This document shows, piece after piece, positions 1-64,000 of a stretch of 64,000 nt of DNA. Every line of letters begins with the position of its first letter. The stretch's first letter is position 1. The DNA lies in assembly GCA_965116535.1 (NCBI GenBank), contig OZ220703.1, forward strand, positions 961,545 through 1,025,544, in the 5' to 3' direction. The position numbers and the translations under genes were made by a program. A model generated the notes under the pieces. The model had not been told where the DNA came from. It saw nothing but the letters and a program-made list of their open reading frames with translations, and searched no databases. The DNA is from Acidimicrobiales bacterium (GTDB taxonomy: Bacteria > Actinomycetota > Acidimicrobiia > Acidimicrobiales > Bin134).

Positions 1-634
1 AGCCCCAACCGTCGTTGCAGCCCATCAGATCGGCCTTGCCGTTGCCGTCCACGTCGAACAGCGCCGCGATATCGGGATTGTTGCCGATGTCGTCGAGCAT
101 CGTGATCCCATTGGCCTCAGCAGTGGCCTTGTCCACGATGAACCCCTGCAAACCGCCGGCCACAATCTCCTGGCCTATAGGCGACACCACATCGGCCACG
201 CCGGCCTCTTGGATCAACGTGGTGTGGATCGGGAACCACCCGTTCACCCACAAGTCGTACTCGCCCTCGCCCAACGCCGGATAGAACGTCGCCGGAGCCA
301 GCTCCGCCTCAGAGGGATCAGACACCTCATAGCCCAACTCCTGCAACAGCGTCCGATAAATCGCCGCCTGCATATAACCAGTCGACCAATTCGCCCGAGC
401 CATCGACACGCTCACACCCTCACCGGGCATGGCCATCTCATCAGGCATATCCTCAGGAGCGTCAGCCTCATCAGGAGCGTCAGCCTCATCAGGAGCGTCG
501 GGCGCGTCGGGCGCCTCCTCCGGCGCCGGCCCCGCAGCCGGCGCGTCATCGTCATCATTTCCGCAACCAGCAACCACCAGCCCGAAAACCAAAAAAACGG
601 ACAACAGAACCCGCCAAAGGCTTCGCTCTCTCAT
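1..634 (-). CDS. Glycine betaine/choline-type (OpuAC/ProX-like) ABC substrate-binding lipoprotein, tandem-domain, copy 1; 3' part cut by window edge
   Basis: Region 1-719 repeats 2336-3054: track ORFs 15..284, 209..730 and 429..707 have the same translations as 2350..2619, the tail of 720..3065, and 2764..3042. The ATG (minus) at 632-634 is preceded by GGAGGG. N-terminus MRERSLWRVLLSVFLVFGLVVAGCG is a signal peptide with a lipobox. Confidence 0.8.
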   Translation of the reverse strand, partial: MRERSLWRVLLSVFLVFGLVVAGCGNDDDDAPAAGPAPEEAPDAPDAPDEADAPDEADAPEDMPDEMAMPGEGVSVSMARANWSTGYMQAAIYRTLLQELGYEVSDPSEAELAPATFYPALGEGEYDLWVNGWFPIHTTLIQEAGVADVVSPIGQEIVAGGLQGFIVDKATAEANGITMLDDIGNNPDIAALFDVDGNGKADLMGCNDGWG

Positions 635-762
635 AGGAATCCCTCCAATCGACAAAAAGCCTGGCGCGCCCAAACACGCGCCAACCCGATTTGGTGCAAC
701 ACCCTAAACCAAACCAGCTTTGACCGCTAGAGACTCTGAAATAGAACGTTCAAAATTGATTC

Positions 763-788
763 GGGGCCCGCCCTCTCGAGCGGGCCCC
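763..788 (-). terminator. Intrinsic-terminator-like hairpin after SBP copy 2
   Basis: A perfect 9-bp stem GGGGCCCGC/GCGGGCCCC lies 60 nt past the stop at 849. On the minus strand a TTTT-containing tail (GAATCAATTTTGAA) follows it. Confidence 0.6.
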
Positions 789-848
789 GAACATTTGGTT
801 GACTTTGCTCAGCCCCTTCCGGGAGCTAGAACCGATCAGCCCCAACGA

Positions 849-2969
849 TCACGCTGCGGCCCTTGCTGCGGCGAGCCATTCGTCGACCGTGGCCTGGTTG
901 GCGGCGATCCAGTCGTCGGCCGCGGCCTGCACGTCGGCCTCGGTGTTGGCGCCGCCGTCGTAGGCCAGGTTCTGCAAAGCGATGTCGATCACCGGGATCG
1001 TCACCAGCTCCAACAGCTTGGCCGCAGCCGGGTTAGCCACCAAGAACTCGTTGGAGGCCACAACGCGGATGTCGGCGGCCACGAAGCCCATCTCGCAGGG
1101 CTGGCCCGGACACTGGTCAGCGGGCAGCGCCGCCGCGCCAACCTGGCTCTCCAGCGGATTGCCCACAGACACCCAGATCACATCGCTTCCCGGCACCAGC
1201 TCAGCGGTGAACGCGCCCGGCGTCCAGATGTACTGCAAGATCGACTCGCCCCGGTTGAACCGGCCCACCGAGTCCGCGAACAAAGCCGCGTGCTCCGCCG
1301 ACACCTGCTCGATGGTGTCCTCCCAGCCGTTCTGGGCGATGGTGTCGTTGATCACCACCTGACAGCCCCAACCGTCGTTGCAGCCCATCAGATCGGCCTT
1401 GCCGTTGCCGTCCACGTCGAACAGCGCCGCGATATCGGGATTGTTGCCGATGTCGTCGAGCATCGTGATCCCATTGGCCTCAGCAGTGGCCTTGTCCACG
1501 ATGAACCCCTGCAAACCGCCGGCCACAATCTCCTGGCCTATAGGCGACACCACATCGGCCACGCCGGCCTCTTGGATCAACGTGGTGTGGATCGGGAACC
1601 ACCCGTTCACCCACAAGTCGTACTCGCCCTCGCCCAACGCCGGATAGAACGTCGCCGGAGCCAGCTCCGCCTCAGAGGGATCAGACACCTCATAGCCCAA
1701 CTCCTGCAACAGCGTCCGATAAATCGCCGCCTGCATATAACCAGTCGACCAATTCGCCCGAGCCATCGACACGCTCACACCCTCGCCCGGGGTATCGCTC
1801 ATCGGCTCCGGTGCCGCGGGGGTGAAGCCGCTGGCGTTGCGGGCTTCTTCGAGCCAGGCGTCGATGGTGGCGCGGTTGGCGGCGATCCAGTCGTCGGCCG
1901 CGGCCTGCACGTCGGCCTCGGTGTTGGCGCCGCCGTCGTAGGCCAGGTTCTGCAAAGCGATGTCGATCACCGGGATCGTCACCAGCTCCAACAGCTTGGC
2001 CGCAGCCGGGTTAGCCACCAAGAACTCGTTGGAGGCCACAACGCGGATGTCGGCGGCCACGAAGCCCATCTCGCAGGGCTGGCCCGGACACTGGTCAGCG
2101 GGCAGCGCGCCAACCTGAGAGGGCAGCGGATTGCCCACAGACACCCAGATCACATCGCTTCCCGGCACCAGCTCAGCGGTGAACGCGCCCGGCGTCCAGA
2201 TGTACTGCAAGATCGACTCGCCCCGGTTGAACCGGCCCACCGAGTCCGCGAACAAAGCCGCGTGCTCCGCCGACACCTGCTCGATGGTGTCCTCCCAGCC
2301 GTTCTGGGCGATGGTGTCGTTGATCACCACCTGACAGCCCCAACCGTCGTTGCAGCCCATCAGATCGGCCTTGCCGTTGCCGTCCACGTCGAACAGCGCC
2401 GCGATATCGGGATTGTTGCCGATGTCGTCGAGCATCGTGATCCCATTGGCCTCAGCAGTGGCCTTGTCCACGATGAACCCCTGCAAACCGCCGGCCACAA
2501 TCTCCTGGCCTATAGGCGACACCACATCGGCCACGCCGGCCTCTTGGATCAACGTGGTGTGGATCGGGAACCACCCGTTCACCCACAAGTCGTACTCGCC
2601 CTCGCCCAACGCCGGATAGAACGTCGCCGGAGCCAGCTCCGCCTCAGAGGGATCAGACACCTCATAGCCCAACTCCTGCAACAGCGTCCGATAAATCGCC
2701 GCCTGCATATAACCAGTCGACCAATTCGCCCGAGCCATCGACACGCTCACACCCTCACCGGGCATGGCCATCTCATCAGGCATATCCTCAGGAGCGTCAG
2801 CCTCATCAGGAGCGTCAGCCTCATCAGGAGCGTCGGGCGCGTCGGGCGCCTCCTCCGGCGCCGGCCCCGCAGCCGGCGCGTCATCGTCATCATTTCCGCA
2901 ACCAGCAACCACCAGCCCGAAAACCAAAAAAACGGACAACAGAACCCGCCAAAGGCTTCGCTCTCTCAT
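849..2969 (-). CDS. Tandem-domain glycine betaine/choline-type ABC substrate-binding lipoprotein, copy 2 (two near-identical SBP domains)
   Basis: Track ORF 849..3008 was trimmed to the Met at 2969, which has an upstream GGAGGG. Lipobox VAGC is followed by an acidic PDAPDEA linker. The block GEGVSVSMARANWSTGYMQAAIYRTLLQELGYEV...WVNGWFPIH occurs twice (OpuAC-like domain). Confidence 0.85.
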   Translation of the reverse strand: MRERSLWRVLLSVFLVFGLVVAGCGNDDDDAPAAGPAPEEAPDAPDAPDEADAPDEADAPEDMPDEMAMPGEGVSVSMARANWSTGYMQAAIYRTLLQELGYEVSDPSEAELAPATFYPALGEGEYDLWVNGWFPIHTTLIQEAGVADVVSPIGQEIVAGGLQGFIVDKATAEANGITMLDDIGNNPDIAALFDVDGNGKADLMGCNDGWGCQVVINDTIAQNGWEDTIEQVSAEHAALFADSVGRFNRGESILQYIWTPGAFTAELVPGSDVIWVSVGNPLPSQVGALPADQCPGQPCEMGFVAADIRVVASNEFLVANPAAAKLLELVTIPVIDIALQNLAYDGGANTEADVQAAADDWIAANRATIDAWLEEARNASGFTPAAPEPMSDTPGEGVSVSMARANWSTGYMQAAIYRTLLQELGYEVSDPSEAELAPATFYPALGEGEYDLWVNGWFPIHTTLIQEAGVADVVSPIGQEIVAGGLQGFIVDKATAEANGITMLDDIGNNPDIAALFDVDGNGKADLMGCNDGWGCQVVINDTIAQNGWEDTIEQVSAEHAALFADSVGRFNRGESILQYIWTPGAFTAELVPGSDVIWVSVGNPLESQVGAAALPADQCPGQPCEMGFVAADIRVVASNEFLVANPAAAKLLELVTIPVIDIALQNLAYDGGANTEADVQAAADDWIAANQATVDEWLAAARAAA

Positions 2970-2988
2970 AGGAATCCCTCCAATCGAC

Positions 2989-3018
2989 AAAAAGCCTGGC
3001 GCGCCCAAACACGCGCCA
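2989..3018 (-). promoter_or_regulatory. Leader hairpin plus U-tract directly upstream of the SBP RBS (attenuator-like); copies also at 654-683 and 5312-5341
   Basis: Minus strand reads TGGCGCG-TGTTTGGG-CGCGCCA-GGCTTTTTG, then GGAGGG and ATG. The 7-bp stem is 2997-3003/3012-3018. Confidence 0.4.
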
Positions 3019-3097
3019 ACCCGATTTGGTGCAACACCCTAAACCAAACCAGCTTTGACCGCTAGAGACTCTGAAATAGAACGTTCAAAATTGATTC

Positions 3098-3123
3098 GGG
3101 GCCCGCCCTCTCGAGCGGGCCCC
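3098..3123 (-). terminator. Intrinsic-terminator-like hairpin after SBP copy 3
   Basis: Same 9-bp stem as 763-788, one repeat unit (2335 bp) further on. Confidence 0.6.
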
Positions 3124-3183
3124 GAACATTTGGTTGACTTTGCTCAGCCCCTTCCGGGAGCTAGAACCGATCAGCCCCAACGA

Positions 3184-5292
3184 TCACGCTGCGGCCCTTG
3201 CTGCGGCGAGCCATTCGTCGACCGTGGCCTGGTTGGCGGCGATCCAGTCGTCGGCCGCGGCCTGCACGTCGGCCTCGGTGTTGGCGCCGCCGTCGTAGGC
3301 CAGGTTCTGCAAAGCGATGTCGATCACCGGGATCGTCACCAGCTCCAACAGCTTGGCCGCAGCCGGGTTAGCCACCAAGAACTCGTTGGAGGCCACAACG
3401 CGGATGTCGGCGGCCACGAAGCCCATCTCGCAGGGCTGGCCCGGACACTGGTCAGCGGGCAGCGCCGCCGCGCCAACCTGGCTCTCCAGCGGATTGCCCA
3501 CAGACACCCAGATCACATCGCTTCCCGGCACCAGCTCAGCGGTGAACGCGCCCGGCGTCCAGATGTACTGCAAGATCGACTCGCCCCGGTTGAACCGGCC
3601 CACCGAGTCCGCGAACAAAGCCGCGTGCTCCGCCGACACCTGCTCGATGGTGTCCTCCCAGCCGTTCTGGGCGATGGTGTCGTTGATCACCACCTGACAG
3701 CCCCAACCGTCGTTGCAGCCCATCAGATCGGCCTTGCCGTTGCCGTCCACGTCGAACAGCGCCGCGATATCGGGATTGTTGCCGATGTCGTCGAGCATCG
3801 TGATCCCATTGGCCTCAGCAGTGGCCTTGTCCACGATGAACCCCTGCAAACCGCCGGCCACAATCTCCTGGCCTATAGGCGACACCACATCGGCCACGCC
3901 GGCCTCTTGGATCAACGTGGTGTGGATCGGGAACCACCCGTTCACCCACAAGTCGTACTCGCCCTCGCCCAACGCCGGATAGAACGTCGCCGGAGCCAGC
4001 TCCGCCTCAGAGGGATCAGACACCTCATAGCCCAACTCCTGCAACAGCGTCCGATAAATCGCCGCCTGCATATAACCAGTCGACCAATTCGCCCGAGCCA
4101 TCGACACGCTCACACCCTCGCCCGGGGTATCGCTCATCGGCTCCGGTGCCGCGGGGGTGAAGCCGCTGGCGTTGCGGGCTTCTTCGAGCCAGGCGTCGAT
4201 GGTGGCGCGGTTGGCGGCGATCCAGTCGTCGGCCGCGGCCTGCACGTCGGCCTCGGTGTTGGCGCCGCCGTCGTAGGCCAGGTTCTGCAAAGCGATGTCG
4301 ATCACCGGGATCGTCACCAGCTCCAACAGCTTGGCCGCAGCCGGGTTAGCCACCAAGAACTCGTTGGAGGCCACAACGCGGATGTCGGCGGCCACGAAGC
4401 CCATCTCGCAGGGCTGGCCCGGACACTGGTCAGCGGGCAGCGCCGCCGCGCCAACCTGAGAGGGCAGCGGATTGCCCACAGACACCCAGATCACATCGCT
4501 TCCCGGCACCAGCTCAGCGGTGAACGCGCCCGGCGTCCAGATGTACTGCAAGATCGACTCGCCCCGGTTGAACCGGCCCACCGAGTCCGCGAACAAAGCC
4601 GCGTGCTCCGCCGACACCTGCTCGATGGTGTCCTCCCAGCCGTTCTGGGCGATGGTGTCGTTGATCACCACCTGACAGCCCCAACCGTCGTTGCAGCCCA
4701 TCAGATCGGCCTTGCCGTTGCCGTCCACGTCGAACAGCGCCGCGATATCGGGATTGTTGCCGATGTCGTCGAGCATCGTGATCCCATTGGCCTCAGCAGT
4801 GGCCTTGTCCACGATGAACCCCTGCAAACCGCCGGCCACAATCTCCTGGCCTATAGGCGACACCACATCGGCCACGCCGGCCTCTTGGATCAACGTGGTG
4901 TGGATCGGGAACCACCCGTTCACCCACAAGTCGTACTCGCCCTCGCCCAACGCCGGATAGAACGTCGCCGGAGCCAGCTCCGCCTCAGAGGGATCAGACA
5001 CCTCATAGCCCAACTCCTGCAACAGCGTACGATAAATCGCCGCCTGCATATAACCAGTCGACCAATTCGCCCGAGCCATCGACACGCTCACACCCTCACC
5101 GGGCATGGCCATCTCATCAGGCATATCCTCAGGAGCGTCAGCCTCATCAGGAGCGTCGGGCGCGTCGGGCGCCTCCTCCGGCGCCGGCCCCGCAGCCGGC
5201 GCGTCATCGTCATCATTTCCGCAACCAGCAACCACCAGCCCGAAAACCAAAAAAACGGACAACAGAACCCGCCAAAGGCTTCGCTCTCTCAT
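3184..5292 (-). CDS. Tandem-domain glycine betaine/choline-type ABC substrate-binding lipoprotein, copy 3
   Basis: Track ORF 3184..5361 was trimmed to the Met at 5292 (same RBS and start context as the other copies). It differs from copy 2 only by an 18-bp and a 6-bp indel and one synonymous change near 5031. Confidence 0.85.
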   Translation of the reverse strand: MRERSLWRVLLSVFLVFGLVVAGCGNDDDDAPAAGPAPEEAPDAPDAPDEADAPEDMPDEMAMPGEGVSVSMARANWSTGYMQAAIYRTLLQELGYEVSDPSEAELAPATFYPALGEGEYDLWVNGWFPIHTTLIQEAGVADVVSPIGQEIVAGGLQGFIVDKATAEANGITMLDDIGNNPDIAALFDVDGNGKADLMGCNDGWGCQVVINDTIAQNGWEDTIEQVSAEHAALFADSVGRFNRGESILQYIWTPGAFTAELVPGSDVIWVSVGNPLPSQVGAAALPADQCPGQPCEMGFVAADIRVVASNEFLVANPAAAKLLELVTIPVIDIALQNLAYDGGANTEADVQAAADDWIAANRATIDAWLEEARNASGFTPAAPEPMSDTPGEGVSVSMARANWSTGYMQAAIYRTLLQELGYEVSDPSEAELAPATFYPALGEGEYDLWVNGWFPIHTTLIQEAGVADVVSPIGQEIVAGGLQGFIVDKATAEANGITMLDDIGNNPDIAALFDVDGNGKADLMGCNDGWGCQVVINDTIAQNGWEDTIEQVSAEHAALFADSVGRFNRGESILQYIWTPGAFTAELVPGSDVIWVSVGNPLESQVGAAALPADQCPGQPCEMGFVAADIRVVASNEFLVANPAAAKLLELVTIPVIDIALQNLAYDGGANTEADVQAAADDWIAANQATVDEWLAAARAAA

Positions 5293-5417
5293 AGGAATCC
5301 CTCCAATCGACAAAAAGCCTGGCGCGCCCAAACACGCGCCAACCCGCCTTTCGCAAACCACCCTAATTTGAACAGACCGCGAACGCTAGAGCCTGTCTGA
5401 ATTTTGTTAGGCGTCTT

Positions 5418-6302
5418 CTAGCGGCGGCGGCGGAGGCGGCGGGCGTGGGCTTCGAGCTGCTTGCGCTGTTTGCGGGTGAGGCTGTCCAGCCCTTGGCTGG
5501 CCACTTGATCGAGAAGGGCGTCGATCTCGGGGGAGACCGATTCATCACGGGTAGGGATTGACCGCAGATGTTCCCGGCCTCGACCCCGTCGACGAGACCT
5601 CGAAGGGCGAGCTTCGGTTGCAGTCTGACTCGAGGCCGAGGCAAAGGACAGCTTCGGAATCCATGTGAGGTTGGTGGCGTAGCCGAACGCCCGAATTCCA
5701 AACAGCGCCACAGCCACCGTGCAGGCCAGAACGATCAAGGCGAACCAGTTGCGGTTGCCCAAGGCTTGGATGGCATCGAGTCCGACGATAACGACGGCGA
5801 TCACCCAGCCGGGAATGCCGGGCCAGAACCGGGCGTGGGCGTATTGGGCGGCAAAGGCCACCAGCACCCCGACTTCCACCATTCGCAGGCCAGCCACATA
5901 ACCATCAATGCCGGTCGCCGCTTCCACTCCAGTCACAATCACGGCGGGAACAAGGGTGAGGGCAACCAGGAAGAACGCGAATCGCCAGCGTCCCAGCAGA
6001 GACTCAATCTGGGAGCCCAGCATGTAGAAGATGGCGAACAGGATGATCGTCCAGAAGTGGGGCTCATTGGGAATTGGCCAGGTGACTAGCCGCCAGATGT
6101 CCCCTTCCACCACGCTTCCGAGCTGGTAGTTCTCCGAGATCAGCACCAACTCGCGAAAGATGGGTCCGAAGCGGCCTTCAATCCCCCAGATGATCATCGA
6201 GATCACACCGAGACCGACCACGAACGCAGTGGTAGAGACCGGGAACGTTCCGATGCGGAACCAGGGGTCGTCGCTGTAGCCGAAGCGCCGTGAGGGATAC
6301 AT
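5418..6302 (-). CDS. Rhomboid-fold membrane protein, apparently catalytically inactive
   Basis: Track ORF 5418..6428 was trimmed to the Met at 6302, 2 nt after the sulfatase stop. It has WRLVTWP...H....LGSQIESLLGRWRF (rhomboid TM2/L1-like pattern). The GxSG position reads GIDG and no AHxGG-type His motif was seen. The tail is basic and helical. Confidence 0.6.
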   Translation of the reverse strand: MYPSRRFGYSDDPWFRIGTFPVSTTAFVVGLGVISMIIWGIEGRFGPIFRELVLISENYQLGSVVEGDIWRLVTWPIPNEPHFWTIILFAIFYMLGSQIESLLGRWRFAFFLVALTLVPAVIVTGVEAATGIDGYVAGLRMVEVGVLVAFAAQYAHARFWPGIPGWVIAVVIVGLDAIQALGNRNWFALIVLACTVAVALFGIRAFGYATNLTWIPKLSFASASSQTATEARPSRSRRRGRGREHLRSIPTRDESVSPEIDALLDQVASQGLDSLTRKQRKQLEAHARRLRRRR

Positions 6303-6304
6303 GG

Positions 6305-8575
6305 CTATTGGTGGCGCATGGCGTGGGCCAGCTCGGCGTCGAAATCGAAGGGGGGCAGCGGGCCGGTCTCGATGACCAATGATGCCAGGCCCATGGGTGC
6401 CTCGAAAGGCGGCTCGTAGTCGTCGCACACCGGGAAGGGCCGGCCATAGCCTACGGTGAGGAATGCCCCGTCAGGGGCCCAGTTGGTGGGCAGGGGTACC
6501 GGTTGCGCCCCCCGACCGATCTCAGCTTCGTCGGCAGTTAGCGTCACCATGAACAGCCCGTCGTCGGTGGGCGAGACCTCTGCACCCACAAAGCGCGCTC
6601 CGGTGGGGACGGGAGCGGTGGCCCGGTATTCCCGCCCATGCACCACCGCCACCCAACGGAGGTCACCGTCGGCCAGGAACAGCGCCCAACCCGCAATCCA
6701 ATCGCCTTGCTCGCAAATCACTCCAGCGGCGTGCTCAGGCAAACCGTCGGGAAAGGCAGCCACCGCCCGGTAGCCGCCGAACTGCAGCGGCCCGGAGGCC
6801 TCGTGCACTTTGTCGCCGGGGACCAAGTCGTAGCGGGATCGCAGCGACATCCATGGGGCATACATGTGGGCGATGCGGTTCATCGCGGTGTCGTCAAGGG
6901 GCAGCACCCCATTGCGATCAGCCTCGGCGCTCCACAACTCGATCAGCTCGGTCAGCTTCTCGGGGTGGTGGTCGGCCAGGTTGTGCGACTCGGTGGGATC
7001 GGCCTCGGTATCGAACAGCTCCCACTCGTCCTCGGCGAAGTTATGGCTGCCGATGATGGCGTCCCGCTCGGCGGCAGTGAGCTGGTTGACGTGGTTGGTA
7101 ACCGCCTTCCATCCCTGGTGGTACATGGCCCGACTGCCCCAGCACTCGTAGTACTGGCTGGTGCGGGCGGCGTCGGGATCATCATCGTTGACGATTCGCC
7201 GCATGCTGACGCCGTCGAACGACATCTGCTCCACCCCGTCGAATACGGTCGGTGGCTGCACCCCGGCCAGATCCAGAATCGTGGGCATCACATCGGTGAC
7301 GTGGCTGTATTGGTGGCGTAGCTCGCCCCGTGCGACGAGGCCAGCCGGCCAGGACAGGATCAGGGGGTCGCGCACTCCGCCCTCGAAGGTGTACCTCTTC
7401 CACCGCCGGAAGGGGGTGTTACCGGCCAGGGCCCACCCCCAGGGATAGTGCCCGGAGGAGCGGAACCCGCCGAGATCTTGGTAGTGGGCCAGTTCCAACT
7501 CCAGATCATCCGCTTCGTCGCTGATGTAGTGGCGGATCTGGTTCCAACTGCCGTTGGGCCCCCCTTCGGCCGAGGTGCCATTGTCGGAGATCAGGGCCAC
7601 CACGGTGTTGTCGGCCTCGCCGGATGATTCCAGGTAGTCGAGCACTCGGCCGATGTGATGGTCGGCATGGCTCAAGAACCCGGCGTACACCTCCATCATT
7701 CGGGCATACAGCCGCTGGCGCTCGGGGTCGACCTCATCCCAGGGCTCGACCCATTCGGGTCGCTCCGAGAGGGCGACATCGCCCGCGATGATCCCCATCT
7801 CCTGCTGGCGGGCCAGCACCTCTTCTCGCCAAACGTCCCACCCACGGTCGAATTGCCCGGCGTAGCGATCGATCCACTCCGGGGGGGCTTGATGGGGGGC
7901 GTGGGGAGTGCCGGTGGCGTACCACATCATGAACGGCCGATCTGGATCGGCCAGGCGCAATCCCCGCAGGTAGTCGATGGCCTGCGCGGCCAGATCGGCA
8001 TCGAGGTGGTATCCCTCCTCCGGGGTGGCCGGGGGTTCGATATATGTCTGGTCGCGGATGAGCTGAGGCGTCCACTGATTGGTCTCCCCGTTGAGGAACC
8101 CGTAGTAGTGGTCGAACCCGACCCCGGTCGGCCAGGTGTGATACGGCCCGGCGGCGCGCTGGTCGCGGGGCGTGAGATGCCACTTCCCCACTGCGAAGGT
8201 GGCCCAACCCTCGGCCCCCAGGTATTGGGCCATGGTCCCGGCAGAGTCGGGGATCTGCCCGTTATAGCCGGGGAAGTTGATGGGCATGTCGGTGAGCATC
8301 CCCACACCGACGCGATGGTGATTCCGCCCGGTGAGCAGGCAGGCCCGGGTGGGAGAGCAAACTGCGGTGGTGTGGAAGTTGGTGAACCGCAGCCCCCGAG
8401 CGGCCAACCGGTCCAAGTTGGGGGTGTCGATGTCGGAGCCGTAGCAACCGAGCTGGGCGAAACCGAGGTCGTCCATCACGATGACCAGCACGTTGGGGGC
8501 GTCGGGATCGTAGGGCCGCGGCACCGGCGGCGAGGTCGACTCGGCCAGAGTGAGCCCGATGCGGTGTTCCGTCAT
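6305..8575 (-). CDS. Arylsulfatase (formylglycine-dependent sulfatase family)
   Basis: 756 aa. The N-terminal region NVLVIVMDDLGF...AVCSPTRACLLTGRNHH carries the C-x-P-x-R formylglycine motif. Confidence 0.9.
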   Translation of the reverse strand: MTEHRIGLTLAESTSPPVPRPYDPDAPNVLVIVMDDLGFAQLGCYGSDIDTPNLDRLAARGLRFTNFHTTAVCSPTRACLLTGRNHHRVGVGMLTDMPINFPGYNGQIPDSAGTMAQYLGAEGWATFAVGKWHLTPRDQRAAGPYHTWPTGVGFDHYYGFLNGETNQWTPQLIRDQTYIEPPATPEEGYHLDADLAAQAIDYLRGLRLADPDRPFMMWYATGTPHAPHQAPPEWIDRYAGQFDRGWDVWREEVLARQQEMGIIAGDVALSERPEWVEPWDEVDPERQRLYARMMEVYAGFLSHADHHIGRVLDYLESSGEADNTVVALISDNGTSAEGGPNGSWNQIRHYISDEADDLELELAHYQDLGGFRSSGHYPWGWALAGNTPFRRWKRYTFEGGVRDPLILSWPAGLVARGELRHQYSHVTDVMPTILDLAGVQPPTVFDGVEQMSFDGVSMRRIVNDDDPDAARTSQYYECWGSRAMYHQGWKAVTNHVNQLTAAERDAIIGSHNFAEDEWELFDTEADPTESHNLADHHPEKLTELIELWSAEADRNGVLPLDDTAMNRIAHMYAPWMSLRSRYDLVPGDKVHEASGPLQFGGYRAVAAFPDGLPEHAAGVICEQGDWIAGWALFLADGDLRWVAVVHGREYRATAPVPTGARFVGAEVSPTDDGLFMVTLTADEAEIGRGAQPVPLPTNWAPDGAFLTVGYGRPFPVCDDYEPPFEAPMGLASLVIETGPLPPFDFDAELAHAMRHQ

Positions 8576-8605
8576 GGGATCAGAAGATAGGCGATGGCTG
8601 GTCCA

Positions 8606-10270
8606 CTAAGACGAGATGAGATTGAACCCCTCATAGCCAGCGGCGGCCACCTCTTCGCACTTCACGGCGTAATCGGGGAAGCCGGGCAGGGGCATGAATA
8701 CTCGGGTCTTACCAGGGATGTTGGCCCCCAGGTACCAGGAGTTGCAGGTGGGGTACAGCGTGTAGCTGGCCACCAGGTTCACATGGTCTACCCAGGCTTC
8801 GGTGGACTCCTCGGAAGCCTCGATGTGGCGGTGGCCGTTGGCCCGCATGTAGCTGATGCAGTCGCCGATCCAGTCCACGTGCTGCTCGATGCACACGATC
8901 ATGTTGGCCAGCACCGACGGGCTGCCCGGGCCGGTGATGGTGAACATGTTGGGAAAGCCGGGCACGCCCAAGCCCAGGTATGTGCGGGGCCCGGCGTACC
9001 ACTGCTCCGCCAGGGGAAGTCCCTCGCGGCCCTGGATGTCGATGCGGAGCAGCGAGCCGGTCATGGCGTCGTAGCCGGTGGCGAACACGATCACATCCAG
9101 GTCGTATTCGGCTCCGTCGGCGGTGCGCAGGCCACCGGGGGTGATCTCGGCAATGGTGTTCTCGCTGATGTCCACCAAAGTGACGTTTTCGCGGTTGAAC
9201 GTAACGAAGTAGTCGGTGTCGAGCACCAGGCGCTTACAGCCGATGTAAGTGGTGGGGATGAGCCGCTCGGCCACCTCGGGATCCTTCACCGTCTCACGTA
9301 TCTTGGCCTTGACGAAGTCGGCGGCCACGTGGTTGGCCTCGGGGGTGCGGGCTATGTCGGAATAGGCGCCGAGGAAGGCAAAGCCGCCGATCTCCCAGCG
9401 GGAATCAAACTCCTTGAAGGCCTCCTCAACCTCCACATCGAGTACCGAGCCCTCGTTCCAGTCGAACCGGGCCCCGAGCGCACCTTGCTGGCTCTTGTTC
9501 TTTTCCCTGAGCTTGCGATAGTCGGCTTTGACCTCGGCTTGCTCCGCCGGGTCGAGGGGGTGGTTGCGGGCCGGTATGGCGTATTGCGGGGTGCGCTGGA
9601 ACACGGTGAGGTGGTCGGCGGTCTCGGCGATCACCGGTATGGCCTGAATCCCCGAGGAACCGGTGCCGATTATGCCAACCCGCTTGCCGGCGAAGTCGAT
9701 GCCCTCCTTGGGGTAGCGGCCGGTGTGGCACACCTCGCCCTCGAAGGTGTCGATGCCCTCGATGTCGGGCACATTGGACGACGACAGGCAGCCGACCGCG
9801 GTGATGAGATATTCAGCGGTCACCAGATCGCTGTCGGGACCGGCGGGGGCGTGATTGTGGTCGATGTGGTCCACCGCGGGCGCGCTGCTGATGTGCCAGC
9901 GACCGGTGTCGTCGTCGAAGGCCGCCTTGGTGACCTTGGTGTTGAACTGGATGTCCCGATACAGGTCGTAGCGCTGGGCCACGTGCTGGGCGTAGCGAAG
10001 GATTTCGGGCTGACCCGGATAGCGCTCGGTCCACTCCCACTCCTGCTCCAGTTCGGGATCGAAGCTGTAGCAGTACTCCAGGCTCTCCACATCGCAGCGG
10101 GCGCCGGGATAGCGGTTCCAGTACCAGGTGCCGCCGACGTCATCGCCGGTTTCATAGACCTTGGCGGTCAACCCCAGTTGTCTGAGCTTGTACAGCATGT
10201 AGATGCCGGCGAATCCGGCGCCGATGACTACCGCGTCGTAGTGGACAGGGCTCTGGTCGTTGGTGCTCAT
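8606..10270 (-). CDS. Baeyer-Villiger (flavin-containing) monooxygenase
   Basis: Track ORF was trimmed to MSTNDQSPVHYDAVVIGAGFAGIYM (GxGxxG). It has the BVMO-like fingerprint FEGEVCHTGRYP and a second Rossmann motif GIIGTGSSG. Confidence 0.85.
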   Translation of the reverse strand: MSTNDQSPVHYDAVVIGAGFAGIYMLYKLRQLGLTAKVYETGDDVGGTWYWNRYPGARCDVESLEYCYSFDPELEQEWEWTERYPGQPEILRYAQHVAQRYDLYRDIQFNTKVTKAAFDDDTGRWHISSAPAVDHIDHNHAPAGPDSDLVTAEYLITAVGCLSSSNVPDIEGIDTFEGEVCHTGRYPKEGIDFAGKRVGIIGTGSSGIQAIPVIAETADHLTVFQRTPQYAIPARNHPLDPAEQAEVKADYRKLREKNKSQQGALGARFDWNEGSVLDVEVEEAFKEFDSRWEIGGFAFLGAYSDIARTPEANHVAADFVKAKIRETVKDPEVAERLIPTTYIGCKRLVLDTDYFVTFNRENVTLVDISENTIAEITPGGLRTADGAEYDLDVIVFATGYDAMTGSLLRIDIQGREGLPLAEQWYAGPRTYLGLGVPGFPNMFTITGPGSPSVLANMIVCIEQHVDWIGDCISYMRANGHRHIEASEESTEAWVDHVNLVASYTLYPTCNSWYLGANIPGKTRVFMPLPGFPDYAVKCEEVAAAGYEGFNLISS

Positions 10271-10304
10271 GGTCGAATAGGAGTGGTTCGGGTCGGATAG
10301 GGAA

Positions 10305-11558
10305 TCAGGCTGCGGGGCGCAGCTTGTAGCGCACCGGCAGCTTCTTGGCGCCAACGATGAGGTTGGACTCCGTGCGAACGATCGGACCGGCCGGCTCGAT
10401 CTCCACCACCCGTTCGGCCAACTGCTTGATGAGGGCCTGGGTGCTGGCCCGGGCCAGGTGCGCCCCCAAGCAGTAGTGCTCGGCCCAGCCGAACCCCAGA
10501 TGGCGATTGGGATGGCGGCCGATGTCGAATTCGCTGGGACGGTCGAACACCGTCTCATCCCGATTGCCCGAGGCGTAGAACATGACCACGAAGTCGCCTT
10601 CTTTCACCGGCTGACCGGCCACGGTGGCATCAGCCATGGCGGTGCGCTTCATGTAGTTGACCGGGGTGGACCACCGAATCACTTCTTCCACCGCGTCTTT
10701 GATCAATTCCGGGTTTTCCTTCAGCCGCTGGAGCTGGTCGGGATTGGCCAAGAACGCCTCTAGCGCGCCCGACAGTCCATTGCGAGTGGTGTCGTGCCCG
10801 GCGGTGAACACGATGAGGTAGTAGCCAAAGGTCTCGATCTCGGGCAGGGCCTCGCCGGTGGGCAGATGAGCATTGGCCAACATGGTGGCCAAATCCTCTT
10901 GGGGATTGGCCTGGCGGTCTTTGATGATGCGGTCGAACATGGCGTAGAACTCCAAGCCCACTTGCAGGCTGGCCTCGTAGCGGCTGTCGGCCTTCCGCTG
11001 GTAGTCGGGATCGTCACCCGACAGCAGCTGCTGGGTCAGAACCAGCAGGCGCTCCTCATCCTCTTGGTCGATGCCCAGAATGGTGGACAACACCCGCAAC
11101 GGGTGGCGCTGGGCGATGACGTCCACGAAATCGCACTCCCCCTCGTCGCCCAGGCTGTCGAGCAGGGCCTTGGCGCTGTCGTGGACGATCTGGTCGAGCT
11201 CGCTGATGCCCCGGGGGGTGAAGAACCCGCTGGCCACTTTGCGGTAGAGCCGATGCTCCGGCGGATCCATGCTGATGATGGTCCGCATTTGGCTGATGAT
11301 GCTGCCGTGCTCCTCCAAATCGGCGACCTGTTGGTCGCTGCGCACCGCGATGCTGTCGGCCTCGTTGCTGAACAGCTCGGGCTGCATGGAGACTTCGATG
11401 ATGTCGGCATGGCGGGTTACGGCCCAGAAGTTCTGGTAGCCGTCGGGCTCGCACCAGTGCACGGGAGAGTTCTGGCGCATCCAGGCCATCAGCTCGTGGG
11501 GATGCCCGTTGGCGCCGTAGCGCTTGGGGGAGATGAGATCTAGGGGGTCGACGTCCAC
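10305..11558 (-). CDS. Cytochrome P450
   Basis: 417 aa. Heme-binding loop FGWAEHYCLGAHLA and I-helix FTAGHDTT. Confidence 0.9.
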   Translation of the reverse strand: MDVDPLDLISPKRYGANGHPHELMAWMRQNSPVHWCEPDGYQNFWAVTRHADIIEVSMQPELFSNEADSIAVRSDQQVADLEEHGSIISQMRTIISMDPPEHRLYRKVASGFFTPRGISELDQIVHDSAKALLDSLGDEGECDFVDVIAQRHPLRVLSTILGIDQEDEERLLVLTQQLLSGDDPDYQRKADSRYEASLQVGLEFYAMFDRIIKDRQANPQEDLATMLANAHLPTGEALPEIETFGYYLIVFTAGHDTTRNGLSGALEAFLANPDQLQRLKENPELIKDAVEEVIRWSTPVNYMKRTAMADATVAGQPVKEGDFVVMFYASGNRDETVFDRPSEFDIGRHPNRHLGFGWAEHYCLGAHLARASTQALIKQLAERVVEIEPAGPIVRTESNLIVGAKKLPVRYKLRPAA

Positions 11559-11581
11559 GTATGAGACGTTAGTGCAACCCC

Positions 11582-12670
11582 TTACTGACTCAATATTCCG
11601 CTGCTTTGGATGATGTCCTCAGTGGTCTCGAAACCGCCGCCGAGAGCGTCGAAATCTACCGAACCGATCGACAGGGCAGTCAACGGGGGCAGCACAGGGT
11701 TGGGCTCCACACCACCGGCCAGCGGGTATTCATACGTGTTTCGCGTGAAGAAGCGCTGCACCGATGGGGACAATAGGTAGGCGATCAGGTCTTGAGCTGC
11801 TTCCCGGTCGGACACGTTGGTGGTCATGGTGGCCGCGGTGATGATGAGCAGCGAGCCGATGTCCTCATCGGAGAGGTCGTAGTTGGCCGCTCGATGCTCC
11901 TGCCCGGCTGCCTCGGCATCGGCGGCCAGCCGGTAGTTGTAATAGTGGTTCACCAGGCCCACGTCGATCTCGCCCCGGGCGGCAGCCTCCACGATGGCTA
12001 CATTGTTGGGGTAGTAGCGGGCGTCGTTGTCCACCATGTCGCTCAACCACTGGGTGGCCACGTCGTTGCCGTACTGGTCGCGGAACACGGTAAACCAGTC
12101 AACAAAAGACCCGTTGGTAGCTGGGATGGCCACCCGGCCCCTCCACTTTGGATCGGTGAGGTCGAACACTGAGCTTGGTAGCTCTGATGGGGGCACGATT
12201 TCGACGTTGTGGACCAGCACCCGCTTGCGGCCGGAGAAGCCGATCCAGGTGCCGTTGTCTCCCCGATAGTCATCGTCGACCAGGTCGAGCACGCTGCTGT
12301 CTATTGCGGTGAGATGGCCATTCGCCTCTAGGAATCCCACCGGACCCGGCGACCTGGAGATGAAGACGTCGGCTTCAGTGCGGTTGCCCTCGGTGTCTAT
12401 CAAGAGGGCCAAGTCGGTGGACGAGCCCCAGCGAACTCGGACCGATGTCCCGCTCTGGCAGGCAAATGCGTCATAGACGGGCTTCATCAGGTTCTCGCTC
12501 CGGCCGGAGTACACGGTGACCGACGATCCGTTGTCATCGGCGCATTTGCCGTCGTAAACGGTGGCGGCGACGCCTTCCAGTTTCGTTCCGCCATCACCGC
12601 CGCAAGCCGCAGCCAAAAGGGTCAGGGTGAGCAGCGCGCCAGCCAGGCTGGCGCGGGAAATCTTGTTCAT
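11582..12670 (-). CDS. Extracellular solute-binding lipoprotein, Fe(3+)/FbpA-AfuA-like family 1 SBP, with no transporter partner nearby
   Basis: Signal peptide with lipobox LLAAACGG. SBP-type sequence (TVYSGRSENL..., VNHYYNY). No permease or ATPase gene is adjacent. Confidence 0.7.
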   Translation of the reverse strand: MNKISRASLAGALLTLTLLAAACGGDGGTKLEGVAATVYDGKCADDNGSSVTVYSGRSENLMKPVYDAFACQSGTSVRVRWGSSTDLALLIDTEGNRTEADVFISRSPGPVGFLEANGHLTAIDSSVLDLVDDDYRGDNGTWIGFSGRKRVLVHNVEIVPPSELPSSVFDLTDPKWRGRVAIPATNGSFVDWFTVFRDQYGNDVATQWLSDMVDNDARYYPNNVAIVEAAARGEIDVGLVNHYYNYRLAADAEAAGQEHRAANYDLSDEDIGSLLIITAATMTTNVSDREAAQDLIAYLLSPSVQRFFTRNTYEYPLAGGVEPNPVLPPLTALSIGSVDFDALGGGFETTEDIIQSSGILSQ

Positions 12671-12679
12671 GGGCGCAGA

Positions 12680-12708
12680 ACCCTAGGATGACTGCGTCAG
12701 GTTGTCAA
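12680..12708 (-). promoter_or_regulatory. Candidate promoter TTGACA-17-TAGGGT, about 9 nt before the SBP ATG (leaderless or very short leader)
   Basis: Minus strand reads TTGACAacctgacgcagtcatccTAGGGTtctgcgcccATG. An AT-rich inverted repeat TTGTC-N8-GACAA lies just upstream (about 12722-12739). Confidence 0.35.
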
Positions 12709-12747
12709 GTTAGCCTAACATTTGTCGTATAGAAGACAATATGGCTG

Positions 12748-13968
12748 CTAGGCAGCGGGTTTGACCGACTTCCAGCTCAGGGGCAGCTCGACATAGCCGT
12801 CGATGAGGCTGGAGTGCAGACGGGGCAGGGTGGCGGGGTCGTCCACTCCCAGCGCTAAGCCGTCGAATCGACCGACGATGGCCTCAAACATCATCTTTGC
12901 CTCCAGCCGGGCCAGAGACGCGCCCAGGCAGAAGTGGGGTCCTCCAGCGCCAAAGGCCACGTGCTGGCTGGCATCGCGGGTGATGTCAAGGGTGTCGGGG
13001 TTGTCGAAAGCCCGCTCGTCGCGATTGGCCGAGGGATACCAGATCACCACCGGGTCCCCAGCTTTGATCTCCTGGTCACCTACCACGGTGTCGTAGCGGG
13101 GCCGGCGTACGAACTGCATCACCGGGGTGGTGTAGCGCAACAGCTCCTCTATGGCGTTGGGAATAAGAGACTGGTCGTCTTTGAGCATCTGGAGCTGGTC
13201 TGGATTGCGGAGCAACTCCAGGGTTCCGGTGGTGATGAGGTTGCGGGTGGTTTCGGAACCGGCGTTCTGGAGGAGCATGAAGAACACGTCGATCTGCAAC
13301 TGGTTCAGCGACTCACCATCGATGTCGGCCTCCAAAAGCACGCCGATGAGGTCGTCGTGGGGCTCCTTCTTGCGGATCTCGCACATCTGATCGGCATAGG
13401 CGAACATTTCCGCTCCAGCCTCTATTTGCTCCTCCATGCTGTATTTCTCGTCAAAGCCGAACGTGATCTCAGTCCAGTGGAAGATTTGGTGGCGGTCTTC
13501 CTCGGGTACGCCCACCAAGTCGGCGATCACTTGCAGGGGCAATTCCACCGCGATCTCGTTGACCATCTCACAGCTGGTTTTGCCTGCCACCTGATCGATC
13601 AGCCGGTTGACTTGGGCCTGGATGTTCTCCTCCAAGTCGCGCACTCGGCGAGGTGTGAACCCCCGGTTGACCAGCTTGCGCATTTTGGTGTGGTCGGGTG
13701 GGTCCAGGCTGATGAGCATTTCCTGGTTGCTCCCGTCATCAACCGCGGGACCCCGATCACCGGGCAAGAAGGGATTGGGCTGGTTGCTGAAGCACTCGGA
13801 GTCGCGCGATACCCGCTGCACGTCGGCGTGGCGGGTTACGTTCCAGAAGCCTTGCCAGCGTGGGTGCTCGCACCAGAACACCGGGTCGTTGTCACGCTTG
13901 TGGCGGAAATACTCGTAGGGGAATCCGTTCTTGAAAGTAGTGGGACTCCAAAGTTCCAGTGATTCCAT
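12748..13968 (-). CDS. Cytochrome P450
   Basis: 406 aa. Heme loop FGAGGPHFCLGASLA and I-helix NAGSETT. GGAGG RBS before the ATG at 13968. Confidence 0.9.
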   Translation of the reverse strand: MESLELWSPTTFKNGFPYEYFRHKRDNDPVFWCEHPRWQGFWNVTRHADVQRVSRDSECFSNQPNPFLPGDRGPAVDDGSNQEMLISLDPPDHTKMRKLVNRGFTPRRVRDLEENIQAQVNRLIDQVAGKTSCEMVNEIAVELPLQVIADLVGVPEEDRHQIFHWTEITFGFDEKYSMEEQIEAGAEMFAYADQMCEIRKKEPHDDLIGVLLEADIDGESLNQLQIDVFFMLLQNAGSETTRNLITTGTLELLRNPDQLQMLKDDQSLIPNAIEELLRYTTPVMQFVRRPRYDTVVGDQEIKAGDPVVIWYPSANRDERAFDNPDTLDITRDASQHVAFGAGGPHFCLGASLARLEAKMMFEAIVGRFDGLALGVDDPATLPRLHSSLIDGYVELPLSWKSVKPAA

Positions 13969-13986
13969 CTCTGCCTCCTGAGGCGC

Positions 13987-14817
13987 TTACGTCGAGGGCT
14001 TTCGGCCCAATACAGCAATCGATAGAGAACTCATCATGACAAATCCAGGGACCCGAACCTGAGCCAGAGCCGTTTCTCCCTCTTCGGGGGTGACCAATCC
14101 GGCTTCCACGATGCGCGGGATGGCCTGTTCCATCGCGAGGAACCACCACTCTCCGCCCGGTTCGCCGGAGCGCATGGCCCACACCTCCCCTGTGATGTCG
14201 ATGTCTTCAGCCCCCAGGTCGCAAAACCGCCCGAGCAAGCGCACCCCGTAGTTGGGATCCCGCCATTCGGTGATGGTTCCGGTGGCCATGGCTCGGTGAA
14301 CGGTGCCGTAGGGCTCGGGCAGGCTCTGCTCGCTGAATGCAGAAAAGGAGCCGTCTTCCACCACTAGCCATCCTCCGGGGACTAGCGCGGCCCACATTGT
14401 CTCGAGCACTTGATCTCGTTCGGGCACGTGCTGGAGCAGCGCCCGGGCGTGGACGAGGTCGAAGGACCCAACCGGCGCGGGGTCGTTTGCCACGTCGTGC
14501 TGCTCGACGACCACGTTGGGCAGCACCGGCCGGTGGAATTGCAGATCCAGATCGGTGGACCACACGGTGCCGTCGGGTCCGACTCGCTTGCCCAACCAGG
14601 CTGATACCGAGCCGGCGCCGGCACCCACCTCCCAGCACCGCCAGCCGGGACTCAGCCCAATGCTGTCGAGGATTCGGCGAGTGCGGGGGTCGCGGGCTTC
14701 GGCCAGTTGGGCCAGGCGTATGTGCTCATTGTCCTCGTGGCCCTCACGAACTCCATACCTTTCGTCAGCCACTGGCGCCTCTCCTCTGTAAATCTCGTCG
14801 TCATACCGTATCGTCAC
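13987..14817 (-). CDS. SAM-dependent methyltransferase (class I)
   Basis: Motif I CWEVGAGAGSVSAWL. The start is uncertain: the GTG at 14817 was chosen because the longer track ORF (to 14979) would overlap the divergent acyl-CoA dehydrogenase. Confidence 0.65.
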   Translation of the reverse strand: MTIRYDDEIYRGEAPVADERYGVREGHEDNEHIRLAQLAEARDPRTRRILDSIGLSPGWRCWEVGAGAGSVSAWLGKRVGPDGTVWSTDLDLQFHRPVLPNVVVEQHDVANDPAPVGSFDLVHARALLQHVPERDQVLETMWAALVPGGWLVVEDGSFSAFSEQSLPEPYGTVHRAMATGTITEWRDPNYGVRLLGRFCDLGAEDIDITGEVWAMRSGEPGGEWWFLAMEQAIPRIVEAGLVTPEEGETALAQVRVPGFVMMSSLSIAVLGRKPST

Positions 14818-14820
14818 GTC

Positions 14821-16071
14821 GTGGATGCCCAAGCCGAGCACACCGAAGACACCCCGGAAAGGGCTGAGTTTCGAGCAGAGGTGCGGGCCTGGCTGGAGGC
14901 CCGAGCCCCTCTGCGAGAAGACGGCGACGGATGGTCTACCCGCACCACCCACCCTGATGCCGAGGCGGAGAAGGCCCACATGGACCGATGCCGGGCATGG
15001 CAGCGGGAGCTATACGACAGCGGGTGGGCGGCCATCGACTGGCCGGTGGAGCACGGCGGTGCGGGGGGCGAGCGCTGGCAACGACAGATCTTCCAGCAGG
15101 AGACGGCTCAATTTGATGTGACCAGCGGATTTCTGGCCGCTGGGATCGCCCTGGCCGGGCCAGCCATCGGCCACTTCGGCACCGACGAGCAAAAAACCCA
15201 TCATCTCAAGCCCATGCTGCGGGGTGATGTGGTGTGGTGTCAGCTGTTCAGCGAACCCGGCGCCGGGTCAGATCTGGCCAACCTGGCCACGAGAGCCGAG
15301 CGAGACGGCGATGAGTTCGTGGTGAACGGCCAGAAGGTGTGGAACTCCTCGGCCCACCTGTCGGACTGGGGAATCCTGCTGGCCCGCACCGACCCCGACG
15401 CCCCCAAGCACAAGGGGATCACCTTCTTTTTGGTGGACATGTCCACTCCGGGCGTTGACCCCCGGCCCATTCGCACCATCAACGGATCAGCCCACTTCAA
15501 CGAAGTCTTCTTGAGCGACGTGCGGATCCCTGCTGACAACGTGGTCGGCGACGTGAACAGCGGATGGGCGGTGGCTCGGTTGGTGCTGGCCAACGAGTCC
15601 ACCATGATCGGCGGCGGCATGGACCGGGCCGACAGCACGGCCAACCTCATCACGCTGGCCCGGCGGTGGGGTACAGACCAAGACCCCATGGTTCGCCAAG
15701 AGCTGGCCCAGGCCTATACCAAGGAAAAGCTGTTGGACTGGATGGGCCGTCGGCTGCAAGAGGACGTTCGCCGGGGACGCCAGCCCAGCTTCGACGGCTC
15801 GGTGCTGAAGGTGTACTGGTCGGAGAGCCGTCGCGACCGGGGCAACCTCGGTTTGGGGATGCTGGGGGGATACGGAGTGGCAGGCGATCATGCCGACACC
15901 GGGGTGTGGGCCAATGAAGCGCTGAACCGGTTCTGGGGATCCATCGGCGGGGGCACCGACGAGGTACACCGCAACAACATGGCTGAGCGCGTGCTGGGTT
16001 TGCCCCCTGAGCCCCGGGTGGACAAGCACGTTCCGTGGCGGGAACAAGTGGGCGGAGCCGGCTCAGGATGA
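14821..16071 (+). CDS. Acyl-CoA dehydrogenase
   Basis: CQLFSEPGAGSDLANL...DEFVVNGQKVWNS is typical of ACADs. The start was set at GTG 14821 (VDAQAEHTEDTPERAEFRAEVRAWL); the longer track ORF begins at 14707. Confidence 0.8.
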   Translation: MDAQAEHTEDTPERAEFRAEVRAWLEARAPLREDGDGWSTRTTHPDAEAEKAHMDRCRAWQRELYDSGWAAIDWPVEHGGAGGERWQRQIFQQETAQFDVTSGFLAAGIALAGPAIGHFGTDEQKTHHLKPMLRGDVVWCQLFSEPGAGSDLANLATRAERDGDEFVVNGQKVWNSSAHLSDWGILLARTDPDAPKHKGITFFLVDMSTPGVDPRPIRTINGSAHFNEVFLSDVRIPADNVVGDVNSGWAVARLVLANESTMIGGGMDRADSTANLITLARRWGTDQDPMVRQELAQAYTKEKLLDWMGRRLQEDVRRGRQPSFDGSVLKVYWSESRRDRGNLGLGMLGGYGVAGDHADTGVWANEALNRFWGSIGGGTDEVHRNNMAERVLGLPPEPRVDKHVPWREQVGGAGSG

Positions 16072-16144
16072 TGTTTTGAATTCATCTCTTGTTCATTCAA
16101 GTCGCGGTCGCACTTGCCCATTGCGGAAGTAAACTGACCCCAAC

Positions 16145-16744
16145 ATGGCTGACCAAGCCACTTTCGCCGACCAGGCCATGGTCTACATGGACCAGCTCTA
16201 CTCGGCGGCTCGGCGGATGACCCGCAACACAGCCGACGCCGAGGATCTTGTGCAAGAAACCTACCTGCGGGCCTACCGGGGTTTCGGCAACTTCCAGCAA
16301 GGCACCAACTTGCGGGCCTGGCTGTTCCGCATCCTCACCAATGCGTTCATCAACTCCTACCGGAGCAAGCAGCGCAAGCCGCAGTCGGTGGATCTGGCCG
16401 GGGTCGAAGACCTGTATCTGCACCAGAGGTTGGGAGGCGATGTGCGGGCCGCGCTGGGGGCCAGCGCCGAAGACGTGCTCATGGAGACGATCACCGAGTC
16501 GGAGATCATCGAAGCCCTGGAGTCGCTGCCTGAGGAATACCGGATCGCCGTCTTGTTGGCCGATGTGGAGGGCTTCGCCTACAAGGAAATCGCCGAGATT
16601 CTCGACGTTCCCATGGGAACGGTCATGAGCAGGCTCCATCGGGGAAGAAAAACGCTGCAAAAGCGGTTGTTAGAGTTCGGAACAGAGCGGGGATGGGTGG
16701 ATCCACCCGACCCCGACAGGACGCCGGCTTCGGCTGGCATCTGA
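16145..16744 (+). CDS. ECF (sigma-70 family group 4) RNA polymerase sigma factor, SigH/SigR/SigE-like
   Basis: Region 2 [17 protein letters not shown]...WLFRILTN and region 4 [23 protein letters not shown]. Confidence 0.85.
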
Positions 16745-16761
16745 TTTTCGGAGGCACCGCG

Positions 16762-17046
16762 ATGAGCAGCGATCGACATTGCTTGGGGGTACCCAACCAG
16801 TGCGATTTTTCACGCGAGCTCATCGCTCTGGCTCTGGACGGCCAGCCCACCTTGGAGAGCATCAACCGAGTTCGTGTGGAACTGGGCGACTGCCTCCCCT
16901 GTGTCCAGGTTCTGGATGTCGAAATTCGATTCAAGCTGGCCATGGGCCAAGCCTGCCGGGAAGCGGCCCCCGCCTCATTGCAAATCCGCATCACCGAGAC
17001 CCTCCAGCGCGTCGTGCTCGACGACTTGGACATTCAGGACTTCTGA
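16762..17046 (+). CDS. Putative zinc-binding (ZAS-like) anti-sigma factor
   Basis: 94 aa, starting 18 nt after the sigma stop, with a GGAGG RBS. Cys-rich: HC...QC...GDCLPC (CxxC). Confidence 0.6.
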   Translation: MSSDRHCLGVPNQCDFSRELIALALDGQPTLESINRVRVELGDCLPCVQVLDVEIRFKLAMGQACREAAPASLQIRITETLQRVVLDDLDIQDF

Positions 17047-17106
17047 GCGTGTCCCAGCCCACCGCCCCGCGTGGAGTCCAAAGAAACAGGCCACTAGGGT
17101 GATCGC

Positions 17107-17283
17107 ATGGATTTGATCGCTGCGGTGGTGTGGCACTGGTGGATCGCCCTGCTTTTGGTTATCGGCACGGTTCCACTCGTAATCGCCACCATCGTCGGCT
17201 ACTTCACCAAGGTGGTCGCGCCCCGCTACAACATTCGGCACCAGCGAGAATCCAGATCTCAGAGTGCCGCCGAATCCGACTAG
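17107..17283 (+). CDS. Small hydrophobic membrane protein (58 aa), below the ORF-track length cut-off
   Basis: Hand translation: MDLIAAVVWHWWIALLLVIGTVPLVIATIVGYFTKVVAPRYNIRHQRESRSQSAAESD. It fills the gap between the anti-sigma gene and the next gene. Confidence 0.35.
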   Translation: MDLIAAVVWHWWIALLLVIGTVPLVIATIVGYFTKVVAPRYNIRHQRESRSQSAAESD

Positions 17284-17301
17284 AAGCGACGGGAATTCCC
17301 G

Positions 17302-18390
17302 GTGGTGGCGGCGGCCGAGCCTGTCGACTGGAGGCTGGCGGAGCGAGTAGCCAAGAAAGTGGGGGGACACGAGCCGTTCCTCGACTCCTACCACTACCGC
17401 AACCTCGCCCCCGAGCTGACTGAGCTGACCGCCCAAGCTGAGGAACTGGTAGCAGCCGAAACCGGGCTGAAGTCGAGTTCGGGGGCAGCCCGGGCCCAAG
17501 TGGCCACCCGAGCCCAGTGGGTGGATGCCAACGTGGCCTCCTTCCAGCGGCTACTGCGCCCGGTGACAGCGAAGATGGCCGAACGGGTGTCGTACTCGTG
17601 GATGGCCCCGGTAACCCAGCGGGTGAGCGGTACTGAGATGGGGGCGGTGCTGGGTTGGATGTCCACCCGGGTGCTGGGCCAATACGACCTGCTCATCATC
17701 GAAGACGACCGCCCCGAAGACCAGGACATGGTCTATTACGTGGGCCCCAACGTGATGGCCATCGAGCACAAGCACGGCTTCGACACCCACCAGTTCCGGC
17801 TCTGGCTGGCCCTGCACGAAACCACCCACCGGGCCCAGTTCACCGGCATAGAGTGGCTCCGCCCCCACTTTCTGAGCCTGGTGCAGGAGGCCCTCGATGC
17901 CGCCGAGCCCGACCTGGAGCACTTCAAGGCCGTGGCCAAGCAGGTGCTCGAGGCCCGCCGGCGGGGCGAGGACCCGCTGGCCGACGGAGGACTGCCCGCC
18001 CTTTTGGCCACCCCCGAGCAGAAGGTGGTGCTGGATCGCATCGGCGGCATGATGAGCCTGCTGGAGGGTCACGGCGACATCACCATGGACCGGGCCGGCG
18101 CCAGCCATATCCCCGATGCCAGCCGGTTTGCCCGGGTGCTGCGCCATCGACGCAACTCAGCCAAGGGAGTGTCCAAGTTGATCCAGCGCATCATCGGCAT
18201 CGAGGCCAAGCTGAATCAGTACGCCGCCGGGGAGGCGTTCATCGAGACGGTGGAGTCCCGCGGCGGCCCCGAATTGCTCAACCGAGTGTGGGAGTCGTCG
18301 GAGCGCCTGCCCACCATGACCGAGATCCGCAATCCCCAGCAATGGATCGACCGGGTCAACGGCAACGCTGTAAACAACGGGCAAGGCTGA
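17302..18390 (+). CDS. Zinc-dependent metalloprotease-like protein (DUF2342 family)
   Basis: HExxH present as LALHETTHRAQFTGIEWL. The size and its position before tilS are typical for actinobacteria. Confidence 0.7.
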   Translation: MVAAAEPVDWRLAERVAKKVGGHEPFLDSYHYRNLAPELTELTAQAEELVAAETGLKSSSGAARAQVATRAQWVDANVASFQRLLRPVTAKMAERVSYSWMAPVTQRVSGTEMGAVLGWMSTRVLGQYDLLIIEDDRPEDQDMVYYVGPNVMAIEHKHGFDTHQFRLWLALHETTHRAQFTGIEWLRPHFLSLVQEALDAAEPDLEHFKAVAKQVLEARRRGEDPLADGGLPALLATPEQKVVLDRIGGMMSLLEGHGDITMDRAGASHIPDASRFARVLRHRRNSAKGVSKLIQRIIGIEAKLNQYAAGEAFIETVESRGGPELLNRVWESSERLPTMTEIRNPQQWIDRVNGNAVNNGQG

Positions 18391-18414
18391 CGTGATGCCG
18401 GCGGCGCCGGTTCG

Positions 18415-19275
18415 ATGATCCCCCAACTGCTCGAACGCTGCACTTTCCCCCCGGCTGGCACCGCAGTGGACTGCGCGGTGTCGGGCGGTCCGGATTCGCT
18501 AGCCCTGTTGGTGCTGGCCGCAGAAGCAGGCTGTGAGGTGACCGCCTGGCACGTAGACCACGGGCTGCGACCAGGTTCGGCCGCCGAGGCTGAGGTGGTG
18601 GCTGGGGCCGCGGCCCGCTGGGGGGCGGCCTTCGAGGCCCGCACTGCCCACTGCGACCCCGGACCCAACCTGGAGGCCCGGGCCCGGGAAGCCCGCTACG
18701 CCGTGCTGCCTGAGGGGGTTCTCACCGGCCACACCGCCGACGACCAGGCCGAGACGGTGCTGTTGAACTTCATCCGCGGAGCGGGGCCAGACGGGCTGGC
18801 CGGCATCGATCCGGCCCGCCGACCGATATTGGACCTGCGCCGCCACGAAACCCACGCGTTGTGCGACGAACTCGGCCTCAAGCCGGCGCAAGACCCGTCC
18901 AACCTCGATCCCGCCCATCGGCGCAACCGGGTCCGCCACGAGCTGCTGCCTCTGTTGTGCGACATCGCCGATCGCGACGTGGTGCCCATCATTGCCCGCA
19001 GCGCCTCGCTGATGAGCGGCATTCGAGACCTGCTCGACGAGTTGGCCGCCGCCATCGACCCCACCGACGCCAAAGCGTTGGTCGATACCCCCGAGCCCCT
19101 GGCCCAGATGGCGCTGCGGCGGTGGATCCAGCACGAGACCGACTCCGAGCACCCGCCCGATGCCGCCGCCATCGAGCGGGTGTTGGCCGTGATCCGAAAT
19201 GAAGCCCGATCCACTGAAATTGGCGGTGGCTGGCGGGTCACCCGATCTTCCCAACGGCTCGGCCTCAGCAGATAG
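18415..19275 (+). CDS. tilS: tRNA(Ile)-lysidine synthetase
   Basis: PP-loop motif DCAVSGGPDSLALL. It is followed by hpt. Confidence 0.85.
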   Translation: MIPQLLERCTFPPAGTAVDCAVSGGPDSLALLVLAAEAGCEVTAWHVDHGLRPGSAAEAEVVAGAAARWGAAFEARTAHCDPGPNLEARAREARYAVLPEGVLTGHTADDQAETVLLNFIRGAGPDGLAGIDPARRPILDLRRHETHALCDELGLKPAQDPSNLDPAHRRNRVRHELLPLLCDIADRDVVPIIARSASLMSGIRDLLDELAAAIDPTDAKALVDTPEPLAQMALRRWIQHETDSEHPPDAAAIERVLAVIRNEARSTEIGGGWRVTRSSQRLGLSR

Positions 19276-19294
19276 GCAGAACTAGGTTGACGCC

Positions 19295-19852
19295 GTGTCC
19301 AGCGCGGCAGACACCGGCAACGGCGACCCCGGCCCCATTCTCATCTCCAACGACGAGCTGACCGCCTGCATCGCTGACCTGGGTTCCCGCATCACCGCCG
19401 ACTACCAAGGCCGGGCCCCGCTTTTGGTGGGGGTGCTCAAGGGCGCCTTCATGTTCATGGCCGATCTGGCCCGAGCCATCGATCTGCCGGTGGAATTCGA
19501 CTTCATGGCGGTGTCTTCCTACGGCAGCTCCACCCGCACCAGCGGCGTGGTGCGAATCGTCAAAGACCTGGAACTCGATTTGGCCGGGCGCGACGTGATC
19601 CTGGTGGAAGACATCATCGACAGCGGCTTAACCCTCAACTACCTCCGCAAGAACCTGGCCGCCCGCAACCCGGCCAGCCTGGAAGTGTGCGCCCTGTTGG
19701 TGCGCAAGGGCCGCCAGTACGAAGACCTCGACCTGCGCTATGTGGGCTTCGAGATCCCGCCCGACTTCGTAGTGGGCTACGGCCTCGACGTCGGCGAGCG
19801 CTACCGCCAACTCCCCCACATCTGCCAATACCAGCCCAACAGCAATTCATAA
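19295..19852 (+). CDS. hpt: Hypoxanthine-guanine phosphoribosyltransferase
   Basis: PRPP-binding motif VILVEDIIDSGLTL. 185 aa, GTG start. Confidence 0.9.
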   Translation: MSSAADTGNGDPGPILISNDELTACIADLGSRITADYQGRAPLLVGVLKGAFMFMADLARAIDLPVEFDFMAVSSYGSSTRTSGVVRIVKDLELDLAGRDVILVEDIIDSGLTLNYLRKNLAARNPASLEVCALLVRKGRQYEDLDLRYVGFEIPPDFVVGYGLDVGERYRQLPHICQYQPNSNS

Positions 19853-19866
19853 ATTTAGCTGAAATA

Positions 19867-19890
19867 CATCTTGCTTCAACGAGCAAGATG
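19867..19890 (+). terminator. Hairpin after hpt (no U-tract)
   Basis: 9-bp inverted repeat CATCTTGCT-tcaacg-AGCAAGATG, 15 nt past the hpt stop. Confidence 0.4.
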
Positions 19891-19952
19891 TGGCAGATTG
19901 AGGTCATCGGAGCAACTCGACGGCTCCCCTCCCGACATATCGGTAGCAACCC

Positions 19953-20663
19953 ATGCGGATGGCAAGCGAGGATCGTCGGCGTCAGCTTCCCTGGGTGATA
20001 CTTGGGCTGACCATCACCCTCACCGCGGCAATCATCTTCGCCCTGTGGGCATCGTCGCTAAGCAACCGCACCGCGGTGGCAGTGGCCGATCGAGACATAC
20101 CCACCGGGTCGACGGTTCATATCAACGACCTGCGGGCAGTGGAAATAGCCAGCGGGCAAGGCGCGGGTTTCGTGCCCATGACCGAATTGGATTCCGTGGT
20201 GGGGCGCACTGTGCGGGCTGCTATTCCCGAAGGGACAATTCTTCACCCTGGGCTTTTGTCCTCGAGTTCGCCAATCGATGGAAATAAGGCGATGGTCGGC
20301 GCGGTTCTCCACCCCGGCGAATACCCGATCGCCCAACTAGGTCCCGGCCAGCCAGTCGGGGTGGTTACCATCAGCGGACACCGCGGCCAATTCGCGGCCC
20401 CAGATAACAACCAGGCCGATCTAGCCACCTTGCCCGGCGAGGCCGTTGCGACAGTCCGGGCCACAGTGGCCGAAGTAAGCGAAGTGCTGGATTCGGGCCA
20501 GGACGCCTTGTTTGTGTCGCTCTTGGTTCCCTCTGACGATGCTGTGCGTATCAGCAACTCAGCGGCCAATCGCGAACTGCGGCTCATTCTCCTGCCCGAG
20601 GAATCCCCGACAGCAGACGGTCCTCCAGTCCGTCAGCTAGCTGTCGCCAGAGCAGTTCCATGA
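19953..20663 (+). CDS. cpaB: Flp pilus assembly protein CpaB/RcpC-like (SAF domain)
   Basis: N-terminal TM segment, then IPTGSTVHINDLRAVE...GRTVRAAIPEGTILHPGLL (SAF-like). It is the first gene of the tad locus. Confidence 0.7.
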   Translation: MRMASEDRRRQLPWVILGLTITLTAAIIFALWASSLSNRTAVAVADRDIPTGSTVHINDLRAVEIASGQGAGFVPMTELDSVVGRTVRAAIPEGTILHPGLLSSSSPIDGNKAMVGAVLHPGEYPIAQLGPGQPVGVVTISGHRGQFAAPDNNQADLATLPGEAVATVRATVAEVSEVLDSGQDALFVSLLVPSDDAVRISNSAANRELRLILLPEESPTADGPPVRQLAVARAVP

Positions 20664-21406
20664 GCATCATCGCGGTGGGCAGCGCCAAAGCCAGCCCAGG
20701 CGTGACCAACTTGTCGGTCGGACTCGGACAGTCATGGGAACCAACCACCGGCCGGAGGGCCGTATTGGTGGAGGCAGATGGCGACGGCGGGGTATTGGCC
20801 GCTCGATTCGGATTGGCTTCCGCGCCCTCATTGGTGGAACTTTCGGGAACCGCTCGACATGAATTGACGGCCAATCGGCTGCAAGCCAGTTGCCAGCCGC
20901 TGGCCGGACACCTGCCTGCTCTAGTTGCTCCGGGATGCGGTGAAACAACCACCAGGGTCCTCTCCCATCTAGCAAAGCGATTGGCAGATGGCCTTGGCCA
21001 TCTTGACGACATCGACGCGGTCGTCGACGTGGGTCGCGTGCGGCTTCACTCCCCCACTGCTGAAATCATCAGACGCTGCGATCTCCTAGTGCTCGTCGCT
21101 CAACCAAGATTCGACCAGCTCGTCCCCCTAGTCCATCAGGCCCGAAGTGTGCTCTCCCAGGACATCCCAACCGCTCTGGTTTGCATAGGAGACCGGCCTT
21201 ACCCGCCGACGGAGATGGCAAAGGCCTCTCAACTCGATCTCTTAGGCGTCATGGCTCACGAACCGAGAGTTACCCAAGCACTCGTCGGCGGATTTCCCCT
21301 CAACCAGCGTCATCGTCGCCTGTTGTTGTGGCGAACACTCACCGAACTCGTACACCGAATCCACTTCCGCCTAACGGCAACAGCGGGCAGTCGAGAAGCG
21401 GCATAG
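20660..21406 (+). CDS. CpaE/TadZ/Ssd-like ParA-MinD-fold protein with a degenerate P-loop
   Basis: ATGA overlap with cpaB. The N-terminus IIAVGSAKASPGVTNLSV sits where MinD/ParA proteins have the GxxGxGKT/S motif, and no Lys-Thr/Ser is present. Confidence 0.6.
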   Translation: MSIIAVGSAKASPGVTNLSVGLGQSWEPTTGRRAVLVEADGDGGVLAARFGLASAPSLVELSGTARHELTANRLQASCQPLAGHLPALVAPGCGETTTRVLSHLAKRLADGLGHLDDIDAVVDVGRVRLHSPTAEIIRRCDLLVLVAQPRFDQLVPLVHQARSVLSQDIPTALVCIGDRPYPPTEMAKASQLDLLGVMAHEPRVTQALVGGFPLNQRHRRLLLWRTLTELVHRIHFRLTATAGSREAA

Positions 21407-22713
21407 TGGCATCGGTTCTCCTCGACCGCGTGCTTGCTCTTGTCACCCGCGAGCTAGAGCAAACCGAGTCCAGCCGGCTCGGAAATCGGATGGAGCAAAA
21501 GGCCCTGGCCAGGCAATTCATCGCTGAGGCGCTTGACGTTATCGCCGCGGATCGCGCCAGATCATTCTTGCCTCCACTCGACGAAGCTGAAGAGTCTCAA
21601 ATCACCGAAGAGGTTCTGGCCACGTTGTACGGGCTCGGGCCCATCGATCGATTGCTAGCTGACGAATCAGTCGAGAACGTGAGCGTTAACGGTTGCGACA
21701 CGGTCTGGGTCCACTATGCGGGAGGCGAGAAGCGTCGCGTTGCGGCGGTTGCCGATTCAGACAATGAACTGATCGCTCTCATACGCAGGGCAGCCGCCCG
21801 GCTGGGCCGCAATGAGCGGCGGTTCGACATTGCCAACCCCTTTCTGGACTTGAGACTGCCTGACGGATCCCGCCTTAATGCGGTGATGGCGGTATCGGAG
21901 CGTCCGTCGGTTTCGATCCGGCGACATCGCCACGAGCACATCACGTTGGCCGACCTCTGTGCGCTGGGAACATTCAACGAGACGCTGATGAGCTTCCTGA
22001 ATGCTGCGGTAAGGGCGCGAATGAGCATCATCGTGTGCGGTGGAACCAACGCGGGCAAGACGACAATGCTGCGTGCCCTCTTGAATGCCTGTGACCCCGA
22101 TGAGCGACTGGTCACCATTGAAGACCGACTGGAGTTGGGCCTATCCGCCCACCCCGAGCGGCATCGTGACGTAATTGAACTGGAAACCCGCACAGCCAAC
22201 ATCGAGGGATCTGGAGAGATCACCATGCAGCAGCTGGTGCGCAATGCGCTGGCCATGTCGCCTGATCGGTTGATCGTGGGCGAGGTAAGGGGTCCCGAAG
22301 TGGTCGACATGCTTTCGGCACTTTCGGCGGGAAACGATGGATCCATGTGCACGATTCACGCCAACTCCTCCCAAGCGGCTTTCAGCAAAATCGCCACCTA
22401 CGCCCTGCGATCCACCGAGCACATCCCGGTAGAAGCCACCAACCGAATGATCGCCGAGAGTATTGACTTTGTGGTCCATGTGAGCAGAGCAAACGACGGC
22501 CAGCGCCTAGTGAATTCGGTGCGCGAGGTCACCGGTGCTTCGTCGGGTGAAGTGACCAGCGTTGAGGTATTCACAACCAAGGGACCGGAAATGGCCCGGC
22601 CGTGTGCCAGCTTGCAAGCCTCTACCCAACACCGATTGGCCAACGCTGGACTTGATCTTTCTTCCCGGGACTGGGAGTTGGCCCATGAGGAATTCAAATG
22701 TCCCCGCTTATAG
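21406..22713 (+). CDS. cpaF: Tad/Flp pilus secretion ATPase CpaF/TadA
   Basis: Walker A VCGGTNAGKTTML and Walker B-like DRLIVGEVRG. GTG start at 21406 overlaps the upstream TAG. Confidence 0.9.
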   Translation: MASVLLDRVLALVTRELEQTESSRLGNRMEQKALARQFIAEALDVIAADRARSFLPPLDEAEESQITEEVLATLYGLGPIDRLLADESVENVSVNGCDTVWVHYAGGEKRRVAAVADSDNELIALIRRAAARLGRNERRFDIANPFLDLRLPDGSRLNAVMAVSERPSVSIRRHRHEHITLADLCALGTFNETLMSFLNAAVRARMSIIVCGGTNAGKTTMLRALLNACDPDERLVTIEDRLELGLSAHPERHRDVIELETRTANIEGSGEITMQQLVRNALAMSPDRLIVGEVRGPEVVDMLSALSAGNDGSMCTIHANSSQAAFSKIATYALRSTEHIPVEATNRMIAESIDFVVHVSRANDGQRLVNSVREVTGASSGEVTSVEVFTTKGPEMARPCASLQASTQHRLANAGLDLSSRDWELAHEEFKCPRL

Positions 22714-23585
22714 GAGCGCTATTGGGGGCGGCGGTGGGCACTGGGGCCTTCACCGCGATCATGGGGGTGCGCGGATTCTGGTCAAGCCCAAATGCACGCC
22801 GCGGAGGATTGGGACCTTGGTTTCAAGGATCCCTGATGCCACTAGGTGTCCGCTTGGTCATAGCCATTGCCGGGTTTGTTGCAGCAGTCGTGATGACTGG
22901 ATGGTTGGTCGCCGGTTTCGTCGTGGGCGTTGCTGCCTTCCTCTCGCCAACGCTGCTGGGGGCCAAGGCAAGGCGAAGTCGGGAAATTGATCGCATGAAT
23001 GCCCTGGCTACTTGGGTAGAGATGCTGCGGGACACAATCAGCGCGGCATCAGGCTTGATCGAGACTCTAAAGGCCACCGCAGATTCCGCGCCATCGGTAC
23101 TGCGTGCTCCTGTACGGCAGCTGGCTGCCCGGACTGAGCGGGAACCCCTTCCTGTTGCCCTGGGGAGATTTGCCGATGAGGTGGGTCACGCGGTTGCCGA
23201 CACCGTTGCGGTATCGCTTGGGCTGGCGGCAACCAACCAGGTGGGTTCATTGCAGGAATCGCTAGCCGAACTGGCTGAGAACACTCGTCAGGAAGTGTCA
23301 ATGCGTTTGCGAATCGAAGCCTCCCGAGCTCGCCAACTTGCTTCCGCCCGCTTGATTGCCGGAGTGGTGGCTGTGTTTTGCATTTGCATGGTGGGCTTCA
23401 GCAGAACCTATCTTGCACCCTTCGACACCGTTTCAGGGCAGTTGGCGCTTGCGGTGATCGGTGGGCTGTTCATCGGCTCGGGGTTTGCCCTAGAGAGAAT
23501 GAGCCGGTTCAACAGCCCGCCCCGAATTCTGGCGGTGCATCGAGCGCCTGTGGTCCCAAGCCCAACCAGCGAATTTTCCCAATGA
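22698..23585 (+). CDS. tadB: Type II secretion system F-family protein TadB
   Basis: Polytopic membrane protein directly after cpaF with a 16-nt overlap. Size and position fit TadB. Confidence 0.75.
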   Translation: MSPLIGALLGAAVGTGAFTAIMGVRGFWSSPNARRGGLGPWFQGSLMPLGVRLVIAIAGFVAAVVMTGWLVAGFVVGVAAFLSPTLLGAKARRSREIDRMNALATWVEMLRDTISAASGLIETLKATADSAPSVLRAPVRQLAARTEREPLPVALGRFADEVGHAVADTVAVSLGLAATNQVGSLQESLAELAENTRQEVSMRLRIEASRARQLASARLIAGVVAVFCICMVGFSRTYLAPFDTVSGQLALAVIGGLFIGSGFALERMSRFNSPPRILAVHRAPVVPSPTSEFSQ

Positions 23586-24460
23586 CCGTAGGTCTGGCAA
23601 TGGGCGCGATGATTGGACTTGGTCTCACTGCGGCCTTTTGGGGGCTGTTCCCCCCGCGAGAGCCCTTGCACATTCGACTGAGCGAACTAGGTCAGCCAAG
23701 TGACCACGCCAACCGGTCGAAAACGCGCCGGGAGCGAATGGGTGGTGCCGCTGTGCGCTCGTTCGGTCGCTTGGCCTTTCAAGAGCGCCGACTTGAGCGC
23801 GACCTCCGAGCAGTTGGGCAGAGCCCGGAAGCGCTGGCGCTGGCAAAGCTCGGGATGTTGGTAGTGGGATTGGGATTGCCCGTGGGAATCTGGATCGTCA
23901 CCTGGTTGGCTCGAGCGTGGGTTTCCCCGGGCGTCGTAATCCTGGCATCTGCTGTGACAGGAGGCCTCTTCTTCTTTCTTCCAGACTTGTCGCTGCGAGA
24001 AAGAGCCCGAAAGCGGCGCAAAGAACTGCGTAATCACCTCAGCACCTATCTGGACTTGGTGGGTCTCCACCTGTCGGGAGGATGTGGCATCGAAAAGGCT
24101 CTGGCCGACGCGGCAGATCAGGGCACTGCCTGGGGATTTGCCGAGATTCAAAAGACCCTGCGGCAAGCTCAGTTGGCGAATGAACCGCCATGGACAGCTC
24201 TAGCAAGGCTCGGTGAAGATGTTGGATCACCAGAACTGGAGGAGTTGGCGGCATGGCTGATGCTGGCCGGCACTTCAGGGTCCCGAGTGCGGTCGTCCTT
24301 GCACGTCAAGGCCCGGGGATTGCGAGAGCGGGCTCTGAACGAAGCAGAAACTGAAGCTCAGCAGGCTACTGAATACATGTCGCTTCCGGTGGTTCTCATG
24401 TTCTCCGGTTTCCTGGGACTTATCGGGTATCCGGCAATCGCAGCCATTCTCAACTCATGA
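23582..24460 (+). CDS. tadC: Type II secretion system F-family protein TadC
   Basis: ATGA overlap with tadB. It is a membrane protein with a GspF-like cytoplasmic segment (LPDLSLRERARKRRKELRNHLSTYLDL). Confidence 0.75.
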   Translation: MTVGLAMGAMIGLGLTAAFWGLFPPREPLHIRLSELGQPSDHANRSKTRRERMGGAAVRSFGRLAFQERRLERDLRAVGQSPEALALAKLGMLVVGLGLPVGIWIVTWLARAWVSPGVVILASAVTGGLFFFLPDLSLRERARKRRKELRNHLSTYLDLVGLHLSGGCGIEKALADAADQGTAWGFAEIQKTLRQAQLANEPPWTALARLGEDVGSPELEELAAWLMLAGTSGSRVRSSLHVKARGLRERALNEAETEAQQATEYMSLPVVLMFSGFLGLIGYPAIAAILNS

Positions 24461-24535
24461 ACGTCTCTGGGATTCATGCCATGAGACATGGGTATATCGG
24501 CGTATTGACTCGCCCCAACCAACACTTGTCAGGAG

Positions 24536-24739
24536 ATGATGATGAGAGCAACTACCAAGCTCTATGAGCTGCTGGCCACGGCGGCGACATTCGAAGAGCG
24601 CGTCCGCCAGGCGTGGCAGGACGAACGAGGAGATGTCACTTCAACGGTGATCATCATTGCGGTCTTGGTCGCTGCGGCGGTGGCTGCGGGTGTTGTCATC
24701 ACCACCTTCATTTCCGGCCAAACCAGCAAGATCACCTAA
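24536..24739 (+). CDS. Flp-like type IVb prepilin, atypical (no Glu-Tyr after the putative cleavage Gly)
   Basis: 67 aa. A charged leader ends in DERG, followed by the hydrophobic stretch DVTSTVIIIAVLVAAAVAAGVVITTFI. Its position between tadC and the tadE genes fits a pilin. Confidence 0.55.
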   Translation: MMMRATTKLYELLATAATFEERVRQAWQDERGDVTSTVIIIAVLVAAAVAAGVVITTFISGQTSKIT

Positions 24740-24765
24740 TCAACAACGGTGGGGCAGACCTAGGA

Positions 24766-25146
24766 ATGCAAAGCGAGCGCGGTGAAGCGACGACCGCCGT
24801 CTTGGTCGTGCCCATTGCCATGCTCTTGATTTTTGTAGTTGTCCAAGCGGCCCTGGTTTTTCATGCCCAAGCCCTAATTGATGCCGCGGCCCAAGACGGC
24901 GCCCAAGCGGGCCAAGGTGTACACGGCACTGAGGAGGCAGTTCACTCGGCCGTGCATTCGGTCGTTGGCGAAGGCGCGGGGAACCTGCTCTCAAACGTGG
25001 ATGTCTCGGTGCAGGCAAACCCACGGCGACTGTCGGTGACCGTGCGGGCCACTGTGAAATCGCTAATCCCTGGTTACAACCCCACCGTTTCTTCTATTGC
25101 CGCAGGACCCCGCGAGGTCTTCGTCCCCGAGTACCGAAGACGATGA
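24766..25146 (+). CDS. TadE-like pseudopilin
   Basis: N-terminus MQSERGEATTAVLVVPIAMLLIFVVVQAALV is the TadE-type motif. Confidence 0.7.
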   Translation: MQSERGEATTAVLVVPIAMLLIFVVVQAALVFHAQALIDAAAQDGAQAGQGVHGTEEAVHSAVHSVVGEGAGNLLSNVDVSVQANPRRLSVTVRATVKSLIPGYNPTVSSIAAGPREVFVPEYRRR

Positions 25147-25589
25147 CCGGCTTGTGGTGGTGTCAGCGGCGACGTGACGCCGCCGAACGAGGCAGCAGTG
25201 TCGTGGGTCTGGTGATTCTCACCCCAATAATGGCCATGCTTCTGTTCTTCGTCGTGGCTGCCGGCCGACTCGGAGTTATCGAGAGCAAATTGACTTCCGC
25301 AGCTCGCAACGCGGCTCGAGCAGCCTCGCAAACCCAGTCAGTTTCGACTGCACAGGCAGTGGCAACAACGACTGCGGAAGCCACTCTGGACCGCTTGAGA
25401 ACAGGATGCCATGGGGGGCCTCGGGTTCGTGTCCTAGGGCTTGACCTTGGACCAGGAGGACAAGTGCACATCCAGGTCTCGTGTGTGGTGAGGCTGACGG
25501 ATCTAACCGTGCCCGGCATGCCCGGCAGTCGAACAGTGACCGCAGACTCCGTTTCAGTGGTGGACCGCTTTCGAAGCGGGGGCTCCTAG
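25143..25589 (+). CDS. TadE-like pseudopilin
   Basis: ATGA overlap with the upstream gene. AERGSSVVGLVILTPIMAMLLFFVVAAGRL is TadE-type. Confidence 0.7.
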   Translation: MTGLWWCQRRRDAAERGSSVVGLVILTPIMAMLLFFVVAAGRLGVIESKLTSAARNAARAASQTQSVSTAQAVATTTAEATLDRLRTGCHGGPRVRVLGLDLGPGGQVHIQVSCVVRLTDLTVPGMPGSRTVTADSVSVVDRFRSGGS

Positions 25590-25591
25590 CT

Positions 25592-26053
25592 GTGCACCGG
25601 GGTGCTCCCAGAAAGATCCTTGACCCTGTCCGACTACCCGGAGAACGGGAAAGGGGGCAGGTGACAGTGATTTTTGTCGTCTTGGCTGTGGCGCTAGTCA
25701 TGTTGGGAGGACTGGCTTATGACGGCGCCCGAATCTTGGACGCCAAACGGAACGCCTCCTTTTTGGCACTGGAAGCTGCCAGAGCCGGCGCTCAGGCGAT
25801 TTCGAGCGAATCCATTTACCAAGGGGACGGGAACGTGAGCATTGACCCAACTCAAGCGCGAATCGCGGCGGCTGAATTTTTCGACCAGCACGATGAATGG
25901 TCGATCTCGGTGAGGGGGGACACGGTCACCGCAACCGTGTGGCTAACCCAGCCACTTCAAGTGCTCTCAATGCTCGGCATTGAGTCACGTCGGGTGACTG
26001 GACACGCCAGTGCCCGTGCCATACAGGGAATAGACAGAGGAGATTACCGATGA
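25592..26053 (+). CDS. TadG/TadE-family pilus assembly protein
   Basis: ERERGQVTVIFVVLAVALVMLGGLAYDGARIL resembles the TadG-like N-terminal motif. The start is GTG 25592 (alternative GTG 25661). Confidence 0.55.
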   Translation: MHRGAPRKILDPVRLPGERERGQVTVIFVVLAVALVMLGGLAYDGARILDAKRNASFLALEAARAGAQAISSESIYQGDGNVSIDPTQARIAAAEFFDQHDEWSISVRGDTVTATVWLTQPLQVLSMLGIESRRVTGHASARAIQGIDRGDYR

Positions 26054-28971
26054 ACCTGAATGAAAATCCCCGAAGGGAGACCGTCCGCGGCATGGCGTCA
26101 GCTGTGCTATTGGTCGGATTGCTGATTGGCGTTCCGATACTTTTGATCCTTGGAGTGGGTTGGCCACTTCCCCAAGGGATCCCCTCGGGCTCGGACATTG
26201 TCACCACCATCAAGACAGGCGCCGTTCCCCCTTCTACCATCTGGAAGACCATCTCGGTCGTAGTGTGGGTTCTCTGGTTCCTTTTGCTTGCCGGGGTAGC
26301 AGTAGAAGCGTGGGCTCACCTGCGAGGTCGAGTTGCCCCCCGAGTTGCCTTCTTGCCTTCGTTCATTCAGCGCTTTTCGGCCCAAATCATGGGTACGGCT
26401 CTCTTGATCGCCTTCTCGCTACAGCATCCAGGACTCGCAACGGCTGACAACCAAGAGCTCCTTGCCCCTACAACATTCAAGATGGATGCCGAGCCCGCAG
26501 TTGCAGAGCCCGCAGATACAGAACCCCTCGCCGTGGAGCGGAACGACAGCCTGCGACAGCTAGCCGACCGGTACCTGGGAGATCCGGAAAAATGGACTGA
26601 GGTGTTCGTCTTGAATGAGGGACAAGATCAGACAGACGGTGGGTCGCCGTCGGACCCAAACCAGCTCCAATCAGGGTGGGAGCTGGTCATGCCCGCTGAA
26701 TCACGTATTCCGAGTGCCAACGAATCCAAAAATGCCGAGAAGTCCGACGTCAACCAGAAGCCCGACGTCCATGCCGCTGAACTCGATCACTCCTTGATCA
26801 CAGTTCAGACCGGCGACACCTTGTGGGGATTAGCGGCTCAGCATCTCGATGACCCGGAGAGGTGGATTGACATTTTCAACTCCAACCGAGACATCATCCA
26901 AGACCCAGAAGTCATCCTGCCTGGATGGCAAATCGAGATCCCAGCCGTTGGTTCCAAGCCAACTGAGGCATTGCCTCCGGCCCAACCCCTGGCGGAGACC
27001 GTTGACCACAGCGCGCTCCAGATCCAACCCCTGGCGGAGACCGTTGACCATGTCGCCCCCGTATCGGCCTACGCCACGGCAAGACCAACCGTGGTGGCCG
27101 TCGTTCCCTCTGAAAGCAATAGCCACCAGTCAATCCCCAACAGGGAGGCAATGTTTGCCATCGGTGGTCTCGGCGTCTTCGCTAGCAGCCTTGGATGGGT
27201 ACTAGCGCGACTTCGACGTACACAACGCCGTCGATTGCCAAATGGTCGAATGCCCGTGCCGCCGTCCGATGGTGCCGTTCAGCTGGACCAACAATTGCAA
27301 GGTGCTTCCGACCCCGACGCGGCTCTGTTTTTGGACGCGTCGTTGCGGATCATGTCTTCTCGAATTGCTGGAAATTTCTCACCCAGTATTATCGGAGTGA
27401 CGATGGACTCAACCAGTGTGTCGATTCATCTCAGCTCGCCTGAAGAGGCTCCACCCGGGTTCCACGTCGGGGACGACGGTACGACTTGGACCTTGCCGAA
27501 GGACCCCAGACTAGAGCTACTCCTTGCTGAGGCCGACAGCGTGCCCGCGCCTCTGCCCACTCTGGCCACCCTGGGCAAGAAAGACGGCGACGAGTTCTTG
27601 CTGAATCTTGAGCACATGGCCGCTCTGAGCTTGGAAGGCAACCACCAAGCGATCCTCGAACTTTGCGCGGCAATGGCAATGCAGTTGGCCAGCAGCCATT
27701 TGGCTGACGATCTCACCGTCTTGTGTGTGGGGTTCGGTCGGGAGCTCACAATGTTGGAACGGGTCGAGTACGTACCCGATCTAGCTTCGGCCACCGAACG
27801 AATCCGGCACCATCAGCGTCAGAATCAGGCATTGCTAGGAAGCCATCATCCCGTCGACCACAGCAGAATCGGAGGCAACGGTGACTTCTCGCACCCAATG
27901 GTGGCATTGGTCCCCAATCGACTGAGTCGGGAAGACGCCTGTGAACTTCTCGAAGCATGTGACTCTTCGGTAAGCGTCGTGGCCCACGGACTCGAGGGCG
28001 CTTCATGGGTGGGTCAATTCAATGAACACGGCCTGCTGCTTCAACCCATCGGACTTCAACTTGAAGCTCACGGATTACCCGATGCAGCCATCGTTGCCTT
28101 TGCCGAATTGGCCTCTTCAGCCAAAGACACCGAGGGAGTGGCCCTGACTGTGCCGCCAGAACCGCAATCGATCGAAGTCAGGTACGACTCTTCCGCCATC
28201 GGCCTACCTGCTGCCGACATTGAGGTCCGAGTGCTGGGAACCATAGAAGTGTTGGGGGCTGCACAACCGTTTACTTCGCGCCGAGCGCTGGATTTGGTTA
28301 CCTACTTGGCCTTTCATCCTGAAGGAGCCGACCGAGACCAGCTGCGAACCCACATTTGGCCCTCCGACGAACCTCCTTCTGAGTCCACTCTGGCCAACAC
28401 GGTAAGTCGCGCCCGCAAGGCCCTTGGGACCAATGAAGACGGTGACCTGTACTTGCCAAGGGTGAGCGCCAAGGGGATTTATCAGCTTCGGGCAGGAGTG
28501 GGGACTGATGTCGGCAGGTTTGAATCACTCATTTCCACCGCCCGCAAGGATGTTGGCGAGCGCAGTCGAGAGCAGCTTCAATCTGCTCTCGACTTGGTCC
28601 GGGGGACTCCCTTTACCGGCGGTGCCGGCGACATGTTCCGATGGGCTGACTTCGGGCTGCGTACCCATATCGATTGCCTGGTTGATACTGCGGCCCACGA
28701 ATTGGCCGAAATGCATTTGGAGGTTGGTGATACCGAAAATGCCAAGAGGGCGGTCTTGACCAGCCTCCGGGTGGTAGGGGTGTGCGAACAGTGCTACCGC
28801 CTGCGGCTGATGGCCGCCGCTGAGAACCCCACTGAAGTGCGCCAGATAATGGCGGAGCTGGTGCGTTTGCTGAAGCGGGAGAGCAATCAACCCGAGTCCG
28901 ACGACCTCATCGGGCCCGAGCTGCTGGAGCTCTACGAGCAGCTAATGCCAACTGGCTCGTTGTTCAGGTAG
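26050..28971 (+). CDS. Membrane-anchored LysM-LysM / winged-helix + BTAD (SARP-like) regulator, 973 aa
   Basis: ATGA overlap with the upstream tadG-like gene. It has three N-terminal TM segments and two LysM-like repeats (VERNDSLRQLADRYLGDPEKW...; VQTGDTLWGLAAQHLDDPERW...GWQIEIP). A fourth TM (FAIGGLGVFASSLGWVLARL) follows. The C-terminus is VRVLGTIEVLG...LDLVTYLAFHP...LRTHIWP (OmpR/SARP wHTH) plus a helical BTAD-like region. Confidence 0.75.
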   Translation: MNLNENPRRETVRGMASAVLLVGLLIGVPILLILGVGWPLPQGIPSGSDIVTTIKTGAVPPSTIWKTISVVVWVLWFLLLAGVAVEAWAHLRGRVAPRVAFLPSFIQRFSAQIMGTALLIAFSLQHPGLATADNQELLAPTTFKMDAEPAVAEPADTEPLAVERNDSLRQLADRYLGDPEKWTEVFVLNEGQDQTDGGSPSDPNQLQSGWELVMPAESRIPSANESKNAEKSDVNQKPDVHAAELDHSLITVQTGDTLWGLAAQHLDDPERWIDIFNSNRDIIQDPEVILPGWQIEIPAVGSKPTEALPPAQPLAETVDHSALQIQPLAETVDHVAPVSAYATARPTVVAVVPSESNSHQSIPNREAMFAIGGLGVFASSLGWVLARLRRTQRRRLPNGRMPVPPSDGAVQLDQQLQGASDPDAALFLDASLRIMSSRIAGNFSPSIIGVTMDSTSVSIHLSSPEEAPPGFHVGDDGTTWTLPKDPRLELLLAEADSVPAPLPTLATLGKKDGDEFLLNLEHMAALSLEGNHQAILELCAAMAMQLASSHLADDLTVLCVGFGRELTMLERVEYVPDLASATERIRHHQRQNQALLGSHHPVDHSRIGGNGDFSHPMVALVPNRLSREDACELLEACDSSVSVVAHGLEGASWVGQFNEHGLLLQPIGLQLEAHGLPDAAIVAFAELASSAKDTEGVALTVPPEPQSIEVRYDSSAIGLPAADIEVRVLGTIEVLGAAQPFTSRRALDLVTYLAFHPEGADRDQLRTHIWPSDEPPSESTLANTVSRARKALGTNEDGDLYLPRVSAKGIYQLRAGVGTDVGRFESLISTARKDVGERSREQLQSALDLVRGTPFTGGAGDMFRWADFGLRTHIDCLVDTAAHELAEMHLEVGDTENAKRAVLTSLRVVGVCEQCYRLRLMAAAENPTEVRQIMAELVRLLKRESNQPESDDLIGPELLELYEQLMPTGSLFR

Positions 28972-30358
28972 TTGGAGGGGGCGGCGACTCCGTCTTGCGG
29001 GTGCGTCGGCGGCGGATCCACCAGATGAGGGCGGCGATGGCTGCGATTATGGGGAGGAAGGGCAGCAGCACGCCGACCACGATCAGTATCACGCTGAACA
29101 CGGCCACCACACCGCTGGCGCCGTCGGAGACGGAGTCGCCGAACCCGGGCAGGGCATCGTCGGTGTCCACCTGAACCCACACCACCGACTCGCCCCACAC
29201 CTCGTCGAGGGCGGTGCCGTCGAAGTTGACCGGGGTGGCGGTGACTTCGAGCTCGATGGGCAGGCCTCGGGTGGCCACCCGGCCGGCCAATCGGCCCTCT
29301 TCTATGGGCAGCTCCAGCACTGCGGCCATGAGCTCGTTGGGCTCAATGCGGCTGAAGCGGCCCTGGGTGGGTCTGAAGTTGTCGAGGTTGAGGCGCAGGT
29401 TTCGGGTGTTCACCTCCACGTCGGTGAGCGCCGATGTGCCGGTGTTCTCCACTTCCAGGCAGAGATAGATCTCGGCCTCGGGCTCCACGGTGATGTTCTG
29501 CACGCCCAGGCACGGTTCGTCGGCATCCTCGGACACCCAGGCGGTTACCAGAATGCCGGTGTCGGGCAAAACGGTAGGCGACTGGGTGATGGTGAGCGTG
29601 ATGGTGGCCAGATCGACCTGGTCTTGGAGGGTGCGAAGCTGGCCCCTCAGTCGCTCCAGGGTGGTCTCCCGATCCAGCAGCTCCCGCTCGAGTTCGGCCA
29701 CGTCTTCGAGATCGGTGGCTTCTTGGAGGAAGTTCCGCAGCCGGTCCACGCTGGCCTCGGCGGTGATGATGCGGCTTCTCAAGTCGACGATGATCTCGGT
29801 CACGTCGTCGGAGGTGATGGACTGGTCGACCAGCTTGCCAACCCCCGACAGCCGCTCAAGGGCGGTGGAGAAGTCGGCGGGCAGCACCTTGAAGGTGATG
29901 CTGGTGCGGGGCCGGGGTTCGGTTCGGGTGTTCTGAGAGAACACGATGCCGCCCAGGCCCTGCACGGTGGACACCGCCTCCCGGCTGGCCGCCTCCACGT
30001 CTTCGGCCTGCACGGAGATCTCGGCGGTGTAGATGATGTCGCGGCCCAGATCGGCGGGGGTGAGAGCGGTGGGAACGGCCAGGCCGCTGTTGTCGCTGGT
30101 TAGTGCAACTTCCATATCGTCAGCAGGCTCGGACTCGGGGACCTCCATCGCTGCCGCTTCTTCGAAATCAGCGGGACCGCTGTCATCCATTGCCATTGCC
30201 GGTTCAGGAAAACCCTCTGATTCCATAACTACCCCACTGTCGTCGTCGCCATTGGCGCCGCAGGCGGCAAACAGCACGAAGAAGGCGCTGAGCACCGCGA
30301 GCAGAACAAAAATGAGTCGGCGGCGTGACTTGGTTGAAGTGCGATTGATATCGGGCAT
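28964..30358 (-). CDS. DUF4349-like lipoprotein with C-terminal TM anchor
   Basis: Lipobox FAACG and an acidic linker. A coiled-coil segment (DRLRNFLQEATDLEDVAELERELLDRETTLERLRGQLRTLQD) is typical of DUF4349. There is a C-terminal TM. It overlaps 26050..28971 convergently by 8 bp. Confidence 0.6.
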   Translation of the reverse strand: MPDINRTSTKSRRRLIFVLLAVLSAFFVLFAACGANGDDDSGVVMESEGFPEPAMAMDDSGPADFEEAAAMEVPESEPADDMEVALTSDNSGLAVPTALTPADLGRDIIYTAEISVQAEDVEAASREAVSTVQGLGGIVFSQNTRTEPRPRTSITFKVLPADFSTALERLSGVGKLVDQSITSDDVTEIIVDLRSRIITAEASVDRLRNFLQEATDLEDVAELERELLDRETTLERLRGQLRTLQDQVDLATITLTITQSPTVLPDTGILVTAWVSEDADEPCLGVQNITVEPEAEIYLCLEVENTGTSALTDVEVNTRNLRLNLDNFRPTQGRFSRIEPNELMAAVLELPIEEGRLAGRVATRGLPIELEVTATPVNFDGTALDEVWGESVVWVQVDTDDALPGFGDSVSDGASGVVAVFSVILIVVGVLLPFLPIIAAIAALIWWIRRRRTRKTESPPPPTT

Positions 30359-30492
30359 GGTGCTTCTCCCCCATGTGCGTTCTCAGATATGACGACGGCC
30401 AAGGCCGCTGGGTTCCCCGAGCGATCAACTAATGGTGTGTTGCCGGTGGGTACCCTCAGGGCATCAGGGGCGCGGCTGACGACACAGAGCTG

Positions 30493-31038
30493 GTGAAGAA
30501 AGCCCAAAAGGGCGACCACGGCGCGTTCGACGACCTGCTGCGACGGCACTACAACCAGATCTACGCCATCTGCCGGCGGCTGGCCGGCAATGAGGCCGAT
30601 GCTCTGGATGCCGCTCAGGAGGCGCTCATCACCCTGGTGCGGCGCATCGACCGATTCGACGGGCGGTCGAAGTTCACCACCTGGATGCACCGGGTGGTGA
30701 CCAACGCCTGTCTCGACGAATTGCGCCGGAGGGGACGGCGACCGGTGCCGAGCGCGGTGGAAGAACAGCCCTTGGCCGTGGCCGAACGGCCGGTGGCCGA
30801 CTCGGTGGCCGATCGGCTCGACATCGAAACGGCCCTGGTCCAGCTACCCGAAACCTTCCGGGTGCCGCTGGTGTTGTGCGACCAACTGGGCATGAGCTAC
30901 GAGGAGATCTCCCAACAGATGGACATTCCCCCGGGAACGGTGAGATCTCGCATCTCCCGGGGACGCCGACGCCTAGCCGAGCTGCTGGGCGGGAACCCAG
31001 ACGACCCCGGCCAACGTCACACTGGGGAACAATCATGA
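30493..31038 (+). CDS. ECF sigma factor (SigM-like by position)
   Basis: Region 2 ADALDAAQEALITLVRRIDRF...FTTWMHRVVTNACLD and region 4 YEEISQQMDIPPGTVRSRISRGR. It lies upstream of trxB-trxA-cwlM, as sigM does in M. tuberculosis. Confidence 0.8.
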   Translation: MKKAQKGDHGAFDDLLRRHYNQIYAICRRLAGNEADALDAAQEALITLVRRIDRFDGRSKFTTWMHRVVTNACLDELRRRGRRPVPSAVEEQPLAVAERPVADSVADRLDIETALVQLPETFRVPLVLCDQLGMSYEEISQQMDIPPGTVRSRISRGRRRLAELLGGNPDDPGQRHTGEQS

Positions 31039-32018
31039 GCGACGAGCGCGGCGAGATGACCCCACAGCAGATGGACGAGCTGGCCTCCGCCTACTTGGAC
31101 GGAGAGGCCACGCCAGAAGAGGCCGCCCTGGTGGAAGGCGATCCCCGGCTGCAAGAACTGGTGGAAGAGTTCCGGGCGATTCGGGATCTGGTGGCCGCTC
31201 CAGTCGAGCTTCCCTCCGACGAGGTGCGGGATCAGATGATCGCCCAAGCACTGGAACACCGGGCCCCGGTGGTATCGCTGGAGAAGGCCCGGCGCCGGCT
31301 GCGGGCAGTTCCGCCACAGGCCAGGGTGATTCTGGCCGCGGCTGCGGTGGTTGCCGCCATCGCGGTGGCGGGGGTATCGCTGTTCGACCGGGCCGACCGC
31401 GGTGACGACGACATGATGGTGGCCGACGATGCGGGTCCAGCCCCCGCCATGGCCGAAGAGCCGCCAATGGACATGAGGGAGTCGGCGCCCACTTCCGACG
31501 AACAAAGCGAGGTTGCTGCCGAAGAAGTTCCCATGGATGATTCTGCCGCCTCCGCCGAGGTATTTGAGGCTGAAGCCTCCGCCGAGGAGATGATGGACGA
31601 GGAGATGGCCAGCGACGACGCCGAACCCGTCGAGTTGGCGGAGCCCAGCGACGACATGGGCGAACCCGAACTGATGATGGCCGACGAGCCTGAAGCGGCA
31701 CCTACCTCGGGCGAAGCCCCGTTGGTGTTCGAGACCGCGGCCGATCTTGCCGACTACGCGCTGCCACTCGCCGAAGAGCGCATATACGCTCGGGACACCG
31801 AAAGGCCTGACGAAACCACCGACATCGATCTCATGGGCTGCCCGCTGTTCCCCGACGAGGGTCTCGAACTGCTGGCCCGATTTGAGGCATTGGTGGACAA
31901 CGTCGAAGTCCAGGTTTCGGTGTACGTCACCGAAACCGACTTGCAGCTCACCGAGACAACTCCGCCGCCCGAATGCGAGCTGCTCAATTCGCAAGCCTTC
32001 CTCGACTCGCTCAAATAG
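31035..32018 (+). CDS. Anti-sigma factor, single-pass membrane protein with a very acidic extracytoplasmic region
   Basis: ATGA overlap with the sigma gene. N-terminal LASAYLDGEATPEE is an anti-sigma-type motif. The TM is VILAAAAVVAAIAVAGVSLF, followed by D/E/M/A-rich low complexity. Confidence 0.65.
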   Translation: MSDERGEMTPQQMDELASAYLDGEATPEEAALVEGDPRLQELVEEFRAIRDLVAAPVELPSDEVRDQMIAQALEHRAPVVSLEKARRRLRAVPPQARVILAAAAVVAAIAVAGVSLFDRADRGDDDMMVADDAGPAPAMAEEPPMDMRESAPTSDEQSEVAAEEVPMDDSAASAEVFEAEASAEEMMDEEMASDDAEPVELAEPSDDMGEPELMMADEPEAAPTSGEAPLVFETAADLADYALPLAEERIYARDTERPDETTDIDLMGCPLFPDEGLELLARFEALVDNVEVQVSVYVTETDLQLTETTPPPECELLNSQAFLDSLK

Positions 32019-32077
32019 CCCCTGCCCCCTGCCCCCAACATCTGATTTCGACAATCTCGGCGGTAGTCTGAACACCT

Positions 32078-32410
32078 ATGGCTGATGCTGCTGAGCCCAA
32101 GGACGAGGCAACCACCGCATCCGTGCTGGGGCTGTCTGACAATTGGCCCGAGCAGGCCACCGATGCCGTCGTCAATGCCGTGGACAAAGTCCGCGATGTG
32201 ACTACCGGGCCGGTGGTTAACTTCAGCCGCTTGCTGGCCTACCTCGTTTTCGCGGTGTTTCCCCTGCTCATCGTGCTGGTGTTGGGCATTATCGCCGCGG
32301 TGCGGGGTTTGGAGATCGCCACCGGACGAGCTTGGGCCGCCCATGGCATCCTCGGGTTGGTGTTCGTGTCGCTGGGTACCCTCGCCTGGCGGAAGCGACC
32401 AGCCTCATGA
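32078..32410 (+). CDS. Small membrane protein, unknown function
   Basis: 110 aa with two predicted TM segments. It overlaps the trxB start by 4 nt. Confidence 0.45.
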   Translation: MADAAEPKDEATTASVLGLSDNWPEQATDAVVNAVDKVRDVTTGPVVNFSRLLAYLVFAVFPLLIVLVLGIIAAVRGLEIATGRAWAAHGILGLVFVSLGTLAWRKRPAS

Positions 32411-33393
32411 GCGGTGCTCTTATGAACGATCAAGGTATCCGCAACGTCGTCATCATCGGCTCAGGGCCGGCCGGGTTGACCGCGGCCGTCTACTCTGCCC
32501 GGGCCAACCTCGCTCCACTGGTAATCGAAGGCGAGCCGTCGTCCACCAGCGATCAACCAGGTGGCCAGCTGATGCTCACCACCGACGTGGAAAATTACCC
32601 CGGCTTTCCCGATGGGGTGATGGGGCCCGAGCTGATGATCAAGTTCCGGGAACAGGCCCAGAGGTTCGGCGCGGAGATGCTCACCGAGAAGGTCAGCCGG
32701 GTTGATTTGTCGGGCCCGCCGCACGGCATTTGGGTGGGTGATCCGAATGCGCCCGAGCCCACCTATCGGGCCTGGGCAGTGATCGTGTCTACTGGAGCTC
32801 AATCGCTAATGCTGGGGCTGGAGGCCGAAGAGCGGCTGATCGGACACGGTCTGTCCACATGTGCCACCTGCGATGGCTTCTTCTTCCGGGATCAGCACAT
32901 CGCAGTGGTCGGCGGTGGTGACTCCGCCATGGAGGAAGCCACCTTTTTGACTCGATTTGCATCGAAAGTCACAGTAATCCATCGAAGAGACGAGTTGCGG
33001 GCTTCCAAGATCATGCAGGATCGGGCGTTTGCCAACGACCGCATTGAGTTTCTTTGGAACAGTGTGATAACTGAAATTCGAGGCGAGGATAAACTCGCCG
33101 GCGTCGAAGTGCAGAACACCGTCACCGGAGAGACCTCGGAGCTGGACGTGACCGGCCTGTTCATCGCCATCGGCCATCGGCCCAACACCGACTTATTCGA
33201 AGGACAACTGAAGCGCAAGGAGAACGGATACCTGGTAACCGAACCTGACTCCAGCCACACTGACATCGAAGGTGTTTTCGCCTGCGGCGACGTACAGGAC
33301 GATGTGTACCGCCAAGCAGTGACCGCCGCCGGCTCAGGCTGCATGGCCGCCATTGATGCTGAGCGGTGGCTGGAATCGGCTGGACACGCCTAG
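32407..33393 (+). CDS. trxB: Thioredoxin-disulfide reductase
   Basis: VVIIGSGPAGLTAAVY (FAD), active site CATCDG, and VVGGGDSAMEEA (NADPH). The track ORF was trimmed to ATG 32407. Confidence 0.92.
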   Translation: MSGALMNDQGIRNVVIIGSGPAGLTAAVYSARANLAPLVIEGEPSSTSDQPGGQLMLTTDVENYPGFPDGVMGPELMIKFREQAQRFGAEMLTEKVSRVDLSGPPHGIWVGDPNAPEPTYRAWAVIVSTGAQSLMLGLEAEERLIGHGLSTCATCDGFFFRDQHIAVVGGGDSAMEEATFLTRFASKVTVIHRRDELRASKIMQDRAFANDRIEFLWNSVITEIRGEDKLAGVEVQNTVTGETSELDVTGLFIAIGHRPNTDLFEGQLKRKENGYLVTEPDSSHTDIEGVFACGDVQDDVYRQAVTAAGSGCMAAIDAERWLESAGHA

Positions 33394-33402
33394 TTCGAAA
33401 AG

Positions 33403-33472
33403 CCGCTGATAGGCTGACCATTCTTCGACCGCTGAGACCGCTGATAGGCTGACCATTCTTCGACCGCTGAGA
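33403..33472. repeat. Perfect 35-bp tandem duplication in the trxB-trxA spacer
   Basis: CCGCTGATAGGCTGACCATTCTTCGACCGCTGAGA occurs at 33403-33437 and again at 33438-33472. Confidence 0.95.
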
Positions 33473-33491
33473 AACGAAGGGATCCTGAAAT

Positions 33492-33821
33492 ATGGCTGAG
33501 AGCATCACCACGCTCACCAACGAGACCTTTGATGAGGTGATCGGCAGCGCGGAGTTGCCGGTTGTCGTCGATTTCTGGGCCGAGTGGTGTGGCCCGTGCA
33601 AGATGATCGCCCCGATCCTCGACGAGATCGCGGTTGAGAAGGCCGGTGTCATCAATGTGGCCAAGCTCAACGTCGACGACGCCCAAGACGTAGCACTTCG
33701 CTATCAGGTGATGAGCATTCCCACGCTGATTGTGTTCAAAGACGGGGAGCCAGCCAAGCGGATCGTCGGGGCAAAGGGCAAACAACAGCTGCTTCAGGAG
33801 ATCGGCGAAGTCGCCTTCTGA
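33492..33821 (+). CDS. trxA: Thioredoxin
   Basis: WAEWCGPCK active site, 109 aa. Confidence 0.95.
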   Translation: MAESITTLTNETFDEVIGSAELPVVVDFWAEWCGPCKMIAPILDEIAVEKAGVINVAKLNVDDAQDVALRYQVMSIPTLIVFKDGEPAKRIVGAKGKQQLLQEIGEVAF

Positions 33822-33864
33822 TACACGCTCATAGCCTGCGGGGGTTGTAGCAGGAGCACCAGTT

Positions 33865-34845
33865 TTGGCCAATACCCAACTCCCCACCTTGAAACGAGGA
33901 GACGAGAGCGAAAGCGTCGCTCTCTTGCAACAGCAGTTGGCAACCGCTGGGTTCGCCCTCGCGCTAGCGGCAAACGGGACCTTCGATGCCTCTACTGCCG
34001 CAGCCGTTGCTGATTTCCAGGCCAGTCGGGGCCTCACCGTCGACGGCATCTGCGGTCCGCACACCTGGATCGCATTGCAAGAGGCCAATTGGTCGCTGGG
34101 CGATCGAAACCTGTATTTGAGCCAACCGATGCTGCGGGGAGACGACGTCGCAGAATTGCAACTGCGCCTGGGCTCGTTGGGCTTCGACGCCGGGCGGGTG
34201 GACGGTATTTTCGGACCCAACACTGCTGATGCCGTGAAGGAATTCCAGGTCAACAGCGGTCTGATAGCTGATGCCGTGTGCGGCGAGGATACGACGGCCT
34301 CGTTAGAGCGCATGTCAGCCAGAGTGACGCCGGCCACAGTGGCCGCAGTTCGAGAGCGGGCCAAGCTCCAGGGGGCTCCTAGGCGACTTACCGAGCGGCA
34401 CATCATGATCGCTTCGACGAGCACCATGGCCGCAGTGGCCGGAGAGCTGGCTACCGGATTGCGTCGATCAGGAGCAAATGTTAGCGAGATTCCCGACTGG
34501 CCAGAGAACGAGAGAGCTGACGAAGCCAACCGCCTGACCGTGGATGTGTATCTGGGGCTGCTCCCCTCAGAAGAAGAAAAATGTCGAGTGGCCTACTTTG
34601 CCACCGAGGGATTCGTCTCCCCCGGCGGCCACCGACTGGCCAGCATCTTGGGTCAAAGGCTCCCTGCTGCCTTGGGCATCGACGAGGCTGACGTAAGGGG
34701 AATGCGGTTGCCCGTTCTACGGCACACCCGCATGACCGCGGTCCAATGCCTTATCGGCCCCCCCGGCCTCGTGCAGGCCCGTCTCTCCCCCCTCGCCCGC
34801 TCCATCGAAGGCAGTCTGGCCCTATGGGCCACCCGACCTGCTTAA
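33865..34845 (+). CDS. cwlM: CwlM-like protein: two PG_binding_1 repeats plus a degenerate amidase_3-like domain
   Basis: TTG start with a CAGGAG RBS. Two repeats resemble GDxVxxLQxxLxxxGFxxxxxDGxFGPxT. The C-terminal domain lacks a recognisable DPGHGG zinc-site motif. It is syntenic with M. tuberculosis cwlM. Confidence 0.65.
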   Translation: MANTQLPTLKRGDESESVALLQQQLATAGFALALAANGTFDASTAAAVADFQASRGLTVDGICGPHTWIALQEANWSLGDRNLYLSQPMLRGDDVAELQLRLGSLGFDAGRVDGIFGPNTADAVKEFQVNSGLIADAVCGEDTTASLERMSARVTPATVAAVRERAKLQGAPRRLTERHIMIASTSTMAAVAGELATGLRRSGANVSEIPDWPENERADEANRLTVDVYLGLLPSEEEKCRVAYFATEGFVSPGGHRLASILGQRLPAALGIDEADVRGMRLPVLRHTRMTAVQCLIGPPGLVQARLSPLARSIEGSLALWATRPA

Positions 34846-34883
34846 ACACCCACATAGCGAGGCAATGCTTCCGCGGTGGGTGA

Positions 34884-35762
34884 TCAAGCCTGGAGCATTA
34901 CCCGGTAAATGCGCTCCAGATCATCCAGGTCGGCAAACTGAATCACCAGTTTTCCCTGACCCTTGCCGAGCGTCACATCCACTTTGGTGGCGAGGTGATC
35001 GCTTAACAAGCTCTCCAATTCGAGCACTGCCGCTCCTCTGTCAGCTCCGCCCGATCCTGATATCGGCTGTCTTGTGTTCTTGGCCGTCGGTGACGCACCC
35101 CGAGCTGCTTGTTCCACCATTCGCACCGTCAAGCCGTCTGCCACTGCTTTTTTGGCCAGCTTGATCAATCGCTGTTTGTTGGAGACTCCGAGTAATGCCC
35201 GAGCATGACCCGCCGACAGTGAGCCGTCGACAACCATTGCCTTGACTTCGTCGGGGAGCTGCAAGAGACGCACCGTGTTGGCCACAGCCGATCGACTTCG
35301 GCCCAGCCGCTTGGCCACGGTTTCCTGGGTGAATCCAAACTCCTCAATCAACTGCTGACACGCGGCTGCCTCTTCAACGGCGTTCAGGTCTTCGCGATGC
35401 AGGTTCTCCAGCAAGGATTGCTCGAGGGCATCGGCGTCTTCCGCAGTGCGGACAACTGCTGGAATCCGGTCAAGTCCTGCCTGCCTTGCCGCTCGACAGC
35501 GGCGCTCACCGGCAATCAGCTCGTATTCTCCGTTTGCCGAGGGCCGGACCAGCACCGGCTGAAGCACGCCTACCTCGCGGATTGACTCTGTCAGCACATT
35601 CAGTGCCGCTTGGTCGAATTTGTCCCGGGGCTGGTAGGGGTTCACTGAGATGGCATCAAGGGGAAGTTCCAAAAATGACGACGAGCGCACCCCGTCGGTC
35701 GTCGCTGAGGAATCGGAAATAAGGGCGCTGAGACCCCTACCCAACCCTGGCGAGCGTGCCAT
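34884..35762 (-). CDS. parB: Chromosome partitioning protein ParB
   Basis: GLGRGLSALI N-terminus, ParB box YELIAGERRCRAA, and an HTH region. Confidence 0.95.
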   Translation of the reverse strand: MARSPGLGRGLSALISDSSATTDGVRSSSFLELPLDAISVNPYQPRDKFDQAALNVLTESIREVGVLQPVLVRPSANGEYELIAGERRCRAARQAGLDRIPAVVRTAEDADALEQSLLENLHREDLNAVEEAAACQQLIEEFGFTQETVAKRLGRSRSAVANTVRLLQLPDEVKAMVVDGSLSAGHARALLGVSNKQRLIKLAKKAVADGLTVRMVEQAARGASPTAKNTRQPISGSGGADRGAAVLELESLLSDHLATKVDVTLGKGQGKLVIQFADLDDLERIYRVMLQA

Positions 35763-36543
35763 CAGCTACCTCCTTGGCTAGTTCGCGGTAGGCCAGTGCT
35801 CCTCGCGACCTTGGATGAGTGACGGTTACCGGAGCTCCATACGACGGCGCCTCAGCCAAGCGAATATTCCGGGGGATCATCTGATGGCAGACTTTGTCGC
35901 CGAAGTAGCTGCGGATCTCCGTGGCCACTTGAGCCGACAGTTTGGTGCGACCGTCGTACATGACAAGCACGATGAGAGAGATCTCCAGGTCACTGTTGAG
36001 GCTGGTGCGGACCAGTTCGATGTTCCGCATCAACTGCCCCAGGCCCTCCAAGGCGTAGTACTCGCATTGGATCGGCACCATTACCTCGCGGGCCGCAGCC
36101 ATCGCATTTACGGTGAGCAAGCCCAGCGAAGGAGGACAGTCCACAAAGACATAGTCGAACTCGCCGTACACGGTGGATAGCGCAGAATCCAGCCTCCGCT
36201 CCCGGTTGAACGCAGGCACAAGTTCTATCTCGGCGCCGGCAAGATCCAGAGTAGATGGCGCCACCCAGAGGTTCTTGACCTGAGTCGGAACAATGCTCTC
36301 CCTCAAACTCCCGTTCTGAAGCAAGACGTCGTAGGTTGACACCCCACCAGAAAACGGATCGATTCCCAAGCCGGTGGTGGCATTGGCCTGTGGGTCCAGA
36401 TCAACAACCAAGACTCGGTGGCCGATATCGGCAAGGCATGCAGAGAGGTTGACGGTTGTTGTGGTCTTCCCAACCCCACCCTTTTGATTGGCGACCGCGA
36501 TCACGCGGCACGGCAAAGATTGATGTATTTCGCCAATAGACAC
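35737..36543 (-). CDS. parA: Chromosome partitioning ATPase ParA/Soj
   Basis: Deviant Walker A VANQKGGVGKTTT. GTG start. 26-nt overlap with parB. Confidence 0.95.
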   Translation of the reverse strand: MSIGEIHQSLPCRVIAVANQKGGVGKTTTTVNLSACLADIGHRVLVVDLDPQANATTGLGIDPFSGGVSTYDVLLQNGSLRESIVPTQVKNLWVAPSTLDLAGAEIELVPAFNRERRLDSALSTVYGEFDYVFVDCPPSLGLLTVNAMAAAREVMVPIQCEYYALEGLGQLMRNIELVRTSLNSDLEISLIVLVMYDGRTKLSAQVATEIRSYFGDKVCHQMIPRNIRLAEAPSYGAPVTVTHPRSRGALAYRELAKEVADGTLARVG

Positions 36544-36593
36544 TTAGTGAATTCTCCCTTACCCTAAACCAGTGGTCAAGGATACCCGATGGA

Positions 36594-36609
36594 TGTTCCA
36601 CGTGAAACA
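36594..36609. promoter_or_regulatory. parS: parS centromere-like site
   Basis: TGTTCCACGTGAAACA has one mismatch to the consensus TGTTTCACGTGAAACA. It lies between rsmG and parA. Confidence 0.85.
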
Positions 36610-36624
36610 ACGGGGCAAGGCCTT

Positions 36625-37188
36625 CTAATGCGTTCGCGCAGACCGGTGGAAGCGAGGTGGGGATTGGGTTAGGCGGTCGGAGGCCATGCCTTGTTTGGCC
36701 AGCATGTCGGATGGCCATGGGGTGGCATCAGGGGCAGCGCTGACCACAAGTTCACCGCCAAGACGAAGAAGGGGAGCGGCCGCTTCCACCACGAGGGTTG
36801 AAGACCCGAGGCTGCGTGCCGTCACCAGATCGGCTCGACCTTGATACTGCTCTTGTTGTCCAAGGCTCTGAACAGTGGCTTGGCAGACGACTACCCGGTC
36901 TGACCACCCAAGGCGGGCACAGTTCAGTTCCAGAAAAGCAGCTCTGGATAGCGAGGACTCCACCAGTGTCCACTGAGACTGCGGCCAAAACGCGGCCAAG
37001 ACAAGAGCTGGCAGGCCGCCGCCGCTTCCCAAGTCAACTGCCACAGTCGGAGCTGAGGCAACTGCCGAGGCAAATCCTAGAGAGTGTTCGATGTGCTGGT
37101 GGACATCACGACCACCCACCCAGCCCCGCTCCTGAGCTTGGCCGAATACATCGGCCAGCTTGGACCGGTCTGCACTATTCAAGTGCAC
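36625..37188 (-). CDS. rsmG: 16S rRNA (guanine527-N7)-methyltransferase
   Basis: SAM motif VDLGSGGGLPALVLA. Conserved position between jag and parA. Confidence 0.9.
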   Translation of the reverse strand: MHLNSADRSKLADVFGQAQERGWVGGRDVHQHIEHSLGFASAVASAPTVAVDLGSGGGLPALVLAAFWPQSQWTLVESSLSRAAFLELNCARLGWSDRVVVCQATVQSLGQQEQYQGRADLVTARSLGSSTLVVEAAAPLLRLGGELVVSAAPDATPWPSDMLAKQGMASDRLTQSPPRFHRSARTH

Positions 37189-37191
37189 AGA

Positions 37192-38124
37192 TCAGTCAGG
37201 GATGATCACGACCCAGCGACGAGGCTCTTGGCCTTCTGACACCGTGTTGACACCGTCGATCTCGGCCACAACATCGTGAACCACCTTGCGATCAGCGGCA
37301 TTCATGGGTTCAAGGGGCCGATCTTCACCGGTGTCTCGCACTTCTAGTGCAATCTTCTCGCAGAACGACTCGAGGGCTGCCCGCCGGCGTTCTCTATAGC
37401 CGCCGATGTCGACTCGAATCCGGCCCTCACAGTTACCGTCCGACTTGCGCTGCACCAGCATCCGCGACAAGTCCTCCACTGCCCGCAGCGTGTTGCCCTT
37501 GGGCCCAATAAGCAAACCCACTCCTTCGGTGTTCTCGACCCGCATTTCGACGGTCTCCTCGTCGACGCGCTCGGCATTCACCTCGGCGTCCAACTCAAAG
37601 GCATCCAACAGGCCGTCGAGGAACTCGGTCACCAAGGTGCTCTGCTCCTCCAAACTCATTTGGTCTTCCACTGGTTTGCTCTCCCTCATTCTCTCCCCCT
37701 CCGGGGCTTTTGCTGATCGGCTCTTATTTCCACTCTCACTGCCCTTACCGGGGTTCTGAGATTTCTGCTGTTGCTGTCCTCGCGGCGGACGGCTGCCACC
37801 GCGAGACTGCGAACTCCGATTCTTGTTCTGGCCACTCCGCCCTCCACGAGCGCCTCCGGCCTTCAAACTACCTTGATCCTGTCCGGGTTTCCGACCCCGA
37901 TCTCTGGTATTGGTGTTACGGCGATTCCGGTTTCGCTTCTCTCGCGGCAGCACGGGCCGCACTCGAGCGCGAATACGTGCCTCTGTCCGTCGAAGGCCCA
38001 AAAGAGCCGACTTGGGTTCGTCCACAACAGAAAACTCGGCTTCGCTGCGATCCACCCCCAGTCGGTCGAGAGCTGCTTCTTCGGCCTGGGCAATGGTCTT
38101 GCCGGTGACTTCTAGCCACTCCAT
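37192..38124 (-). CDS. jag: Jag/KhpB-like RNA-binding protein (Jag_N, KH, R3H) with a long basic low-complexity linker
   Basis: N-terminus MEWLEVTGKTIAQAEEAALDRLGV and C-terminal R3H-like LEPMNAADRKVVHD. Conserved position after yidC. Confidence 0.85.
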   Translation of the reverse strand: MEWLEVTGKTIAQAEEAALDRLGVDRSEAEFSVVDEPKSALLGLRRTEARIRARVRPVLPREKRNRNRRNTNTRDRGRKPGQDQGSLKAGGARGGRSGQNKNRSSQSRGGSRPPRGQQQQKSQNPGKGSESGNKSRSAKAPEGERMRESKPVEDQMSLEEQSTLVTEFLDGLLDAFELDAEVNAERVDEETVEMRVENTEGVGLLIGPKGNTLRAVEDLSRMLVQRKSDGNCEGRIRVDIGGYRERRRAALESFCEKIALEVRDTGEDRPLEPMNAADRKVVHDVVAEIDGVNTVSEGQEPRRWVVIIPD

Positions 38125-38126
38125 GG

Positions 38127-39338
38127 CTATTTTCTCCTCTTCTTCCGCCGGCGTCGACGATCCGTGGGATGTGACTGATGACCCCTTTGCGTGGTCCGGC
38201 TCGTCTGGCGTTGTTCCGGCGCTGGTTTTGACGACTCTTTGCGCTCTGGCTTTGTACCCGAACCCTTTGAGCCTTTCGCTCGCGCTTCTTTGGCTTCGGA
38301 TTCCTTTGCGACCCGAGGCGGCGTCCGCTGACTGGTAGACGTCGCTGTAGTGCGTCGGCTGTCGGTGCGCCTCTTGGGTGGAGTTCTCGATGTGGGTCGC
38401 CGACTGCCGTGATCGGCTACTGGTGTGCGAGTGCGGGTCGGCGCCCGAGGGGCCGGTTCGACGGGCTCGGGGGGTTCCTCTTCATCATCTTCGCTGGTGC
38501 TCTCAATAAGGGCCTGGCGTTCCCGGTGCGGGTTGTAGATACGACGGGTGATCACCGCCTGCTGACCCACGCGCACGATATTCGAGCTCACAAAGTACAG
38601 ATTCAGACCAGCTGGAAAACCTATCGAGATGATCGGCAAGAACCAGGGCATGACCTTCATGATCATCTGCTGCTGGGGGTTGATCGGTGTGTCCGGGTCG
38701 CGACGACCAGCGATCTGGCGCTGCTGGATGTAGCTGGTCACACCAATCAAGACGATCAACAACAAGAACGGCAGGGCCGTGGCAAAAGAGTCTCGGAATG
38801 CGTCGGTGAGACTGCCCGATAGGTCCATACCCCAGAAATTCATCTCTGTGGAGCTCTCGAGAGCAACCCGCAGCTCTGAATCAGACGCCAGGTACTCGGG
38901 ATTGAAGGTCCGCTCGTCAAAATTGGGATTGGGTACTGCGTTCTTCTCTCCAAACGGAAGCCGCCAACCAAAATTGGTTCCTAAATCACTGACTCGCCTT
39001 GTCAATCCTCGGATTAGTCGGAAAAGGACGAAAAATACCGGAAGCTGAGCAAGTATAGGAAGACAGCTACCCAGAGGATTCACGTTGTTGGCTTGGTACA
39101 AGCGCATCATCTCTTCGTTCATCCGCTGGCGGTCGCCTTGGTATTGCGCCTGGATTTTCTTGACCTCCGGCTGGAGAGTCTGCATTCGAAGCATCGACCG
39201 CGTGGTGTAGAACGTGAGCGGAGTCAAAATCAACATCACCGTAAGCGTGAACAGCATGATGGCGACGCCGTAGCTCTCCCCCAGCGTGTAGTAAACCGCT
39301 AACAGCCAGGCGAGCCCGTCGAACAGTGCGTCAAACAC
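38127..39338 (-). CDS. yidC: Membrane protein insertase YidC
   Basis: The track ORF was trimmed to GTG 39338, which gives an 8-nt overlap with the yidD stop. YidC-type core (LTPLTFYTTRSMLRMQTLQPEVKKIQAQY...; NLYFVSSNIVRVGQQ) and a basic C-terminal tail. Confidence 0.9.
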   Translation of the reverse strand: MFDALFDGLAWLLAVYYTLGESYGVAIMLFTLTVMLILTPLTFYTTRSMLRMQTLQPEVKKIQAQYQGDRQRMNEEMMRLYQANNVNPLGSCLPILAQLPVFFVLFRLIRGLTRRVSDLGTNFGWRLPFGEKNAVPNPNFDERTFNPEYLASDSELRVALESSTEMNFWGMDLSGSLTDAFRDSFATALPFLLLIVLIGVTSYIQQRQIAGRRDPDTPINPQQQMIMKVMPWFLPIISIGFPAGLNLYFVSSNIVRVGQQAVITRRIYNPHRERQALIESTSEDDEEEPPEPVEPAPRAPTRTRTPVADHGSRRPTSRTPPKRRTDSRRTTATSTSQRTPPRVAKESEAKEARAKGSKGSGTKPERKESSKPAPEQRQTSRTTQRGHQSHPTDRRRRRKKRRK

Positions 39339-39603
39339 CGGACACCGCCTCGCTAGCCGTGGGGTCGGGGGCCAGTCGCCCGTTGACGTCAGGCACCGGG
39401 TCCCACCCCGACGGAGCTCCAGGGCGGCATCGCAACAGTCGGCGCAGACCCAGCCATACACCTTTCAGGGCCCCGTGCACCTCCACTGCCTCCACCGCAT
39501 AGTAAGAGCAGCTGGGAACATATCGACATGGCGTCGGACGGTGATCGGTGGCCCGCTGATAAACCGTGATCAGGCCTTTCACGGCCCGGGCGACCACACT
39601 CAT
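39331..39603 (-). CDS. yidD: Membrane protein insertion efficiency factor YidD
   Basis: CRYVPSCSYYAVEAVEVHGALKG...RCRP...GWDPVP motif. Trimmed to ATG 39603. Confidence 0.85.
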   Translation of the reverse strand: MSVVARAVKGLITVYQRATDHRPTPCRYVPSCSYYAVEAVEVHGALKGVWLGLRRLLRCRPGAPSGWDPVPDVNGRLAPDPTASEAVSGV

Positions 39604-39635
39604 CTCCAGGTGCCTGTTCCGGTCTTCCAGCGAGT

Positions 39636-39980
39636 TCATGGCCCCGATTGCTCCAACTTGGACAGGCATGCTTGCAACGAAACTCTCAGGTCAGCGTGGG
39701 ATACTCCTCCTGCCCCCTGCTTCGCGCCGATGAGATACAGGCCGGCAGGCAAGCCGGCGTAAGCCTCCCGGTCAAGGGCTCCCACAATCGCGCGCAAACG
39801 GCGACGAATCATATTCCGGGTCACCGCTGGACCCACTTGTCGAGGCAATGCATATGCAACTCGAGCCGCGCCGACGGAGGGGTCGGGCAAGACCCGGACC
39901 CAAAGCAGCCCATGGTCAACACGAACACCATCGGCCCTGAGCCGCGTGAACGCCGAGCGTCCCCGAAGCCGCTCGATCAG
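39636..39980 (-). CDS. rnpA: Ribonuclease P protein component (start uncertain)
   Basis: [25 protein letters not shown] is the RnpA RNR-type motif. The first canonical start is TTG 39890 (84 aa). The open frame upstream encodes RnpA-like [22 protein letters not shown] with no ATG/GTG/TTG. The proposed start is a CTG at 39978-39980 overlapping the rpmH stop (114 aa). Confidence 0.6.
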
Positions 39981-40111
39981 GCCGACAGCCTCTTGCGGCC
40001 GCGGCGCCGACGAGCATTGATGATTGCCCGACCGCCTCTCGTCGTCATCCGGTGCCGAAATCCATGACGCCGTGCCCGGCGCTGCACATTTGGCTGATAG
40101 GTACGCTTCAC
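39977..40111 (-). CDS. rpmH: 50S ribosomal protein L34
   Basis: Hand translation: (GTG)[55 protein letters not shown]. Too short for the ORF track. Confidence 0.95.
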
Positions 40112-40397
40112 AACTTCCTCCAAGGCCGGGGTGCCATCGTCTTTGGGACCGCCCTACAAGCGCCTCCCGCCTCCCAGCGTTTCCCCTACGCTACGGCCTT
40201 GCTAGGTGTCACGACAACCACTGCCGCCGACGCGTTCACAATTGCCACCTGAGCGACAATAACAACTTCTTCAACATTCGCCTCTGACCTGCGAAAACTA
40301 TCAAGACGCCCGTGCACGAATAAAGAAGAGGTGCTACAGTCCTGAATTCCAGTCGAGGCGGTGCCAACTTGGTTGGGCAAGACAATAGGACCGCAAG

Positions 40398-40428
40398 TTA
40401 TCCACAGCTTATGCACATTTGTGGATAC
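40398..40428. promoter_or_regulatory. Pair of convergent DnaA boxes in the dnaA promoter region
   Basis: TTATCCACA at 40398-40406 is a perfect E. coli-type consensus. TGTGGATAC at 40420-40428 is the reverse complement of GTATCCACA. The pair lies about 30-60 nt before the dnaA ATG. Confidence 0.7.
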
Positions 40429-40459
40429 CACATGTCATTTTTTTGGAGTTGCCAACAAA

Positions 40460-41842
40460 ATGGTGTCTGCAACAATTCTCTGGTCTTCCTTTGAGAGCAG
40501 CATTCGAGCTCAAGTTCCTGATGCCGTCTGGCAATCCACATTCAACCCAGCAAAAGCAACATCGCTTGAGGAAGACATTCTTGAACTGACCGTTCCAAAC
40601 ACCATCATCAAAGATCGTCTTGAAGGCGAATACTTTGAAGTCTTGAGGAACGCACTAGCTAGCTCAAATGCCACCCATATAACTCTGAAGATCAATACTG
40701 AACAAGATCCTAGCGGCACCGACGACAATTATGACTCTGCTGCTGTACCGCCAGTAGCTACTCCAGAAGTGGCAAGTGCTCCTCCCATCAACCGGACAAC
40801 GACTGCTCTTCATCCAAACTACGTATTCGATAAATTTGTGACCGGGCCATCCAATCGATTTGCCTTGGCAGCAGCGCTCTCAGTCGCCGAAACCCCTGGT
40901 AAATCGTACAATCCGCTCTTCATCCATGGTCATGCTGGCCTTGGCAAGACGCATTTACTCCAGGCGATTGGCCACTACGTCAAGAGTCACTACGTGGACG
41001 ATCAGCGTCATCCAATCAAGCGAATTGTCTATGTGTCCACCGAAACTTTCCTCAATCAGTTTGTTGATGCAATCCGAACAAACACTCGAAGCGAATTCAA
41101 GAAAATCTACAGAGACGTGGATGTACTTCTGGTAGATGACATTCAATTCCTCGAAGGTAAAGAGGGTCTTCAGGAGGAGTTCTTCCATACATTCAACTCT
41201 CTTCATGAAGTCAACAAGCAAATTGTTCTTACCAGTGATCGACCTCCCGACGCGATACCAACTCTTGAAGATCGCATGACCAGTCGATTCAAGATGGGAT
41301 TGCTTACCGACATTCAACCTCCCGACCTTGAAACTCGACTGGCAATTCTTCGAAAGAAGGCTGAGCAATCCAATTTCGCTATTGTCGACGATGTACTTAC
41401 GTTTATCGCCAGTAATATTAAGGACAATATTCGGGAATTGGAAGGAGCTCTCACTCGGGTTACAGCATATGCCAGCTTTAACGACAAACCGCTTGATCTT
41501 GAACTGGCTAAATTCATCCTTCGCGACATCATGACTCGCCGCGAACCACAACCGGTGACGGCTGACATGATCCTGACGGCGACAGCCGACCTATTCAGAT
41601 TCAGCGTGGATGACATCGTCGGACCACGACGTCAGCGGCCGCTTGTCAAGGCCCGGCAGGTGTCCATGTACGTGTTTCGAGAGTTGACCGAGCTGAGCTA
41701 CCCCGACATTGCCCGCGTCTTCGGCGGCCGAGACCACACCACAGCCATACACGCAGTGCAGAAGATCACAAAGCAAATGTCGGAGCAGCCGGAGACGTTC
41801 AACCAGATCAACGAACTCATTCAAAAGATCAAGAATGCTTGA
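40460..41842 (+). CDS. dnaA: Chromosomal replication initiator protein DnaA
   Basis: AAA+ Walker A IHGHAGLGKTHLL, Walker B VLLVDDIQFL, and domain IV HTTAIHAVQKI. The track ORF was trimmed to ATG 40460. Confidence 0.95.
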   Translation: MVSATILWSSFESSIRAQVPDAVWQSTFNPAKATSLEEDILELTVPNTIIKDRLEGEYFEVLRNALASSNATHITLKINTEQDPSGTDDNYDSAAVPPVATPEVASAPPINRTTTALHPNYVFDKFVTGPSNRFALAAALSVAETPGKSYNPLFIHGHAGLGKTHLLQAIGHYVKSHYVDDQRHPIKRIVYVSTETFLNQFVDAIRTNTRSEFKKIYRDVDVLLVDDIQFLEGKEGLQEEFFHTFNSLHEVNKQIVLTSDRPPDAIPTLEDRMTSRFKMGLLTDIQPPDLETRLAILRKKAEQSNFAIVDDVLTFIASNIKDNIRELEGALTRVTAYASFNDKPLDLELAKFILRDIMTRREPQPVTADMILTATADLFRFSVDDIVGPRRQRPLVKARQVSMYVFRELTELSYPDIARVFGGRDHTTAIHAVQKITKQMSEQPETFNQINELIQKIKNA

Positions 41843-42084
41843 GCCCAGACAATGGGGAATGCAAGTGGAGCAACCTGGGGAAAGATCGCTCGCAGCTGGG
41901 GATAGGGAGCACATAGTCCACAGGGAGCCTGCCGCGGCCGCGAGTAGTGCACTTGCCTGGGGAAAGCGAAGCAGAAAGTTAAGCCAAGTTGACCAGGGGA
42001 AATGGTATCTTTCCACATTTCCACCGACCTACTGCTACTAGCAGTAATTATTTAAATAAGTACAGGTAAGAAGGAGAGCAGCCT
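41843..42084. other. oriC: Candidate oriC core (dnaA-dnaN spacer): DnaA-box-like motifs, repeated TGGGGAA motif, AT-rich unwinding element
   Basis: TAGTCCACA at 41914-41922. TTTCCACA and TTTCCACC in tandem at 42010-42025. Palindrome CTGCTAcTAGCAG at 42032-42044. The AT-rich stretch TAATTATTTAAATAAG at 42045-42060 stands out in a GC-rich genome. Confidence 0.6.
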
Positions 42085-43179
42085 GTGAAGTTTCGATGCG
42101 AGCGAGATGCTCTTTTGGAAGCATTGACGGTGACAGGGAGAGCAGCGGGAACACGAGGTGGGTTCCATCTCGTGCTTTCTGGAGTTCACATGGCTTTGGA
42201 GGGCGATGAACTCACCCTCACGGCCACTGACAGGGAGTTGACCATAACCATTCGACTGACAGTGGCTGGTGATGGAGACGGAGCCACCGTGGTCACTTCG
42301 CGGTTGATTGGCGACGTGGTTCGTTCTCTGGATGCTGGGGCAGTGAATGTGACAGTGGACGGTGAAGGCATCCACATTGATTCGGCTCGCTCCAAATTCT
42401 CTCTCCAGACAATGGGAACTGAAGATTTCCCCCAGGTGGGAGAGCTGGAGGGTGACCCGGTAGTGCTTGAGGCCGAAGGTTTGCTCACAGCTTTGCGTCA
42501 GGTAGTGAAGGCAGCGTCAGCCGATGAGTCTCGCCCTGTGTTGACCGGCGTGCTGCTGTCCGCAGAGCAGAACGGGCTCCGCCTGGTCACAACTGATTCG
42601 TATCGCTTGGCTCTGTGTGATCTGCCCGGCTTGGAGGTCCTTGGATCTGATCAGAGTGTTTTGGTGCCATCGCGGGCGCTTCAAGAAGTGATCCGCCTAT
42701 TAGCTGATGTTGAACAGGTCAGCGTGCGGTTTAGCGACCGCGAGGCATCGTTCAGCCTGGGGGCGATAACGGTAACCACCAGGTTGATTGAAGGAGAATT
42801 TCCCAGCTATCAGGGCTTGATCCCCACGCACCAGCCGAATCGGCTAACCGTAAACAGGGAGGGATTCATCAACGCGGTACGCAGAGTTCGTCTTATGGCC
42901 CAAGACTCCACCCCAATCCGCATGGATATGTCGGAGGCCGGATTGGAGTTGTCGGCCACGACCCAAGACGTCGGCGAGGCCACCGAGCAGCTGGACGCTG
43001 TGTTTGAGGGGGAAGGCCTCACGGTGGCTTTCAATCCCGAGTATCTGCTGGACGGAGCAGAGGCCGCGCCCGGCGAGGAGATTGTGCTGAACACCGTGGA
43101 CGCCCTGAAGCCAGCGGTAATTCGCACCCCCGAATCCGAGCAGTTCCTTTATTTGCTCATGCCCGTTCGTATCAACTGA
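42085..43179 (+). CDS. dnaN: DNA polymerase III beta sliding clamp
   Basis: GTG start with an AAGGAGAG RBS. 364 aa. Conserved position. C-terminal LYLLMPVRI. Confidence 0.95.
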   Translation: MKFRCERDALLEALTVTGRAAGTRGGFHLVLSGVHMALEGDELTLTATDRELTITIRLTVAGDGDGATVVTSRLIGDVVRSLDAGAVNVTVDGEGIHIDSARSKFSLQTMGTEDFPQVGELEGDPVVLEAEGLLTALRQVVKAASADESRPVLTGVLLSAEQNGLRLVTTDSYRLALCDLPGLEVLGSDQSVLVPSRALQEVIRLLADVEQVSVRFSDREASFSLGAITVTTRLIEGEFPSYQGLIPTHQPNRLTVNREGFINAVRRVRLMAQDSTPIRMDMSEAGLELSATTQDVGEATEQLDAVFEGEGLTVAFNPEYLLDGAEAAPGEEIVLNTVDALKPAVIRTPESEQFLYLLMPVRIN

Positions 43180-43186
43180 GCGGGGC

Positions 43187-44272
43187 GTGCGCCTTCAACG
43201 TCTCTGGCTAGCGGACTTTCGCAATTATTCCCATCTCGATATTGAACTGCCCGCAGGTACCAGCCTGTTCGTAGGTCTCAACGGCGAGGGCAAGACCAAT
43301 CTTCTTGAGGCGGTGTACTACCTGGCCTCGATGTCATCGTTTCGCGTGAAGACCGCTGACTCGATGATCCGAGCGGGGCCAGACGTTGCCGAGGCAGTGG
43401 TGCGGGGCGAGGTGGTAGTCGACCAGCGGGAGATCTTGCTGGAGGCCGCACTCAGGTCCACCGGAAGGTCGCAGTTTCAGGTCAACCGCCAGCGAGTGCG
43501 CCGCCGAGAACTGCTGGGCTTGGTGCCCGTGTCTGTTTTCATGCCCGACGACTTGGTGTTGCTCAAAGGCGGACCTGGAGAACGGCGCCAATTCGTTGAC
43601 GATGCCCTAGGTCAGATCGATCCCCGCCTGGATGCAGTCAGGGCAAACCTGGAGAGCATCTTGCGCCAGCGGAATGCCCTGCTGCGCCAATCGGGAGGCC
43701 AGATCGACTCTGAGATTGCGGTAACGCTCGACGTATGGGACGAGAAGCTTGCCGATGTCGGGGAGCGGCTGGGGGAAGCCCGAAGGAACTTGGTGGCCAA
43801 CCTCGAGCCCAAGGCGGCTGCGGCGTACCAAGAGATAGCGGTCAAATCAACATCTGTGAGCTTGTCCTATGAGTCAACCTGGTCACCCGGTGAATTGGGA
43901 GACGTATTGGGTCGGGCCCGAAAAGAAGACCTCCGTCGAGGAGCGACAACCGTGGGTCCTCATCGAGACGATGTCGCGATCGTTCTCGGGGGAAGGCCAG
44001 CTCGAACTCACGCTTCCCAGGGGGAACAGCGGTCGTTGGCGTTGGCGCTGCGCTTGGCCGTACACCGGGAGTTGGCGGATGCAACTGGTCAATCCCCCCT
44101 CCTTTTGCTGGACGATGTGTTCTCGGAGTTGGATCCGGAGAGGTCGAAGGGTGTCTTGAAGGCGCTGCAATCTGAGCAGACGCTTTTGACCACGGCCGGC
44201 GCGCTCCCTTCTGACATCAACTACAACGCCCGATTTCGAGTAGCGGACGGTCGGATCATTCGCGAAACGTGA
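43187..44272 (+). CDS. recF: DNA replication and repair protein RecF
   Basis: Walker A GLNGEGKTNLLEA, signature SQGEQRSLALALRLA, and LLLLDDVFSELD. Confidence 0.95.
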   Translation: MRLQRLWLADFRNYSHLDIELPAGTSLFVGLNGEGKTNLLEAVYYLASMSSFRVKTADSMIRAGPDVAEAVVRGEVVVDQREILLEAALRSTGRSQFQVNRQRVRRRELLGLVPVSVFMPDDLVLLKGGPGERRQFVDDALGQIDPRLDAVRANLESILRQRNALLRQSGGQIDSEIAVTLDVWDEKLADVGERLGEARRNLVANLEPKAAAAYQEIAVKSTSVSLSYESTWSPGELGDVLGRARKEDLRRGATTVGPHRDDVAIVLGGRPARTHASQGEQRSLALALRLAVHRELADATGQSPLLLLDDVFSELDPERSKGVLKALQSEQTLLTTAGALPSDINYNARFRVADGRIIRET

Positions 44273-44628
44273 CACCACTGGGGATGAGGCAGACTGGTGT
44301 GATGGGGTGGGAGCCATTGCCCAACCGGACCGGACCCAGGCAGTTGCGCGACGCGCTAGACCAGGTGGCATCTCAGCTGAGAGCGCCGCGGGCCCAAGTG
44401 CTGAAGACGGTCTTTGCCGCGTGGGAGGAGCTGGTTGGCTCGGTGATGGCCGCCCATTCCTCGCCGGTGCGATTGGTAGACGGGGAGCTCGTGGTGGCGG
44501 TGGATGATCCTGCGTGGGCGACCGAAATGAAGTTTTTCAGCACCGAGCTCATCGGCCGAATCAACGCCGCCGCGGGAGAGGACACAGTCGTCTCTTTGAA
44601 GGTTCGAGTACGCCCCCAGCGATCGTAG
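44269..44628 (+). CDS. DUF721 (DciA-like) protein
   Basis: GTGA overlap with recF. 119 aa. It occupies the Rv0004-equivalent position between recF and gyrB, and has LVVAVDDPAWATEMKF. Confidence 0.75.
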   Translation: MTPLGMRQTGVMGWEPLPNRTGPRQLRDALDQVASQLRAPRAQVLKTVFAAWEELVGSVMAAHSSPVRLVDGELVVAVDDPAWATEMKFFSTELIGRINAAAGEDTVVSLKVRVRPQRS

Positions 44629-44680
44629 GTTGAAGCCGAAGAACGCCTCTCCAGTGAGTCAATCTGACACCGAAAACTGG

Positions 44681-46807
<2,127 letters not shown>

Positions 46808-46822
46808 GCAACAGGGGATCCC

Positions 46823-49291
46823 GTGCCCGACGAGCTTGACGCCTCGCCTGAGCCTGAGGAGGCGCCGAGCGGCGCAGTCCAGGACATCGACATCCAAACC
46901 GAGATGGAGCAGTCGTTCTTGGACTACGCCATGTCGGTTATCACCGCCCGGGCCCTTCCCGACGTTCGCGACGGTTTGAAGCCGGTCCACCGCCGCATCC
47001 TGTGGGGGATGTATGACCAGGGCACCCGTCCCAACCGGCCTTATGTGAAGTGCGCCCGAGTAGTGGGAGATGTCATGGGGAAGTACCACCCCCATGGCGA
47101 CCAAGCCATCTATGACGCTCTGGTTCGACTGGGACAGGCCTTTTCGCTGAGGCATCCCCTGATCGACCCCCACGGGAACTTCGGATCTCCCAACGATCCG
47201 CCCGCGGCCATGAGATACACCGAGTGCCGCCTCGACGAGCTGGCCATGAGACTGTTGGACGGCATCGACGAACAGACCGTTGATTTCTCCGACAACTTCG
47301 ATGCCACAGAGCAGGAGCCGGTGGTGCTGCCATCTCGGTTCCCCAACTTGTTGGTAAACGGCAGCCAGGGGATTGCGGTGGGAATGGCCACCAACATTCC
47401 GCCTCACAACTTGGGTGAGGTGATTGATGCGGTAAACCACCTGCTGGAGAACCCGGAGGCCACCAACGAGAGCCTGATGGGGTTTGTGAAGGGCCCGGAT
47501 TTCCCCACTCGGGGTCGCATTATGGGCTACCAGGGCATACGGGACGCCTATGCCACCGGCCAGGGGACCATCAAAGTGCGGGCCGCCGCGGAGATCGTAG
47601 AGAGCGGATCCAACGTTCAGATTGTGGTTACGGAGATCCCCTATCAGACCAGCGCCGAGGTCATTGAGGAAAAGGTGGCCGATTTGGTGAACCGTCGGGT
47701 GATCGACGGCATTCGCCAAATCCACAACGAGTCGGCCAAGGGCCAGACCAAGCTGGTGTTCGAGCTGAAGAAGGATGCCCCCGCGTTGGTGGTGCTCAAC
47801 AACCTCTACAAGCACTCACCGCTGCAATCCAACTTCCCGGTGAACATGGTGGCGCTGGCCGACGGCGTGCCCCGGACCATGACGTTGCGCGACTGCCTGG
47901 CTGCATACGCCGACCACCAACAAGAGGTGGTGCGACGCCGAACTGAGTATCGCTTGGACGAGGCTCGCCGCCGAGAGCACATCCTCGAAGGTCTGGTGCG
48001 GGCAGTAGACATGATCGACGAGATCATTGCCGCCATACGGGCGTCGGAGAATCGGGCCGCGGCCCGGGAAACTCTTATGGACGAGCAGTTCGCGTTCAGC
48101 GAGATCCAGGCCAATCACATCTTGGACATGCCGTTGGGCCGACTCACCCAACTCGGCCAGCAGGAGCTGAGCGACGAATTGGCCGAGAAGCGGGCGTTGA
48201 TCACCGAGCTGGAGGCCATATTGGCCGACGATGCCACGCTGCGTGCTGTCATCAAAGAGGAGCTGCTTGAGATTCGGGAGTCGTACGCAACCGAGCGCCG
48301 AACGCAGATAATGGCCGACGAGGGCGAGATCGATATCGAAGCTCTCATCGACGATGAAGATTTGATGTTCAGCTTGAGTTCAGCCGGCTACGTCAAGACG
48401 GTAACTCCTGACGAGTTCAAGACCCAGGGGAGGGGCGGCAAGGGAGTTATCGGCGCCAACCTGAAAGACGGGGATTACATCGCCTCGCTGATTCACACCA
48501 CTGCCCATGCCTACCTGATGTTCTTCACCAACACCGGTCGGGTATATCGCATCAAGGCCCATGAGGTGCCCCGCACCAGCCGAACCGCTCGAGGCATGGC
48601 CATTGTGAACTTGCTGCACTTGGCCCCCGAGGAAACCGTTTCCGCGGTGATCGACACTCGGGACTACGAGACGATGCGGTACCTGCTGTTTGTGACTCGG
48701 CGAGGAATAGTGAAGCGAACCCGGTTCTTGGAATACGACAAGACCCGTACCCGGGGGCTTATCGCCATCAACCTGAAGGAGGGTGACGAGCTGGTGCGGG
48801 TGCTGCCCACCAGCGGATCCGATGACATCTGCCTGGTGAGCGCCACCGGGCAGCTCATGCGTTTCTCGGAGAGCGAGGTCCGGGCCATGGGACGGAACGC
48901 CGCCGGAGTGTGGGGCATGAGGTTGCGAGGCGATGATGTGGTTGTGGCCGCCAGTGCAGTACAACCCGGCGACGAGATGCTGCTGGTTACCGACCAGGGA
49001 TTTGGCAAGCGCACCCCGCTGGACGAGTTTCGGGCCAAGCATCGAGGCGGCTTGGGCATGCGGGCAATGAGGATGATGGACGGCCGGGGCACGGTGGTGG
49101 CCGCACGGGTAGTGGCCCCAGAGGACGAGGTGTTTGTGGTGGCGTCCAATGGGGTGACCATCCGAATACCGGTTTCCTCAGTCTCGGTGATGGGTCGAGA
49201 TGCCTCAGGGGTTCGGGTGATGAGCTTGGTCGACGACCAACTAGTAGCCGCAGTTGCCCCGGTTTTATCCAGCTCAGAAGACGAGGAATAG
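46823..49291 (+). CDS. gyrA: DNA gyrase subunit A
   Basis: SVITARALPDVRDGLKPVHRRILW, GKYHPHGD, and active-site AAMRYTE. 822 aa. Confidence 0.97.
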   Translation: MPDELDASPEPEEAPSGAVQDIDIQTEMEQSFLDYAMSVITARALPDVRDGLKPVHRRILWGMYDQGTRPNRPYVKCARVVGDVMGKYHPHGDQAIYDALVRLGQAFSLRHPLIDPHGNFGSPNDPPAAMRYTECRLDELAMRLLDGIDEQTVDFSDNFDATEQEPVVLPSRFPNLLVNGSQGIAVGMATNIPPHNLGEVIDAVNHLLENPEATNESLMGFVKGPDFPTRGRIMGYQGIRDAYATGQGTIKVRAAAEIVESGSNVQIVVTEIPYQTSAEVIEEKVADLVNRRVIDGIRQIHNESAKGQTKLVFELKKDAPALVVLNNLYKHSPLQSNFPVNMVALADGVPRTMTLRDCLAAYADHQQEVVRRRTEYRLDEARRREHILEGLVRAVDMIDEIIAAIRASENRAAARETLMDEQFAFSEIQANHILDMPLGRLTQLGQQELSDELAEKRALITELEAILADDATLRAVIKEELLEIRESYATERRTQIMADEGEIDIEALIDDEDLMFSLSSAGYVKTVTPDEFKTQGRGGKGVIGANLKDGDYIASLIHTTAHAYLMFFTNTGRVYRIKAHEVPRTSRTARGMAIVNLLHLAPEETVSAVIDTRDYETMRYLLFVTRRGIVKRTRFLEYDKTRTRGLIAINLKEGDELVRVLPTSGSDDICLVSATGQLMRFSESEVRAMGRNAAGVWGMRLRGDDVVVAASAVQPGDEMLLVTDQGFGKRTPLDEFRAKHRGGLGMRAMRMMDGRGTVVAARVVAPEDEVFVVASNGVTIRIPVSSVSVMGRDASGVRVMSLVDDQLVAAVAPVLSSSEDEE

Positions 49292-49340
49292 CCTCCTCTT
49301 CGTCCAAACTTCCCCCTCCGCACGACGATGAAGCAACAAG

Positions 49341-49709
49341 ATGGACGAACGGGGATCGATTTCGCTAGTGGGCGTGGGAATCTTGGCCGTGATCGCGATG
49401 GCCGCGGTGCTGTTGGCTCAGCTCGGTGCAGAAGCGGTTCGCCGAGCCCGGGTCACCGCGGTCGCCGATGTGGTTGCGATGGCGGCAGCCGTTGAGCCGC
49501 AAGCGGCCCCAAGGGTGGCGAAGGCCAACCAGTCAACGCTGGTTTCGCTGCTTGAAGAGGGCTTTCAGACTGAGGTTGTCGTGAACAGGGACGGGGTCAT
49601 GGCCACGGCGAGAGCAGAGTTCCGCCCCATTGGTTGGTGGCAGTGCCAATTACTTCCGACCAGCGATCCCGTACACTTCGGGGCGTGTCCATCGACCCCG
49701 GTCGGGTGA
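49341..49709 (+). CDS. Orphan TadE-like (Rv3654c/Rv3655c-type) small secreted or membrane protein
   Basis: The N-terminus MDERGSISLVGVGILAVIAMAAVLLAQLG has the TadE-type ERG-plus-hydrophobic motif. 122 aa. Confidence 0.5.
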   Translation: MDERGSISLVGVGILAVIAMAAVLLAQLGAEAVRRARVTAVADVVAMAAAVEPQAAPRVAKANQSTLVSLLEEGFQTEVVVNRDGVMATARAEFRPIGWWQCQLLPTSDPVHFGACPSTPVG

Positions 49710-50218
49710 GCGATCCTGCTGCCGCACCGCCGCCGAGCCAGGCGGTGGCGCGCCAACCGGTAAGGGTCACCCCGCGGGAGTACCGGCGGGCAGTGAGATT
49801 GCAGGCCCGCAAGGTGCGCCGAGTGATTCGGCACATCGAGCCTTGGTCGGTATTGAAGATCTCGTTGATCTTCTACTTGTGCCTGTGGGTAATCGTCATG
49901 CTGGCCGGTGTCATGCTGTGGAGCATCGCAGTGGGATCGGGCACCGTGGATGACACAGAATCGTTCATTGAAGAGTTGTTCGCCTTGCAGGAGTTCAAGT
50001 TCAACGCCAGCCAGATATTCCGCGGCTTTGCCATCGGCGGGCTGGTGTTGGTGGTGGCAGGCACGTTCTTCAACGTTTTGCTGTGCGTGCTGTTCAACCT
50101 GATCAGTGATCTAACCGGTGGCATGAGGGTCACCGTCATCGAAGAGGAGACAGCTCGCCAGCGGCCCCGGACCCGACCTCCGCTATTTCGTTGGCCTAGC
50201 TGGATCCCTCGTAAGTAG
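49706..50218 (+). CDS. DUF3566 membrane protein (Rv0007-like)
   Basis: GTGA overlap with the upstream ORF. IEPWSVLKISLIFYLCLWVIVMLAG...FNLISDLTGG. Conserved position after gyrA. Confidence 0.7.
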   Translation: MSDPAAAPPPSQAVARQPVRVTPREYRRAVRLQARKVRRVIRHIEPWSVLKISLIFYLCLWVIVMLAGVMLWSIAVGSGTVDDTESFIEELFALQEFKFNASQIFRGFAIGGLVLVVAGTFFNVLLCVLFNLISDLTGGMRVTVIEEETARQRPRTRPPLFRWPSWIPRK

Positions 50219-50240
50219 TCTCTTCATTCGGTTTGGCCTT

Positions 50241-50314
<74 letters not shown>

Positions 50315-50364
50315 CACTGTTCCAGCCAATTGGCCCGGTTGCGCCCTTGTTTTGGAGGGTTAGG

Positions 50365-50511
50365 ATGGCAGCTGTGAAAATTCTGCGAAGAGCGTTGGTT
50401 GCTCTGGCAGGGGCGGCCGCCATTGCGGCCATTTTGCGTGCTCGGGGTACCGGGGGCGTACCGCCTCAGTCGGGCGGTTGGCGCCAGATCAGCGGCAGCA
50501 GCAAGTTCTGA
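50365..50511 (+). CDS. Possible small membrane-anchored protein (48 aa)
   Basis: GGAGGG lies 5 nt before the ATG. Hand translation: MAAVKILRRALVALAGAAAIAAILRARGTGGVPPQSGGWRQISGSSKF. No recognised family. Confidence 0.3.
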   Translation: MAAVKILRRALVALAGAAAIAAILRARGTGGVPPQSGGWRQISGSSKF

Positions 50512-50530
50512 TCTCCACTAGCTGAACAGC

Positions 50531-51505
50531 ATGGACATCTTGGTTGTCGGCGCGGGCGTGGTCGGCGCCGGAGTGGTGAAGCTTTTGGCCGACTCGTCGT
50601 CGATCCCTGTCGGCCGGGTGGCGGTTGTCGATCGAAATCCCGACCGGGCCTGGTATTTGTCCAAGAAGCACGGCTCCCCAGTGGTTGTGGGCAGCTTGGA
50701 TGATTCCGCCGACGTGGTGGTGCTGGCCACCGCGGCCGGCAGCCAAGCCCGGCTAGCTCGTCGGGTATCGGCCAAAGGGCAGGTGGTAATGGCCACATCT
50801 GATTCGGTGTCGGATGTGAGACGGCTGTTGGGAATGAACGGGGCGCTTCGGCAGCAGAATTCTCTGGTGGTTGCCGGCGCGGGCATGGCACCTGGGCTGA
50901 GCGACGTTTTGGCTGTTCGAGCTGCTGAGGCATTCGACCGAGTGACCGAAGTACACGTGGCCAAGTTCGGCACCGGGGGGCCGGATTGTGCGCGTCAACA
51001 CCACAAGGCCCTGAGCTCGCTGGCGCTGGAGTGGCGGGGTGGTTGGAGGCAGCGGCCCGGTGGATCAGGCCGGGAGCTTTGTTGGTTTCCAAGCCCGGTG
51101 GACGCAGCCGATTGTTATCGGGCCGCGCTGCCCGACCCGATGTTGCTGGTGCGGAAGTTCAGTCGAGCAGATCGCATTACCGCCCGCATGGCGGCCACTC
51201 GGAGGGATCGCTTTAGTTCTTGGCTGCCCATGCTGCGGCCGCCGCATCCCGAGGGGAAGCTGGGGGCAGTGCGGGTGGAGGTGCGGGGCCAGATGGATGG
51301 TGCTTGGACTGGGCGGATCTTGGGGGCGTCGGCAGCGCCGGGGTTTGCGGCTGCGGCGGTTGTGATGAGCACACTTGAGCTGATCGGGGCAGGGAAGGTT
51401 GATGGAGCTGGGGTGGTGGGGCTATCGGAGATTGTGGATGCGGGGGAGTTCTTGGACTTGGTGGCTAAGAATGGGGTGGCAGCTGAGGAATTCGCTGGCG
51501 CTTAG
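50531..51505 (+). CDS. NAD(P)-binding Rossmann-fold protein, saccharopine-dehydrogenase-like
   Basis: The N-terminus MDILVVGAGVVGAGVVKLL has GxGxxG. The remainder was not confidently assigned. Confidence 0.45.
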   Translation: MDILVVGAGVVGAGVVKLLADSSSIPVGRVAVVDRNPDRAWYLSKKHGSPVVVGSLDDSADVVVLATAAGSQARLARRVSAKGQVVMATSDSVSDVRRLLGMNGALRQQNSLVVAGAGMAPGLSDVLAVRAAEAFDRVTEVHVAKFGTGGPDCARQHHKALSSLALEWRGGWRQRPGGSGRELCWFPSPVDAADCYRAALPDPMLLVRKFSRADRITARMAATRRDRFSSWLPMLRPPHPEGKLGAVRVEVRGQMDGAWTGRILGASAAPGFAAAAVVMSTLELIGAGKVDGAGVVGLSEIVDAGEFLDLVAKNGVAAEEFAGA

Positions 51506-52272
51506 CCGTTGAGGAGTCCGAGGAGTTCTTCGTGGAAGTTTCCGTTGGTGGCCAACCAGTCGCCGGCTTGGGGGGTGTTGCTTCCGTTCCACTGGGTGAT
51601 TTGGCCGCCGGCCTCGGGGATGATGACGAGCATGGGGGCTATGTCCCAGAGATTCAGACCGGGGTCGATCATGGCGTCGGTGCGACCAGTGGCGACCAGC
51701 ACATAGCCGTAGCCGTCTCCCCAAGTGCGCAGTCGAGCGCCGGTTTGGCTCACCCGGGCGAAGGCGCCTTCGGGCCACCATTCGAAGCCCGAGGCGCAAA
51801 GGTACGACCCGCTTAGCTCGGGTTGCGTGCTGACTTGGCAGCGGCGGCCGTTGTGGAAACAGCCCAGCCCGCGGCCGGCCCACACTGCTTCGTTGAGAGG
51901 GGGGACAGCCGCGACACCGATGGCAGGGCCTTGCTGGTCGATCAGGGCTAGGAGCGTGGTGTACAGGGGCACGCCGCGGACAAAGCTGCGGGTGCCGTCG
52001 ATGGGGTCGATTACCCAAGTGCGCCCCGACGTGCCCTGGGCTTCGGGGAACTCCTCGCCGATCACCGCGTCGTCGGGGAACCGCTCGGCCAAAGCCTCTC
52101 GAAGAAAAGCCTCCGCGGCCTTGTCGGCCTCGGTTACCGGAGAGCCGTCGTCCTTGCGGTTCACGGAAAGCTCGTGGTCGTTGAACCAGCGCAGCGTCAA
52201 CTCCCCTGCTTGGCGAGTTAGTGCGACTGCCTCCTCTAGCAGTTCGGCAGAAGCCAAACTGGGATTGGTCAT
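51502..52272 (-). CDS. Inositol monophosphatase family protein (HisN/SuhB-like)
   Basis: DGSPVTEADKAAE, WVIDPIDGTRSF and WDIAP motifs. The track ORF was trimmed to ATG 52272, giving an ATGA overlap with the upstream gene. Confidence 0.8.
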   Translation of the reverse strand: MTNPSLASAELLEEAVALTRQAGELTLRWFNDHELSVNRKDDGSPVTEADKAAEAFLREALAERFPDDAVIGEEFPEAQGTSGRTWVIDPIDGTRSFVRGVPLYTTLLALIDQQGPAIGVAAVPPLNEAVWAGRGLGCFHNGRRCQVSTQPELSGSYLCASGFEWWPEGAFARVSQTGARLRTWGDGYGYVLVATGRTDAMIDPGLNLWDIAPMLVIIPEAGGQITQWNGSNTPQAGDWLATNGNFHEELLGLLNG

Positions 52273-53501
52273 CCCAGAATGCCCTGGTCCCGTAGCGCGG
52301 CCAGTCGGTCTTCGCTCAGCCCCAGCACGTCGCTCAGTACCTCGTCGGTCTGCTGGCCGACGGTGGGGGCGTGAGTGGGCACAGGGAGTTCCTCGTCGAA
52401 GAAATTGACGGGAAGGGGGAGCTGCTCGCAGCCCACTTGCTCGGTGGTGAACAGCGGGAGGCGGTCTTGGAACTGCGGGTCGTCGACCACGTTCTTGGCG
52501 TTGTTCACCGGGGCAATGGGGGTGTTGACCCGATCGCCGAACTCCAGCCACTCGGTGCTGGTCTTGGTGCGGAAGATGTCCCGCAATTCCCGTTGCAATT
52601 CCAGGTTGCCCCGGGCATGGTCGGCGTACTTCGACCCGGGCCAGCGATCGAACAGATCCATCCGGTCGAGGGCCTCGCAGAAGTTGCGCCAGAAAGCCTG
52701 CTCTGAGGCCATAAACAGCACGTGGCCGTCAGACGATTCGTACATCTGGTAGCGGACGCCCTCCCACATGCCGGCCAAGCCCGGTGCTCGACGCTCATAG
52801 TTGTCTGACGGATTGCCGGTGACCTCGTCTTCAGGCCGTTCGTAAGCCTTCCAGGTCTCGATGCGGTACCAGTCCATGTAGGCGGCGCCGTCAGACTGGG
52901 CCAGTTCGAGCCGGCAGCCCTCACCGGTTTCTCGGGCTCGGGTGATGCCGGCCAAAAGCGCAAATGCGCCGATGAGCGGGGCAATGTTGATGCCGATGTT
53001 GGGCATCTCCGGAATGCGACAGAAGCCGTCGTCGTCATAAGCGGGAGGGATGAGGCCGGCCCAAGTGTCGTAGGCGATGCCGTGGCTGGGCATGTCCTTG
53101 TACGGGCCGGTCATGCCGTATCCGCTGATGGTGGCGAACACGATCTTGGGGTTGACCTCTTTGAGCTGTTCGTAGCCAAGGCCGCGCCGTTCCAAGGCAC
53201 CGGGCCGCATGGCCTCCACCACGGCATCCGCGTTGCGAGCCAGATCTAGGTACAGCTCCACGCCCTCGGGCTCGCGCAGGTTGAGCACGATGCTCTTCTT
53301 GCCTCGGTGGGTGTGCAAATGAAGCAGCGACACCCCGTTGACAATGGGCCAGGTCATTTCGCGGATGTAGTCGCCCTGGGGAGGCTCCACCTTGATTACA
53401 TCGGCCCCGAGATCAGAAAAGAACGTGGTCAAAAATCCCGGCCCGAGCAACGAGCTCTCGATTATTCGAAGGCCGGCGAGAGGCGGTTTTGCGTGGCTCA
53501 T
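52269..53501 (-). CDS. Family III CoA-transferase (CaiB/BaiF)
   Basis: PLAGLRIIESSLLGPGFLTTFFSDLGADVIKVEPPQGDYIR is the typical N-terminal signature. Confidence 0.85.
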   Translation of the reverse strand: MSHAKPPLAGLRIIESSLLGPGFLTTFFSDLGADVIKVEPPQGDYIREMTWPIVNGVSLLHLHTHRGKKSIVLNLREPEGVELYLDLARNADAVVEAMRPGALERRGLGYEQLKEVNPKIVFATISGYGMTGPYKDMPSHGIAYDTWAGLIPPAYDDDGFCRIPEMPNIGINIAPLIGAFALLAGITRARETGEGCRLELAQSDGAAYMDWYRIETWKAYERPEDEVTGNPSDNYERRAPGLAGMWEGVRYQMYESSDGHVLFMASEQAFWRNFCEALDRMDLFDRWPGSKYADHARGNLELQRELRDIFRTKTSTEWLEFGDRVNTPIAPVNNAKNVVDDPQFQDRLPLFTTEQVGCEQLPLPVNFFDEELPVPTHAPTVGQQTDEVLSDVLGLSEDRLAALRDQGILG

Positions 53502-53584
53502 GTCATTGTCCCTCCGTCAACCCTCAGGATGTTGATCTGGAATTGCGGCGTGGCTCATGTCATTGTCCCCCCGTCAACTCTGAG
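53491..53584. repeat. Imperfect 37-bp direct repeat (period 57 bp) spanning the SDR stop and the CoA-transferase start
   Basis: GCGTGGCTCATGTCATTGTCCCTCCGTCAACCCTCAG at 53491-53527 versus GCGTGGCTCATGTCATTGTCCCCCCGTCAACTCTGAG at 53548-53584 (3 mismatches). Confidence 0.9.
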
Positions 53585-54268
53585 AACGATCCCATTGCAG
53601 TAGCTGGCGTCATCGCTGGCCAGAAAGGCGAAAGCGGCGGCTAGTTCGGAAGGTTGGCCCGGACGCTCAAAGGGCATGATGCGGGCCATGAGGGTGAGAT
53701 CTACATCCTCGGGCGGGGTGAATTGGGCCCCGATTGCCGTCTCCACGCCGCCCGGAGCGATGCAGTTGACCCGTACGCCCGATCTCCCGTTGGTGATGGC
53801 CATGGTTTGCGTGAGGGCGATGACGCCGCCTTTGGAGGCGGAGTAGGCAGAACTCCACGGCTGGGCGTGGGTGCCCGCAGTTGAGGCGGTGTTCACAATG
53901 CAGCCCTGCGACTCGATCAAGTGGGGCAGACACGCTTGCGACATGAGGTAGGTGCCGGTGAGGTTTACCCCGATAACCCGATTCCATGCTTCGAGAGTCT
54001 CATCTTCGTCGGTGGCAAAATGACCGATCCCGGCAATGTTGCACAACACGTCGATTCGGCCATAGGCATCCACCACTTGGGTGACTGCGGGGGCGATGGC
54101 TTTGAGGTCGAGCAGATCAAGTGCGATGGCCATATCTACGTCGTCGACCGGGTCTCGGTCGATGCCCACCACGGTTCCACCTTCGGCTCGCAGCCGGGTC
54201 GCCGTGGCTCTGCCGATGCCGGAAGCCGCCCCAGTGACTATGACGACTTTGTTCTCAAGTCGGTTCAT
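53555..54268 (-). CDS. Short-chain dehydrogenase/reductase (SDR)
   Basis: VVIVTGAASGIGRA (TGxxxGxG), NIAG, and catalytic YSASKGG. Trimmed to ATG 54268. Confidence 0.9.
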   Translation of the reverse strand: MNRLENKVVIVTGAASGIGRATATRLRAEGGTVVGIDRDPVDDVDMAIALDLLDLKAIAPAVTQVVDAYGRIDVLCNIAGIGHFATDEDETLEAWNRVIGVNLTGTYLMSQACLPHLIESQGCIVNTASTAGTHAQPWSSAYSASKGGVIALTQTMAITNGRSGVRVNCIAPGGVETAIGAQFTPPEDVDLTLMARIMPFERPGQPSELAAAFAFLASDDASYCNGIVLRVDGGTMT

Positions 54269-54282
54269 GCCCAAAGCATGGC

Positions 54283-54768
54283 CTATTGCGGCGGTCGACG
54301 ATGCATCAAGGCAGAGCGAACGGCCTTGCAAACCAGGGTTTCTGAGCCCGCGGTGTACGCCCGGTGCTCGAAGGTGACCACTCCTTGGGTGGGGCGGGAC
54401 TTCGACGGGCGGGCGTCGAGCACTTCTGTTTCCACCCGAAGGGTGTCCCCGGCAAACACCGGAGCACCAAAGGAGACCTCTTGGAATCCGAGGTTGGCCA
54501 CGGTGGTGCCCATGGTTGTCTCGTGGACGCTGATGCCCACGGTGAATCCCAAGGTGAGCAAGGAGTTGACCAGTGGTTTGCCGAATTCGGTACCCGATGC
54601 GTAATCGGCATCGAGGTGGATGGGTGCCGGGTTCATGGTCATGGTGGTGAAAGCCACATTGTCGGCCTCGGTGACCGTGCGGCGGATGGCGTGGTGGACA
54701 ACCAGGCCCGGGGTCAACTCCTCAAACCACAGGCCGGTAACGGTGGGTTCGCTCGGACTGTCGGACAC
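54283..54768 (-). CDS. MaoC-like (R)-specific enoyl-CoA hydratase/dehydratase
   Basis: 161 aa, hot-dog fold pattern ([12 protein letters not shown]...[11 protein letters not shown]...[10 protein letters not shown]). Confidence 0.8.
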
Positions 54769-54777
54769 AGAAGAAAG

Positions 54778-55413
54778 CTACCGGACCGGTGCCGCCCTGG
54801 GCGCGGCGCGAGCCGGCGCCTCGATGATCCCAGTCAGCATGTCAACCAGGTTGGCGGCGTACACGTCTTCATGGGTGTCCAGAGGTTCGCCCGCCTCGAT
54901 ACGGCGAGCTCGCTCGGCCAACGAGGCAGTCATCAGCTGGATCATGGCCAGCACCCGCTCGTCTCGCTGGGCCTTGTCGCCGGCCAGGGCCCGATCTCGA
55001 AGCAGCCGCAGGATGGCATTGAGGTTGGCCGGAACGTGGGTGGGGTCGAGATCCCAGCGGGCGAACTCGGCGCTGAGCTGAGCCACGATGCGCAGGTAGC
55101 ACCGACCGCTGGCCGTGGGGAGCCGCCGGATCAGCGGCCGGATCAGGGCCTCGATGAGCGCCGAGGTCCTGTCGTCGCCCAACTCGGCCCACACCTCGCC
55201 CCGCTCCTGGTCGATGGGCTCTCCGTGATCCCGAAGGATGGAGTCGAGCACCCCTTGGCGGGAGCCGAAGTGGTAGGAGAGCGCCGAGGGGTTCCGCTGG
55301 CCGGCCGCGGCCACGATGTCTTGCACCCGCACCCGCCAGATGCCCTGGTCGGCGAACAGGCGCTCGGCTTCGGCGATCAGCCGGCTGCGGGTTTCGGTGG
55401 CGTCGCGCGGCAT
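54778..55413 (-). CDS. TetR family transcriptional regulator
   Basis: N-terminal HTH TRSRLIAEAERLFADQGIWRVRVQDIVAAAG. Confidence 0.85.
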   Translation of the reverse strand: MPRDATETRSRLIAEAERLFADQGIWRVRVQDIVAAAGQRNPSALSYHFGSRQGVLDSILRDHGEPIDQERGEVWAELGDDRTSALIEALIRPLIRRLPTASGRCYLRIVAQLSAEFARWDLDPTHVPANLNAILRLLRDRALAGDKAQRDERVLAMIQLMTASLAERARRIEAGEPLDTHEDVYAANLVDMLTGIIEAPARAAPRAAPVR

Positions 55414-55440
55414 GGGCGCTCGCTCCTGGGTCTGGGTGGC

Positions 55441-56661
55441 CTACTTGCCGTGGCCCAGGGGCAACAGGGCGGTTTCGGGGATGAGCTCCACGTTGATGCC
55501 CTCGGGCAGCGGGAATTGGAAGTCGGAGTAGCGGCGCTGGGCGGTGGCTCGGTAGCGATCGGTGGAATGAACCGGATCGGGGTCGTACTCGGGGATGACC
55601 TTGGTGCCGAACACCTCGAGCATCTCGTCGATCTCTTCATGCTCCATGCCCTCGCCAGGGAGGCCGAACACCACCTGGTCGCAGCCCACCGTCTGATAGC
55701 GGGCCACCTGCTCGCACACCTCTTCGGGGTTGCCGCACAGCATGTAGCCGCCGGCGATGGCCCCGTCGAGCATCTCGTCGGTCCATTCGATCTGCGTGGG
55801 CGCCGACGGCCAAGTAATGGCGTCGGGAGACTTGGGCATGGTGTCGTGATAGAGGTTCACCATGGTGACCAGATAGCCCCGCCCCTTGGACTTGGCGATC
55901 TCCCGGGCCCGCTCCCGGTCTTCGAGGCAGATGACCGCGTTGGTCATCATCACGTTGTCGTTCTTGAACTGGCCGATCTGCTCCACCGGGCTGCCGATGG
56001 CCTCCTTGTAGGCGTCGATGCGACCTTTGAGGTTGAAGATGGGCTCGAAGTTGAAGGCAATGGCGCCGATGCCCAGCGAGCCGGCCTTGGCGAACGTGGG
56101 CGGGTTGCCGCACGCCACCCAGATGGGGGGATGGCCGTTGCCGTGGGGCTTGGGCAGCACGTTGTGGGGCTTGGGCACTGAGAAGTGCTCGCCCTCGAAG
56201 CAGTAGTCGCGCTGTTCCCACATGCGGGGAATCTCGCGGATGACCTCGTCCCACATCGACTTGGTTTCCGGGGGGGTGAGTCCTCCAAAGGTGGCTACCT
56301 CGTGGCTGCCCGCTCCCCGCCCGGTGCCGAACTCGAAGCGGTTCTCGGTGATGTGGTCGAGCATGGCGGCCCGCTCGGCAATACGAACCGGGTGCTCTTT
56401 GGCGGTGGGCAGGCTGGTGATGCCGGTGGAGAGATGAATGCGGTCGGTCTTGGCCGCCACATAACCCATGACCGGTGCCGGCGCCGACATGTGGCTGTAC
56501 TCGGTGAGGCAGTGGTGCTCGCCAAACCAGACGTACTTCCAGTTGTACTTGTCGGCGGTGATGGCGTAGTGGGCCTCCCGCATCAAAGCAGTGTGCTCGG
56601 CCTCGGTGTCGTGGGCTGCTGGGCCGGGGATGTAGCCGTTGACGAAAATGCCGAATTCCAT
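55441..56661 (-). CDS. LLM-class (luciferase-like) flavin/F420-dependent monooxygenase
   Basis: MEFGIFVNGY...VWFGEHH...FEFGTGRG pattern. Trimmed to ATG 56661 (GGAGAAG RBS). Confidence 0.8.
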   Translation of the reverse strand: MEFGIFVNGYIPGPAAHDTEAEHTALMREAHYAITADKYNWKYVWFGEHHCLTEYSHMSAPAPVMGYVAAKTDRIHLSTGITSLPTAKEHPVRIAERAAMLDHITENRFEFGTGRGAGSHEVATFGGLTPPETKSMWDEVIREIPRMWEQRDYCFEGEHFSVPKPHNVLPKPHGNGHPPIWVACGNPPTFAKAGSLGIGAIAFNFEPIFNLKGRIDAYKEAIGSPVEQIGQFKNDNVMMTNAVICLEDRERAREIAKSKGRGYLVTMVNLYHDTMPKSPDAITWPSAPTQIEWTDEMLDGAIAGGYMLCGNPEEVCEQVARYQTVGCDQVVFGLPGEGMEHEEIDEMLEVFGTKVIPEYDPDPVHSTDRYRATAQRRYSDFQFPLPEGINVELIPETALLPLGHGK

Positions 56662-56700
56662 AGTCTTCTCCGCATCCTTGGGGAAAGTGGTCGGCAACAG

Positions 56701-56729
56701 TTCTAATGGAATCTATTAGAACCTGTCAA
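56701..56729 (-). promoter_or_regulatory. Candidate promoter (-35 TTGACA) overlapped by a perfect AT-rich palindrome; likely TetR operator of the LLM operon
   Basis: TTCTAAT-N7-ATTAGAA at 56701-56721. TTGACA (minus strand) at 56724-56729. The element lies 40-68 nt upstream of the LLM start. Confidence 0.45.
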
Positions 56730-56730
56730 G

Positions 56731-57678
56731 TCAAGCAGAGCCGATCTGGTGACGCAGCCCTTCAATCCAGTTTTGGGCGTCGGCCCACGCGGTGCTGGCG
56801 GCGTTGCTCCGCTCTTCGTTTCCCCGGATGTTTGTGGGGTAAGAGCCGAGGAACTTCACTTCGCCATGCTTGGCCACAATGCTGGTAAGGCAGTCGGCCA
56901 CTAGCTGGTCAGCCACATGGCCTTCGAGGTCGATGAGGAAGCAGTAGTCGCCCAGTGCCTTTTTGGTGGGTCGAGATTCCAGCTTTGTGAGGTTGATGGA
57001 CCGGGCCGCGAACTCAGCGAGGATGCCCATGAGCGAACCCGATCGGTCGGCGCGCTGGAAGACCACGATGGACGTCTTGTCGTGGCCGGTTGGGGCGGGC
57101 ACGCCGGTGCTCGACACCGCAACGAAACGAGTTTGGTTCTCCGGGTGGTCTTCGATGTCGGTGGCGATCATGTCCAATCCGTAGATTTCCTGCGACAGGG
57201 CGGTGCCGATGGCGGCGGCGGTCTTGTCATTGGAAATAGCGAGGTCGCGGGCCGCGGCGGCGGTGGAATTGGCCGCGATTTCCTCGGCGTGGGGGAGGTT
57301 CTCGGTCAAATAGCGTCGACACTGAGCGGTTGCGACCGGGAAACTGATGACCCGGCGAATCTCTTCCATCGAAGTGCCGGAAAAGCCCAGCAGGTGGAGG
57401 CGAACGTCGATGACTACTTCACGCTGGATGAGCAGGTCATGCTCGAAGATCAGGGCGTCGAGGGCCACATTCACCGTCCCCTCGATGGAGTTCTCGATGG
57501 CGGTGAAGCCCAATGCTGCCCGGCCGTCGGCGGCGGCTCCGAGAACTTCGGGGATGGAACGGCACAGGAGGTGGTCGGCTTCAGCCAAGTCGGTTTGGGT
57601 GAGAAGCGCTTCTTCGGTAAATGTGCCCGGCGGTCCCAGGTAGGCCACTTGGCTTACAGATCGGGCAGAGGCAGTCAC
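56731..57678 (-). CDS. pheA: Prephenate dehydratase
   Basis: VAYLGPPGTFTEEA, NSIEGTV, TRFV, and a C-terminal ACT domain. The start is GTG 57678, or possibly GTG 57648. Confidence 0.9.
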   Translation of the reverse strand: MTASARSVSQVAYLGPPGTFTEEALLTQTDLAEADHLLCRSIPEVLGAAADGRAALGFTAIENSIEGTVNVALDALIFEHDLLIQREVVIDVRLHLLGFSGTSMEEIRRVISFPVATAQCRRYLTENLPHAEEIAANSTAAAARDLAISNDKTAAAIGTALSQEIYGLDMIATDIEDHPENQTRFVAVSSTGVPAPTGHDKTSIVVFQRADRSGSLMGILAEFAARSINLTKLESRPTKKALGDYCFLIDLEGHVADQLVADCLTSIVAKHGEVKFLGSYPTNIRGNEERSNAASTAWADAQNWIEGLRHQIGSA

Positions 57679-57692
57679 AAAAGGGCAGGATA

Positions 57693-58484
57693 GTGGGAGT
57701 GGACGAGGGCTTTATTCGGCAATTGATGGCAAACGTGCGCGACGGCACGGTGACCGCGGACGACGCAGTCCGGCAATTGCGCCGCTTGCCATTTGCCGAT
57801 TTGGGATTTGCCCGGGTGGATCATCATCGCAGCCTTCGCCAAGGACTGGCCGAGGTTGTGTATGGACCGGGCAAGTCACCCGACCAGTGCGCGGCGATTG
57901 TGGAGGAGTTGCTCGACCAGCCGGGGGGCCCGGTGCTGTTGACGCGGGCATCAGCTGAGCAGGCGGCGGCCTCACGGCGCCTCAACCCTGGCGGGGAGCG
58001 CTACGACGCCACGATGGTTTGGCGGCCGGCCCCGCCACGGTCCGAGAAGGTGGTGTTGGCCGCGGCGGGCACTGCTGATCTCCCGGTAGCCGACGAGTGC
58101 GGGGTGGTGCTGGCCGCTCACGGCTTGGCCCCGCAGCGGCTCAACGACGTGGGCGTGGCCGGACTCCATCGAATTCTCGGCGAAGTTGAAGCGTTGGCGG
58201 CCGCTGACGCCGTAGTGGTGGTGGCTGGCATGGAAGGCGCGTTGGCCTCGGTGGTGGGCGGGCTAACCATGGCCCCGGTGGTGGCAGTGCCCACCAGCGC
58301 GGGCTACGGCTCTTCGCTTGAGGGGGTCACCCCGCTGTTGGCCATGCTTTCGTCGTGCGCCGCGGGGGTGACCGTGGTGGGAGTGGACAATGGCTTTGGC
58401 GCAGCCTGCGCGGTGCTGCGTTTGCTCAAATCGAGGGAGCGGGCCGCGACAGATGCCGAGCTGAGTGGAGCAAGCGATGTCTGA
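57693..58484 (+). CDS. larB: Nickel-pincer cofactor biosynthesis protein LarB (PurE-like)
   Basis: ARVDHHRSLRQGLAEVVYGPGK and VVVAGMEGALASVVGGL...VVAVPTSAGYG are typical LarB motifs. GTG start. Confidence 0.8.
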   Translation: MGVDEGFIRQLMANVRDGTVTADDAVRQLRRLPFADLGFARVDHHRSLRQGLAEVVYGPGKSPDQCAAIVEELLDQPGGPVLLTRASAEQAAASRRLNPGGERYDATMVWRPAPPRSEKVVLAAAGTADLPVADECGVVLAAHGLAPQRLNDVGVAGLHRILGEVEALAAADAVVVVAGMEGALASVVGGLTMAPVVAVPTSAGYGSSLEGVTPLLAMLSSCAAGVTVVGVDNGFGAACAVLRLLKSRERAATDAELSGASDV

Positions 58485-59664
58485 TCCAGCACAGATCGCT
58501 TGGTTCCACTGTTTCAGTGGGATTGCCGGCGACATGGCCCTGGGGGCGTTGATCGACGCTGGCGCCGATGTGGCAGAGGTGCGGGATATGTGCGAGCTGC
58601 TGCCTTTGGGCGGGTGGGACCTGCAAGCCCACCCCACCCAACGAGGGGGCATTGCCGCTACCGACGTGCGGGTAATCGCCCAGGAGACATCGGTGGTGCG
58701 CACCGCTAGCCATATCAATGCCCTCATCGGAGAGGCTCGACTGCCTGACCGGGTGGCCGATCGGGCGCTGGCGGTTTTCGACGCTCTGGCCCGGGCTGAG
58801 GGCAAACTGCACCGCCGGCCGCCGGAACAGGTGCATTTCCACGAAGTGGGCGGGCTCGATGCCATCATCGACGTGGTGGGCACCTGCGCCGCATTGGAGG
58901 TGCTGGGCATCGACGAGGTCCACTCCAGCGCGGTGGCGTGCGGGCGGGGGATGATCCGCAGCGCTCACGGCAGGCTGCCCAATCCACCGCCTGCCGTGGT
59001 GGAGTTGCTGGTGGGGTGCCCAACGTTCGGATTAGACGTGGGTTTGGAGCTGACCACGCCGACTGGCGCGGCAATTCTGTCGGCGCTGGCCTCTGGATGG
59101 GGGCCCATGCCGCCGATGACCATCTCGGCCGCTGGCTTCGGAGCGGGCGACAATCAGCTGGAGGATCGCCCCAACCTCACTCAGGTAGTGGTGGGGACCA
59201 TGGCGGCGTCTCGTCCCGCGGGACAGCCGGTGATGCTGTTCGAGACCAACGTGGATGACGCCACCGGAGAAACGCTGGCCCACACGGTGGCAACGCTGTT
59301 GGAAGCGGGGGCCCACGATGCTTGGATCACGCCGATCGTCATGAAGAAGGGACGCCCGGCCTACACGGTGAGTGCGTTGGCTGATCCTGTGCTGGGGGAT
59401 CAGGTGGCGGCAACGCTGGTTGAGGAAACAGGCTCGTTAGGCGTGCGAGGGCAGATGCTAGAGCGGTGGCCTCGGGAGCGTCTTGAGCATGATGTAGATG
59501 TGGATGGGCGGCGAATTCGGGTGAAGGTGAGTGAAGGGCGAGTCAAGGTCGAGCACGATGAGGCGGTGAGGGCTTCGAGCCTGTTGGGGTTGCCGGCGCG
59601 TGAGGTCGTCTCGTTGGCGGAGGAGGCTTGGCGGCGGCAGGGAGACGACGAGCCTGTTGCCTAG
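58465..59664 (+). CDS. larC: Nickel insertion protein LarC (DUF111)
   Basis: IAWFHCFSGIAGDMALGALIDAGAD and HFHEVGGLDAIIDVVG. The start is ATG 58465, or ATG 58477 overlapping the larB stop. Confidence 0.85.
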   Translation: MEQAMSDPAQIAWFHCFSGIAGDMALGALIDAGADVAEVRDMCELLPLGGWDLQAHPTQRGGIAATDVRVIAQETSVVRTASHINALIGEARLPDRVADRALAVFDALARAEGKLHRRPPEQVHFHEVGGLDAIIDVVGTCAALEVLGIDEVHSSAVACGRGMIRSAHGRLPNPPPAVVELLVGCPTFGLDVGLELTTPTGAAILSALASGWGPMPPMTISAAGFGAGDNQLEDRPNLTQVVVGTMAASRPAGQPVMLFETNVDDATGETLAHTVATLLEAGAHDAWITPIVMKKGRPAYTVSALADPVLGDQVAATLVEETGSLGVRGQMLERWPRERLEHDVDVDGRRIRVKVSEGRVKVEHDEAVRASSLLGLPAREVVSLAEEAWRRQGDDEPVA

Positions 59665-59674
59665 TATCGGAGAG

Positions 59675-60391
59675 GTGGAAGAGGAACGGCTCTATTTTCG
59701 GCAACTCTTGTCGGGGCGGGATCTGGCTGTAGGGGACATGATGGCCCGCCAGATGGTGAATTTCGTCTACTTGATCGGAGATCGGGAGACCGGTGAAGCG
59801 GTGGTGGTGGATCCGGCTTACGATCCGCAGGGGATCGTGGATCTGGTGGAGGCTGACGGGATGCGGCTCACGGGGGTGCTGGCCACGCACTACCACCCTG
59901 ATCATGTGGGCGGATCGATGATGCAGTTCGCCATCACCGGCGTGGCCGAATTGTTGGAGCTGGTGTCGGTTCCGGTGCATGTGCAGGCTGATGAGGCCCG
60001 CTATGTGACTATGACGACTGGCATCGGCGAAGACGATCTGTGCCTCCATGCCAGTGGTGATGTGCTGTCGGTGGGGGAGGTGGACATCGAGATGATCCAT
60101 ACGCCGGGCCACACTCCAGGGAGCCAGTGTTTTTTGACCAACGGGCGGCTAGTGGCCGGCGACACGCTGTTCTTAGAAGGATGCGGGAGGACCGACCTGC
60201 CGGGAAGCGATCCTGCGGCAATGTACGAGAGCCTCACCCAGCGCCTAGCCCGGGTGCCCGACACGGCGACGCTGTATCCCGGCCACCTGTACTCCCCTCA
60301 ACCGTCGGCTTCGATGGGGGAGACCCGGCGTACCAACTATGTGTTTATGCCCCGTTCAGCCGAACAGTGGCTGGCCATGTTTGGCGGGTGA
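59675..60391 (+). CDS. MBL-fold metallo-hydrolase (glyoxalase II / persulfide dioxygenase-like)
   Basis: The THYHPDHVGG metal motif and HTPGHTPGS. GTG start with a GGAGAG RBS. Confidence 0.8.
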   Translation: MEEERLYFRQLLSGRDLAVGDMMARQMVNFVYLIGDRETGEAVVVDPAYDPQGIVDLVEADGMRLTGVLATHYHPDHVGGSMMQFAITGVAELLELVSVPVHVQADEARYVTMTTGIGEDDLCLHASGDVLSVGEVDIEMIHTPGHTPGSQCFLTNGRLVAGDTLFLEGCGRTDLPGSDPAAMYESLTQRLARVPDTATLYPGHLYSPQPSASMGETRRTNYVFMPRSAEQWLAMFGG

Positions 60392-60759
60392 TCGAATTGG
60401 GATCGCCATCGAATCCGCTGGCCGCTTTGGACCCCCATGTGGCCGGCCCGCTGGAGGAGTTGGTTCAGGCCCTTGATGGAGTGGGGCTGGATCCCGGATT
60501 GTTGGAGCTCTGCGCTGCCCGCATCGAGCAAATGGTTGGCGGTGGGTCGCTGGCCATGTCTCCGCAAGACGATCGAGAGAGGGTCGTGCTGGCGTTCACC
60601 GAGCAATATGTGCTGGATGCCCACGGGGTGACCGATGAACTGTGCATCGAACTGAACGAGCATCTGTCGGCACCAGAGCTGGCCGCGCTCACCACGGCTA
60701 TTGCCACCTTCGAGGCCCTGGCTCGCACCCGGGCGGTATTGAAAGGAGTCACGGAATGA
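60388..60759 (+). CDS. Carboxymuconolactone decarboxylase (AhpD-like) family protein
   Basis: GTGA overlap with the MBL gene. A 123-aa helical protein. Family assignment is tentative. Confidence 0.5.
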   Translation: MIELGSPSNPLAALDPHVAGPLEELVQALDGVGLDPGLLELCAARIEQMVGGGSLAMSPQDDRERVVLAFTEQYVLDAHGVTDELCIELNEHLSAPELAALTTAIATFEALARTRAVLKGVTE

Positions 60760-61259
60760 CCAGAATCGCCATTCCCGAGGGAGGAATGTCGCTATTCGAC
60801 CATCAGCCCGAGCTGTTTGCGGTTTTCAATCGCTTTTACGGGACGCTGTGGAGTGAGGGGCAACTCGATCAGGCCACCAAGGAGGTGGGCCGGCTCCGCA
60901 ACGCCCGGGTAAACGACTGCAACATTTGAAAGAACCTCCGCTTCGCAGGTGCGAAGCAGCAGGGACTTACCGAAGAACTGGTGGATCAGATCGACGACGG
61001 GTACGCCGGCAGCGACTTACCCGATCGACTGAAGCTGGCCTTGCGAATGGCCGACGCGGTTATCTCCGATCCGTCAGGACTAAGCGCAGCCGACCAGGCC
61101 GCGCTGAGCGAAGAATTCACCCCAGCCGAACTGGCTGAACTGGCTTTAACGGTGGCCATGGCCGCAGGCTTCTCCAAGGCGGCCATCGCCTGGGGCCCGC
61201 CCCCGGTCATCCCCGTCACCGAAGTCCCCACCCCCACGCCCGACGGGACCGTGGGCTGA
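60756..61259 (+). CDS. AhpD/CMD-family protein with in-frame TGA (60927-60929), a predicted selenocysteine in a C-N-I-U motif
   Basis: ATGA overlap with the upstream gene and a GAAAGGAG RBS. Track ORFs 60642..60929 and 60981..61259 are in the same frame, separated only by the TGA. A SECIS-like hairpin follows the TGA. Confidence 0.6.
60935..60963 (+). other. Bacterial SECIS-like stem-loop
   Basis: A perfect 7-bp stem at 60940-60946/60951-60957 (GCTTCGC/GCGAAGC) carries an AGGT loop. The loop Gs lie 19-20 nt after the UGA. A lower stem CCT/AGG is possible. Confidence 0.55.
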
Positions 61260-61262
61260 GAG

Positions 61263-61346
<84 letters not shown>

Positions 61347-61423
61347 TGATTGTCGGGGTGGTCAGCGTACAAGACGGGCGCGCCGATCAGTAACCGGGTT
61401 GTCCTTCTGTCGTTGCATCTGCA

Positions 61424-61452
61424 CTGACAGCTATAGCAACTCTGGTTATAGT
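61424..61452 (+). promoter_or_regulatory. Candidate promoter CTGACA-17-TATAGT upstream of the PP2C phosphatase gene
   Basis: -35 at 61424-61429, -10 at 61447-61452, with a 17-nt spacer. Confidence 0.45.
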
Positions 61453-61490
61453 CCTGCGCAAGGTAGGAGCATCACGGCCATGGAACTCTG

Positions 61491-62285
61491 ATGATCCGGC
61501 TAGAAGTGGGGCAAGCCACCGACCGAGGCCGACGTCGAGAAAAAAACGAGGATTCGATGTTGGTTGCCAACAACCTCTTTGCGGTTGCCGACGGTTTGGG
61601 CGGTCATCGGGGGGGAGAGGTGGCGTCGGCATTGGCAGTGAAGACACTGGCTGATGAGGTACATGCCGCGGTTGAGGCTCGCACTGCCGCTCGCCGCCGA
61701 TCGCTCCGCCGCCGCCACCTGCCGTCACCTGCTCCCACGGTGGAGGAGTTGTTGGTTGCCGTAGACCGGGCTAACGAGGTGATCTTGGCCAAGTCGAAGT
61801 CGGACCTCGAGTTGGCCGGCATGGGTACCACCCTCTGTGCGCTAGCCGTGGTCGAGCACGACGACAGCGAAGCGCTGGGCGTGGTGAACGTTGGCGACTC
61901 CCGCGTCTACCGGTGCGACGAGAGCGGGCTCCACCAATTGACAGAAGACCATACTGTCGTGCAAGAGATGTTGAAGGCGGGGATGATCACACCGGAAGAA
62001 GCTGAAATGCATGAAAGCCGGAACCATCTCAGCCGGGCACTGGGAATTGAGTCGAAGGTGGCGGTGGACGACTGGATGTTGGAGCCGGTGAGCGGACACC
62101 GCTACCTGCTGTGTTCCGATGGCCTTACCCACGAAGTGGCCGATCGGGATATACACGCAGCTTTGCTCCAATTCGATGTACCGGACGAAGCGGCGAGTGC
62201 GCTGGTGGACCTGGCTTTGCGTGCGGGCGGAAGCGACAACATCACTGTGGTGGTGGTGGATATAGCTGATTTAGCCCTCCAATAA
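61491..62285 (+). CDS. PP2C-family Ser/Thr protein phosphatase (soluble, no TM tail)
   Basis: TDRGRRREKNEDS, FAVADGLGGHRGGEVAS and GGSDNITVVVVD motifs. Confidence 0.9.
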   Translation: MIRLEVGQATDRGRRREKNEDSMLVANNLFAVADGLGGHRGGEVASALAVKTLADEVHAAVEARTAARRRSLRRRHLPSPAPTVEELLVAVDRANEVILAKSKSDLELAGMGTTLCALAVVEHDDSEALGVVNVGDSRVYRCDESGLHQLTEDHTVVQEMLKAGMITPEEAEMHESRNHLSRALGIESKVAVDDWMLEPVSGHRYLLCSDGLTHEVADRDIHAALLQFDVPDEAASALVDLALRAGGSDNITVVVVDIADLALQ

Positions 62286-62318
62286 ATCGGGCAAATCAAC
62301 AAGTACGCTGTTTTCGCC

Positions 62319-64000
62319 ATGTCAGACAACGGTCCGGAGCTTTTGGGCAGCCGCTATCAGCTGCGAAATCAAATTGCCCGCGGCGGCATGACCGATGTTT
62401 TCCTGGGCCAGGACACCCTGCTTTCCCGTCCAGTGGCCATCAAGCGCTTATTCCCAGAATTTGCCACCGATCCGAGCTTTGTAGAGCGGTTCAGGCGGGA
62501 GGCCACCGCCGCGGCCAATCTCAGCCATCCCAACATTGTGGCGGTGTACGACTGGGGTTCGGCTGAAGGCACGTATTACATCGTCATGGAGTACATCGAG
62601 GGGAACAGCCTGGCTGAGCTGCTGCGTTCGGGAGGTCCCTTGGCTCCGGAACGGGCCGCGGGGATCGCCATGGATATGGCCGAGGCGCTGGGCTTCGCCC
62701 ACAGCAACGGGGTAATCCACCGGGATGTGAAACCGGGCAATGTGCTGCTGTCGCCCGACGGCCAGGTGAAGGTGACCGACTTCGGAATCGCCATCGTGGC
62801 GTTTGGTGGAGCGGAGGCGAATCTCACCCAAACCGGTGCGGTGATGGGCACGGCCACCTATTTCTCGCCGGAACAGGCCCAGGGGAAGCCTCTGGATCAT
62901 CGCAGTGATCTGTATTCGCTGGGAATCGTGCTGTACGAGATGCTTTGCGGGCGTCCTCCGTTCACCGGTGACACTTCGGTGGCGGTCGCCTACAAGCATG
63001 TGCAGCAAGCCGTGCCCACCCCATCGTCGTTGGGAGTAGTGCTGCCGGAGTCGCTGGAAGCCATTGCCATGAAGTTGTTGGCCAAGAACCCAGCGGAGAG
63101 ATACCCAGCGGCCAAGGATCTCAAGCGCGACTTACAGCGCTTCCGCGAGGGGCGCCATCAGCTGTCGGCGGTGCGCAAGCCGCCGGAGGCCCAACCAGCG
63201 GCCCCGCCTCCTCCGGAGAAGACGCCAGAGGAACTTCCCCCGCCCCAGCAGGCTGCTCCTCCACCATCGCCCAGTGGGCCTGTGCAGCCGCCGCCGGTGC
63301 AGCCGCCGCCGGTGGCCGTTCTGGAGCCCTCATCGCGGGCTGGGCTGTACACGGCGGCAACGGTGATCTTTATCGCGGTTGCAGTACTGGTGTTCTTCGT
63401 GCTGTCAAATGTGCTCGACAATGGTGATGATGCCGCTCCGCCCGCCGTAACCAGCACAGCTGTCCCGGTGATTTCTGTGCCCAATGTGGTGGGGTTGTCC
63501 AGTCAGTCGGCGATACGCGAGCTTCGTGCCGCTGGCTTTGTGGTCAGTCAAGTGTTCGAAGCCAGTGAAACGGTGGCCAGTAATTCGGTGATCTCCCAAT
63601 CGCCTGAAGCACAGTCTGAATTGGAGCAAGGAGCGGAAATAGAGATCACCGTCAGTTCGGGGGCGATTCCGGTGATTGTTCCGGGAGTGGTGGGTGAGAG
63701 TGCCAGCGACGCTGCCCGAATCTTGCAGGATCGAGGATTTGCCCCCGAATTGCAGGAGGTTGAGGGTTCCACTGCGCCGGCGGGACAAGTGTTGCGCCAA
63801 GAGCCCCCGGCGGGGAGCGAGGTTGCTCCTGGCAGTTCTGTGATGCTCTATGTGGCAGAGGGGGTCCAGGCCGTTCAAGTGCCTGACGTGGCAGGGATGA
63901 CGTTGTTGCGGGCAACACAGGTTTTGGTACAAGCCGGTTTGCAGGTGAGCGAAGAGATATTGGAGCAACCGTCCGATGACGTAGAAAAAGACTTGGTGAT
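62319..64000 (+). CDS. Ser/Thr protein kinase with PASTA repeats (PknB-like), 3' end beyond window
   Basis: Hand-translated; it is absent from the ORF track because no stop falls in the window. MSDNGPELLGSRYQLRNQIARGGMTDVF...VAIKR, HRDVKPGNVLL, DFGIA. A Pro-rich linker and a TM follow, then at least 3 PASTA-like repeats (VPNVVGL..., VPGVVGE..., VPDVAGM...). Confidence 0.9.
   Translation, partial: MSDNGPELLGSRYQLRNQIARGGMTDVFLGQDTLLSRPVAIKRLFPEFATDPSFVERFRREATAAANLSHPNIVAVYDWGSAEGTYYIVMEYIEGNSLAELLRSGGPLAPERAAGIAMDMAEALGFAHSNGVIHRDVKPGNVLLSPDGQVKVTDFGIAIVAFGGAEANLTQTGAVMGTATYFSPEQAQGKPLDHRSDLYSLGIVLYEMLCGRPPFTGDTSVAVAYKHVQQAVPTPSSLGVVLPESLEAIAMKLLAKNPAERYPAAKDLKRDLQRFREGRHQLSAVRKPPEAQPAAPPPPEKTPEELPPPQQAAPPPSPSGPVQPPPVQPPPVAVLEPSSRAGLYTAATVIFIAVAVLVFFVLSNVLDNGDDAAPPAVTSTAVPVISVPNVVGLSSQSAIRELRAAGFVVSQVFEASETVASNSVISQSPEAQSELEQGAEIEITVSSGAIPVIVPGVVGESASDAARILQDRGFAPELQEVEGSTAPAGQVLRQEPPAGSEVAPGSSVMLYVAEGVQAVQVPDVAGMTLLRATQVLVQAGLQVSEEILEQPSDDVEKDLV

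Follow-up and report, generated by a model that had tools for sequence, protein, structure and literature searches.

Repeats whose copies evolve in concert are familiar in bacteria from rRNA operons, the tufA/tufB genes and the identical tandem repeats of streptococcal Rib/alpha-C surface proteins. The affinity and capacity of an ABC importer depend, in turn, on its binding protein, and work on multi-domain forms of such proteins has centred on two Lactococcus transporters: in Lactococcus lactis GlnPQ two tandem binding domains are fused to the permease, and in OpuA the binding domain is likewise fused to the permease (PMC8025302). Among the top-ranked matches of a full-text literature search, none linked concerted evolution with substrate-binding proteins. 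Here we describe a locus, in a window of 64,000 nucleotides (the whole stretch of DNA that was analysed), in which both subjects meet. The reading that we regard as probable is that three lipoprotein genes form an array of homogenised ProX-type modules, that a single unequal crossover produced one of the genes (gene B), that the OpuAC modules provide betaine-type capture for a ProV-ProW importer, and that the Bmp half of a fusion gene serves a second importer.

Layout of the array and anatomy of its repeats

The host genome, that of a Candidatus Poriferisocius-like member of the Acidimicrobiales, a sponge-associated actinobacterium, is a single gap-free contig of 3.7 Mb, and the array sits far from both contig ends. 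The two papers found to name Poriferisocius are coral microbiome surveys, and betaine is not mentioned in PMC11706023. The array spans 6.8 kb in total on the minus strand and comprises three genes (C, B and A), with the following features; positions are those of the window unless prefixed by C1.

5319..5342, minus strand: leader hairpin, TTGGCGCG-N8-CGCGCCAG then GCTTTTTG, about 25 nt ahead of the RBS/ATG; repeated without change at 2996-3019 and 661-684
3184..5292, minus strand: gene C, OpuAC–OpuAC lipoprotein, likely 702 aa from the ATG at 5292 (the ORF reaches a GTG at 5361)
within gene C, minus strand: signal peptide with lipobox (…LVVAGC), then a tether rich in Pro, Asp and Ala and acidic in character, then a pair of OpuAC domains of the ProX type, from the ORF and its PF04069 matches
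4210..5100, minus strand: module C_D1, OpuAC, 891 nt
4444..4449, minus strand: GCGGCG indel, present in C_D1 and lacking in B_D1
3232..4122, minus strand: module C_D2, OpuAC, 891 nt, 100% identical to B_D2
3095..3126, minus strand: terminator-like GC-rich hairpin (12 bp, 10 of them GC) with a T-run behind it, located in the spacer beyond the gene C stop; identical copy at 760-791, after gene B
849..2969, minus strand: gene B, second OpuAC–OpuAC lipoprotein, likely 706 aa from the ATG at 2969
2788..2834, minus strand: 2.6 tandem copies of an 18-nt unit that codes for DAPDEA of the acidic tether; found again at 453-499
1875..2759, minus strand: module B_D1, OpuAC, 885 nt, without GCGGCG (Ala-Ala)
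897..1787, minus strand: module B_D2, OpuAC, 891 nt
1..634, minus strand: gene A as far as it lies in the window (its 5' part), encoding a heterofusion lipoprotein, OpuAC–Bmp (PF04069+PF02608), likely starting at the ATG at 634
1..424, minus strand: window part of module A_D1, OpuAC, whose end lies 466 nt before the window start
C1:958522-960078: double-ABC ATPase, 518 aa, with two ABC_tran domains, following gene A

The two complete minus-strand ORFs (719 and 725 aa) each gave two full-length OpuAC (PF04069) matches, in agreement with an earlier note on this DNA that had proposed two OpuAC domains per lipoprotein. Five copies of a 300-nt reference, at 1, 1364, 2336, 3699 and 4677 (spacings of 1363, 972, 1363 and 978), put the direct repeats where that note had placed them, and a 221-nt repeat family recurs in the array at spacings of 2335 and 2323. 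The 2.3-kb period is therefore real; what had been described as 2.3 copies of one 2335-bp unit are actually three genes, the end copy being a different gene, the OpuAC–Bmp fusion. Gene A runs 1,444 nt past the window start (whole gene, C1:960100-962178; 705 aa by ORF, 692 aa from the ATG), and its Pfam Bmp match scores 129.6 bits against a cut-off of 24.1. The suggestion that the array might extend further beyond the window is ruled out, as similarity reaches no further than 525 nt outside the window start and gene A then goes on as Bmp. The heterofusion, the array end just outside the window, and the old and widespread nature of the double-domain architecture had been missed.

As start codons, the ATGs at 5292, 2969 and 634 are likely to be used over the longer ORF starts; they are favoured because homologs begin MRER…, and they are supported by the RBS GGAGGG common to the array genes. 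An Rfam scan of positions 1-5700 placed the leader hairpin in no Rfam family and returned only two greA-leader matches, both sub-threshold and on the wrong strand, and therefore no riboswitch is proposed. A consensus scan for a sigma-70-like promoter found none.

The five ProX-type modules are 99.1-100% identical to one another in nucleotide sequence. Between the two 2.3-kb periods there is only one substitution, the T at window position 5029 versus the G at 2688 (CGT/CGG, synonymous), plus the one 6-nt indel. That the copies differ only by in-frame indels and one synonymous substitution, as had been claimed, is thus correct for the periods and not for the modules, which also differ by a 6-nt substitution block (CCCTCT/GAGAGC, Pro-Ser versus Glu-Ser) and have C-terminal tails of two kinds. 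Module A_D1 combines the 6-nt block of the D2 modules with the tail of the D1 modules, a mosaic that suggests patchy transfer. The tether of gene C has one 18-nt unit fewer than the repeats at 2788-2834 and 453-499.

Module identity within and between genomes

A nucleotide matrix of six genomes, this one and five independently assembled, shows modules that are 99.1-100% identical within genomes and 64-94% identical between them. The sister genome carries three modules that are 100% identical over 870 nt, and its single-copy flanks are 82-85% identical to ours (15-18% differing). The order sulfatase–DUF6576–(OpuAC)2–(OpuAC-Bmp)–ATPase–sigma70 is found also in three relatives (L006, L009 and G001), and module number in the genus is 2, 3 or 5. 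About 49 of 57 multi-domain homologs have first and second domains (D1 and D2) with 89-100% amino acid identity, yet they are only 46-52% identical to ours; in the domain tree, D1 pairs with D2 inside the same protein in more than 25 lineages. Exceptions in which D1 and D2 form separate clades are P0033-35 and P0025-28, both short-range, and P0008-18, and the separation means that the duplication is older than the corresponding splits.

The fusion gene offers an internal comparison. Between genomes its Bmp half is 91-96% identical and its OpuAC half 47-95%; the OpuAC half always copies the neighbouring gene and the Bmp half evolves as an ordinary ortholog, identities by which gene A is a mosaic. 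Homogenisation is not universal and can lapse. Nine of the 13 multi-module loci in a survey of named chromosome-level MAGs stand at 98% identity or higher, and lapses were found in L027 (84%), L028 (93-95%), L030 (89%) and an older clade (49-63%). A dispersed paralog at 3.62 Mb, with an identity of 83.5% between genomes and of 82-84% to the arrays, escapes homogenisation.

Could purifying selection on the protein, and not recombination, hold the domains identical? Selection is evidently strong, since between genomes the modules (90-93% nucleotide identity) are better conserved than the flanks (82-88%), but protein-level selection cannot fix synonymous sites, and the dispersed paralog, under similar constraint, goes down to 83%. 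Such selection predicts within-genome differences that are mainly synonymous and as numerous as those between genomes, the opposite of what is observed: within genomes modules are 100% identical over 870-951 nt, and orthologs differ at 7-35% of nucleotides. The silent-site identity leads us to reject purifying selection as the cause, and we regard this explanation as scarcely conceivable.

A second alternative is a one-off, very recent amplification of everything in this genome, with near-identity reflecting youth and no long-term homogenisation. The gene-level period, which differs by at most one substitution, and the lineage-specific extra gene fit such an event, and the part of the earlier note that proposed a very recent amplification stands for the second double gene, which is absent from the other chromosome-level relatives examined. 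For the domain-level repeat the proposal is already contradicted: synteny of the double and fusion genes extends to genomes that differ by 15-18% in their single-copy genes and by up to 34% in their OpuAC modules, every such genome has its own internally identical modules, the pairing of D1 with D2 recurs across the domain tree, and the fusion gene joins an orthologous Bmp half to a genome-specific OpuAC half. As an account of the whole array, a one-off amplification is highly improbable.

What these comparisons strongly support is instead clade-wide concerted evolution across a marine bacterial group, by gene conversion and/or unequal crossover: identity within genomes exceeds identity between them, silent sites included, synteny is shared, and divergence outside the array is normal. 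Homologous recombination among the modules, both non-reciprocal (gene conversion) and through recurring unequal crossover, would continually homogenise them. Gene conversion and repeated contraction and re-expansion may each account for these data, and we keep the "and/or". In a test for biased conversion, GC3 of the modules was above that of their neighbours in this genome and in L006 and below it in L009. The ongoing gene conversion that the earlier note had listed among its options is, for the domain-level repeat, backed by the six-genome matrix, the domain tree and the MAG survey as a clade-wide process, not a local one. The locus constitutes a clean natural case of concerted evolution acting on a functional bacterial protein domain.

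The second double gene

Among the chromosome-level relatives examined, only this genome has two double genes. The 5' leader, signal peptide and tether of gene B are those of gene A, and the remainder is identical to that of gene C. Gene B would have been born when the OpuAC module of gene A recombined with the first module of gene C, at a distance of 2,335 nt, in a single unequal crossover whose breakpoint probably falls between module positions 72 and 637. A crossover within this interval explains the sole substitution difference, so that only the 6-nt slippage indel would be newer; no substitution is needed since the event, and the addition would be very recent. The locus thus includes an apparent snapshot of an expansion step.

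The five-module count, and gene B especially, come from one assembly, and exact-protein look-ups of proteins B and C in other assemblies, and of P0006, gave no match. The second double gene, amounting to one 2,335-nt period, might be an artefact of strain variants or a mis-resolved repeat, the true locus having three modules as in the relatives. Several observations lend themselves to this explanation: the extra gene occurs in this genome alone among chromosome-level relatives, the two 2.3-kb periods are nearly identical, short-read MAG contigs break at the module, and L021, which belongs to a related data set, has a 12.4-kb '0x' circular artefact contig made purely of such modules. Set against them are the gap-free contig and the distance of the array from its ends, a 6.8-kb length that lies within the span of long reads, and copies that are not strictly identical (the 6-nt indel, one SNP and the differing 18-nt tether unit in gene C). 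The junctions, moreover, leave intact genes in exactly the structure that one unequal crossover predicts. We consider an artefact unlikely for gene B, and for the domain repeats, which are found again in many independent assemblies, very unlikely. Because short-read MAGs collapse or break here and long-read assemblers can emit artefact contigs, osmolyte and methylated-amine transporter capacity is easily mis-counted in symbionts of this kind.

Proposed ligand and partner importers, and relation to known systems

Within each double protein PF04069 is matched twice over positions 2-256 of 257 (236 bits against a cut-off of 21.2), and genes B and C score 574 bits against a cut-off of 215 for the ProX equivalog NF008334. 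The best solved structure is that of E. coli ProX (1R9L, E=5e-53), with a full-length alignment in which residues W65, H69, C136, W140, G141, C142 and W188 are all identical in the modules and the prolines two residues past W65 and W188 are kept. W140, H69 and G141/C142 presumably have roles in the ProX betaine site. The profile match, the Trp box with the carboxylate-contacting residues, and the ProV/ProW partner (ProW itself scoring sub-cut-off) all place the modules among the ProX/OpuAC-type substrate-binding proteins. The residues of the ProX betaine-site box are those of Schiefner 2004, as cited in PMC8601584. By this resemblance the ligand of the OpuAC domains would be glycine betaine or a closely related quaternary amine.

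As the earlier note had observed, the window holds no betaine-type ATPase. A genome-wide search located proV-proW at C1:926.9-930.5 kb, 33 kb upstream of the array, with no SBP there. ProV scores 366 bits against the TIGR01186 cut-off of 326.6; ProW, which carries a 380-aa C-terminal membrane extension, scores 252 against an equivalog cut-off of 439 and so falls below it. The expressed lipoproteins would dock to ProW and hand the captured ligand to the ProV-ProW importer; this pair, the sole SBP-less ProVW in the genome, appears to be their natural partner. Alternatively, the OpuAC domains could be tethered sensors or an extracellular ligand buffer, with no docking to ProV-ProW. In this genome the locus is without a permease, and OpuAC is here fused also to the Bmp domain and to a glutamate-receptor-like channel (C1:1.937 Mb); yet four relatives (L008, L009, L010 and L020) have proV-proW as immediate neighbours of the double gene, an SBP-less partner is at hand, and the ProX ligand box is conserved complete. 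We therefore judge a sensor or buffer role quite unlikely and retain capture for ProV-ProW. Neighbouring genes in L008 include one resembling dimethylglycine dehydrogenase, along with ETF and corrinoid methyltransferase genes; those in L010 include FTHFS and formate dehydrogenase genes.

A profile search of the genome gave 59 BPD_transp_2 matches, none of which adjoins the array, and Bmp permeases beside the array were accordingly rejected as candidates. A putative partner pair is found at 925 kb, where two orphan BPD_transp_2 permeases (perm1 and perm2) adjoin proV-proW. In five genomes the first of these occurs once, shows 94-96% conservation and sits 38-40 kb away from the SBP locus, and in G018 the permeases form an orphan pair. 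The Bmp half, the ATPase and both permeases best-match the four subunits of one NCBIfam system, all of them sub-cut-off (84/400, 514/670, 163/400 and 187/465). The Bmp half of gene A may thus serve a second importer built from the adjacent double ATPase and perm1/perm2.

By analogy with fused-binding-domain transporters, the tandem and repeated domains would raise the count of binding sites beside the translocator, and dosage selection may act on the array. It is enticing to speculate further, although we find it doubtful, that the locus is an evolved, recombination-driven 'binding-domain antenna' in which unequal crossover rapidly and reversibly sets the number of betaine sites per cell, the OpuAC-Bmp chain couples two importers, and identity itself is selected. 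If so, two coupled ABC importers would have co-transcribed membrane parts (perm1-perm2-proV-proW), and domain identity would be selected, not just tolerated. More broadly, a clade of marine, largely sponge-associated Acidimicrobiales appears to use two-domain, DNA-identical betaine-type lipoproteins together with chains that join two importer classes.

Compared with E. coli ProX/ProU (PDB 1R9L and 1R9Q), the modules align over their full length, share the Trp65/Trp140/Trp188 box, His69, the Cys136-Cys142 pair and Gly141, exceed the ProX equivalog cut-off and have ProV- and ProW-like partner genes. They differ in being lipid-anchored through a 45-60-aa acidic tether, doubled or Bmp-fused, occurring in five copies and lying apart from proVW, whose ProW has the extra 380-aa membrane region. 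With GlnPQ-type transporters and OpuA, itself of the OpuAC class, the array would share several binding domains on one chain near the translocator and hence multiple sites per transporter. In GlnPQ and OpuA, however, a covalent fusion ties the binding domains to the membrane domain, and those of GlnPQ differ in specificity, whereas here they are DNA-identical and sit on a separate lipoprotein, and one chain joins two importer classes. The array proteins carry a lipobox but lack any permease domain, and ProW has no OpuAC match; with no fusion to a transmembrane domain, the system would therefore work like the GlnPQ-type family without being a member of it. From the BMP/PnrA importers (NCBIfam 'putative B6 ABC transporter', NF047927-30), whose different subunits are best-matched by the four components, the second system is set apart by its sub-cut-off scores, its two loci 33 kb apart and a binding protein with an extra N-terminal OpuAC. 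Finally, as in the rRNA, tuf and Rib-type repeats, paralogs inside one genome resemble each other more than orthologs from different genomes do, also at silent sites, and recombination varies copy number; here, by contrast, the repeated unit is an entire ligand-binding domain of 300 aa from an ABC importer, and homogenisation acts at the domain and gene levels at once, overwriting half of a neighbouring heterofusion gene.

Architecture of the OpuAC array

The tandem repeats claimed in the earlier note are confirmed. Copies of a 300-nt reference stand at window positions 1, 1364, 2336, 3699 and 4677 (spacings 1363/972/1363/978), and those of a 221-nt family are spaced by 2335/2323. The array is encoded on the minus strand and lies within a single, gap-free contig (C1; 3,697,415 bp, 64.3% GC), of which the window covers 961545-1025544. 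It had been suggested that the array may extend further; in fact similarity to the 2,335-nt unit ends 525 nt before the window start, and the first gene there is a different one, an OpuAC-Bmp fusion (gene A). The complete array thus comprises three genes, A, B and C, and five OpuAC modules. The features in the window are:

849-3008, minus: gene B ORF, 719 aa, two full-length OpuAC (PF04069) matches, likely ATG at 2969
3184-5361, minus: gene C ORF, 725 aa, two full-length OpuAC (PF04069) matches, likely ATG at 5292
5319-5342, minus: leader hairpin of gene C
2996-3019, minus: leader hairpin of gene B
661-684, minus: leader hairpin of gene A

The two starts are the likely ones because homologs begin MRER…. 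The B and C proteins, which score 574 bits against the NCBIfam ProX equivalog (cut-off 215), carry a signal peptide with a lipobox (…LVVAGC), an acidic Pro/Asp/Ala tether of 45-60 residues containing an 18-nt tandem repeat, domain 1 (D1), a Pro/Ala linker of ~15 residues and domain 2 (D2), in keeping with the proposed pair of ProX-like domains behind one lipoprotein signal. Gene A, whose 705-aa ORF runs off the window start, encodes the same leader, signal peptide and tether, followed by one OpuAC domain and a Bmp/PnrA-type binding domain (PF02608, 129.6 bits). Beyond it lie a gene for a 518-aa ATPase with two ABC domains and, on the opposite strand, a sigma-70 gene; no permease gene was found beside any of these three. 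A hairpin with a 9-bp stem, followed by GCTTTTTG, precedes the RBS of all three array genes by ~25 nt in identical copies. It matches no Rfam family. An attenuator is one possible role; the copy ahead of gene C might instead terminate transcription of the DUF6576 gene upstream.

Over their 891-nt core the five modules are 99.1-100% identical in pairwise comparisons and show only four kinds of difference: one substitution, in C_D1; a 6-nt block, which is CCCTCT in B_D1 and C_D1 but GAGAGC in B_D2, C_D2 and the module of gene A; the loss of 6 nt from B_D1; and two alternative C-terminal tails, the internal linker or a terminal …AAARAAA-stop. The gene-level periods of 2,341 and 2,335 nt differ by a GCGGCG indel (4444-4449) and one synonymous substitution, placed near 5031 by the earlier note and located at window 5029 versus 2688. 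In leader and N-terminus, gene B is identical to gene A.

Probable concerted evolution and a proposed origin of the extra gene

A sister genome (L006, on a 3.73-Mb contig) shares the neighbourhood, in the order P450, BVMO, sulfatase, DUF6576, one double OpuAC gene, OpuAC-Bmp gene, ATPase, …, sigma-70 and NAD synthase. Its three modules are mutually 100% identical over 870 nt and 90-91% identical to those of the source genome, while the Bmp half and the ATPase, DUF6576 and sulfatase genes are 82-85% identical between the two. Between the ATPase and sigma-70 genes, L006 also carries a block absent from the source genome (13870-19416) with an N6-methyltransferase, an NspV-like gene, several transposase/integrase fragments and a PIN toxin.

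The block pattern recurs in genome G001 and loci L009, L008 and L010, with module identities of 99.1-100% within genomes versus 64-94% between them; in L007, an OpuAC-OpuAC-Bmp protein of an old clade, the modules stand at 67%. In a scan of named relatives (chromosome-level MAGs labelled Candidatus Poriferisocius or Acidimicrobiales), modules were 98-100% identical in 9 of the 13 loci with two or more; the others were L028 (93-95%), L029 (94.6/100%), L030 (88.9/100%) and L027 (84%). For a dispersed single-domain paralog at 3.62 Mb, identity is 83.5% with the corresponding G001 gene and 82-84% with either array, indicating that a copy outside the array diverges like an ordinary gene. The fusion gene is a mosaic: relative to the source genome its Bmp half is 91-96% identical across the genus and the adjoining ATPase 91%, while for the OpuAC half the values span 47-95%; in every case compared at the nucleotide level, this half matches the double gene next to it in its own genome. 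Not all members of the genus have the heterofusion, as four named Poriferisocius/Acidimicrobiales MAG loci (L051, L053, L054, L056) encode a Bmp lipoprotein of signal peptide and Bmp only, lacking OpuAC.

Searching 5.8 billion proteins gave 460 relatives, and 57 of the best 120 carry two or more OpuAC domains. Internal domains are 89-100% identical in 49 of these 57, yet only 46-52% identical to those of the array; in the remaining eight (P0008, P0011, P0012, P0014-P0018) they have diverged to 49-63%. In a maximum-likelihood tree of 184 domains, the two domains of a single protein (D1 and D2) group together in over 25 lineages, in most cases at SH-aLRT values of 95 or higher. D1s and D2s form separate clusters in a few young groups (P0033-35, P0025-28) and the old clade, so there the duplication predates the splits.

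Protein-level selection as the cause of module identity is ruled out by identity at silent sites, which leaves concerted evolution. Judged from these sequence comparisons, the near-identity would reflect not only recent amplification but gene conversion and/or cycles of unequal crossover. Of the explanations offered earlier, ongoing gene conversion is thus upheld in the broader form of concerted evolution, and very recent amplification is supported for gene B but not for the domain-level repeat, given the clade-wide identity within genomes.

No other chromosome-level genome examined carries a second double gene, the locus there holding two or three modules. Gene B could have arisen if the module of A crossed over unequally, in a single event, with C_D1, which lies 2,335 nt away; this predicts A's leader, signal peptide and tether joined to the remainder of C, exactly as seen. 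A crossover between module positions 72 and 637 would also account for the single substitution difference, and only the 6-nt slippage indel would be younger. The five-module state may represent the expansion step of the recombination that also keeps the array homogeneous.

That gene B is instead an assembly artefact seems quite improbable, and for the domain-level repeats this risk is near zero. Such repeats do mislead assemblers: in a related data set, a 12,427-bp 'circular' 0x contig (L021; ena:ERZ25068833:ctg51003_0x_c) consisting only of ~12 head-to-tail OpuAC modules with a 980/981-nt period is almost certainly an artefact generated by them, and short-read contigs break at the module. No exact protein copies of genes B and C were found in other assemblies. 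Against an artefact, the source contig is complete and encloses a short array of 6.8 kb; private differences mark the copies, and the junctions yield intact genes. Short-read MAG contigs (L041, L042, L045, L046, L048, G002-G017) begin or stop within the OpuAC-Bmp gene, at the edge of the module, and in fragmented genomes a single module is seen, indicating that short-read assembly collapses or breaks such genes.

Candidate transporter partners

The earlier note found no betaine permease or ATPase genes in the window. None lies beside the array either, but a transporter does exist in the genome. Genome-wide there are nine OpuAC domains and two ProV-class ATPases above cut-off. One, at 3.105 Mb, belongs to a choline-type locus (C1:3104898-3109300; L004 1899-6301) with an OpuAC binding protein and a choline-dehydrogenase-like GMC oxidoreductase; this is probably a system for choline uptake and oxidation that is separate from the array. 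The other, at 927 kb, has a CBS domain and is followed by a ProW-like permease gene, with no binding-protein gene beside the pair; both belong to the operon perm1-perm2-proV-proW-MFS, which begins at a divergent promoter (perm1 and perm2 being BPD_transp_2 permease genes).

Gene order around proV-proW in relatives
L009: DUF6576-proV-proW-(OpuAC)2-(OpuAC-Bmp)-ATPase
L020: DUF6576-(OpuAC)2-proV-proW
L008 and L010: proV-proW-(OpuAC)2

Because proV-proW adjoin the double gene in relatives and stand without a binding protein here, the 'missing' transporter has probably just moved. Within one genus the pair occupies three positions: before the double gene (L009), after it (L020), or 33-38 kb off between perm2 and the MFS gene (L003/L019). 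Neighbouring genes in L008 (dimethylglycine-dehydrogenase-like, ETF, corrinoid methyltransferase) and L010 (FTHFS, formate dehydrogenase) fit uptake of a betaine-type compound for catabolism. In G018, ProV is 61%, ProW 44% and OpuAC 46-49% identical to the source genome while flanking genes are 87-94% identical, which suggests that another allele class has replaced the betaine module as a whole.

The 681-aa ProW (C1:928427-930472, plus strand; L003 7428-9473) matches ProW over residues 22-298; its C-terminal ~380 residues form an unmatched, strongly hydrophobic multi-helix extension, and the C-terminal parts of relatives' ProW proteins (676-776 aa) do not align with it. Elsewhere, a 698-aa protein (C1:1936883-1938979, plus strand; L005 3884-5980) begins with an OpuAC domain that is fused to a glutamate-receptor-like ligand-gated ion channel (SBP_bac_3, Lig_chan, Ion_trans_2). 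Its gene directly follows another OpuAC binding-protein gene, and similar 698-708-aa frames occur in G015 and G018.

A single NCBIfam system provides the best matches, each to another of its subunits, for the two permeases by proVW, the ATPase by gene A and the Bmp half of A, although every one of these scores falls below its cut-off. Across five genomes perm1 occurs once, is 94-96% conserved and is separated by 38-40 kb from the locus of the binding protein; in G018 the perm1-perm2 pair stands alone. From this we infer a putative second, Bmp-type importer split over two loci, the permeases by proVW and the ATPase with gene A.

Relation to known systems

Concerted evolution as such is well known. 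None of the top-ranked hits of a full-text literature search, however, describes the homogenisation of an entire ligand-binding domain, at the level of domains as well as genes, that also overwrites one half of a heterofusion gene. By sequence, the array domains belong to the ProX/OpuAC family: every module can be aligned over its whole length with ProX of E. coli (1R9L, E=5e-53) and conserves all of Trp65, His69, Cys136, Trp140, Gly141, Cys142 and Trp188 (Trp65/Trp188 box after Schiefner 2004, as cited in PMC8601584). In GlnPQ and OpuA, fused binding domains place several binding sites near the translocator (PMC8025302), and by analogy the tandem domains of the array may likewise work as multiple binding sites. 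Unlike members of the GlnPQ/OpuA class, to which the array does not belong, these domains reside on a separate lipoprotein and are mutually identical.

Follow-up and report, generated by a model that had tools for sequence, protein, structure and literature searches.

The last gene of a Tad pilus operon in an Acidimicrobiales bacterium encodes a membrane protein that joins LysM domains, a degenerate FtsK/EccC-like ATPase domain and a C-terminal winged helix and BTAD module of the SARP type. It is the Acidimicrobiia member, from a Candidatus Poriferisocius-type sponge symbiont, of a large, widespread and functionally unstudied family; in one subtype of Tad (Flp) pilus locus, a gene of this LysM-SARP family is almost always present as an accessory. 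We tentatively read the protein as a SARP-type activator that is tethered to the membrane and coupled to the Tad machine, a reading to which we give slightly less than an even chance; such a protein may link the state of the pilus or of the cell wall to gene expression. Its binding to DNA, its target promoters, its signal and its contacts with partners are properties that we infer, and the structural statements below all come from predicted models.

The features of the gene and of its operon are listed in the table, with positions counted in the window (the whole stretch of 64,000 nucleotides that was analysed). The open reading frame starts with an ATG, and the protein aligns with its homologs from Met1 onward. 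The ATG at 26050 is preceded by a GGAG at a distance of about 8 nt and overlaps the TGA (26051-26053) of the preceding PF13400 'Tad' (TadG-like) gene as ATGA, so that the translational coupling proposed in the initial annotation agrees with the coordinates. Its inventory of three N-terminal transmembrane segments, two LysM domains, a proline-rich linker, a fourth transmembrane segment and a C-terminal winged helix with BTAD was also recovered in full. The Pfam search suggested there was successful only in part: LysM2 (aa 250-298) scored 23.8 bits against a cut-off of 20.9 for PF01476, but LysM1 was not detected by Pfam in the query protein, and Trans_reg_C (25.4 bits, marginally below the cut-off of 26.2) and BTAD (17.8 bits, cut-off 22.1) remained under their thresholds.

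Table. Features of the LysM-SARP gene and of the tad operon in the window
Feature	Position	Strand	Evidence or remark
tad promoter-like region and 5' UTR, hairpin GGAGC...GCTCC, upstream of cpaB	19853..19952	+	30-locus alignment, conserved
cpaB/rcpC-like (SAF domain), first operon gene	19953..20663	+	domain searches
TadZ-position gene, MinD/FleN/ParA-like, degenerate Walker A (SAKASPGVT)	20660..21406	+	profile search
tadA (T2SSE ATPase)	21406..22713	+	domain searches
tadB (T2SSF)	22698..23585	+	
tadC (T2SSF)	23582..24460	+	
Flp-position small ORF, 67 aa, putative pilin	24536..24739	+	
tadE-like pseudopilin 1	24766..25146	+	
tadE-like pseudopilin 2	25143..25589	+	
TadG-like gene (PF13400), GTG start 25592 or 25661	25592..26053	+	stop overlaps start of LysM-SARP gene
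LysM / pseudo-ATPase / SARP membrane protein, full ORF, 973 aa	26050..28971	+	last gene of tad operon
TM1 (aa 16-38), then conserved VGWPLP motif	26095..26163	+	hydropathy 2.94; AlphaFold2 helix 7-36
TM2 (aa 65-88)	26242..26313	+	hydropathy, AlphaFold2, conservation
TM3 (aa 104-125), weakly hydrophobic here	26359..26424	+	hydropathy; AlphaFold2 helix 104-125
LysM1 (aa ~157-222), LysM variant with long loop	26518..26715	+	BLASTP, pLDDT, family profile
LysM2 (aa 248-298), canonical	26791..26943	+	Pfam PF01476; NCBIfam LysM models
Disordered Pro-rich extracellular tether (aa 299-366)	26944..27147	+	repeats; pLDDT
TM4 (aa 367-386), then RLRRTQRRR	27148..27207	+	hydropathy, AlphaFold2, K/R counts
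FtsK/SpoIIIE-fold pseudo-ATPase (aa 407-692)	27268..28125	+	AlphaFold2, Foldseek, family profile
OmpR/SARP-type winged helix (aa 724-819), recognition helix STLANTVSRARKALG	28219..28506	+	Pfam, family profile, Foldseek
BTAD helical domain (aa 820-965)	28507..28944	+	Pfam, family profile, Foldseek

Kyte-Doolittle analysis gave peaks at residues 18-36, 67-85 and 367-385, and TM3 reached a hydropathy of 1.24 over 19 residues and 1.62 over 15 residues. Three N-terminal hydrophobic segments together with at least one in mid-sequence were found in 110 of the 146 family representatives. Behind TM1, residues G37, P39 and P41 are at least 90% conserved and W38 is conserved in the Acidimicrobiia set; within TM2, W73 and W76 are family-invariant and E86 is near-invariant. 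The three helices are predicted to form a conserved membrane domain. TM4 and its juxtamembrane region are 81% identical within the close group. The number of lysines plus arginines is 3 in the N-terminus, 1 in loop 1, 3 in loop 2 and 7 in residues 387-402, right after TM4. Hydropathy, these positive-inside counts and the AlphaFold2 model agree on a predicted topology in which the N-terminus is inside, the LysM domains are outside and the SARP module is cytoplasmic, the orientation claimed in the earlier reading of the sequence.

Both LysM copies display the LysM sequence signature and the beta-alpha-alpha-beta fold with high pLDDT. LysM1, the copy common to the whole family, shares 33% identity with LysM2 (BLASTP E 2e-10) and was modelled as a helix pair with short strand residues on either side (pLDDT 83-91), and only about 43% of the positions of LysM2 could be aligned in distant homologs. 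They are extracellular by prediction and are putative peptidoglycan-binding domains. The top PDB match of the family profile in this region is TsaP (E 2.8e-10), a type IV pilus LysM protein; phage LysM chains were also matched. The tether that follows has a pLDDT below 50 (aa 302-370) and differs in length between homologs. Its 42-bp-period repeat, noticed previously, corresponds to two exact 27-nt copies (26982-27008 and 27024-27050) lying 42 bp apart, which Tandem Repeats Finder did not report.

The cytoplasmic stretch of about 300 residues that the initial annotation had left unassigned is now recognisable, from profile, Foldseek and P-loop alignment, as an FtsK/EccC-DUF-like pseudo-ATPase. 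The AlphaFold2 model of the region between TM4 and the winged helix has an FtsK/EccC-like fold (pLDDT 86.8, pTM 0.84), and Foldseek retrieved FtsK, TcpA, EccC and EccC5-DUF structures with E values from 2.5e-6 and probability 1.0, at modest TM-scores of 0.35-0.46. The family profile matched EccC (4nh0, chain residues 35-237) with an E value of 1e-6 and the EccC5 DUF structure 8rin with 1.6e-3. The closest relative is the degenerate EccC 'DUF' domain, which for EccC5 is characterised in PMC11154593 as an ATPase domain that has degenerated. At the Walker A position the query reads EGNHQAI and aligns with DGDPKAV of T. curvata EccC, with the common pattern G-[DN]-x-x-A. The GK[ST] that closes the Walker A motif GxxGxGK[ST] is absent from the aligned P-loop of all family sequences checked (0/44 and 0/146), with the first glycine retained in 133 of 146, and judged from these residues the domain cannot be a canonical P-loop ATPase. 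The RecA-like FtsK fold directly behind a transmembrane segment and the degenerate P-loop are shared with the EccC DUF of type VII secretion; however, the LysM-SARP protein has no active ATPase domains following it, is encoded outside a T7SS locus, and its residues 387-722 gave no Pfam match even at E 10, FtsK_SpoIIIE included.

A flexible linker leads from the pseudo-ATPase to the SARP module. As in the SARP activators AfsR, EmbR, ActII-ORF4, RedD and DnrI, an OmpR-type winged helix is followed directly by BTAD. The canonical module is N-terminal in a soluble protein, whereas here it is C-terminal (aa 724-965 of 973), behind four transmembrane segments of a polytopic membrane protein with extracellular LysM domains. 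Large SARPs carry STAND ATPase and TPR domains, while an EccC-DUF-like pseudo-ATPase occurs here instead, or is differently placed, and SARPs are found in antibiotic gene clusters whereas the LysM-SARP gene, whose activator role is putative, is found in pilus loci. PF03704 (BTAD) was matched by 23 of 44 family members at E <= 0.01 (best E 6e-19), and the 44-sequence profile spans winged helix and BTAD in EmbR (E 1.8e-20) and AfsR (E 4.2e-16), with weak matches to CadC (4.7e-5), ToxR (6e-4) and TcpP (0.01). Foldseek comparison of the model with the AfsR SARP module of RNA polymerase-promoter complexes gave TM-scores of 0.67-0.70 and an rmsd of 4.2-4.7 A over about 260 columns. The DNA-contact residues of AfsR were taken from PMC11301090, and their equivalents were counted in 147 sequences: R789 is present in 146, S786 in 103, R787 as R or K in 93, K790 as R or K in 74, R744 as R or K in 101 and R745 as K or R in 108. 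By alignment, then, the positions that match AfsR DNA contacts keep their S/R/K character across the family. Among the globular domains, conservation in close relatives is highest in the winged helix (79%), followed by BTAD (75%).

Membrane-bound activators with an OmpR-type winged helix exist, as exemplified by ToxR, TcpP and CadC, and ToxR and TcpP control a type IVb pilus regulon. The 'ToxR/CadC-style' label given to our protein holds in that a winged helix, held at the membrane, and an extracytoplasmic domain are predicted in one chain. It does not extend to the layout, since ToxR, TcpP and CadC have an N-terminal winged helix, a single transmembrane segment and a periplasmic sensor domain, whereas the LysM-SARP protein has four transmembrane segments, a pseudo-ATPase spacer of about 290 aa, a C-terminal winged helix with BTAD and a LysM ectodomain.

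Clustered at 50% identity, the family has full-length matches in no fewer than 150 clusters. The operon order is kept in 28 of the 32 sponge-symbiont Acidimicrobiia loci with upstream flank, and all nine distant contexts examined, including the Kineococcus plasmid pKRAD01, are tad-linked; the linkage proposed from the window alone is thus much broader than could be anticipated. The subtype has the order SAF/CpaB - MinD-like TadZ - TadA - TadB - TadC - pilin - TadE - TadE - TadG - LysM-SARP, in some taxa followed by a prepilin peptidase gene, which the LysM-SARP gene overlaps in L001, L039 and L040. Gene order and translational coupling to tadG are maintained both in two classes of Actinomycetota and in plasmid-borne loci. 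In the window, the protein at the TadZ position has no Pfam match, and its 14-sequence profile identified FleN (5j1j, E 1.8e-5) as the best solved relative and also matched MinD; the Flp-position ORF lacks the canonical G/XXXXEY motif, and the 5' UTR with its hairpin has no match in Rfam. The family gene lies 5 kb away from the tad genes in Streptomyces and 750 bp past tadG in Promicromonospora, and therefore the linkage survives without co-transcription. In one of the nine distant contexts, locus L043 on a metagenome contig, it is divergent from the tad operon, the classic layout of a regulator and its target, and the shared 254-bp intergenic region contains an 8-nt direct repeat at 12-nt spacing; the protein (P0077) aligns nearly position by position with its homolog (P0076) in Jiangella alkaliphila along the displayed stretch. 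Two independent Poriferisocius lineages (L019 and L024) have lost cpaB and tadA-tadG and still carry an intact LysM-SARP gene along with the MinD-like gene and the promoter, with no pilus genes adjacent at the locus, which argues for a role beyond pilus building. In a third deletion lineage (L035) the LysM-SARP gene is fragmented, which fits a pilus-tied function. As to whether the architecture was already characterised, a question raised at the outset, it had been tabulated as a 'LysM, BTAD' row for a P. acnes plasmid tad locus in 2013 (PMC3666418), but beyond this row the literature that could be searched yielded no functional study of the family. In M. luteus, the tad clusters that transformation requires have a TadG-like gene as their last one, and a LysM-SARP gene was not reported in them (PMC4322843).

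If the protein is an activator, the LysM ectodomain would hold it on the cell wall at the pilus site, and the pseudo-ATPase, in the manner of the EccC DUF domain, would oligomerise beneath the membrane or dock there onto a component of the Tad platform, whether TadA, TadB/C or the MinD-like TadZ. Pairing of the C-terminal SARP modules on a promoter, and with it the recruitment of RNA polymerase, would depend on the state of this assembly, so that the tad operon and possibly other genes would be expressed according to the status of pilus or cell wall. The complete SARP module, its conserved contact positions, the conservation of winged helix and BTAD, its predicted cytoplasmic placement, the divergent layout in L043, linkage without co-transcription, retention in L019 and L024 and the existence of membrane-bound OmpR-type activators, which the family profile weakly matches, speak for an activator. 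Against it stand the near-invariant last place in the operon, with overlaps with tadG and some prepilin peptidase genes, which is more typical of a machine subunit, as well as the fragmentation in L035, the N-terminal module of canonical SARPs, which are soluble, the sub-cut-off Trans_reg_C and BTAD scores, the reliance on predicted models and the lack of a DNA target. SARPs activate transcription from direct repeats that overlap the -35 element. In the upstream regions of six tad operons, heptamer direct repeats with SARP-like spacing stayed within the level of the shuffled controls at all but one locus, the conserved Poriferisocius tad promoter (30-locus alignment) has no obvious SARP box, and neither a consistent repeat nor a DNA target was identified upstream of the tad operons examined.

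A machine subunit would explain the near-fixed operon-last position, the LysM anchors and the pseudo-ATPase just as well as a regulator would. The main rival, which we consider rather unlikely, is that the protein belongs to the Gram-positive Tad machine itself, as a structural or assembly subunit, a peptidoglycan-anchored scaffold in which LysM would anchor the apparatus, the pseudo-ATPase would be a sub-membrane ring or a dock on TadA/TadZ, and the winged helix and the BTAD/TPR-like helices would be protein-protein surfaces that do not bind DNA. The invariant W73 and W76 of the membrane domain, the fixed gene order with its tadG and peptidase overlaps, the TsaP match, the decay in L035 and the missing SARP box suit such a subunit, as does a degenerate EccC-DUF-like ATPase right behind a transmembrane helix, the arrangement of the T7SS core (PMC11154593). 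The retention of basic and polar residues at the AfsR-contact positions across a very divergent family is against it, because without DNA binding nothing would select for them; so are the winged helix being the most conserved globular domain, the intact L019 and L024 copies, the divergent gene in L043 and the M. luteus clusters (PMC4322843). The literature searched yielded no experiment that places the protein in the pilus machine or makes it a requirement. Among known proteins, FimV and TsaP, which act in type IVa pili, contain LysM, and ExeA/GspA of type II secretion has the order cytoplasmic ATPase, transmembrane segment, peptidoglycan-binding domain. FimV/HubP, TsaP and ExeA/GspA resemble the LysM-SARP protein in being linked to pili or secretion and in combining an external peptidoglycan-binding domain with a cytoplasmic TPR-like or ATPase-like domain, but there is no detectable sequence relationship beyond LysM; to our knowledge, none has a DNA-binding domain, and they belong to diderm bacteria and act mostly on secretins.

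By analogy with FleN-FleQ, the MinD/FleN-like protein and the LysM-SARP protein could instead be a pilus-independent anti-activator/activator pair that senses the state of peptidoglycan and controls non-tad genes, its residence in tad loci being only historical or a matter of co-regulation. Where cpaB and tadA-tadG were deleted, which happened independently at least twice, both genes stayed behind their original promoter, the best solved relative of the TadZ-position protein is an anti-activator, and the LysM domains are predicted to be extracellular. We nevertheless regard this as improbable, given the tad linkage in nearly all loci counted above and the decay in L035, and the L019 and L024 deletions may be recent.

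Streptomyces TraB has a membrane anchor, an FtsK-like domain and a C-terminal winged helix, and its binding to peptidoglycan has been reported; it differs in being an active hexameric ATPase with another type of winged helix and with no LysM or BTAD. The echo of its domain order (transmembrane, FtsK-like, winged helix), the several family loci on plasmids or beside conjugation genes (including PMC5696575) and the DNA uptake mediated by Tad pili in M. luteus (PMC4322843) would suit a component that tethers or guides DNA in Tad-pilus-dependent transformation or conjugative transfer, but this is very improbable, as the M. luteus transformation clusters are described without the gene, no conjugation genes lie close to the Poriferisocius loci, which are chromosomal, the winged helix is of the SARP/OmpR type with BTAD and not of the FtsK-gamma or TraB type, and the loss of Walker A in 146 of 146 sequences makes canonical P-loop ATP-driven translocation impossible.

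The start codon (ATG) of the LysM-SARP gene, the last gene of the Tad pilus operon, shares bases with the TGA stop of the gene before it (…CCGATGAAC…); about 8 nt 5' of this ATG is a GGAG. The ORF is real and starts on a TadG-like stop, as the initial annotation had proposed, and the 42-bp-period repeat that it reported is present as exact copies in the Pro-rich tether. The directly preceding gene encodes a Pfam 'Tad' (TadE/G-like) domain and is itself preceded, in 5' to 3' order, by genes for a SAF-domain CpaB-like protein, the 248-aa TadZ-position protein, TadA, TadB, TadC, a 67-aa pilin-position ORF and two TadE-like proteins, with adjoining starts and stops that overlap or nearly abut. Since tilS and hpt lie upstream of the tad genes, the operon was taken to start at 19953. 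A convergent DUF4349 gene 3' of the LysM-SARP ORF overlaps its final 8 nt, and no prepilin peptidase gene was found within the window. Close homologs differ in how long the extracellular tether is and in which repeats it contains; in homolog P0023 a different repeat, PLTPPLDHHITETQ, is present several times.

Positions of the features discussed (nucleotides, or residues of the LysM-SARP protein where marked aa; L numbers are the loci compared)
Feature	Sequence	Position	Remark
ECF-type sigma factor gene	Window	16145-16744	3 kb upstream of tad operon
Promoter region	Window	19853-19952	5' of cpaB
cpaB-like gene	Window	19953-20663	First of operon
TadZ-position gene	Window	20660-21406	248 aa
ORF in Flp position	Window	24536-24739	67 aa
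LysM-SARP ORF	Window	26050-28971 (+)	ATG start, 973 aa
Pro-rich tether	Window	26944-27147	
27-nt repeat, two copies	Window	26982 and 27024	Exact, 42-bp period
ORF with weak zf-HC2 (anti-sigma-like) match	Window	30876-32018	2 kb downstream of tad operon
dnaA	Window	40361-41842	
dnaN	Window	42085-43179	
TM1 (predicted)	LysM-SARP protein	aa 18-36	Strong hydropathy
TM2 (predicted)	LysM-SARP protein	aa 67-85	Strong hydropathy
TM3 (predicted)	LysM-SARP protein	aa 104-125	Weak hydropathy; present in relatives
LysM1	LysM-SARP protein	aa ~157-222	
LysM2	LysM-SARP protein	aa 250-298	Above Pfam threshold
TM4 (predicted)	LysM-SARP protein	aa 367-385	Strong hydropathy
wHTH	LysM-SARP protein	aa 724-819	
BTAD	LysM-SARP protein	aa 820-965	
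R744	LysM-SARP protein	aa 744	R or K in 101/147 family sequences
R745	LysM-SARP protein	aa 745	K or R in 108/147
S786	LysM-SARP protein	aa 786	Kept in 103/147
R787	LysM-SARP protein	aa 787	R or K in 93/147
R789	LysM-SARP protein	aa 789	Kept in 146/147
K790	LysM-SARP protein	aa 790	R or K in 74/147
Deletion variant	L019	8930-13012	LysM-SARP gene intact, 1003 aa
Deletion variant	L024	8980-12979	LysM-SARP gene intact, 992 aa
Deletion variant	L035	8880-13627	LysM-SARP gene broken, four ORF pieces
LysM-SARP gene	Streptomyces sp. AS58 (L001)		5 kb after tad genes, whiJ-like cassette between; overlaps prepilin peptidase gene
LysM-SARP gene	Aeromicrobium (L036)		Immediately 3' of tadG
LysM-SARP gene	Actinomyces wuliandei (L037)		Immediately 3' of tadG
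LysM-SARP gene	MAG (L038)		Immediately 3' of tadG
LysM-SARP gene	Metagenome contig (L039)		Immediately 3' of tadG, then prepilin peptidase
LysM-SARP gene	Kineococcus radiotolerans plasmid pKRAD01 (L040)		Immediately 3' of TadG-related gene, then prepilin peptidase
LysM-SARP gene	Promicromonospora (L041)		750 bp 3' of tadG
LysM-SARP gene	Metagenome contig (L042)		Immediately 3' of tadG
LysM-SARP gene	Metagenome contig, Jiangella-like (L043)		Divergent from tad operon, 254 bp between
Repeated 8-mer	L043	9806-9825	
FtsK_SpoIIIE gene	L036	1-3710	
FtsK_SpoIIIE gene	L037	12759-17708	
Conjugation genes	L038	15256-21152	
Conjugation genes	L039	19215-22751	

The domains claimed for the product were recovered. 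LysM1 escaped Pfam detection in this protein and was recognised by its homology to LysM2 (33% identity, E 2e-10); its AlphaFold2 model shows a helix pair with short strand residues on either side (pLDDT 83-91). It is LysM1 that is common to the whole family, LysM2 aligning in only about 43% of positions in distant members. The Pfam scores of the C-terminal SARP module were slightly sub-threshold (Trans_reg_C 25.4 bits, cut-off 26.2; BTAD 17.8 bits, cut-off 22.1), and the Pfam BTAD model is matched individually by 23 of 44 family members (E <= 0.01). A 44-sequence family profile matched Mycobacterium tuberculosis EmbR (E 1.8e-20) and Streptomyces coelicolor AfsR (E 4.2e-16) across both domains, and the full-length model superposed on the AfsR module taken from RNA polymerase-promoter complexes with TM-scores of 0.67-0.70, rmsd of 4.2-4.7 A and 23-24% identity. 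AlphaFold2 placed helices at residues 7-36, 61-91, 104-125 and 375-395. The K+R counts (three in the N-terminus, one in loop 1, three in loop 2, seven directly after TM4) fit an N-terminus inside, LysM outside and residues beyond 387 in the cytoplasm, so that the topology proposed earlier holds as a prediction from hydropathy, charge and model. The pattern of three hydrophobic segments near the N-terminus and one or more in mid-sequence is found in 110 of 146 family representatives; the N-terminal membrane domain itself has no match in Pfam or NCBIfam.

The initial annotation had left about 300 aa after TM4 unassigned. This stretch is real, but it can be assigned. The model of residues 387-722 is confident (pLDDT 86.8, pTM 0.84), and its top Foldseek matches in the PDB all belong to the FtsK/SpoIIIE superfamily: the FtsK motor, the coupling protein TcpA, EccC in ESX-3 and ESX-5 complexes, EssC and the isolated EccC5 'DUF' domain (E from 2.5e-6, probability 1.0, with modest TM-scores). 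Independently of the structure search, the family profile matched residues 35-237 of the T. curvata EccC chain (4nh0; E 1e-6) and the EccC5 DUF crystal structure (E 1.6e-3). No Pfam or NCBIfam model matched the domain, and a 17-sequence profile of it alone reached EccC at E 0.23 only, the assignment resting on the 44-sequence profile and Foldseek. At the Walker A position the protein reads EGNHQAI, where the first EccC domain has DGDPKAV; GK[ST] is found in 0 of 44 aligned members and 0 of 146 library representatives, the first glycine alone being retained (133/146). The fold together with the lost P-loop thus indicates a predicted FtsK-fold pseudo-ATPase of the EccC-DUF kind, which is settled within the limits of the model and the profile. 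The authors of the EccC5 DUF structure called it a degenerated ATPase domain (PMC11154593). An active translocase was ruled out by the absence of Walker A throughout the 146 representatives.

The LysM-SARP family is large. A word-indexed search returned 101 relatives, those at 52-88% identity in Acidimicrobiia, including Candidatus Poriferisocius sponge-symbiont MAGs, and full-length homologs (900-1200 aa, 22-33% identity) in Jiangella, Streptomyces, Aeromicrobium, Actinomyces and Promicromonospora, with one in a MAG labelled Limnocylindria. A profile search of 1.84 billion cluster representatives found 6,556 proteins at E <= 1e-30; the best 150 of these all have E < 1e-203 and 888-1257 aa, nearly all with near-full-length profile coverage. 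None of the modules is new in kind, and databases already list the protein under names that cover parts of it, such as 'DNA-binding SARP family transcriptional activator' or 'membrane protein'; 'LysM peptidoglycan-binding domain-containing protein' and 'BTAD domain-containing putative transcriptional regulator' each leave out most of it. We found no descriptions of the domain combination, the assignment of the central domain or the breadth of the tad association, and targeted full-text literature searches returned no functional study of the family. It is common rather than exotic, and its function is one that we infer.

Linkage to tad genes in relatives, also claimed initially, was borne out near and far. 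A survey of one genome per GTDB species with the Acidimicrobiia alignment, covering that clade, yielded 34 loci, all from Acidimicrobiia/Poriferisocius-type MAGs. The window order (CpaB, TadZ-position, TadA, TadB, TadC, pilin ORF, TadE, TadE, TadG, LysM-SARP) is exactly kept in 28 of them, counting a few without a detectable TadC or pilin-ORF match, while L027 and L031 have no upstream flank. All nine distant contexts, each a single record looked up, were tad-linked as well. A tad locus on a P. acnes plasmid, published in 2013, contains an ORF with Pfam 'LysM, BTAD' (PAGK_2369) after three TadE genes, named TadB there without discussion (PMC3666418); our search of plasmids by tblastn with the Actinomyces homolog yielded six partial matches and missed this plasmid. 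The tad clusters that M. luteus needs for transformation end with a TadG-like gene (PMC4322843), so the LysM-SARP gene marks one tad-locus subtype and not all actinobacterial ones. Conjugation genes (TcpC, TcpE, AAA_10, TrbL, relaxase-family, TrwB-like) or a plasmid setting were observed at L038, L039 and pKRAD01, and the C. acnes locus is also on a plasmid, which suggests that the tad locus of this subtype is mobile. Very large FtsK_SpoIIIE proteins, possibly EccC-like (1519 and 1649 aa), are encoded beside the Aeromicrobium and A. wuliandei tad loci, the latter also with DUF6571 and Ntox15 genes nearby.

Architecture, pseudo-ATPase assignment, family size and tad linkage are, within the limits of prediction, settled. 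As to function, we tentatively favour, at a little under an even chance, a membrane-tethered SARP-type activator that is physically or functionally coupled to the Tad machine. Its LysM domains would hold it to the cell wall and the EccC-DUF-like domain may serve oligomerisation or docking beneath the membrane. AfsR, in its structure with RNA polymerase and promoter, touches DNA through Q81, R87, T88, Y89, S91, R92, R94 and K95, of which several lie on the major-groove helix alpha3, and further through S46, P47, Q48, R50 and the wing residues S104 and Y109 (PMC11301090). The profile alignment gives A782, N783, T784, S786, R787, R789 and K790, and S743, R744 and R745, as equivalents in the LysM-SARP protein. 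Among close relatives, no globular domain is more conserved than wHTH (79% identity) and BTAD (75%). Such conservation of residues and domains would be expected of a functional DNA-binding module, and is no proof of one.

Hardly any variation is seen across 30 Poriferisocius-type loci in the tad promoter region, which has a promoter-like pair (TTGCTT-17 nt-CAGATT), a conserved GAAATACA before it and a 5' UTR hairpin (GGAGC...GCTCC) after it; the 30-locus alignment of this region holds no SARP-type direct repeat. A search upstream of six tad operons for repeated 7-mers (at most one mismatch, 10-12 or 21-23 nt spacing) showed no excess over shuffles except at L039. In the divergent intergenic region of L043, GTTAGCCC occurs twice, 12 nt apart; this two-copy match is a possible SARP box or chance, and a lead only. 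Rfam gave no match on window 19700-29200, and a consensus promoter/terminator scan stayed at chance level.

The main alternative, which we consider rather unlikely yet serious, is a structural scaffold whose SARP module now serves to contact other proteins. It draws weight from the place of the gene in the operon and from analogies with FimV, TsaP and ExeA; the family might then fill the role of FimV or ExeA in Gram-positive bacteria, with a T7SS-like pseudo-ATPase and a transcription-factor module as its recycled parts. A regulatory function would instead make the protein the first SARP embedded in the membrane, one that links transcription directly to the cell envelope or pilus. In a bolder reading, which we hold to be unlikely, the family would be both an integral subunit of a Gram-positive Tad machine and a transcription factor, pilus load or assembly state being sensed through the peptidoglycan-anchored LysM ectodomain and an EccC-DUF-like sub-membrane ring that would switch the SARP module on or off. 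If true, one polypeptide would both sense the pilus or surface and activate promoters directly, bypassing any second messenger, and SARPs would have a role unrelated to antibiotic biosynthesis. Tad pili serve in adhesion, colonisation and surface sensing, and in some actinobacteria in DNA uptake. For the positioning, anchoring and regulation of these pili in monoderm bacteria the family offers a concrete candidate, a conserved component, overlooked until now, of a widespread tad subtype that ranges from sponge symbionts through Streptomyces, Actinomyces and Aeromicrobium to Kineococcus and Cutibacterium acnes plasmids. Either outcome is of interest to the type IV filament and SARP fields and testable in cultivable relatives.

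Three Poriferisocius-type genomes have no cpaB and no tadA to tadG at the same tilS-hpt site. What is left there is the conserved promoter with its 5' UTR, together with the TadZ-position and LysM-SARP genes. In a neighbour-joining protein tree L019 is sister to L018 and L024 is nested among L011, L014, L015, L022 and L030, all of them full tad loci. This placement and the differing deletion junctions indicate that the losses in L019 and L024 were independent (at least two events). Amino acid divergence in the deletion lineages is 26-47%, so synonymous sites are expected to be saturated. The intact genes in L019 and L024 point to a possible function other than building the pilus; the decay of the L035 gene points the other way. 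The fragmented L035 copy contains a 414-aa reverse-strand ORF.

The TadZ-position protein is MinD/FleN/ParA-like by a 14-sequence profile (FleN, E 1.8e-5), which was required since single-sequence phmmer against the PDB found nothing meaningful; Pfam and NCBIfam gave no match. Its deviant Walker A is degenerate (SAKASPGVT), and the tad operon thus encodes two predicted pseudo-NTPases. That the LysM-SARP and MinD-like proteins form a pilus-independent sensing pair seems to us improbable, and a DNA-handling role resembling TraB, weakened by the loss of Walker A throughout the family, is most improbable.

The 67-aa ORF in the Flp position (…ERGDVTSTVIIIAVLVAAAVAAG…) is kept in 27 loci; it has neither a Pfam Flp match nor the canonical G/XXXXEY motif for processing, and is preceded by a conserved element, TATCGGCG..TTGAAcCGCCCC, 5' of its Shine-Dalgarno sequence. 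The operon lies between an ECF-type sigma factor gene and an ORF with a weak match to the anti-sigma-like zf-HC2 domain. The GC content dips to 0.51 at 40-42 kb of the window, where dnaA and dnaN lie, and the cumulative GC skew has its minimum there, which indicates that the window spans the replication origin region, with the tad operon about 11-20 kb from dnaA.

Follow-up and report, generated by a model that had tools for sequence, protein, structure and literature searches.

In dozens of Acidimicrobiia genomes, GenBank and RefSeq carry two adjacent small proteins of 57 aa and 70–92 aa, labelled "hypothetical" or "CMD family". Are these the products of two genes, the remains of one gene, or the two halves of a single intact gene whose internal UGA is translated and, in that case, as which amino acid? 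The question is posed here by one such pair in a 64-kb stretch of DNA, referred to below as the window. The window comes from an uncultured symbiont in the sponge-associated Acidimicrobiia genus Ca. Poriferisocius (Sva0996 group) and includes the dnaA-gyrBA origin region.

An AhpD-like reading frame with an internal UGA

The frame that opens at ATG 60756 runs for 167 codons and is interrupted once, by a TGA (Table 1). The annotated downstream ORF, from GTG 60981 to 61259, shares this frame. On re-reading, the start codon, the in-frame TGA, the downstream ORF and the 167-residue product were all found where the initial annotation had placed them. Its expectation that standard gene callers would split the gene is also borne out: GenBank and RefSeq give two ORFs, and the full-length read-through sequence is absent from the GenBank/RefSeq protein collection. 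TGA serves as an ordinary stop within the same operon (60389–91, 60757–59 and 61257–59). The genetic code is thus standard, and reassignment of UGA is ruled out by the stops of the adjacent genes.

Table 1. Features of the locus (window coordinates)
Feature	Position	Strand	Remarks
larB-like AIRC gene	57621–58484	+	operon context
larC, Ni insertion	58465–59664	+	operon context
MBL-fold hydrolase gene	59600–60391	+	operon context
CMD-like partner gene	60388–60759	+	123 aa, no CxxC; directly upstream of the AhpD-like gene
Shine-Dalgarno-like AAGGAG	60743–60748	+	7 nt before ATG 60756; seen in the sequence
AhpD-like (CMD-fold) CDS	60756–61259	+	predicted Sec at codon 58; terminal stop TGA 61257–59
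In-frame UGA	60927–60929	+	predicted Sec codon, U58 of C55-x-x-U58; TGA kept across loci
Predicted extended hairpin	60930–60968	+	lower stems 60930–32/60966–68 and 60935–38/60959–63; weakly supported
bSECIS-type upper stem-loop	60940–60957	+	stem 60940–46/60951–57, apical loop AGGU 60947–50

The protein family is recognized across the UGA rather than on either side of it. The Pfam CMD profile (PF02627) spans the TGA in the read-through product and scores 42.6 bits (cut-off 23). Taken separately, the 57-aa fragment stays under that cut-off and the 92-aa one gives no match. The UGA occupies the position of the second Cys of a CxxC, the local motif being C55-N-I-U58. This motif aligns with C-A-Y-C of Pseudomonas aeruginosa PA0269, in agreement with the earlier proposal of a CxxU at the AhpD-type CxxC position. 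With the read-through product as query, 428 relatives were recovered, those listed being 157–174 aa long; homologs carry precomputed assignments to PF02627. Homologs stopping at the UGA would count against a single gene, and none does so: all 23 that were aligned (163–174 aa) run on and have Cys in the UGA column, within the motif C-x-I-C-[KR]-N-L-R-F. The residues that follow the UGA (K/R-N-L-R-F) are invariant family-wide.

At the level of individual loci, the UGA alternates with Cys codons. Among 45 GTDB-species loci (one genome per species), 41 carry TGA, three carry TGC and one has a deletion; the corresponding counts for 79 JGI metagenome loci are 45 TGA, 32 TGC and two TGT. The 37 Cys-form loci thus have TGC or TGT in the UGA column. 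Sponge symbionts carry this clade, and so do other samples represented among the JGI metagenome contigs. Both the TGA and the frame are intact in 13 of 13 metagenome loci at 84–100% nucleotide identity, and the exact 57-aa N-terminal product recurs in the public assembly index (165 blocks), with closed contigs of 3.5–4.6 Mb among them. Closed chromosomes with this gene include OX638344.1, OZ246892.1, OZ242355.1, OY760141.1, NZ_OZ241965.1, NZ_OZ241977.1 and NZ_OZ242338.1. This recurrence of the same TGA rules out a sequence error.

The hairpin downstream of the UGA

A hairpin resembling the upper stem-loop of bacterial SECIS elements follows the UGA. It is a perfect 7-bp helix (GCUUCGC-AGGU-GCGAAGC) that starts 11 nt after the UGA and has the loop motif GCAGGUGC. 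The loop Gs lie 19–20 nt past the A of the UGA, with G/G/U at positions 22–24 counted from its U. The stem, the AGGU loop and the SECIS-like spacing had been proposed from the sequence of the window; all three stand, and the register is that of the E. coli fdhF SECIS. GCAGGU occupies positions 19–24 from the U of the UGA in both (fdhF read in MG1655), a segment that we take to include the loop residues G23 and U24 needed by SelB. The minimal fdhF element is reportedly an upper stem-loop with G23/U24 in its loop, 11 nt after the UGA, and the hairpin here begins at the same distance. Unlike the fdhF element, it has another stem sequence, a perfect 7-bp helix without the bulged U at position 17, and a loop of 4 nt (AGGU); its binding by SelB would be by analogy.

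Folding of the 45-nt segment from the UGA gives −18 kcal/mol (z = −2.95), with 3 of 200 shuffled sequences folding equally well, and the z-score of a 66-nt segment is only −1.87. Fold energy alone is modest evidence for the hairpin; it is conservation across related loci that we regard as decisive. The minimum free energy structure is the extended hairpin of Table 1, whose lower pairs are often unpaired across orthologs. As a conserved element, this lower-stem extension was rejected, since it is predicted by folding and poorly supported across orthologs. No SECIS family of Rfam matches the hairpin.

The upper stem-loop behaves quite differently from these lower pairs. GCA GGU GC is found at positions 19–26 (from the U of the UGA) in all 33 distinct TGA forms, and 228 of 231 cells of the upper stem (99%) are paired among 33 distinct sequences. 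Compensatory CG to UA changes affect pair 15–30 in four sequences and pair 18–27 in one, together with changes involving G-U wobbles, and a U.C mismatch occurs in the stem of three distinct sequences (four loci); because the hairpin hardly varies, the independent changes are few and covariation support is thin. GCAGGU occurs in no Cys form, these using GCC GGC, GCG GGC and similar codon pairs. The hairpin is thus kept in TGA orthologs, absent from Cys forms and marked by compensatory changes, a pattern that bears out its reading as a conserved element of the TGA form. The synonymous rate in hairpin codons 59–68 is about 8–12 times below that of the flanks (0.064 versus 0.50–0.77). Selection of this strength within the genus implies a conserved trans-acting reader.

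Decoding of the UGA and translation beyond it

In our assessment, the UGA at 60927–29 is very probably decoded as selenocysteine (Sec) by the canonical pathway. The hairpin at 60940–57, with its AGGU loop, would act as a bacterial SECIS during decoding of the UGA and would recruit SelB-GTP-Sec-tRNA(Sec); Sec would be inserted at codon 58 and the ribosome would continue to the TGA at 61257–59. That the inserted residue is Sec is what we infer from sequence comparison. A sister sponge clade has selA-selB 3–7 kb downstream of its TGA ortholog; the distance is 7 kb in Ca. Hopanoidivorans cymbastelae, a member of the same family as the window according to NCBI. In five loci (L058, L065, L066, L067 and L068; the genome of L066 is closed, at 2.29 Mb), ABC transporter-hydrolase-selA-selB follows downstream of the TGA ortholog and the partner gene. 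The complete order in the last four, which were found through SelA, is CMD-like partner, split AhpD(U), ABC transporter, hydrolase, SelA, SelB and WhiB. The hairpin of the window is nucleotide-for-nucleotide that of lineages with adjoining selA-selB (window compared with L067). More generally, SelA genes are numerous in Acidimicrobiia according to both homology and profile searches, Actinomarinales have recently been reported to have a full Sec pathway, and enrichment of SelA/SelB has already been noted in sponge symbionts (PMC5649159).

The principal alternative is that Ca. Poriferisocius has lost or never had selA/selB and that the UGA is read through non-canonically, with another residue, for instance Cys or Trp, inserted through suppression that the hairpin stimulates or with the help of a non-canonical tRNA. 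It draws on the failure to find Sec machinery in the genus. Neither the 64 kb of the window nor some 40 Poriferisocius loci, each 20 kb long, yielded selA, selB, selD or tRNA-Sec in searches by ARAGORN, Rfam and tblastn, the last queried with SelA/B/D of E. coli and SelA/B of Hopanoidivorans; in the window and all loci searched, sel-gene matches came only from L058 and from SelA-seeded loci. No SelA was linked to Ca. Poriferisocius among the best 120 of more than 8000 matches in each of two lists or in the 20 clusters inspected, which is weak evidence. A published COG table (Slaby et al. 2017, Table S4) gives SelA=0, SelB=0 and SelD=1 for bin134 (MPNQ01), a MAG of the window's genus that corresponds to locus L021 and encodes a 94% identical protein.

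Several observations nevertheless make non-canonical read-through improbable. The hairpin is the same as that found beside selA-selB, and its low synonymous rate within the genus implies a trans-acting reader. The bin134 MAG is 90% complete, and adjacent selA-selB genes would go missing together. The published table is itself noisy, since it lists other bins with SelA/SelB and without SelD, and the SelA lists hold the best 120 matches. The failure to find SelA in the genus, together with the bin134 entry, is a real but modest caveat to the Sec reading, modest because the hairpin is identical to that of selAB-adjacent lineages and under a selection that implies a reader. At least as improbable is the more specific possibility that the genus truly lacks selA/selB and decodes the UGA by a route undescribed in bacteria. 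Such a route might involve a factor that is xenologous or independent of SelB, or else Cys insertion through a non-canonical tRNA, and SelD would then serve another selenium trait. A second recoded UGA gene was sought in the window and the Poriferisocius loci (open frames around TGA, GGU-loop hairpins), and only antisense or adjacent-gene artefacts were obtained.

Canonical Sec insertion presupposes that ribosomes pass the UGA, and this can be examined through selection on the codons beyond it. Among 33 distinct sequences from Ca. Poriferisocius, dN/dS was 0.042 for codons 1–57 (dS 0.54), 0.040 for the hairpin codons 59–68 (dS 0.064), 0.089 for codons 69–75 (dS 0.50) and 0.093 for codons 76–165 (dS 0.77). 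The 109 codons downstream of the UGA, whose conservation the initial annotation had left to be checked, are conserved at the protein level (dN/dS 0.095 for codons 59–165 taken together). The window sequence has no in-frame ATG, GTG or TTG between the UGA and codon 76, so that the codons just past the hairpin are translated only by ribosomes passing the UGA. Codons 69–75, ahead of any start codon, differ almost only synonymously. These comparisons indicate that translation passes the UGA and that purifying selection acts on both sides of it.

The same data bear on the possibility of a split gene, in which the UGA is a true stop and the 57-aa peptide assembles into an enzyme with a separately initiated peptide of about 92 aa. 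It is true that two ORFs are given by gene callers, GenBank and RefSeq, and that GTG 60981 could serve as a start in the window. Yet this codon is replaced by GTT or GTA in several species, where callers then choose 80- or 70-aa ORFs, and no Shine-Dalgarno sequence is conserved near it; independent restart at GTG 60981 was rejected for its lack of conservation. A split gene would also leave unexplained the synonymous pattern of change in codons that precede any start, would give the conserved hairpin no role, and would cut a domain that is continuous in the predicted fold immediately before the invariant K/R-N-L-R-F. We consider it very unlikely. That the gene is a pseudogene, or that TGC was turned into TGA by an error of sequencing or assembly, is hardly credible and is refuted by the comparative data: although one base change would suffice and the cassette was indeed deleted in one species locus (L057, OX638350.1), the same TGA is kept, without frameshifts or extra stops, at some 130 independent loci of Acidimicrobiia and related MAGs, which cover many species and both short-read and HiFi assemblies, and the downstream dN/dS is that of a constrained protein. 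On this comparative evidence we regard 60756–61259 as one gene for a 167-residue AhpD-like protein, predicted to be a thiol/selenol oxidoreductase, and neither an error nor a pseudogene.

Relation to AhpD-like proteins and the upstream partner

A PDB profile search with the protein matched PA0269/AhpD of P. aeruginosa (E 2e-9, residues 18–150) and also Atu0492, and placed E43, C55, U58 and R62 opposite the AhpD motif residues E, C, C and H. The AF2 model (pLDDT 90, pTM 0.84) is one continuous helical AhpD-like domain, for which the top Foldseek matches are 3c1l, 2ijc, 2o4d, 2gmy and 6k40 (TM about 0.65). PA0269 (2ijc, 2o4d, 7xw1) and Agrobacterium tumefaciens Atu0492 (2gmy) are the closest solved structures (TM 0.61–0.66), and their E...CxxC positions coincide with those of the window protein. 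Identity is about 20%. In PA0269 the motif reads CxxCxxxH, Cys and His standing where the window protein has the predicted Sec and Arg, and PA0269 is without the C-terminal Pro-rich tail of the latter (residues ~147–167). The canonical AhpD motif, E-x11-C-x-x-C-x3-H, is thus represented by E43, C55 and U58, with Arg instead of His, and this R62 is invariant in Sec and Cys forms alike. Spacing is the same as in the Mycobacterium tuberculosis AhpD motif, which we take to be E118-x11-C130-x-x-C133-x3-H137, the predicted Sec standing at the equivalent of Cys133. As a structural match M. tuberculosis AhpD is remote (1gu9, TM 0.42, E 3.7), and it differs further in having His for Arg; the window locus has no ahpC neighbour.

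Existing family models do not capture the protein. It scores 25.7 bits with TIGR01926 (cut-off 81.8), being related to that subfamily and outside it, and 29.5 bits with NCBIfam NF053654 (cut-off 310), of which it is not a member. The similarity to NF053654 GroundWater_YciW, the NF041047 GSU3128 family, NF041537 and NF045649 is weak and local, around the CxxC/U, and scores with these AhpD-type (seleno)protein models lie far under their cut-offs (29.5 against 310, 16.6 against 110). For this reason PGAP/RefSeq leaves the two fragments unjoined.

AhpD-like selenoproteins with CxxU were described in 2005–2008 and rank with the most abundant selenoproteins of ocean metagenomes. Zhang and Gladyshev identified AhpD-like 1 (COG2128) and AhpD-like 2 (pfam02627) in metagenomes of the Sargasso Sea and GOS (PMC1088965, PMC2398784), with 299 genes of AhpD-like 1 in GOS; the family also has a place in present-day databases, and a 2026 review (PMC13188914) has an entry "AhpD-like protein, TIGR01926, CxxU". 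The initial annotation had held that selenoproteins besides formate dehydrogenase are uncommon in Actinomycetota. This view is contradicted by a 2006 count that puts Actinobacteria in the top three phyla for selenoprotein families. The window clade shares with the known AhpD-like selenoproteins the CMD/AhpD fold, a CxxU with Sec in second place, many Cys homologs and the occurrence in environmental samples rich in Actinomycetota. It differs from them in the Arg four residues after Sec, the constant upstream CMD-like partner and the near-invariant SECIS. Judged by these comparisons, the read-through gene is a new branch of the known AhpD-like CxxU selenoprotein family, unannotated in GenBank/RefSeq.

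The partner gene is closely packed between its neighbours: its GTG start and the stop of the MBL gene overlap in GTGA, as do its own TGA stop and the AhpD start in ATGA. Of the loci with enough sequence, all 98 Sec forms and all 33 Cys forms have it immediately before the AhpD-like gene. Pfam gives a CMD match for the L068 ortholog, and NCBIfam a weak YciW-related one for the copy in the window. The larB-like AIRC, larC and MBL ORFs (57621..60391) also overlap one after another; this context is genus-specific and is not conserved outside Ca. Poriferisocius. The constant presence of the partner suggests that the two proteins may form a two-subunit enzyme, in which the AhpD-like protein probably acts with its translationally coupled CMD-like neighbour. 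The centre of the product would be E43-x11-C55-x-x-U58-x3-R62, equivalent to the AhpD E-x11-CxxC-x3-H with Sec at the second Cys and Arg for His. It presumably cycles between selenolate/thiol and selenenylsulfide, and its substrate would be a peroxide, a disulfide or a partner protein, which is reduced in the process.

Recognition of the UGA-split AhpD-like gene corrects a systematic annotation error and would add a widespread, well-defined clade to the AhpD-like selenoproteins. Knowledge of Sec decoding itself is left unchanged unless the genus proves to be without the machinery. The near-invariant SECIS could be used as a search model for Actinomycetota, and the obligate CMD-like partner hints at a two-subunit enzyme. 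For the dominant sponge symbionts in which it occurs, the gene would provide a concrete marker of selenium use.

The partner gene and its neighbourhood

The CMD-like gene immediately upstream of the predicted selenoprotein gene AhpD(U) lacks the CxxC motif. Stop codons overlap start codons at both of its ends (GTGA and ATGA), and the gene is thereby coupled to the selenoprotein gene. The partner is upstream in all 131 homologs examined, Sec and Cys forms taken together, and may represent a second subunit. In Ca. Poriferisocius, the two-gene cassette apparently forms the tail of an operon including larB-like, larC and MBL-fold hydrolase genes, in which no larE was observed. The association of these three genes with the cassette is absent from other lineages. 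On the other side of AhpD(U), a tRNA-Leu gene is followed by genes for a PP2C phosphatase and a PknB-type kinase.

At the start of the window (1-5400) are long, near-identical (98-100%) direct repeats with a unit of ~2335 nt, itself containing sub-repeats of ~972-978 nt. These encode two tandem ORFs for which a Pfam search returned no family above threshold.

Coordinates of features in the window and in compared loci
Feature	Locus	Positions	Strand	Remarks
Tandem 781-aa ORFs	window	720-3065, 3055-5400	+	encoded by repeats
dnaA-dnaN-recF-gyrB-gyrA	window	40361-49291		origin region
larB-like (AIRC), larC (Ni insertion), MBL-fold hydrolase	window	57621-60391		successive ORFs overlap
CMD-like partner	window	60388-60759		no CxxC motif
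tRNA-Leu (CAG)	window	61262-61346	-	starts 3 nt past AhpD(U) terminal TGA
Partner-AhpD(U)-to-whiB block	L058 (Ca. Hopanoidivorans cymbastelae)	10154-20030
Same block	L065	6456-13332
Same block	L066 (closed 2.29 Mb genome)	6514-13032
Same block	L067	983-7730
Same block	L068	6059-13220
~630 bp deletion in cassette	L057 (OX638350.1)	9940-10240		3.59 Mb Acidimicrobiales MAG

A selA-selB block in a second sponge-associated clade

The same TGA-containing gene, split or uncalled, is found in a second sponge-associated clade of Acidimicrobiia with genomes of ~2.3 Mb. Here the conserved order is partner, AhpD(U), ABC transporter, alpha/beta hydrolase, selA, selB and whiB.

Cys forms and cassette loss

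Sec forms carry the motif V-[VN]-D-C-x-x-U whereas Cys forms mostly carry V-T-G-C-x-x-C, and this difference in sequence suggests that they constitute two separate clades. In one Cys form, from an Iamiaceae MAG (L038), the SECIS position (10166-10210) still holds a residual hairpin (CUUCGC-CGGC-GCGAAG), which may be a trace of Sec-to-Cys conversion.

The deletion in L057 fuses the first ~20 codons of the partner to AhpD(U) at codon ~88, in a different reading frame. The UGA and the SECIS are both removed, a cassette loss that occurred naturally in this one species. Because of this natural loss, the L057 genome is a useful control for determining whether the Sec machinery is lost along with the cassette or kept.
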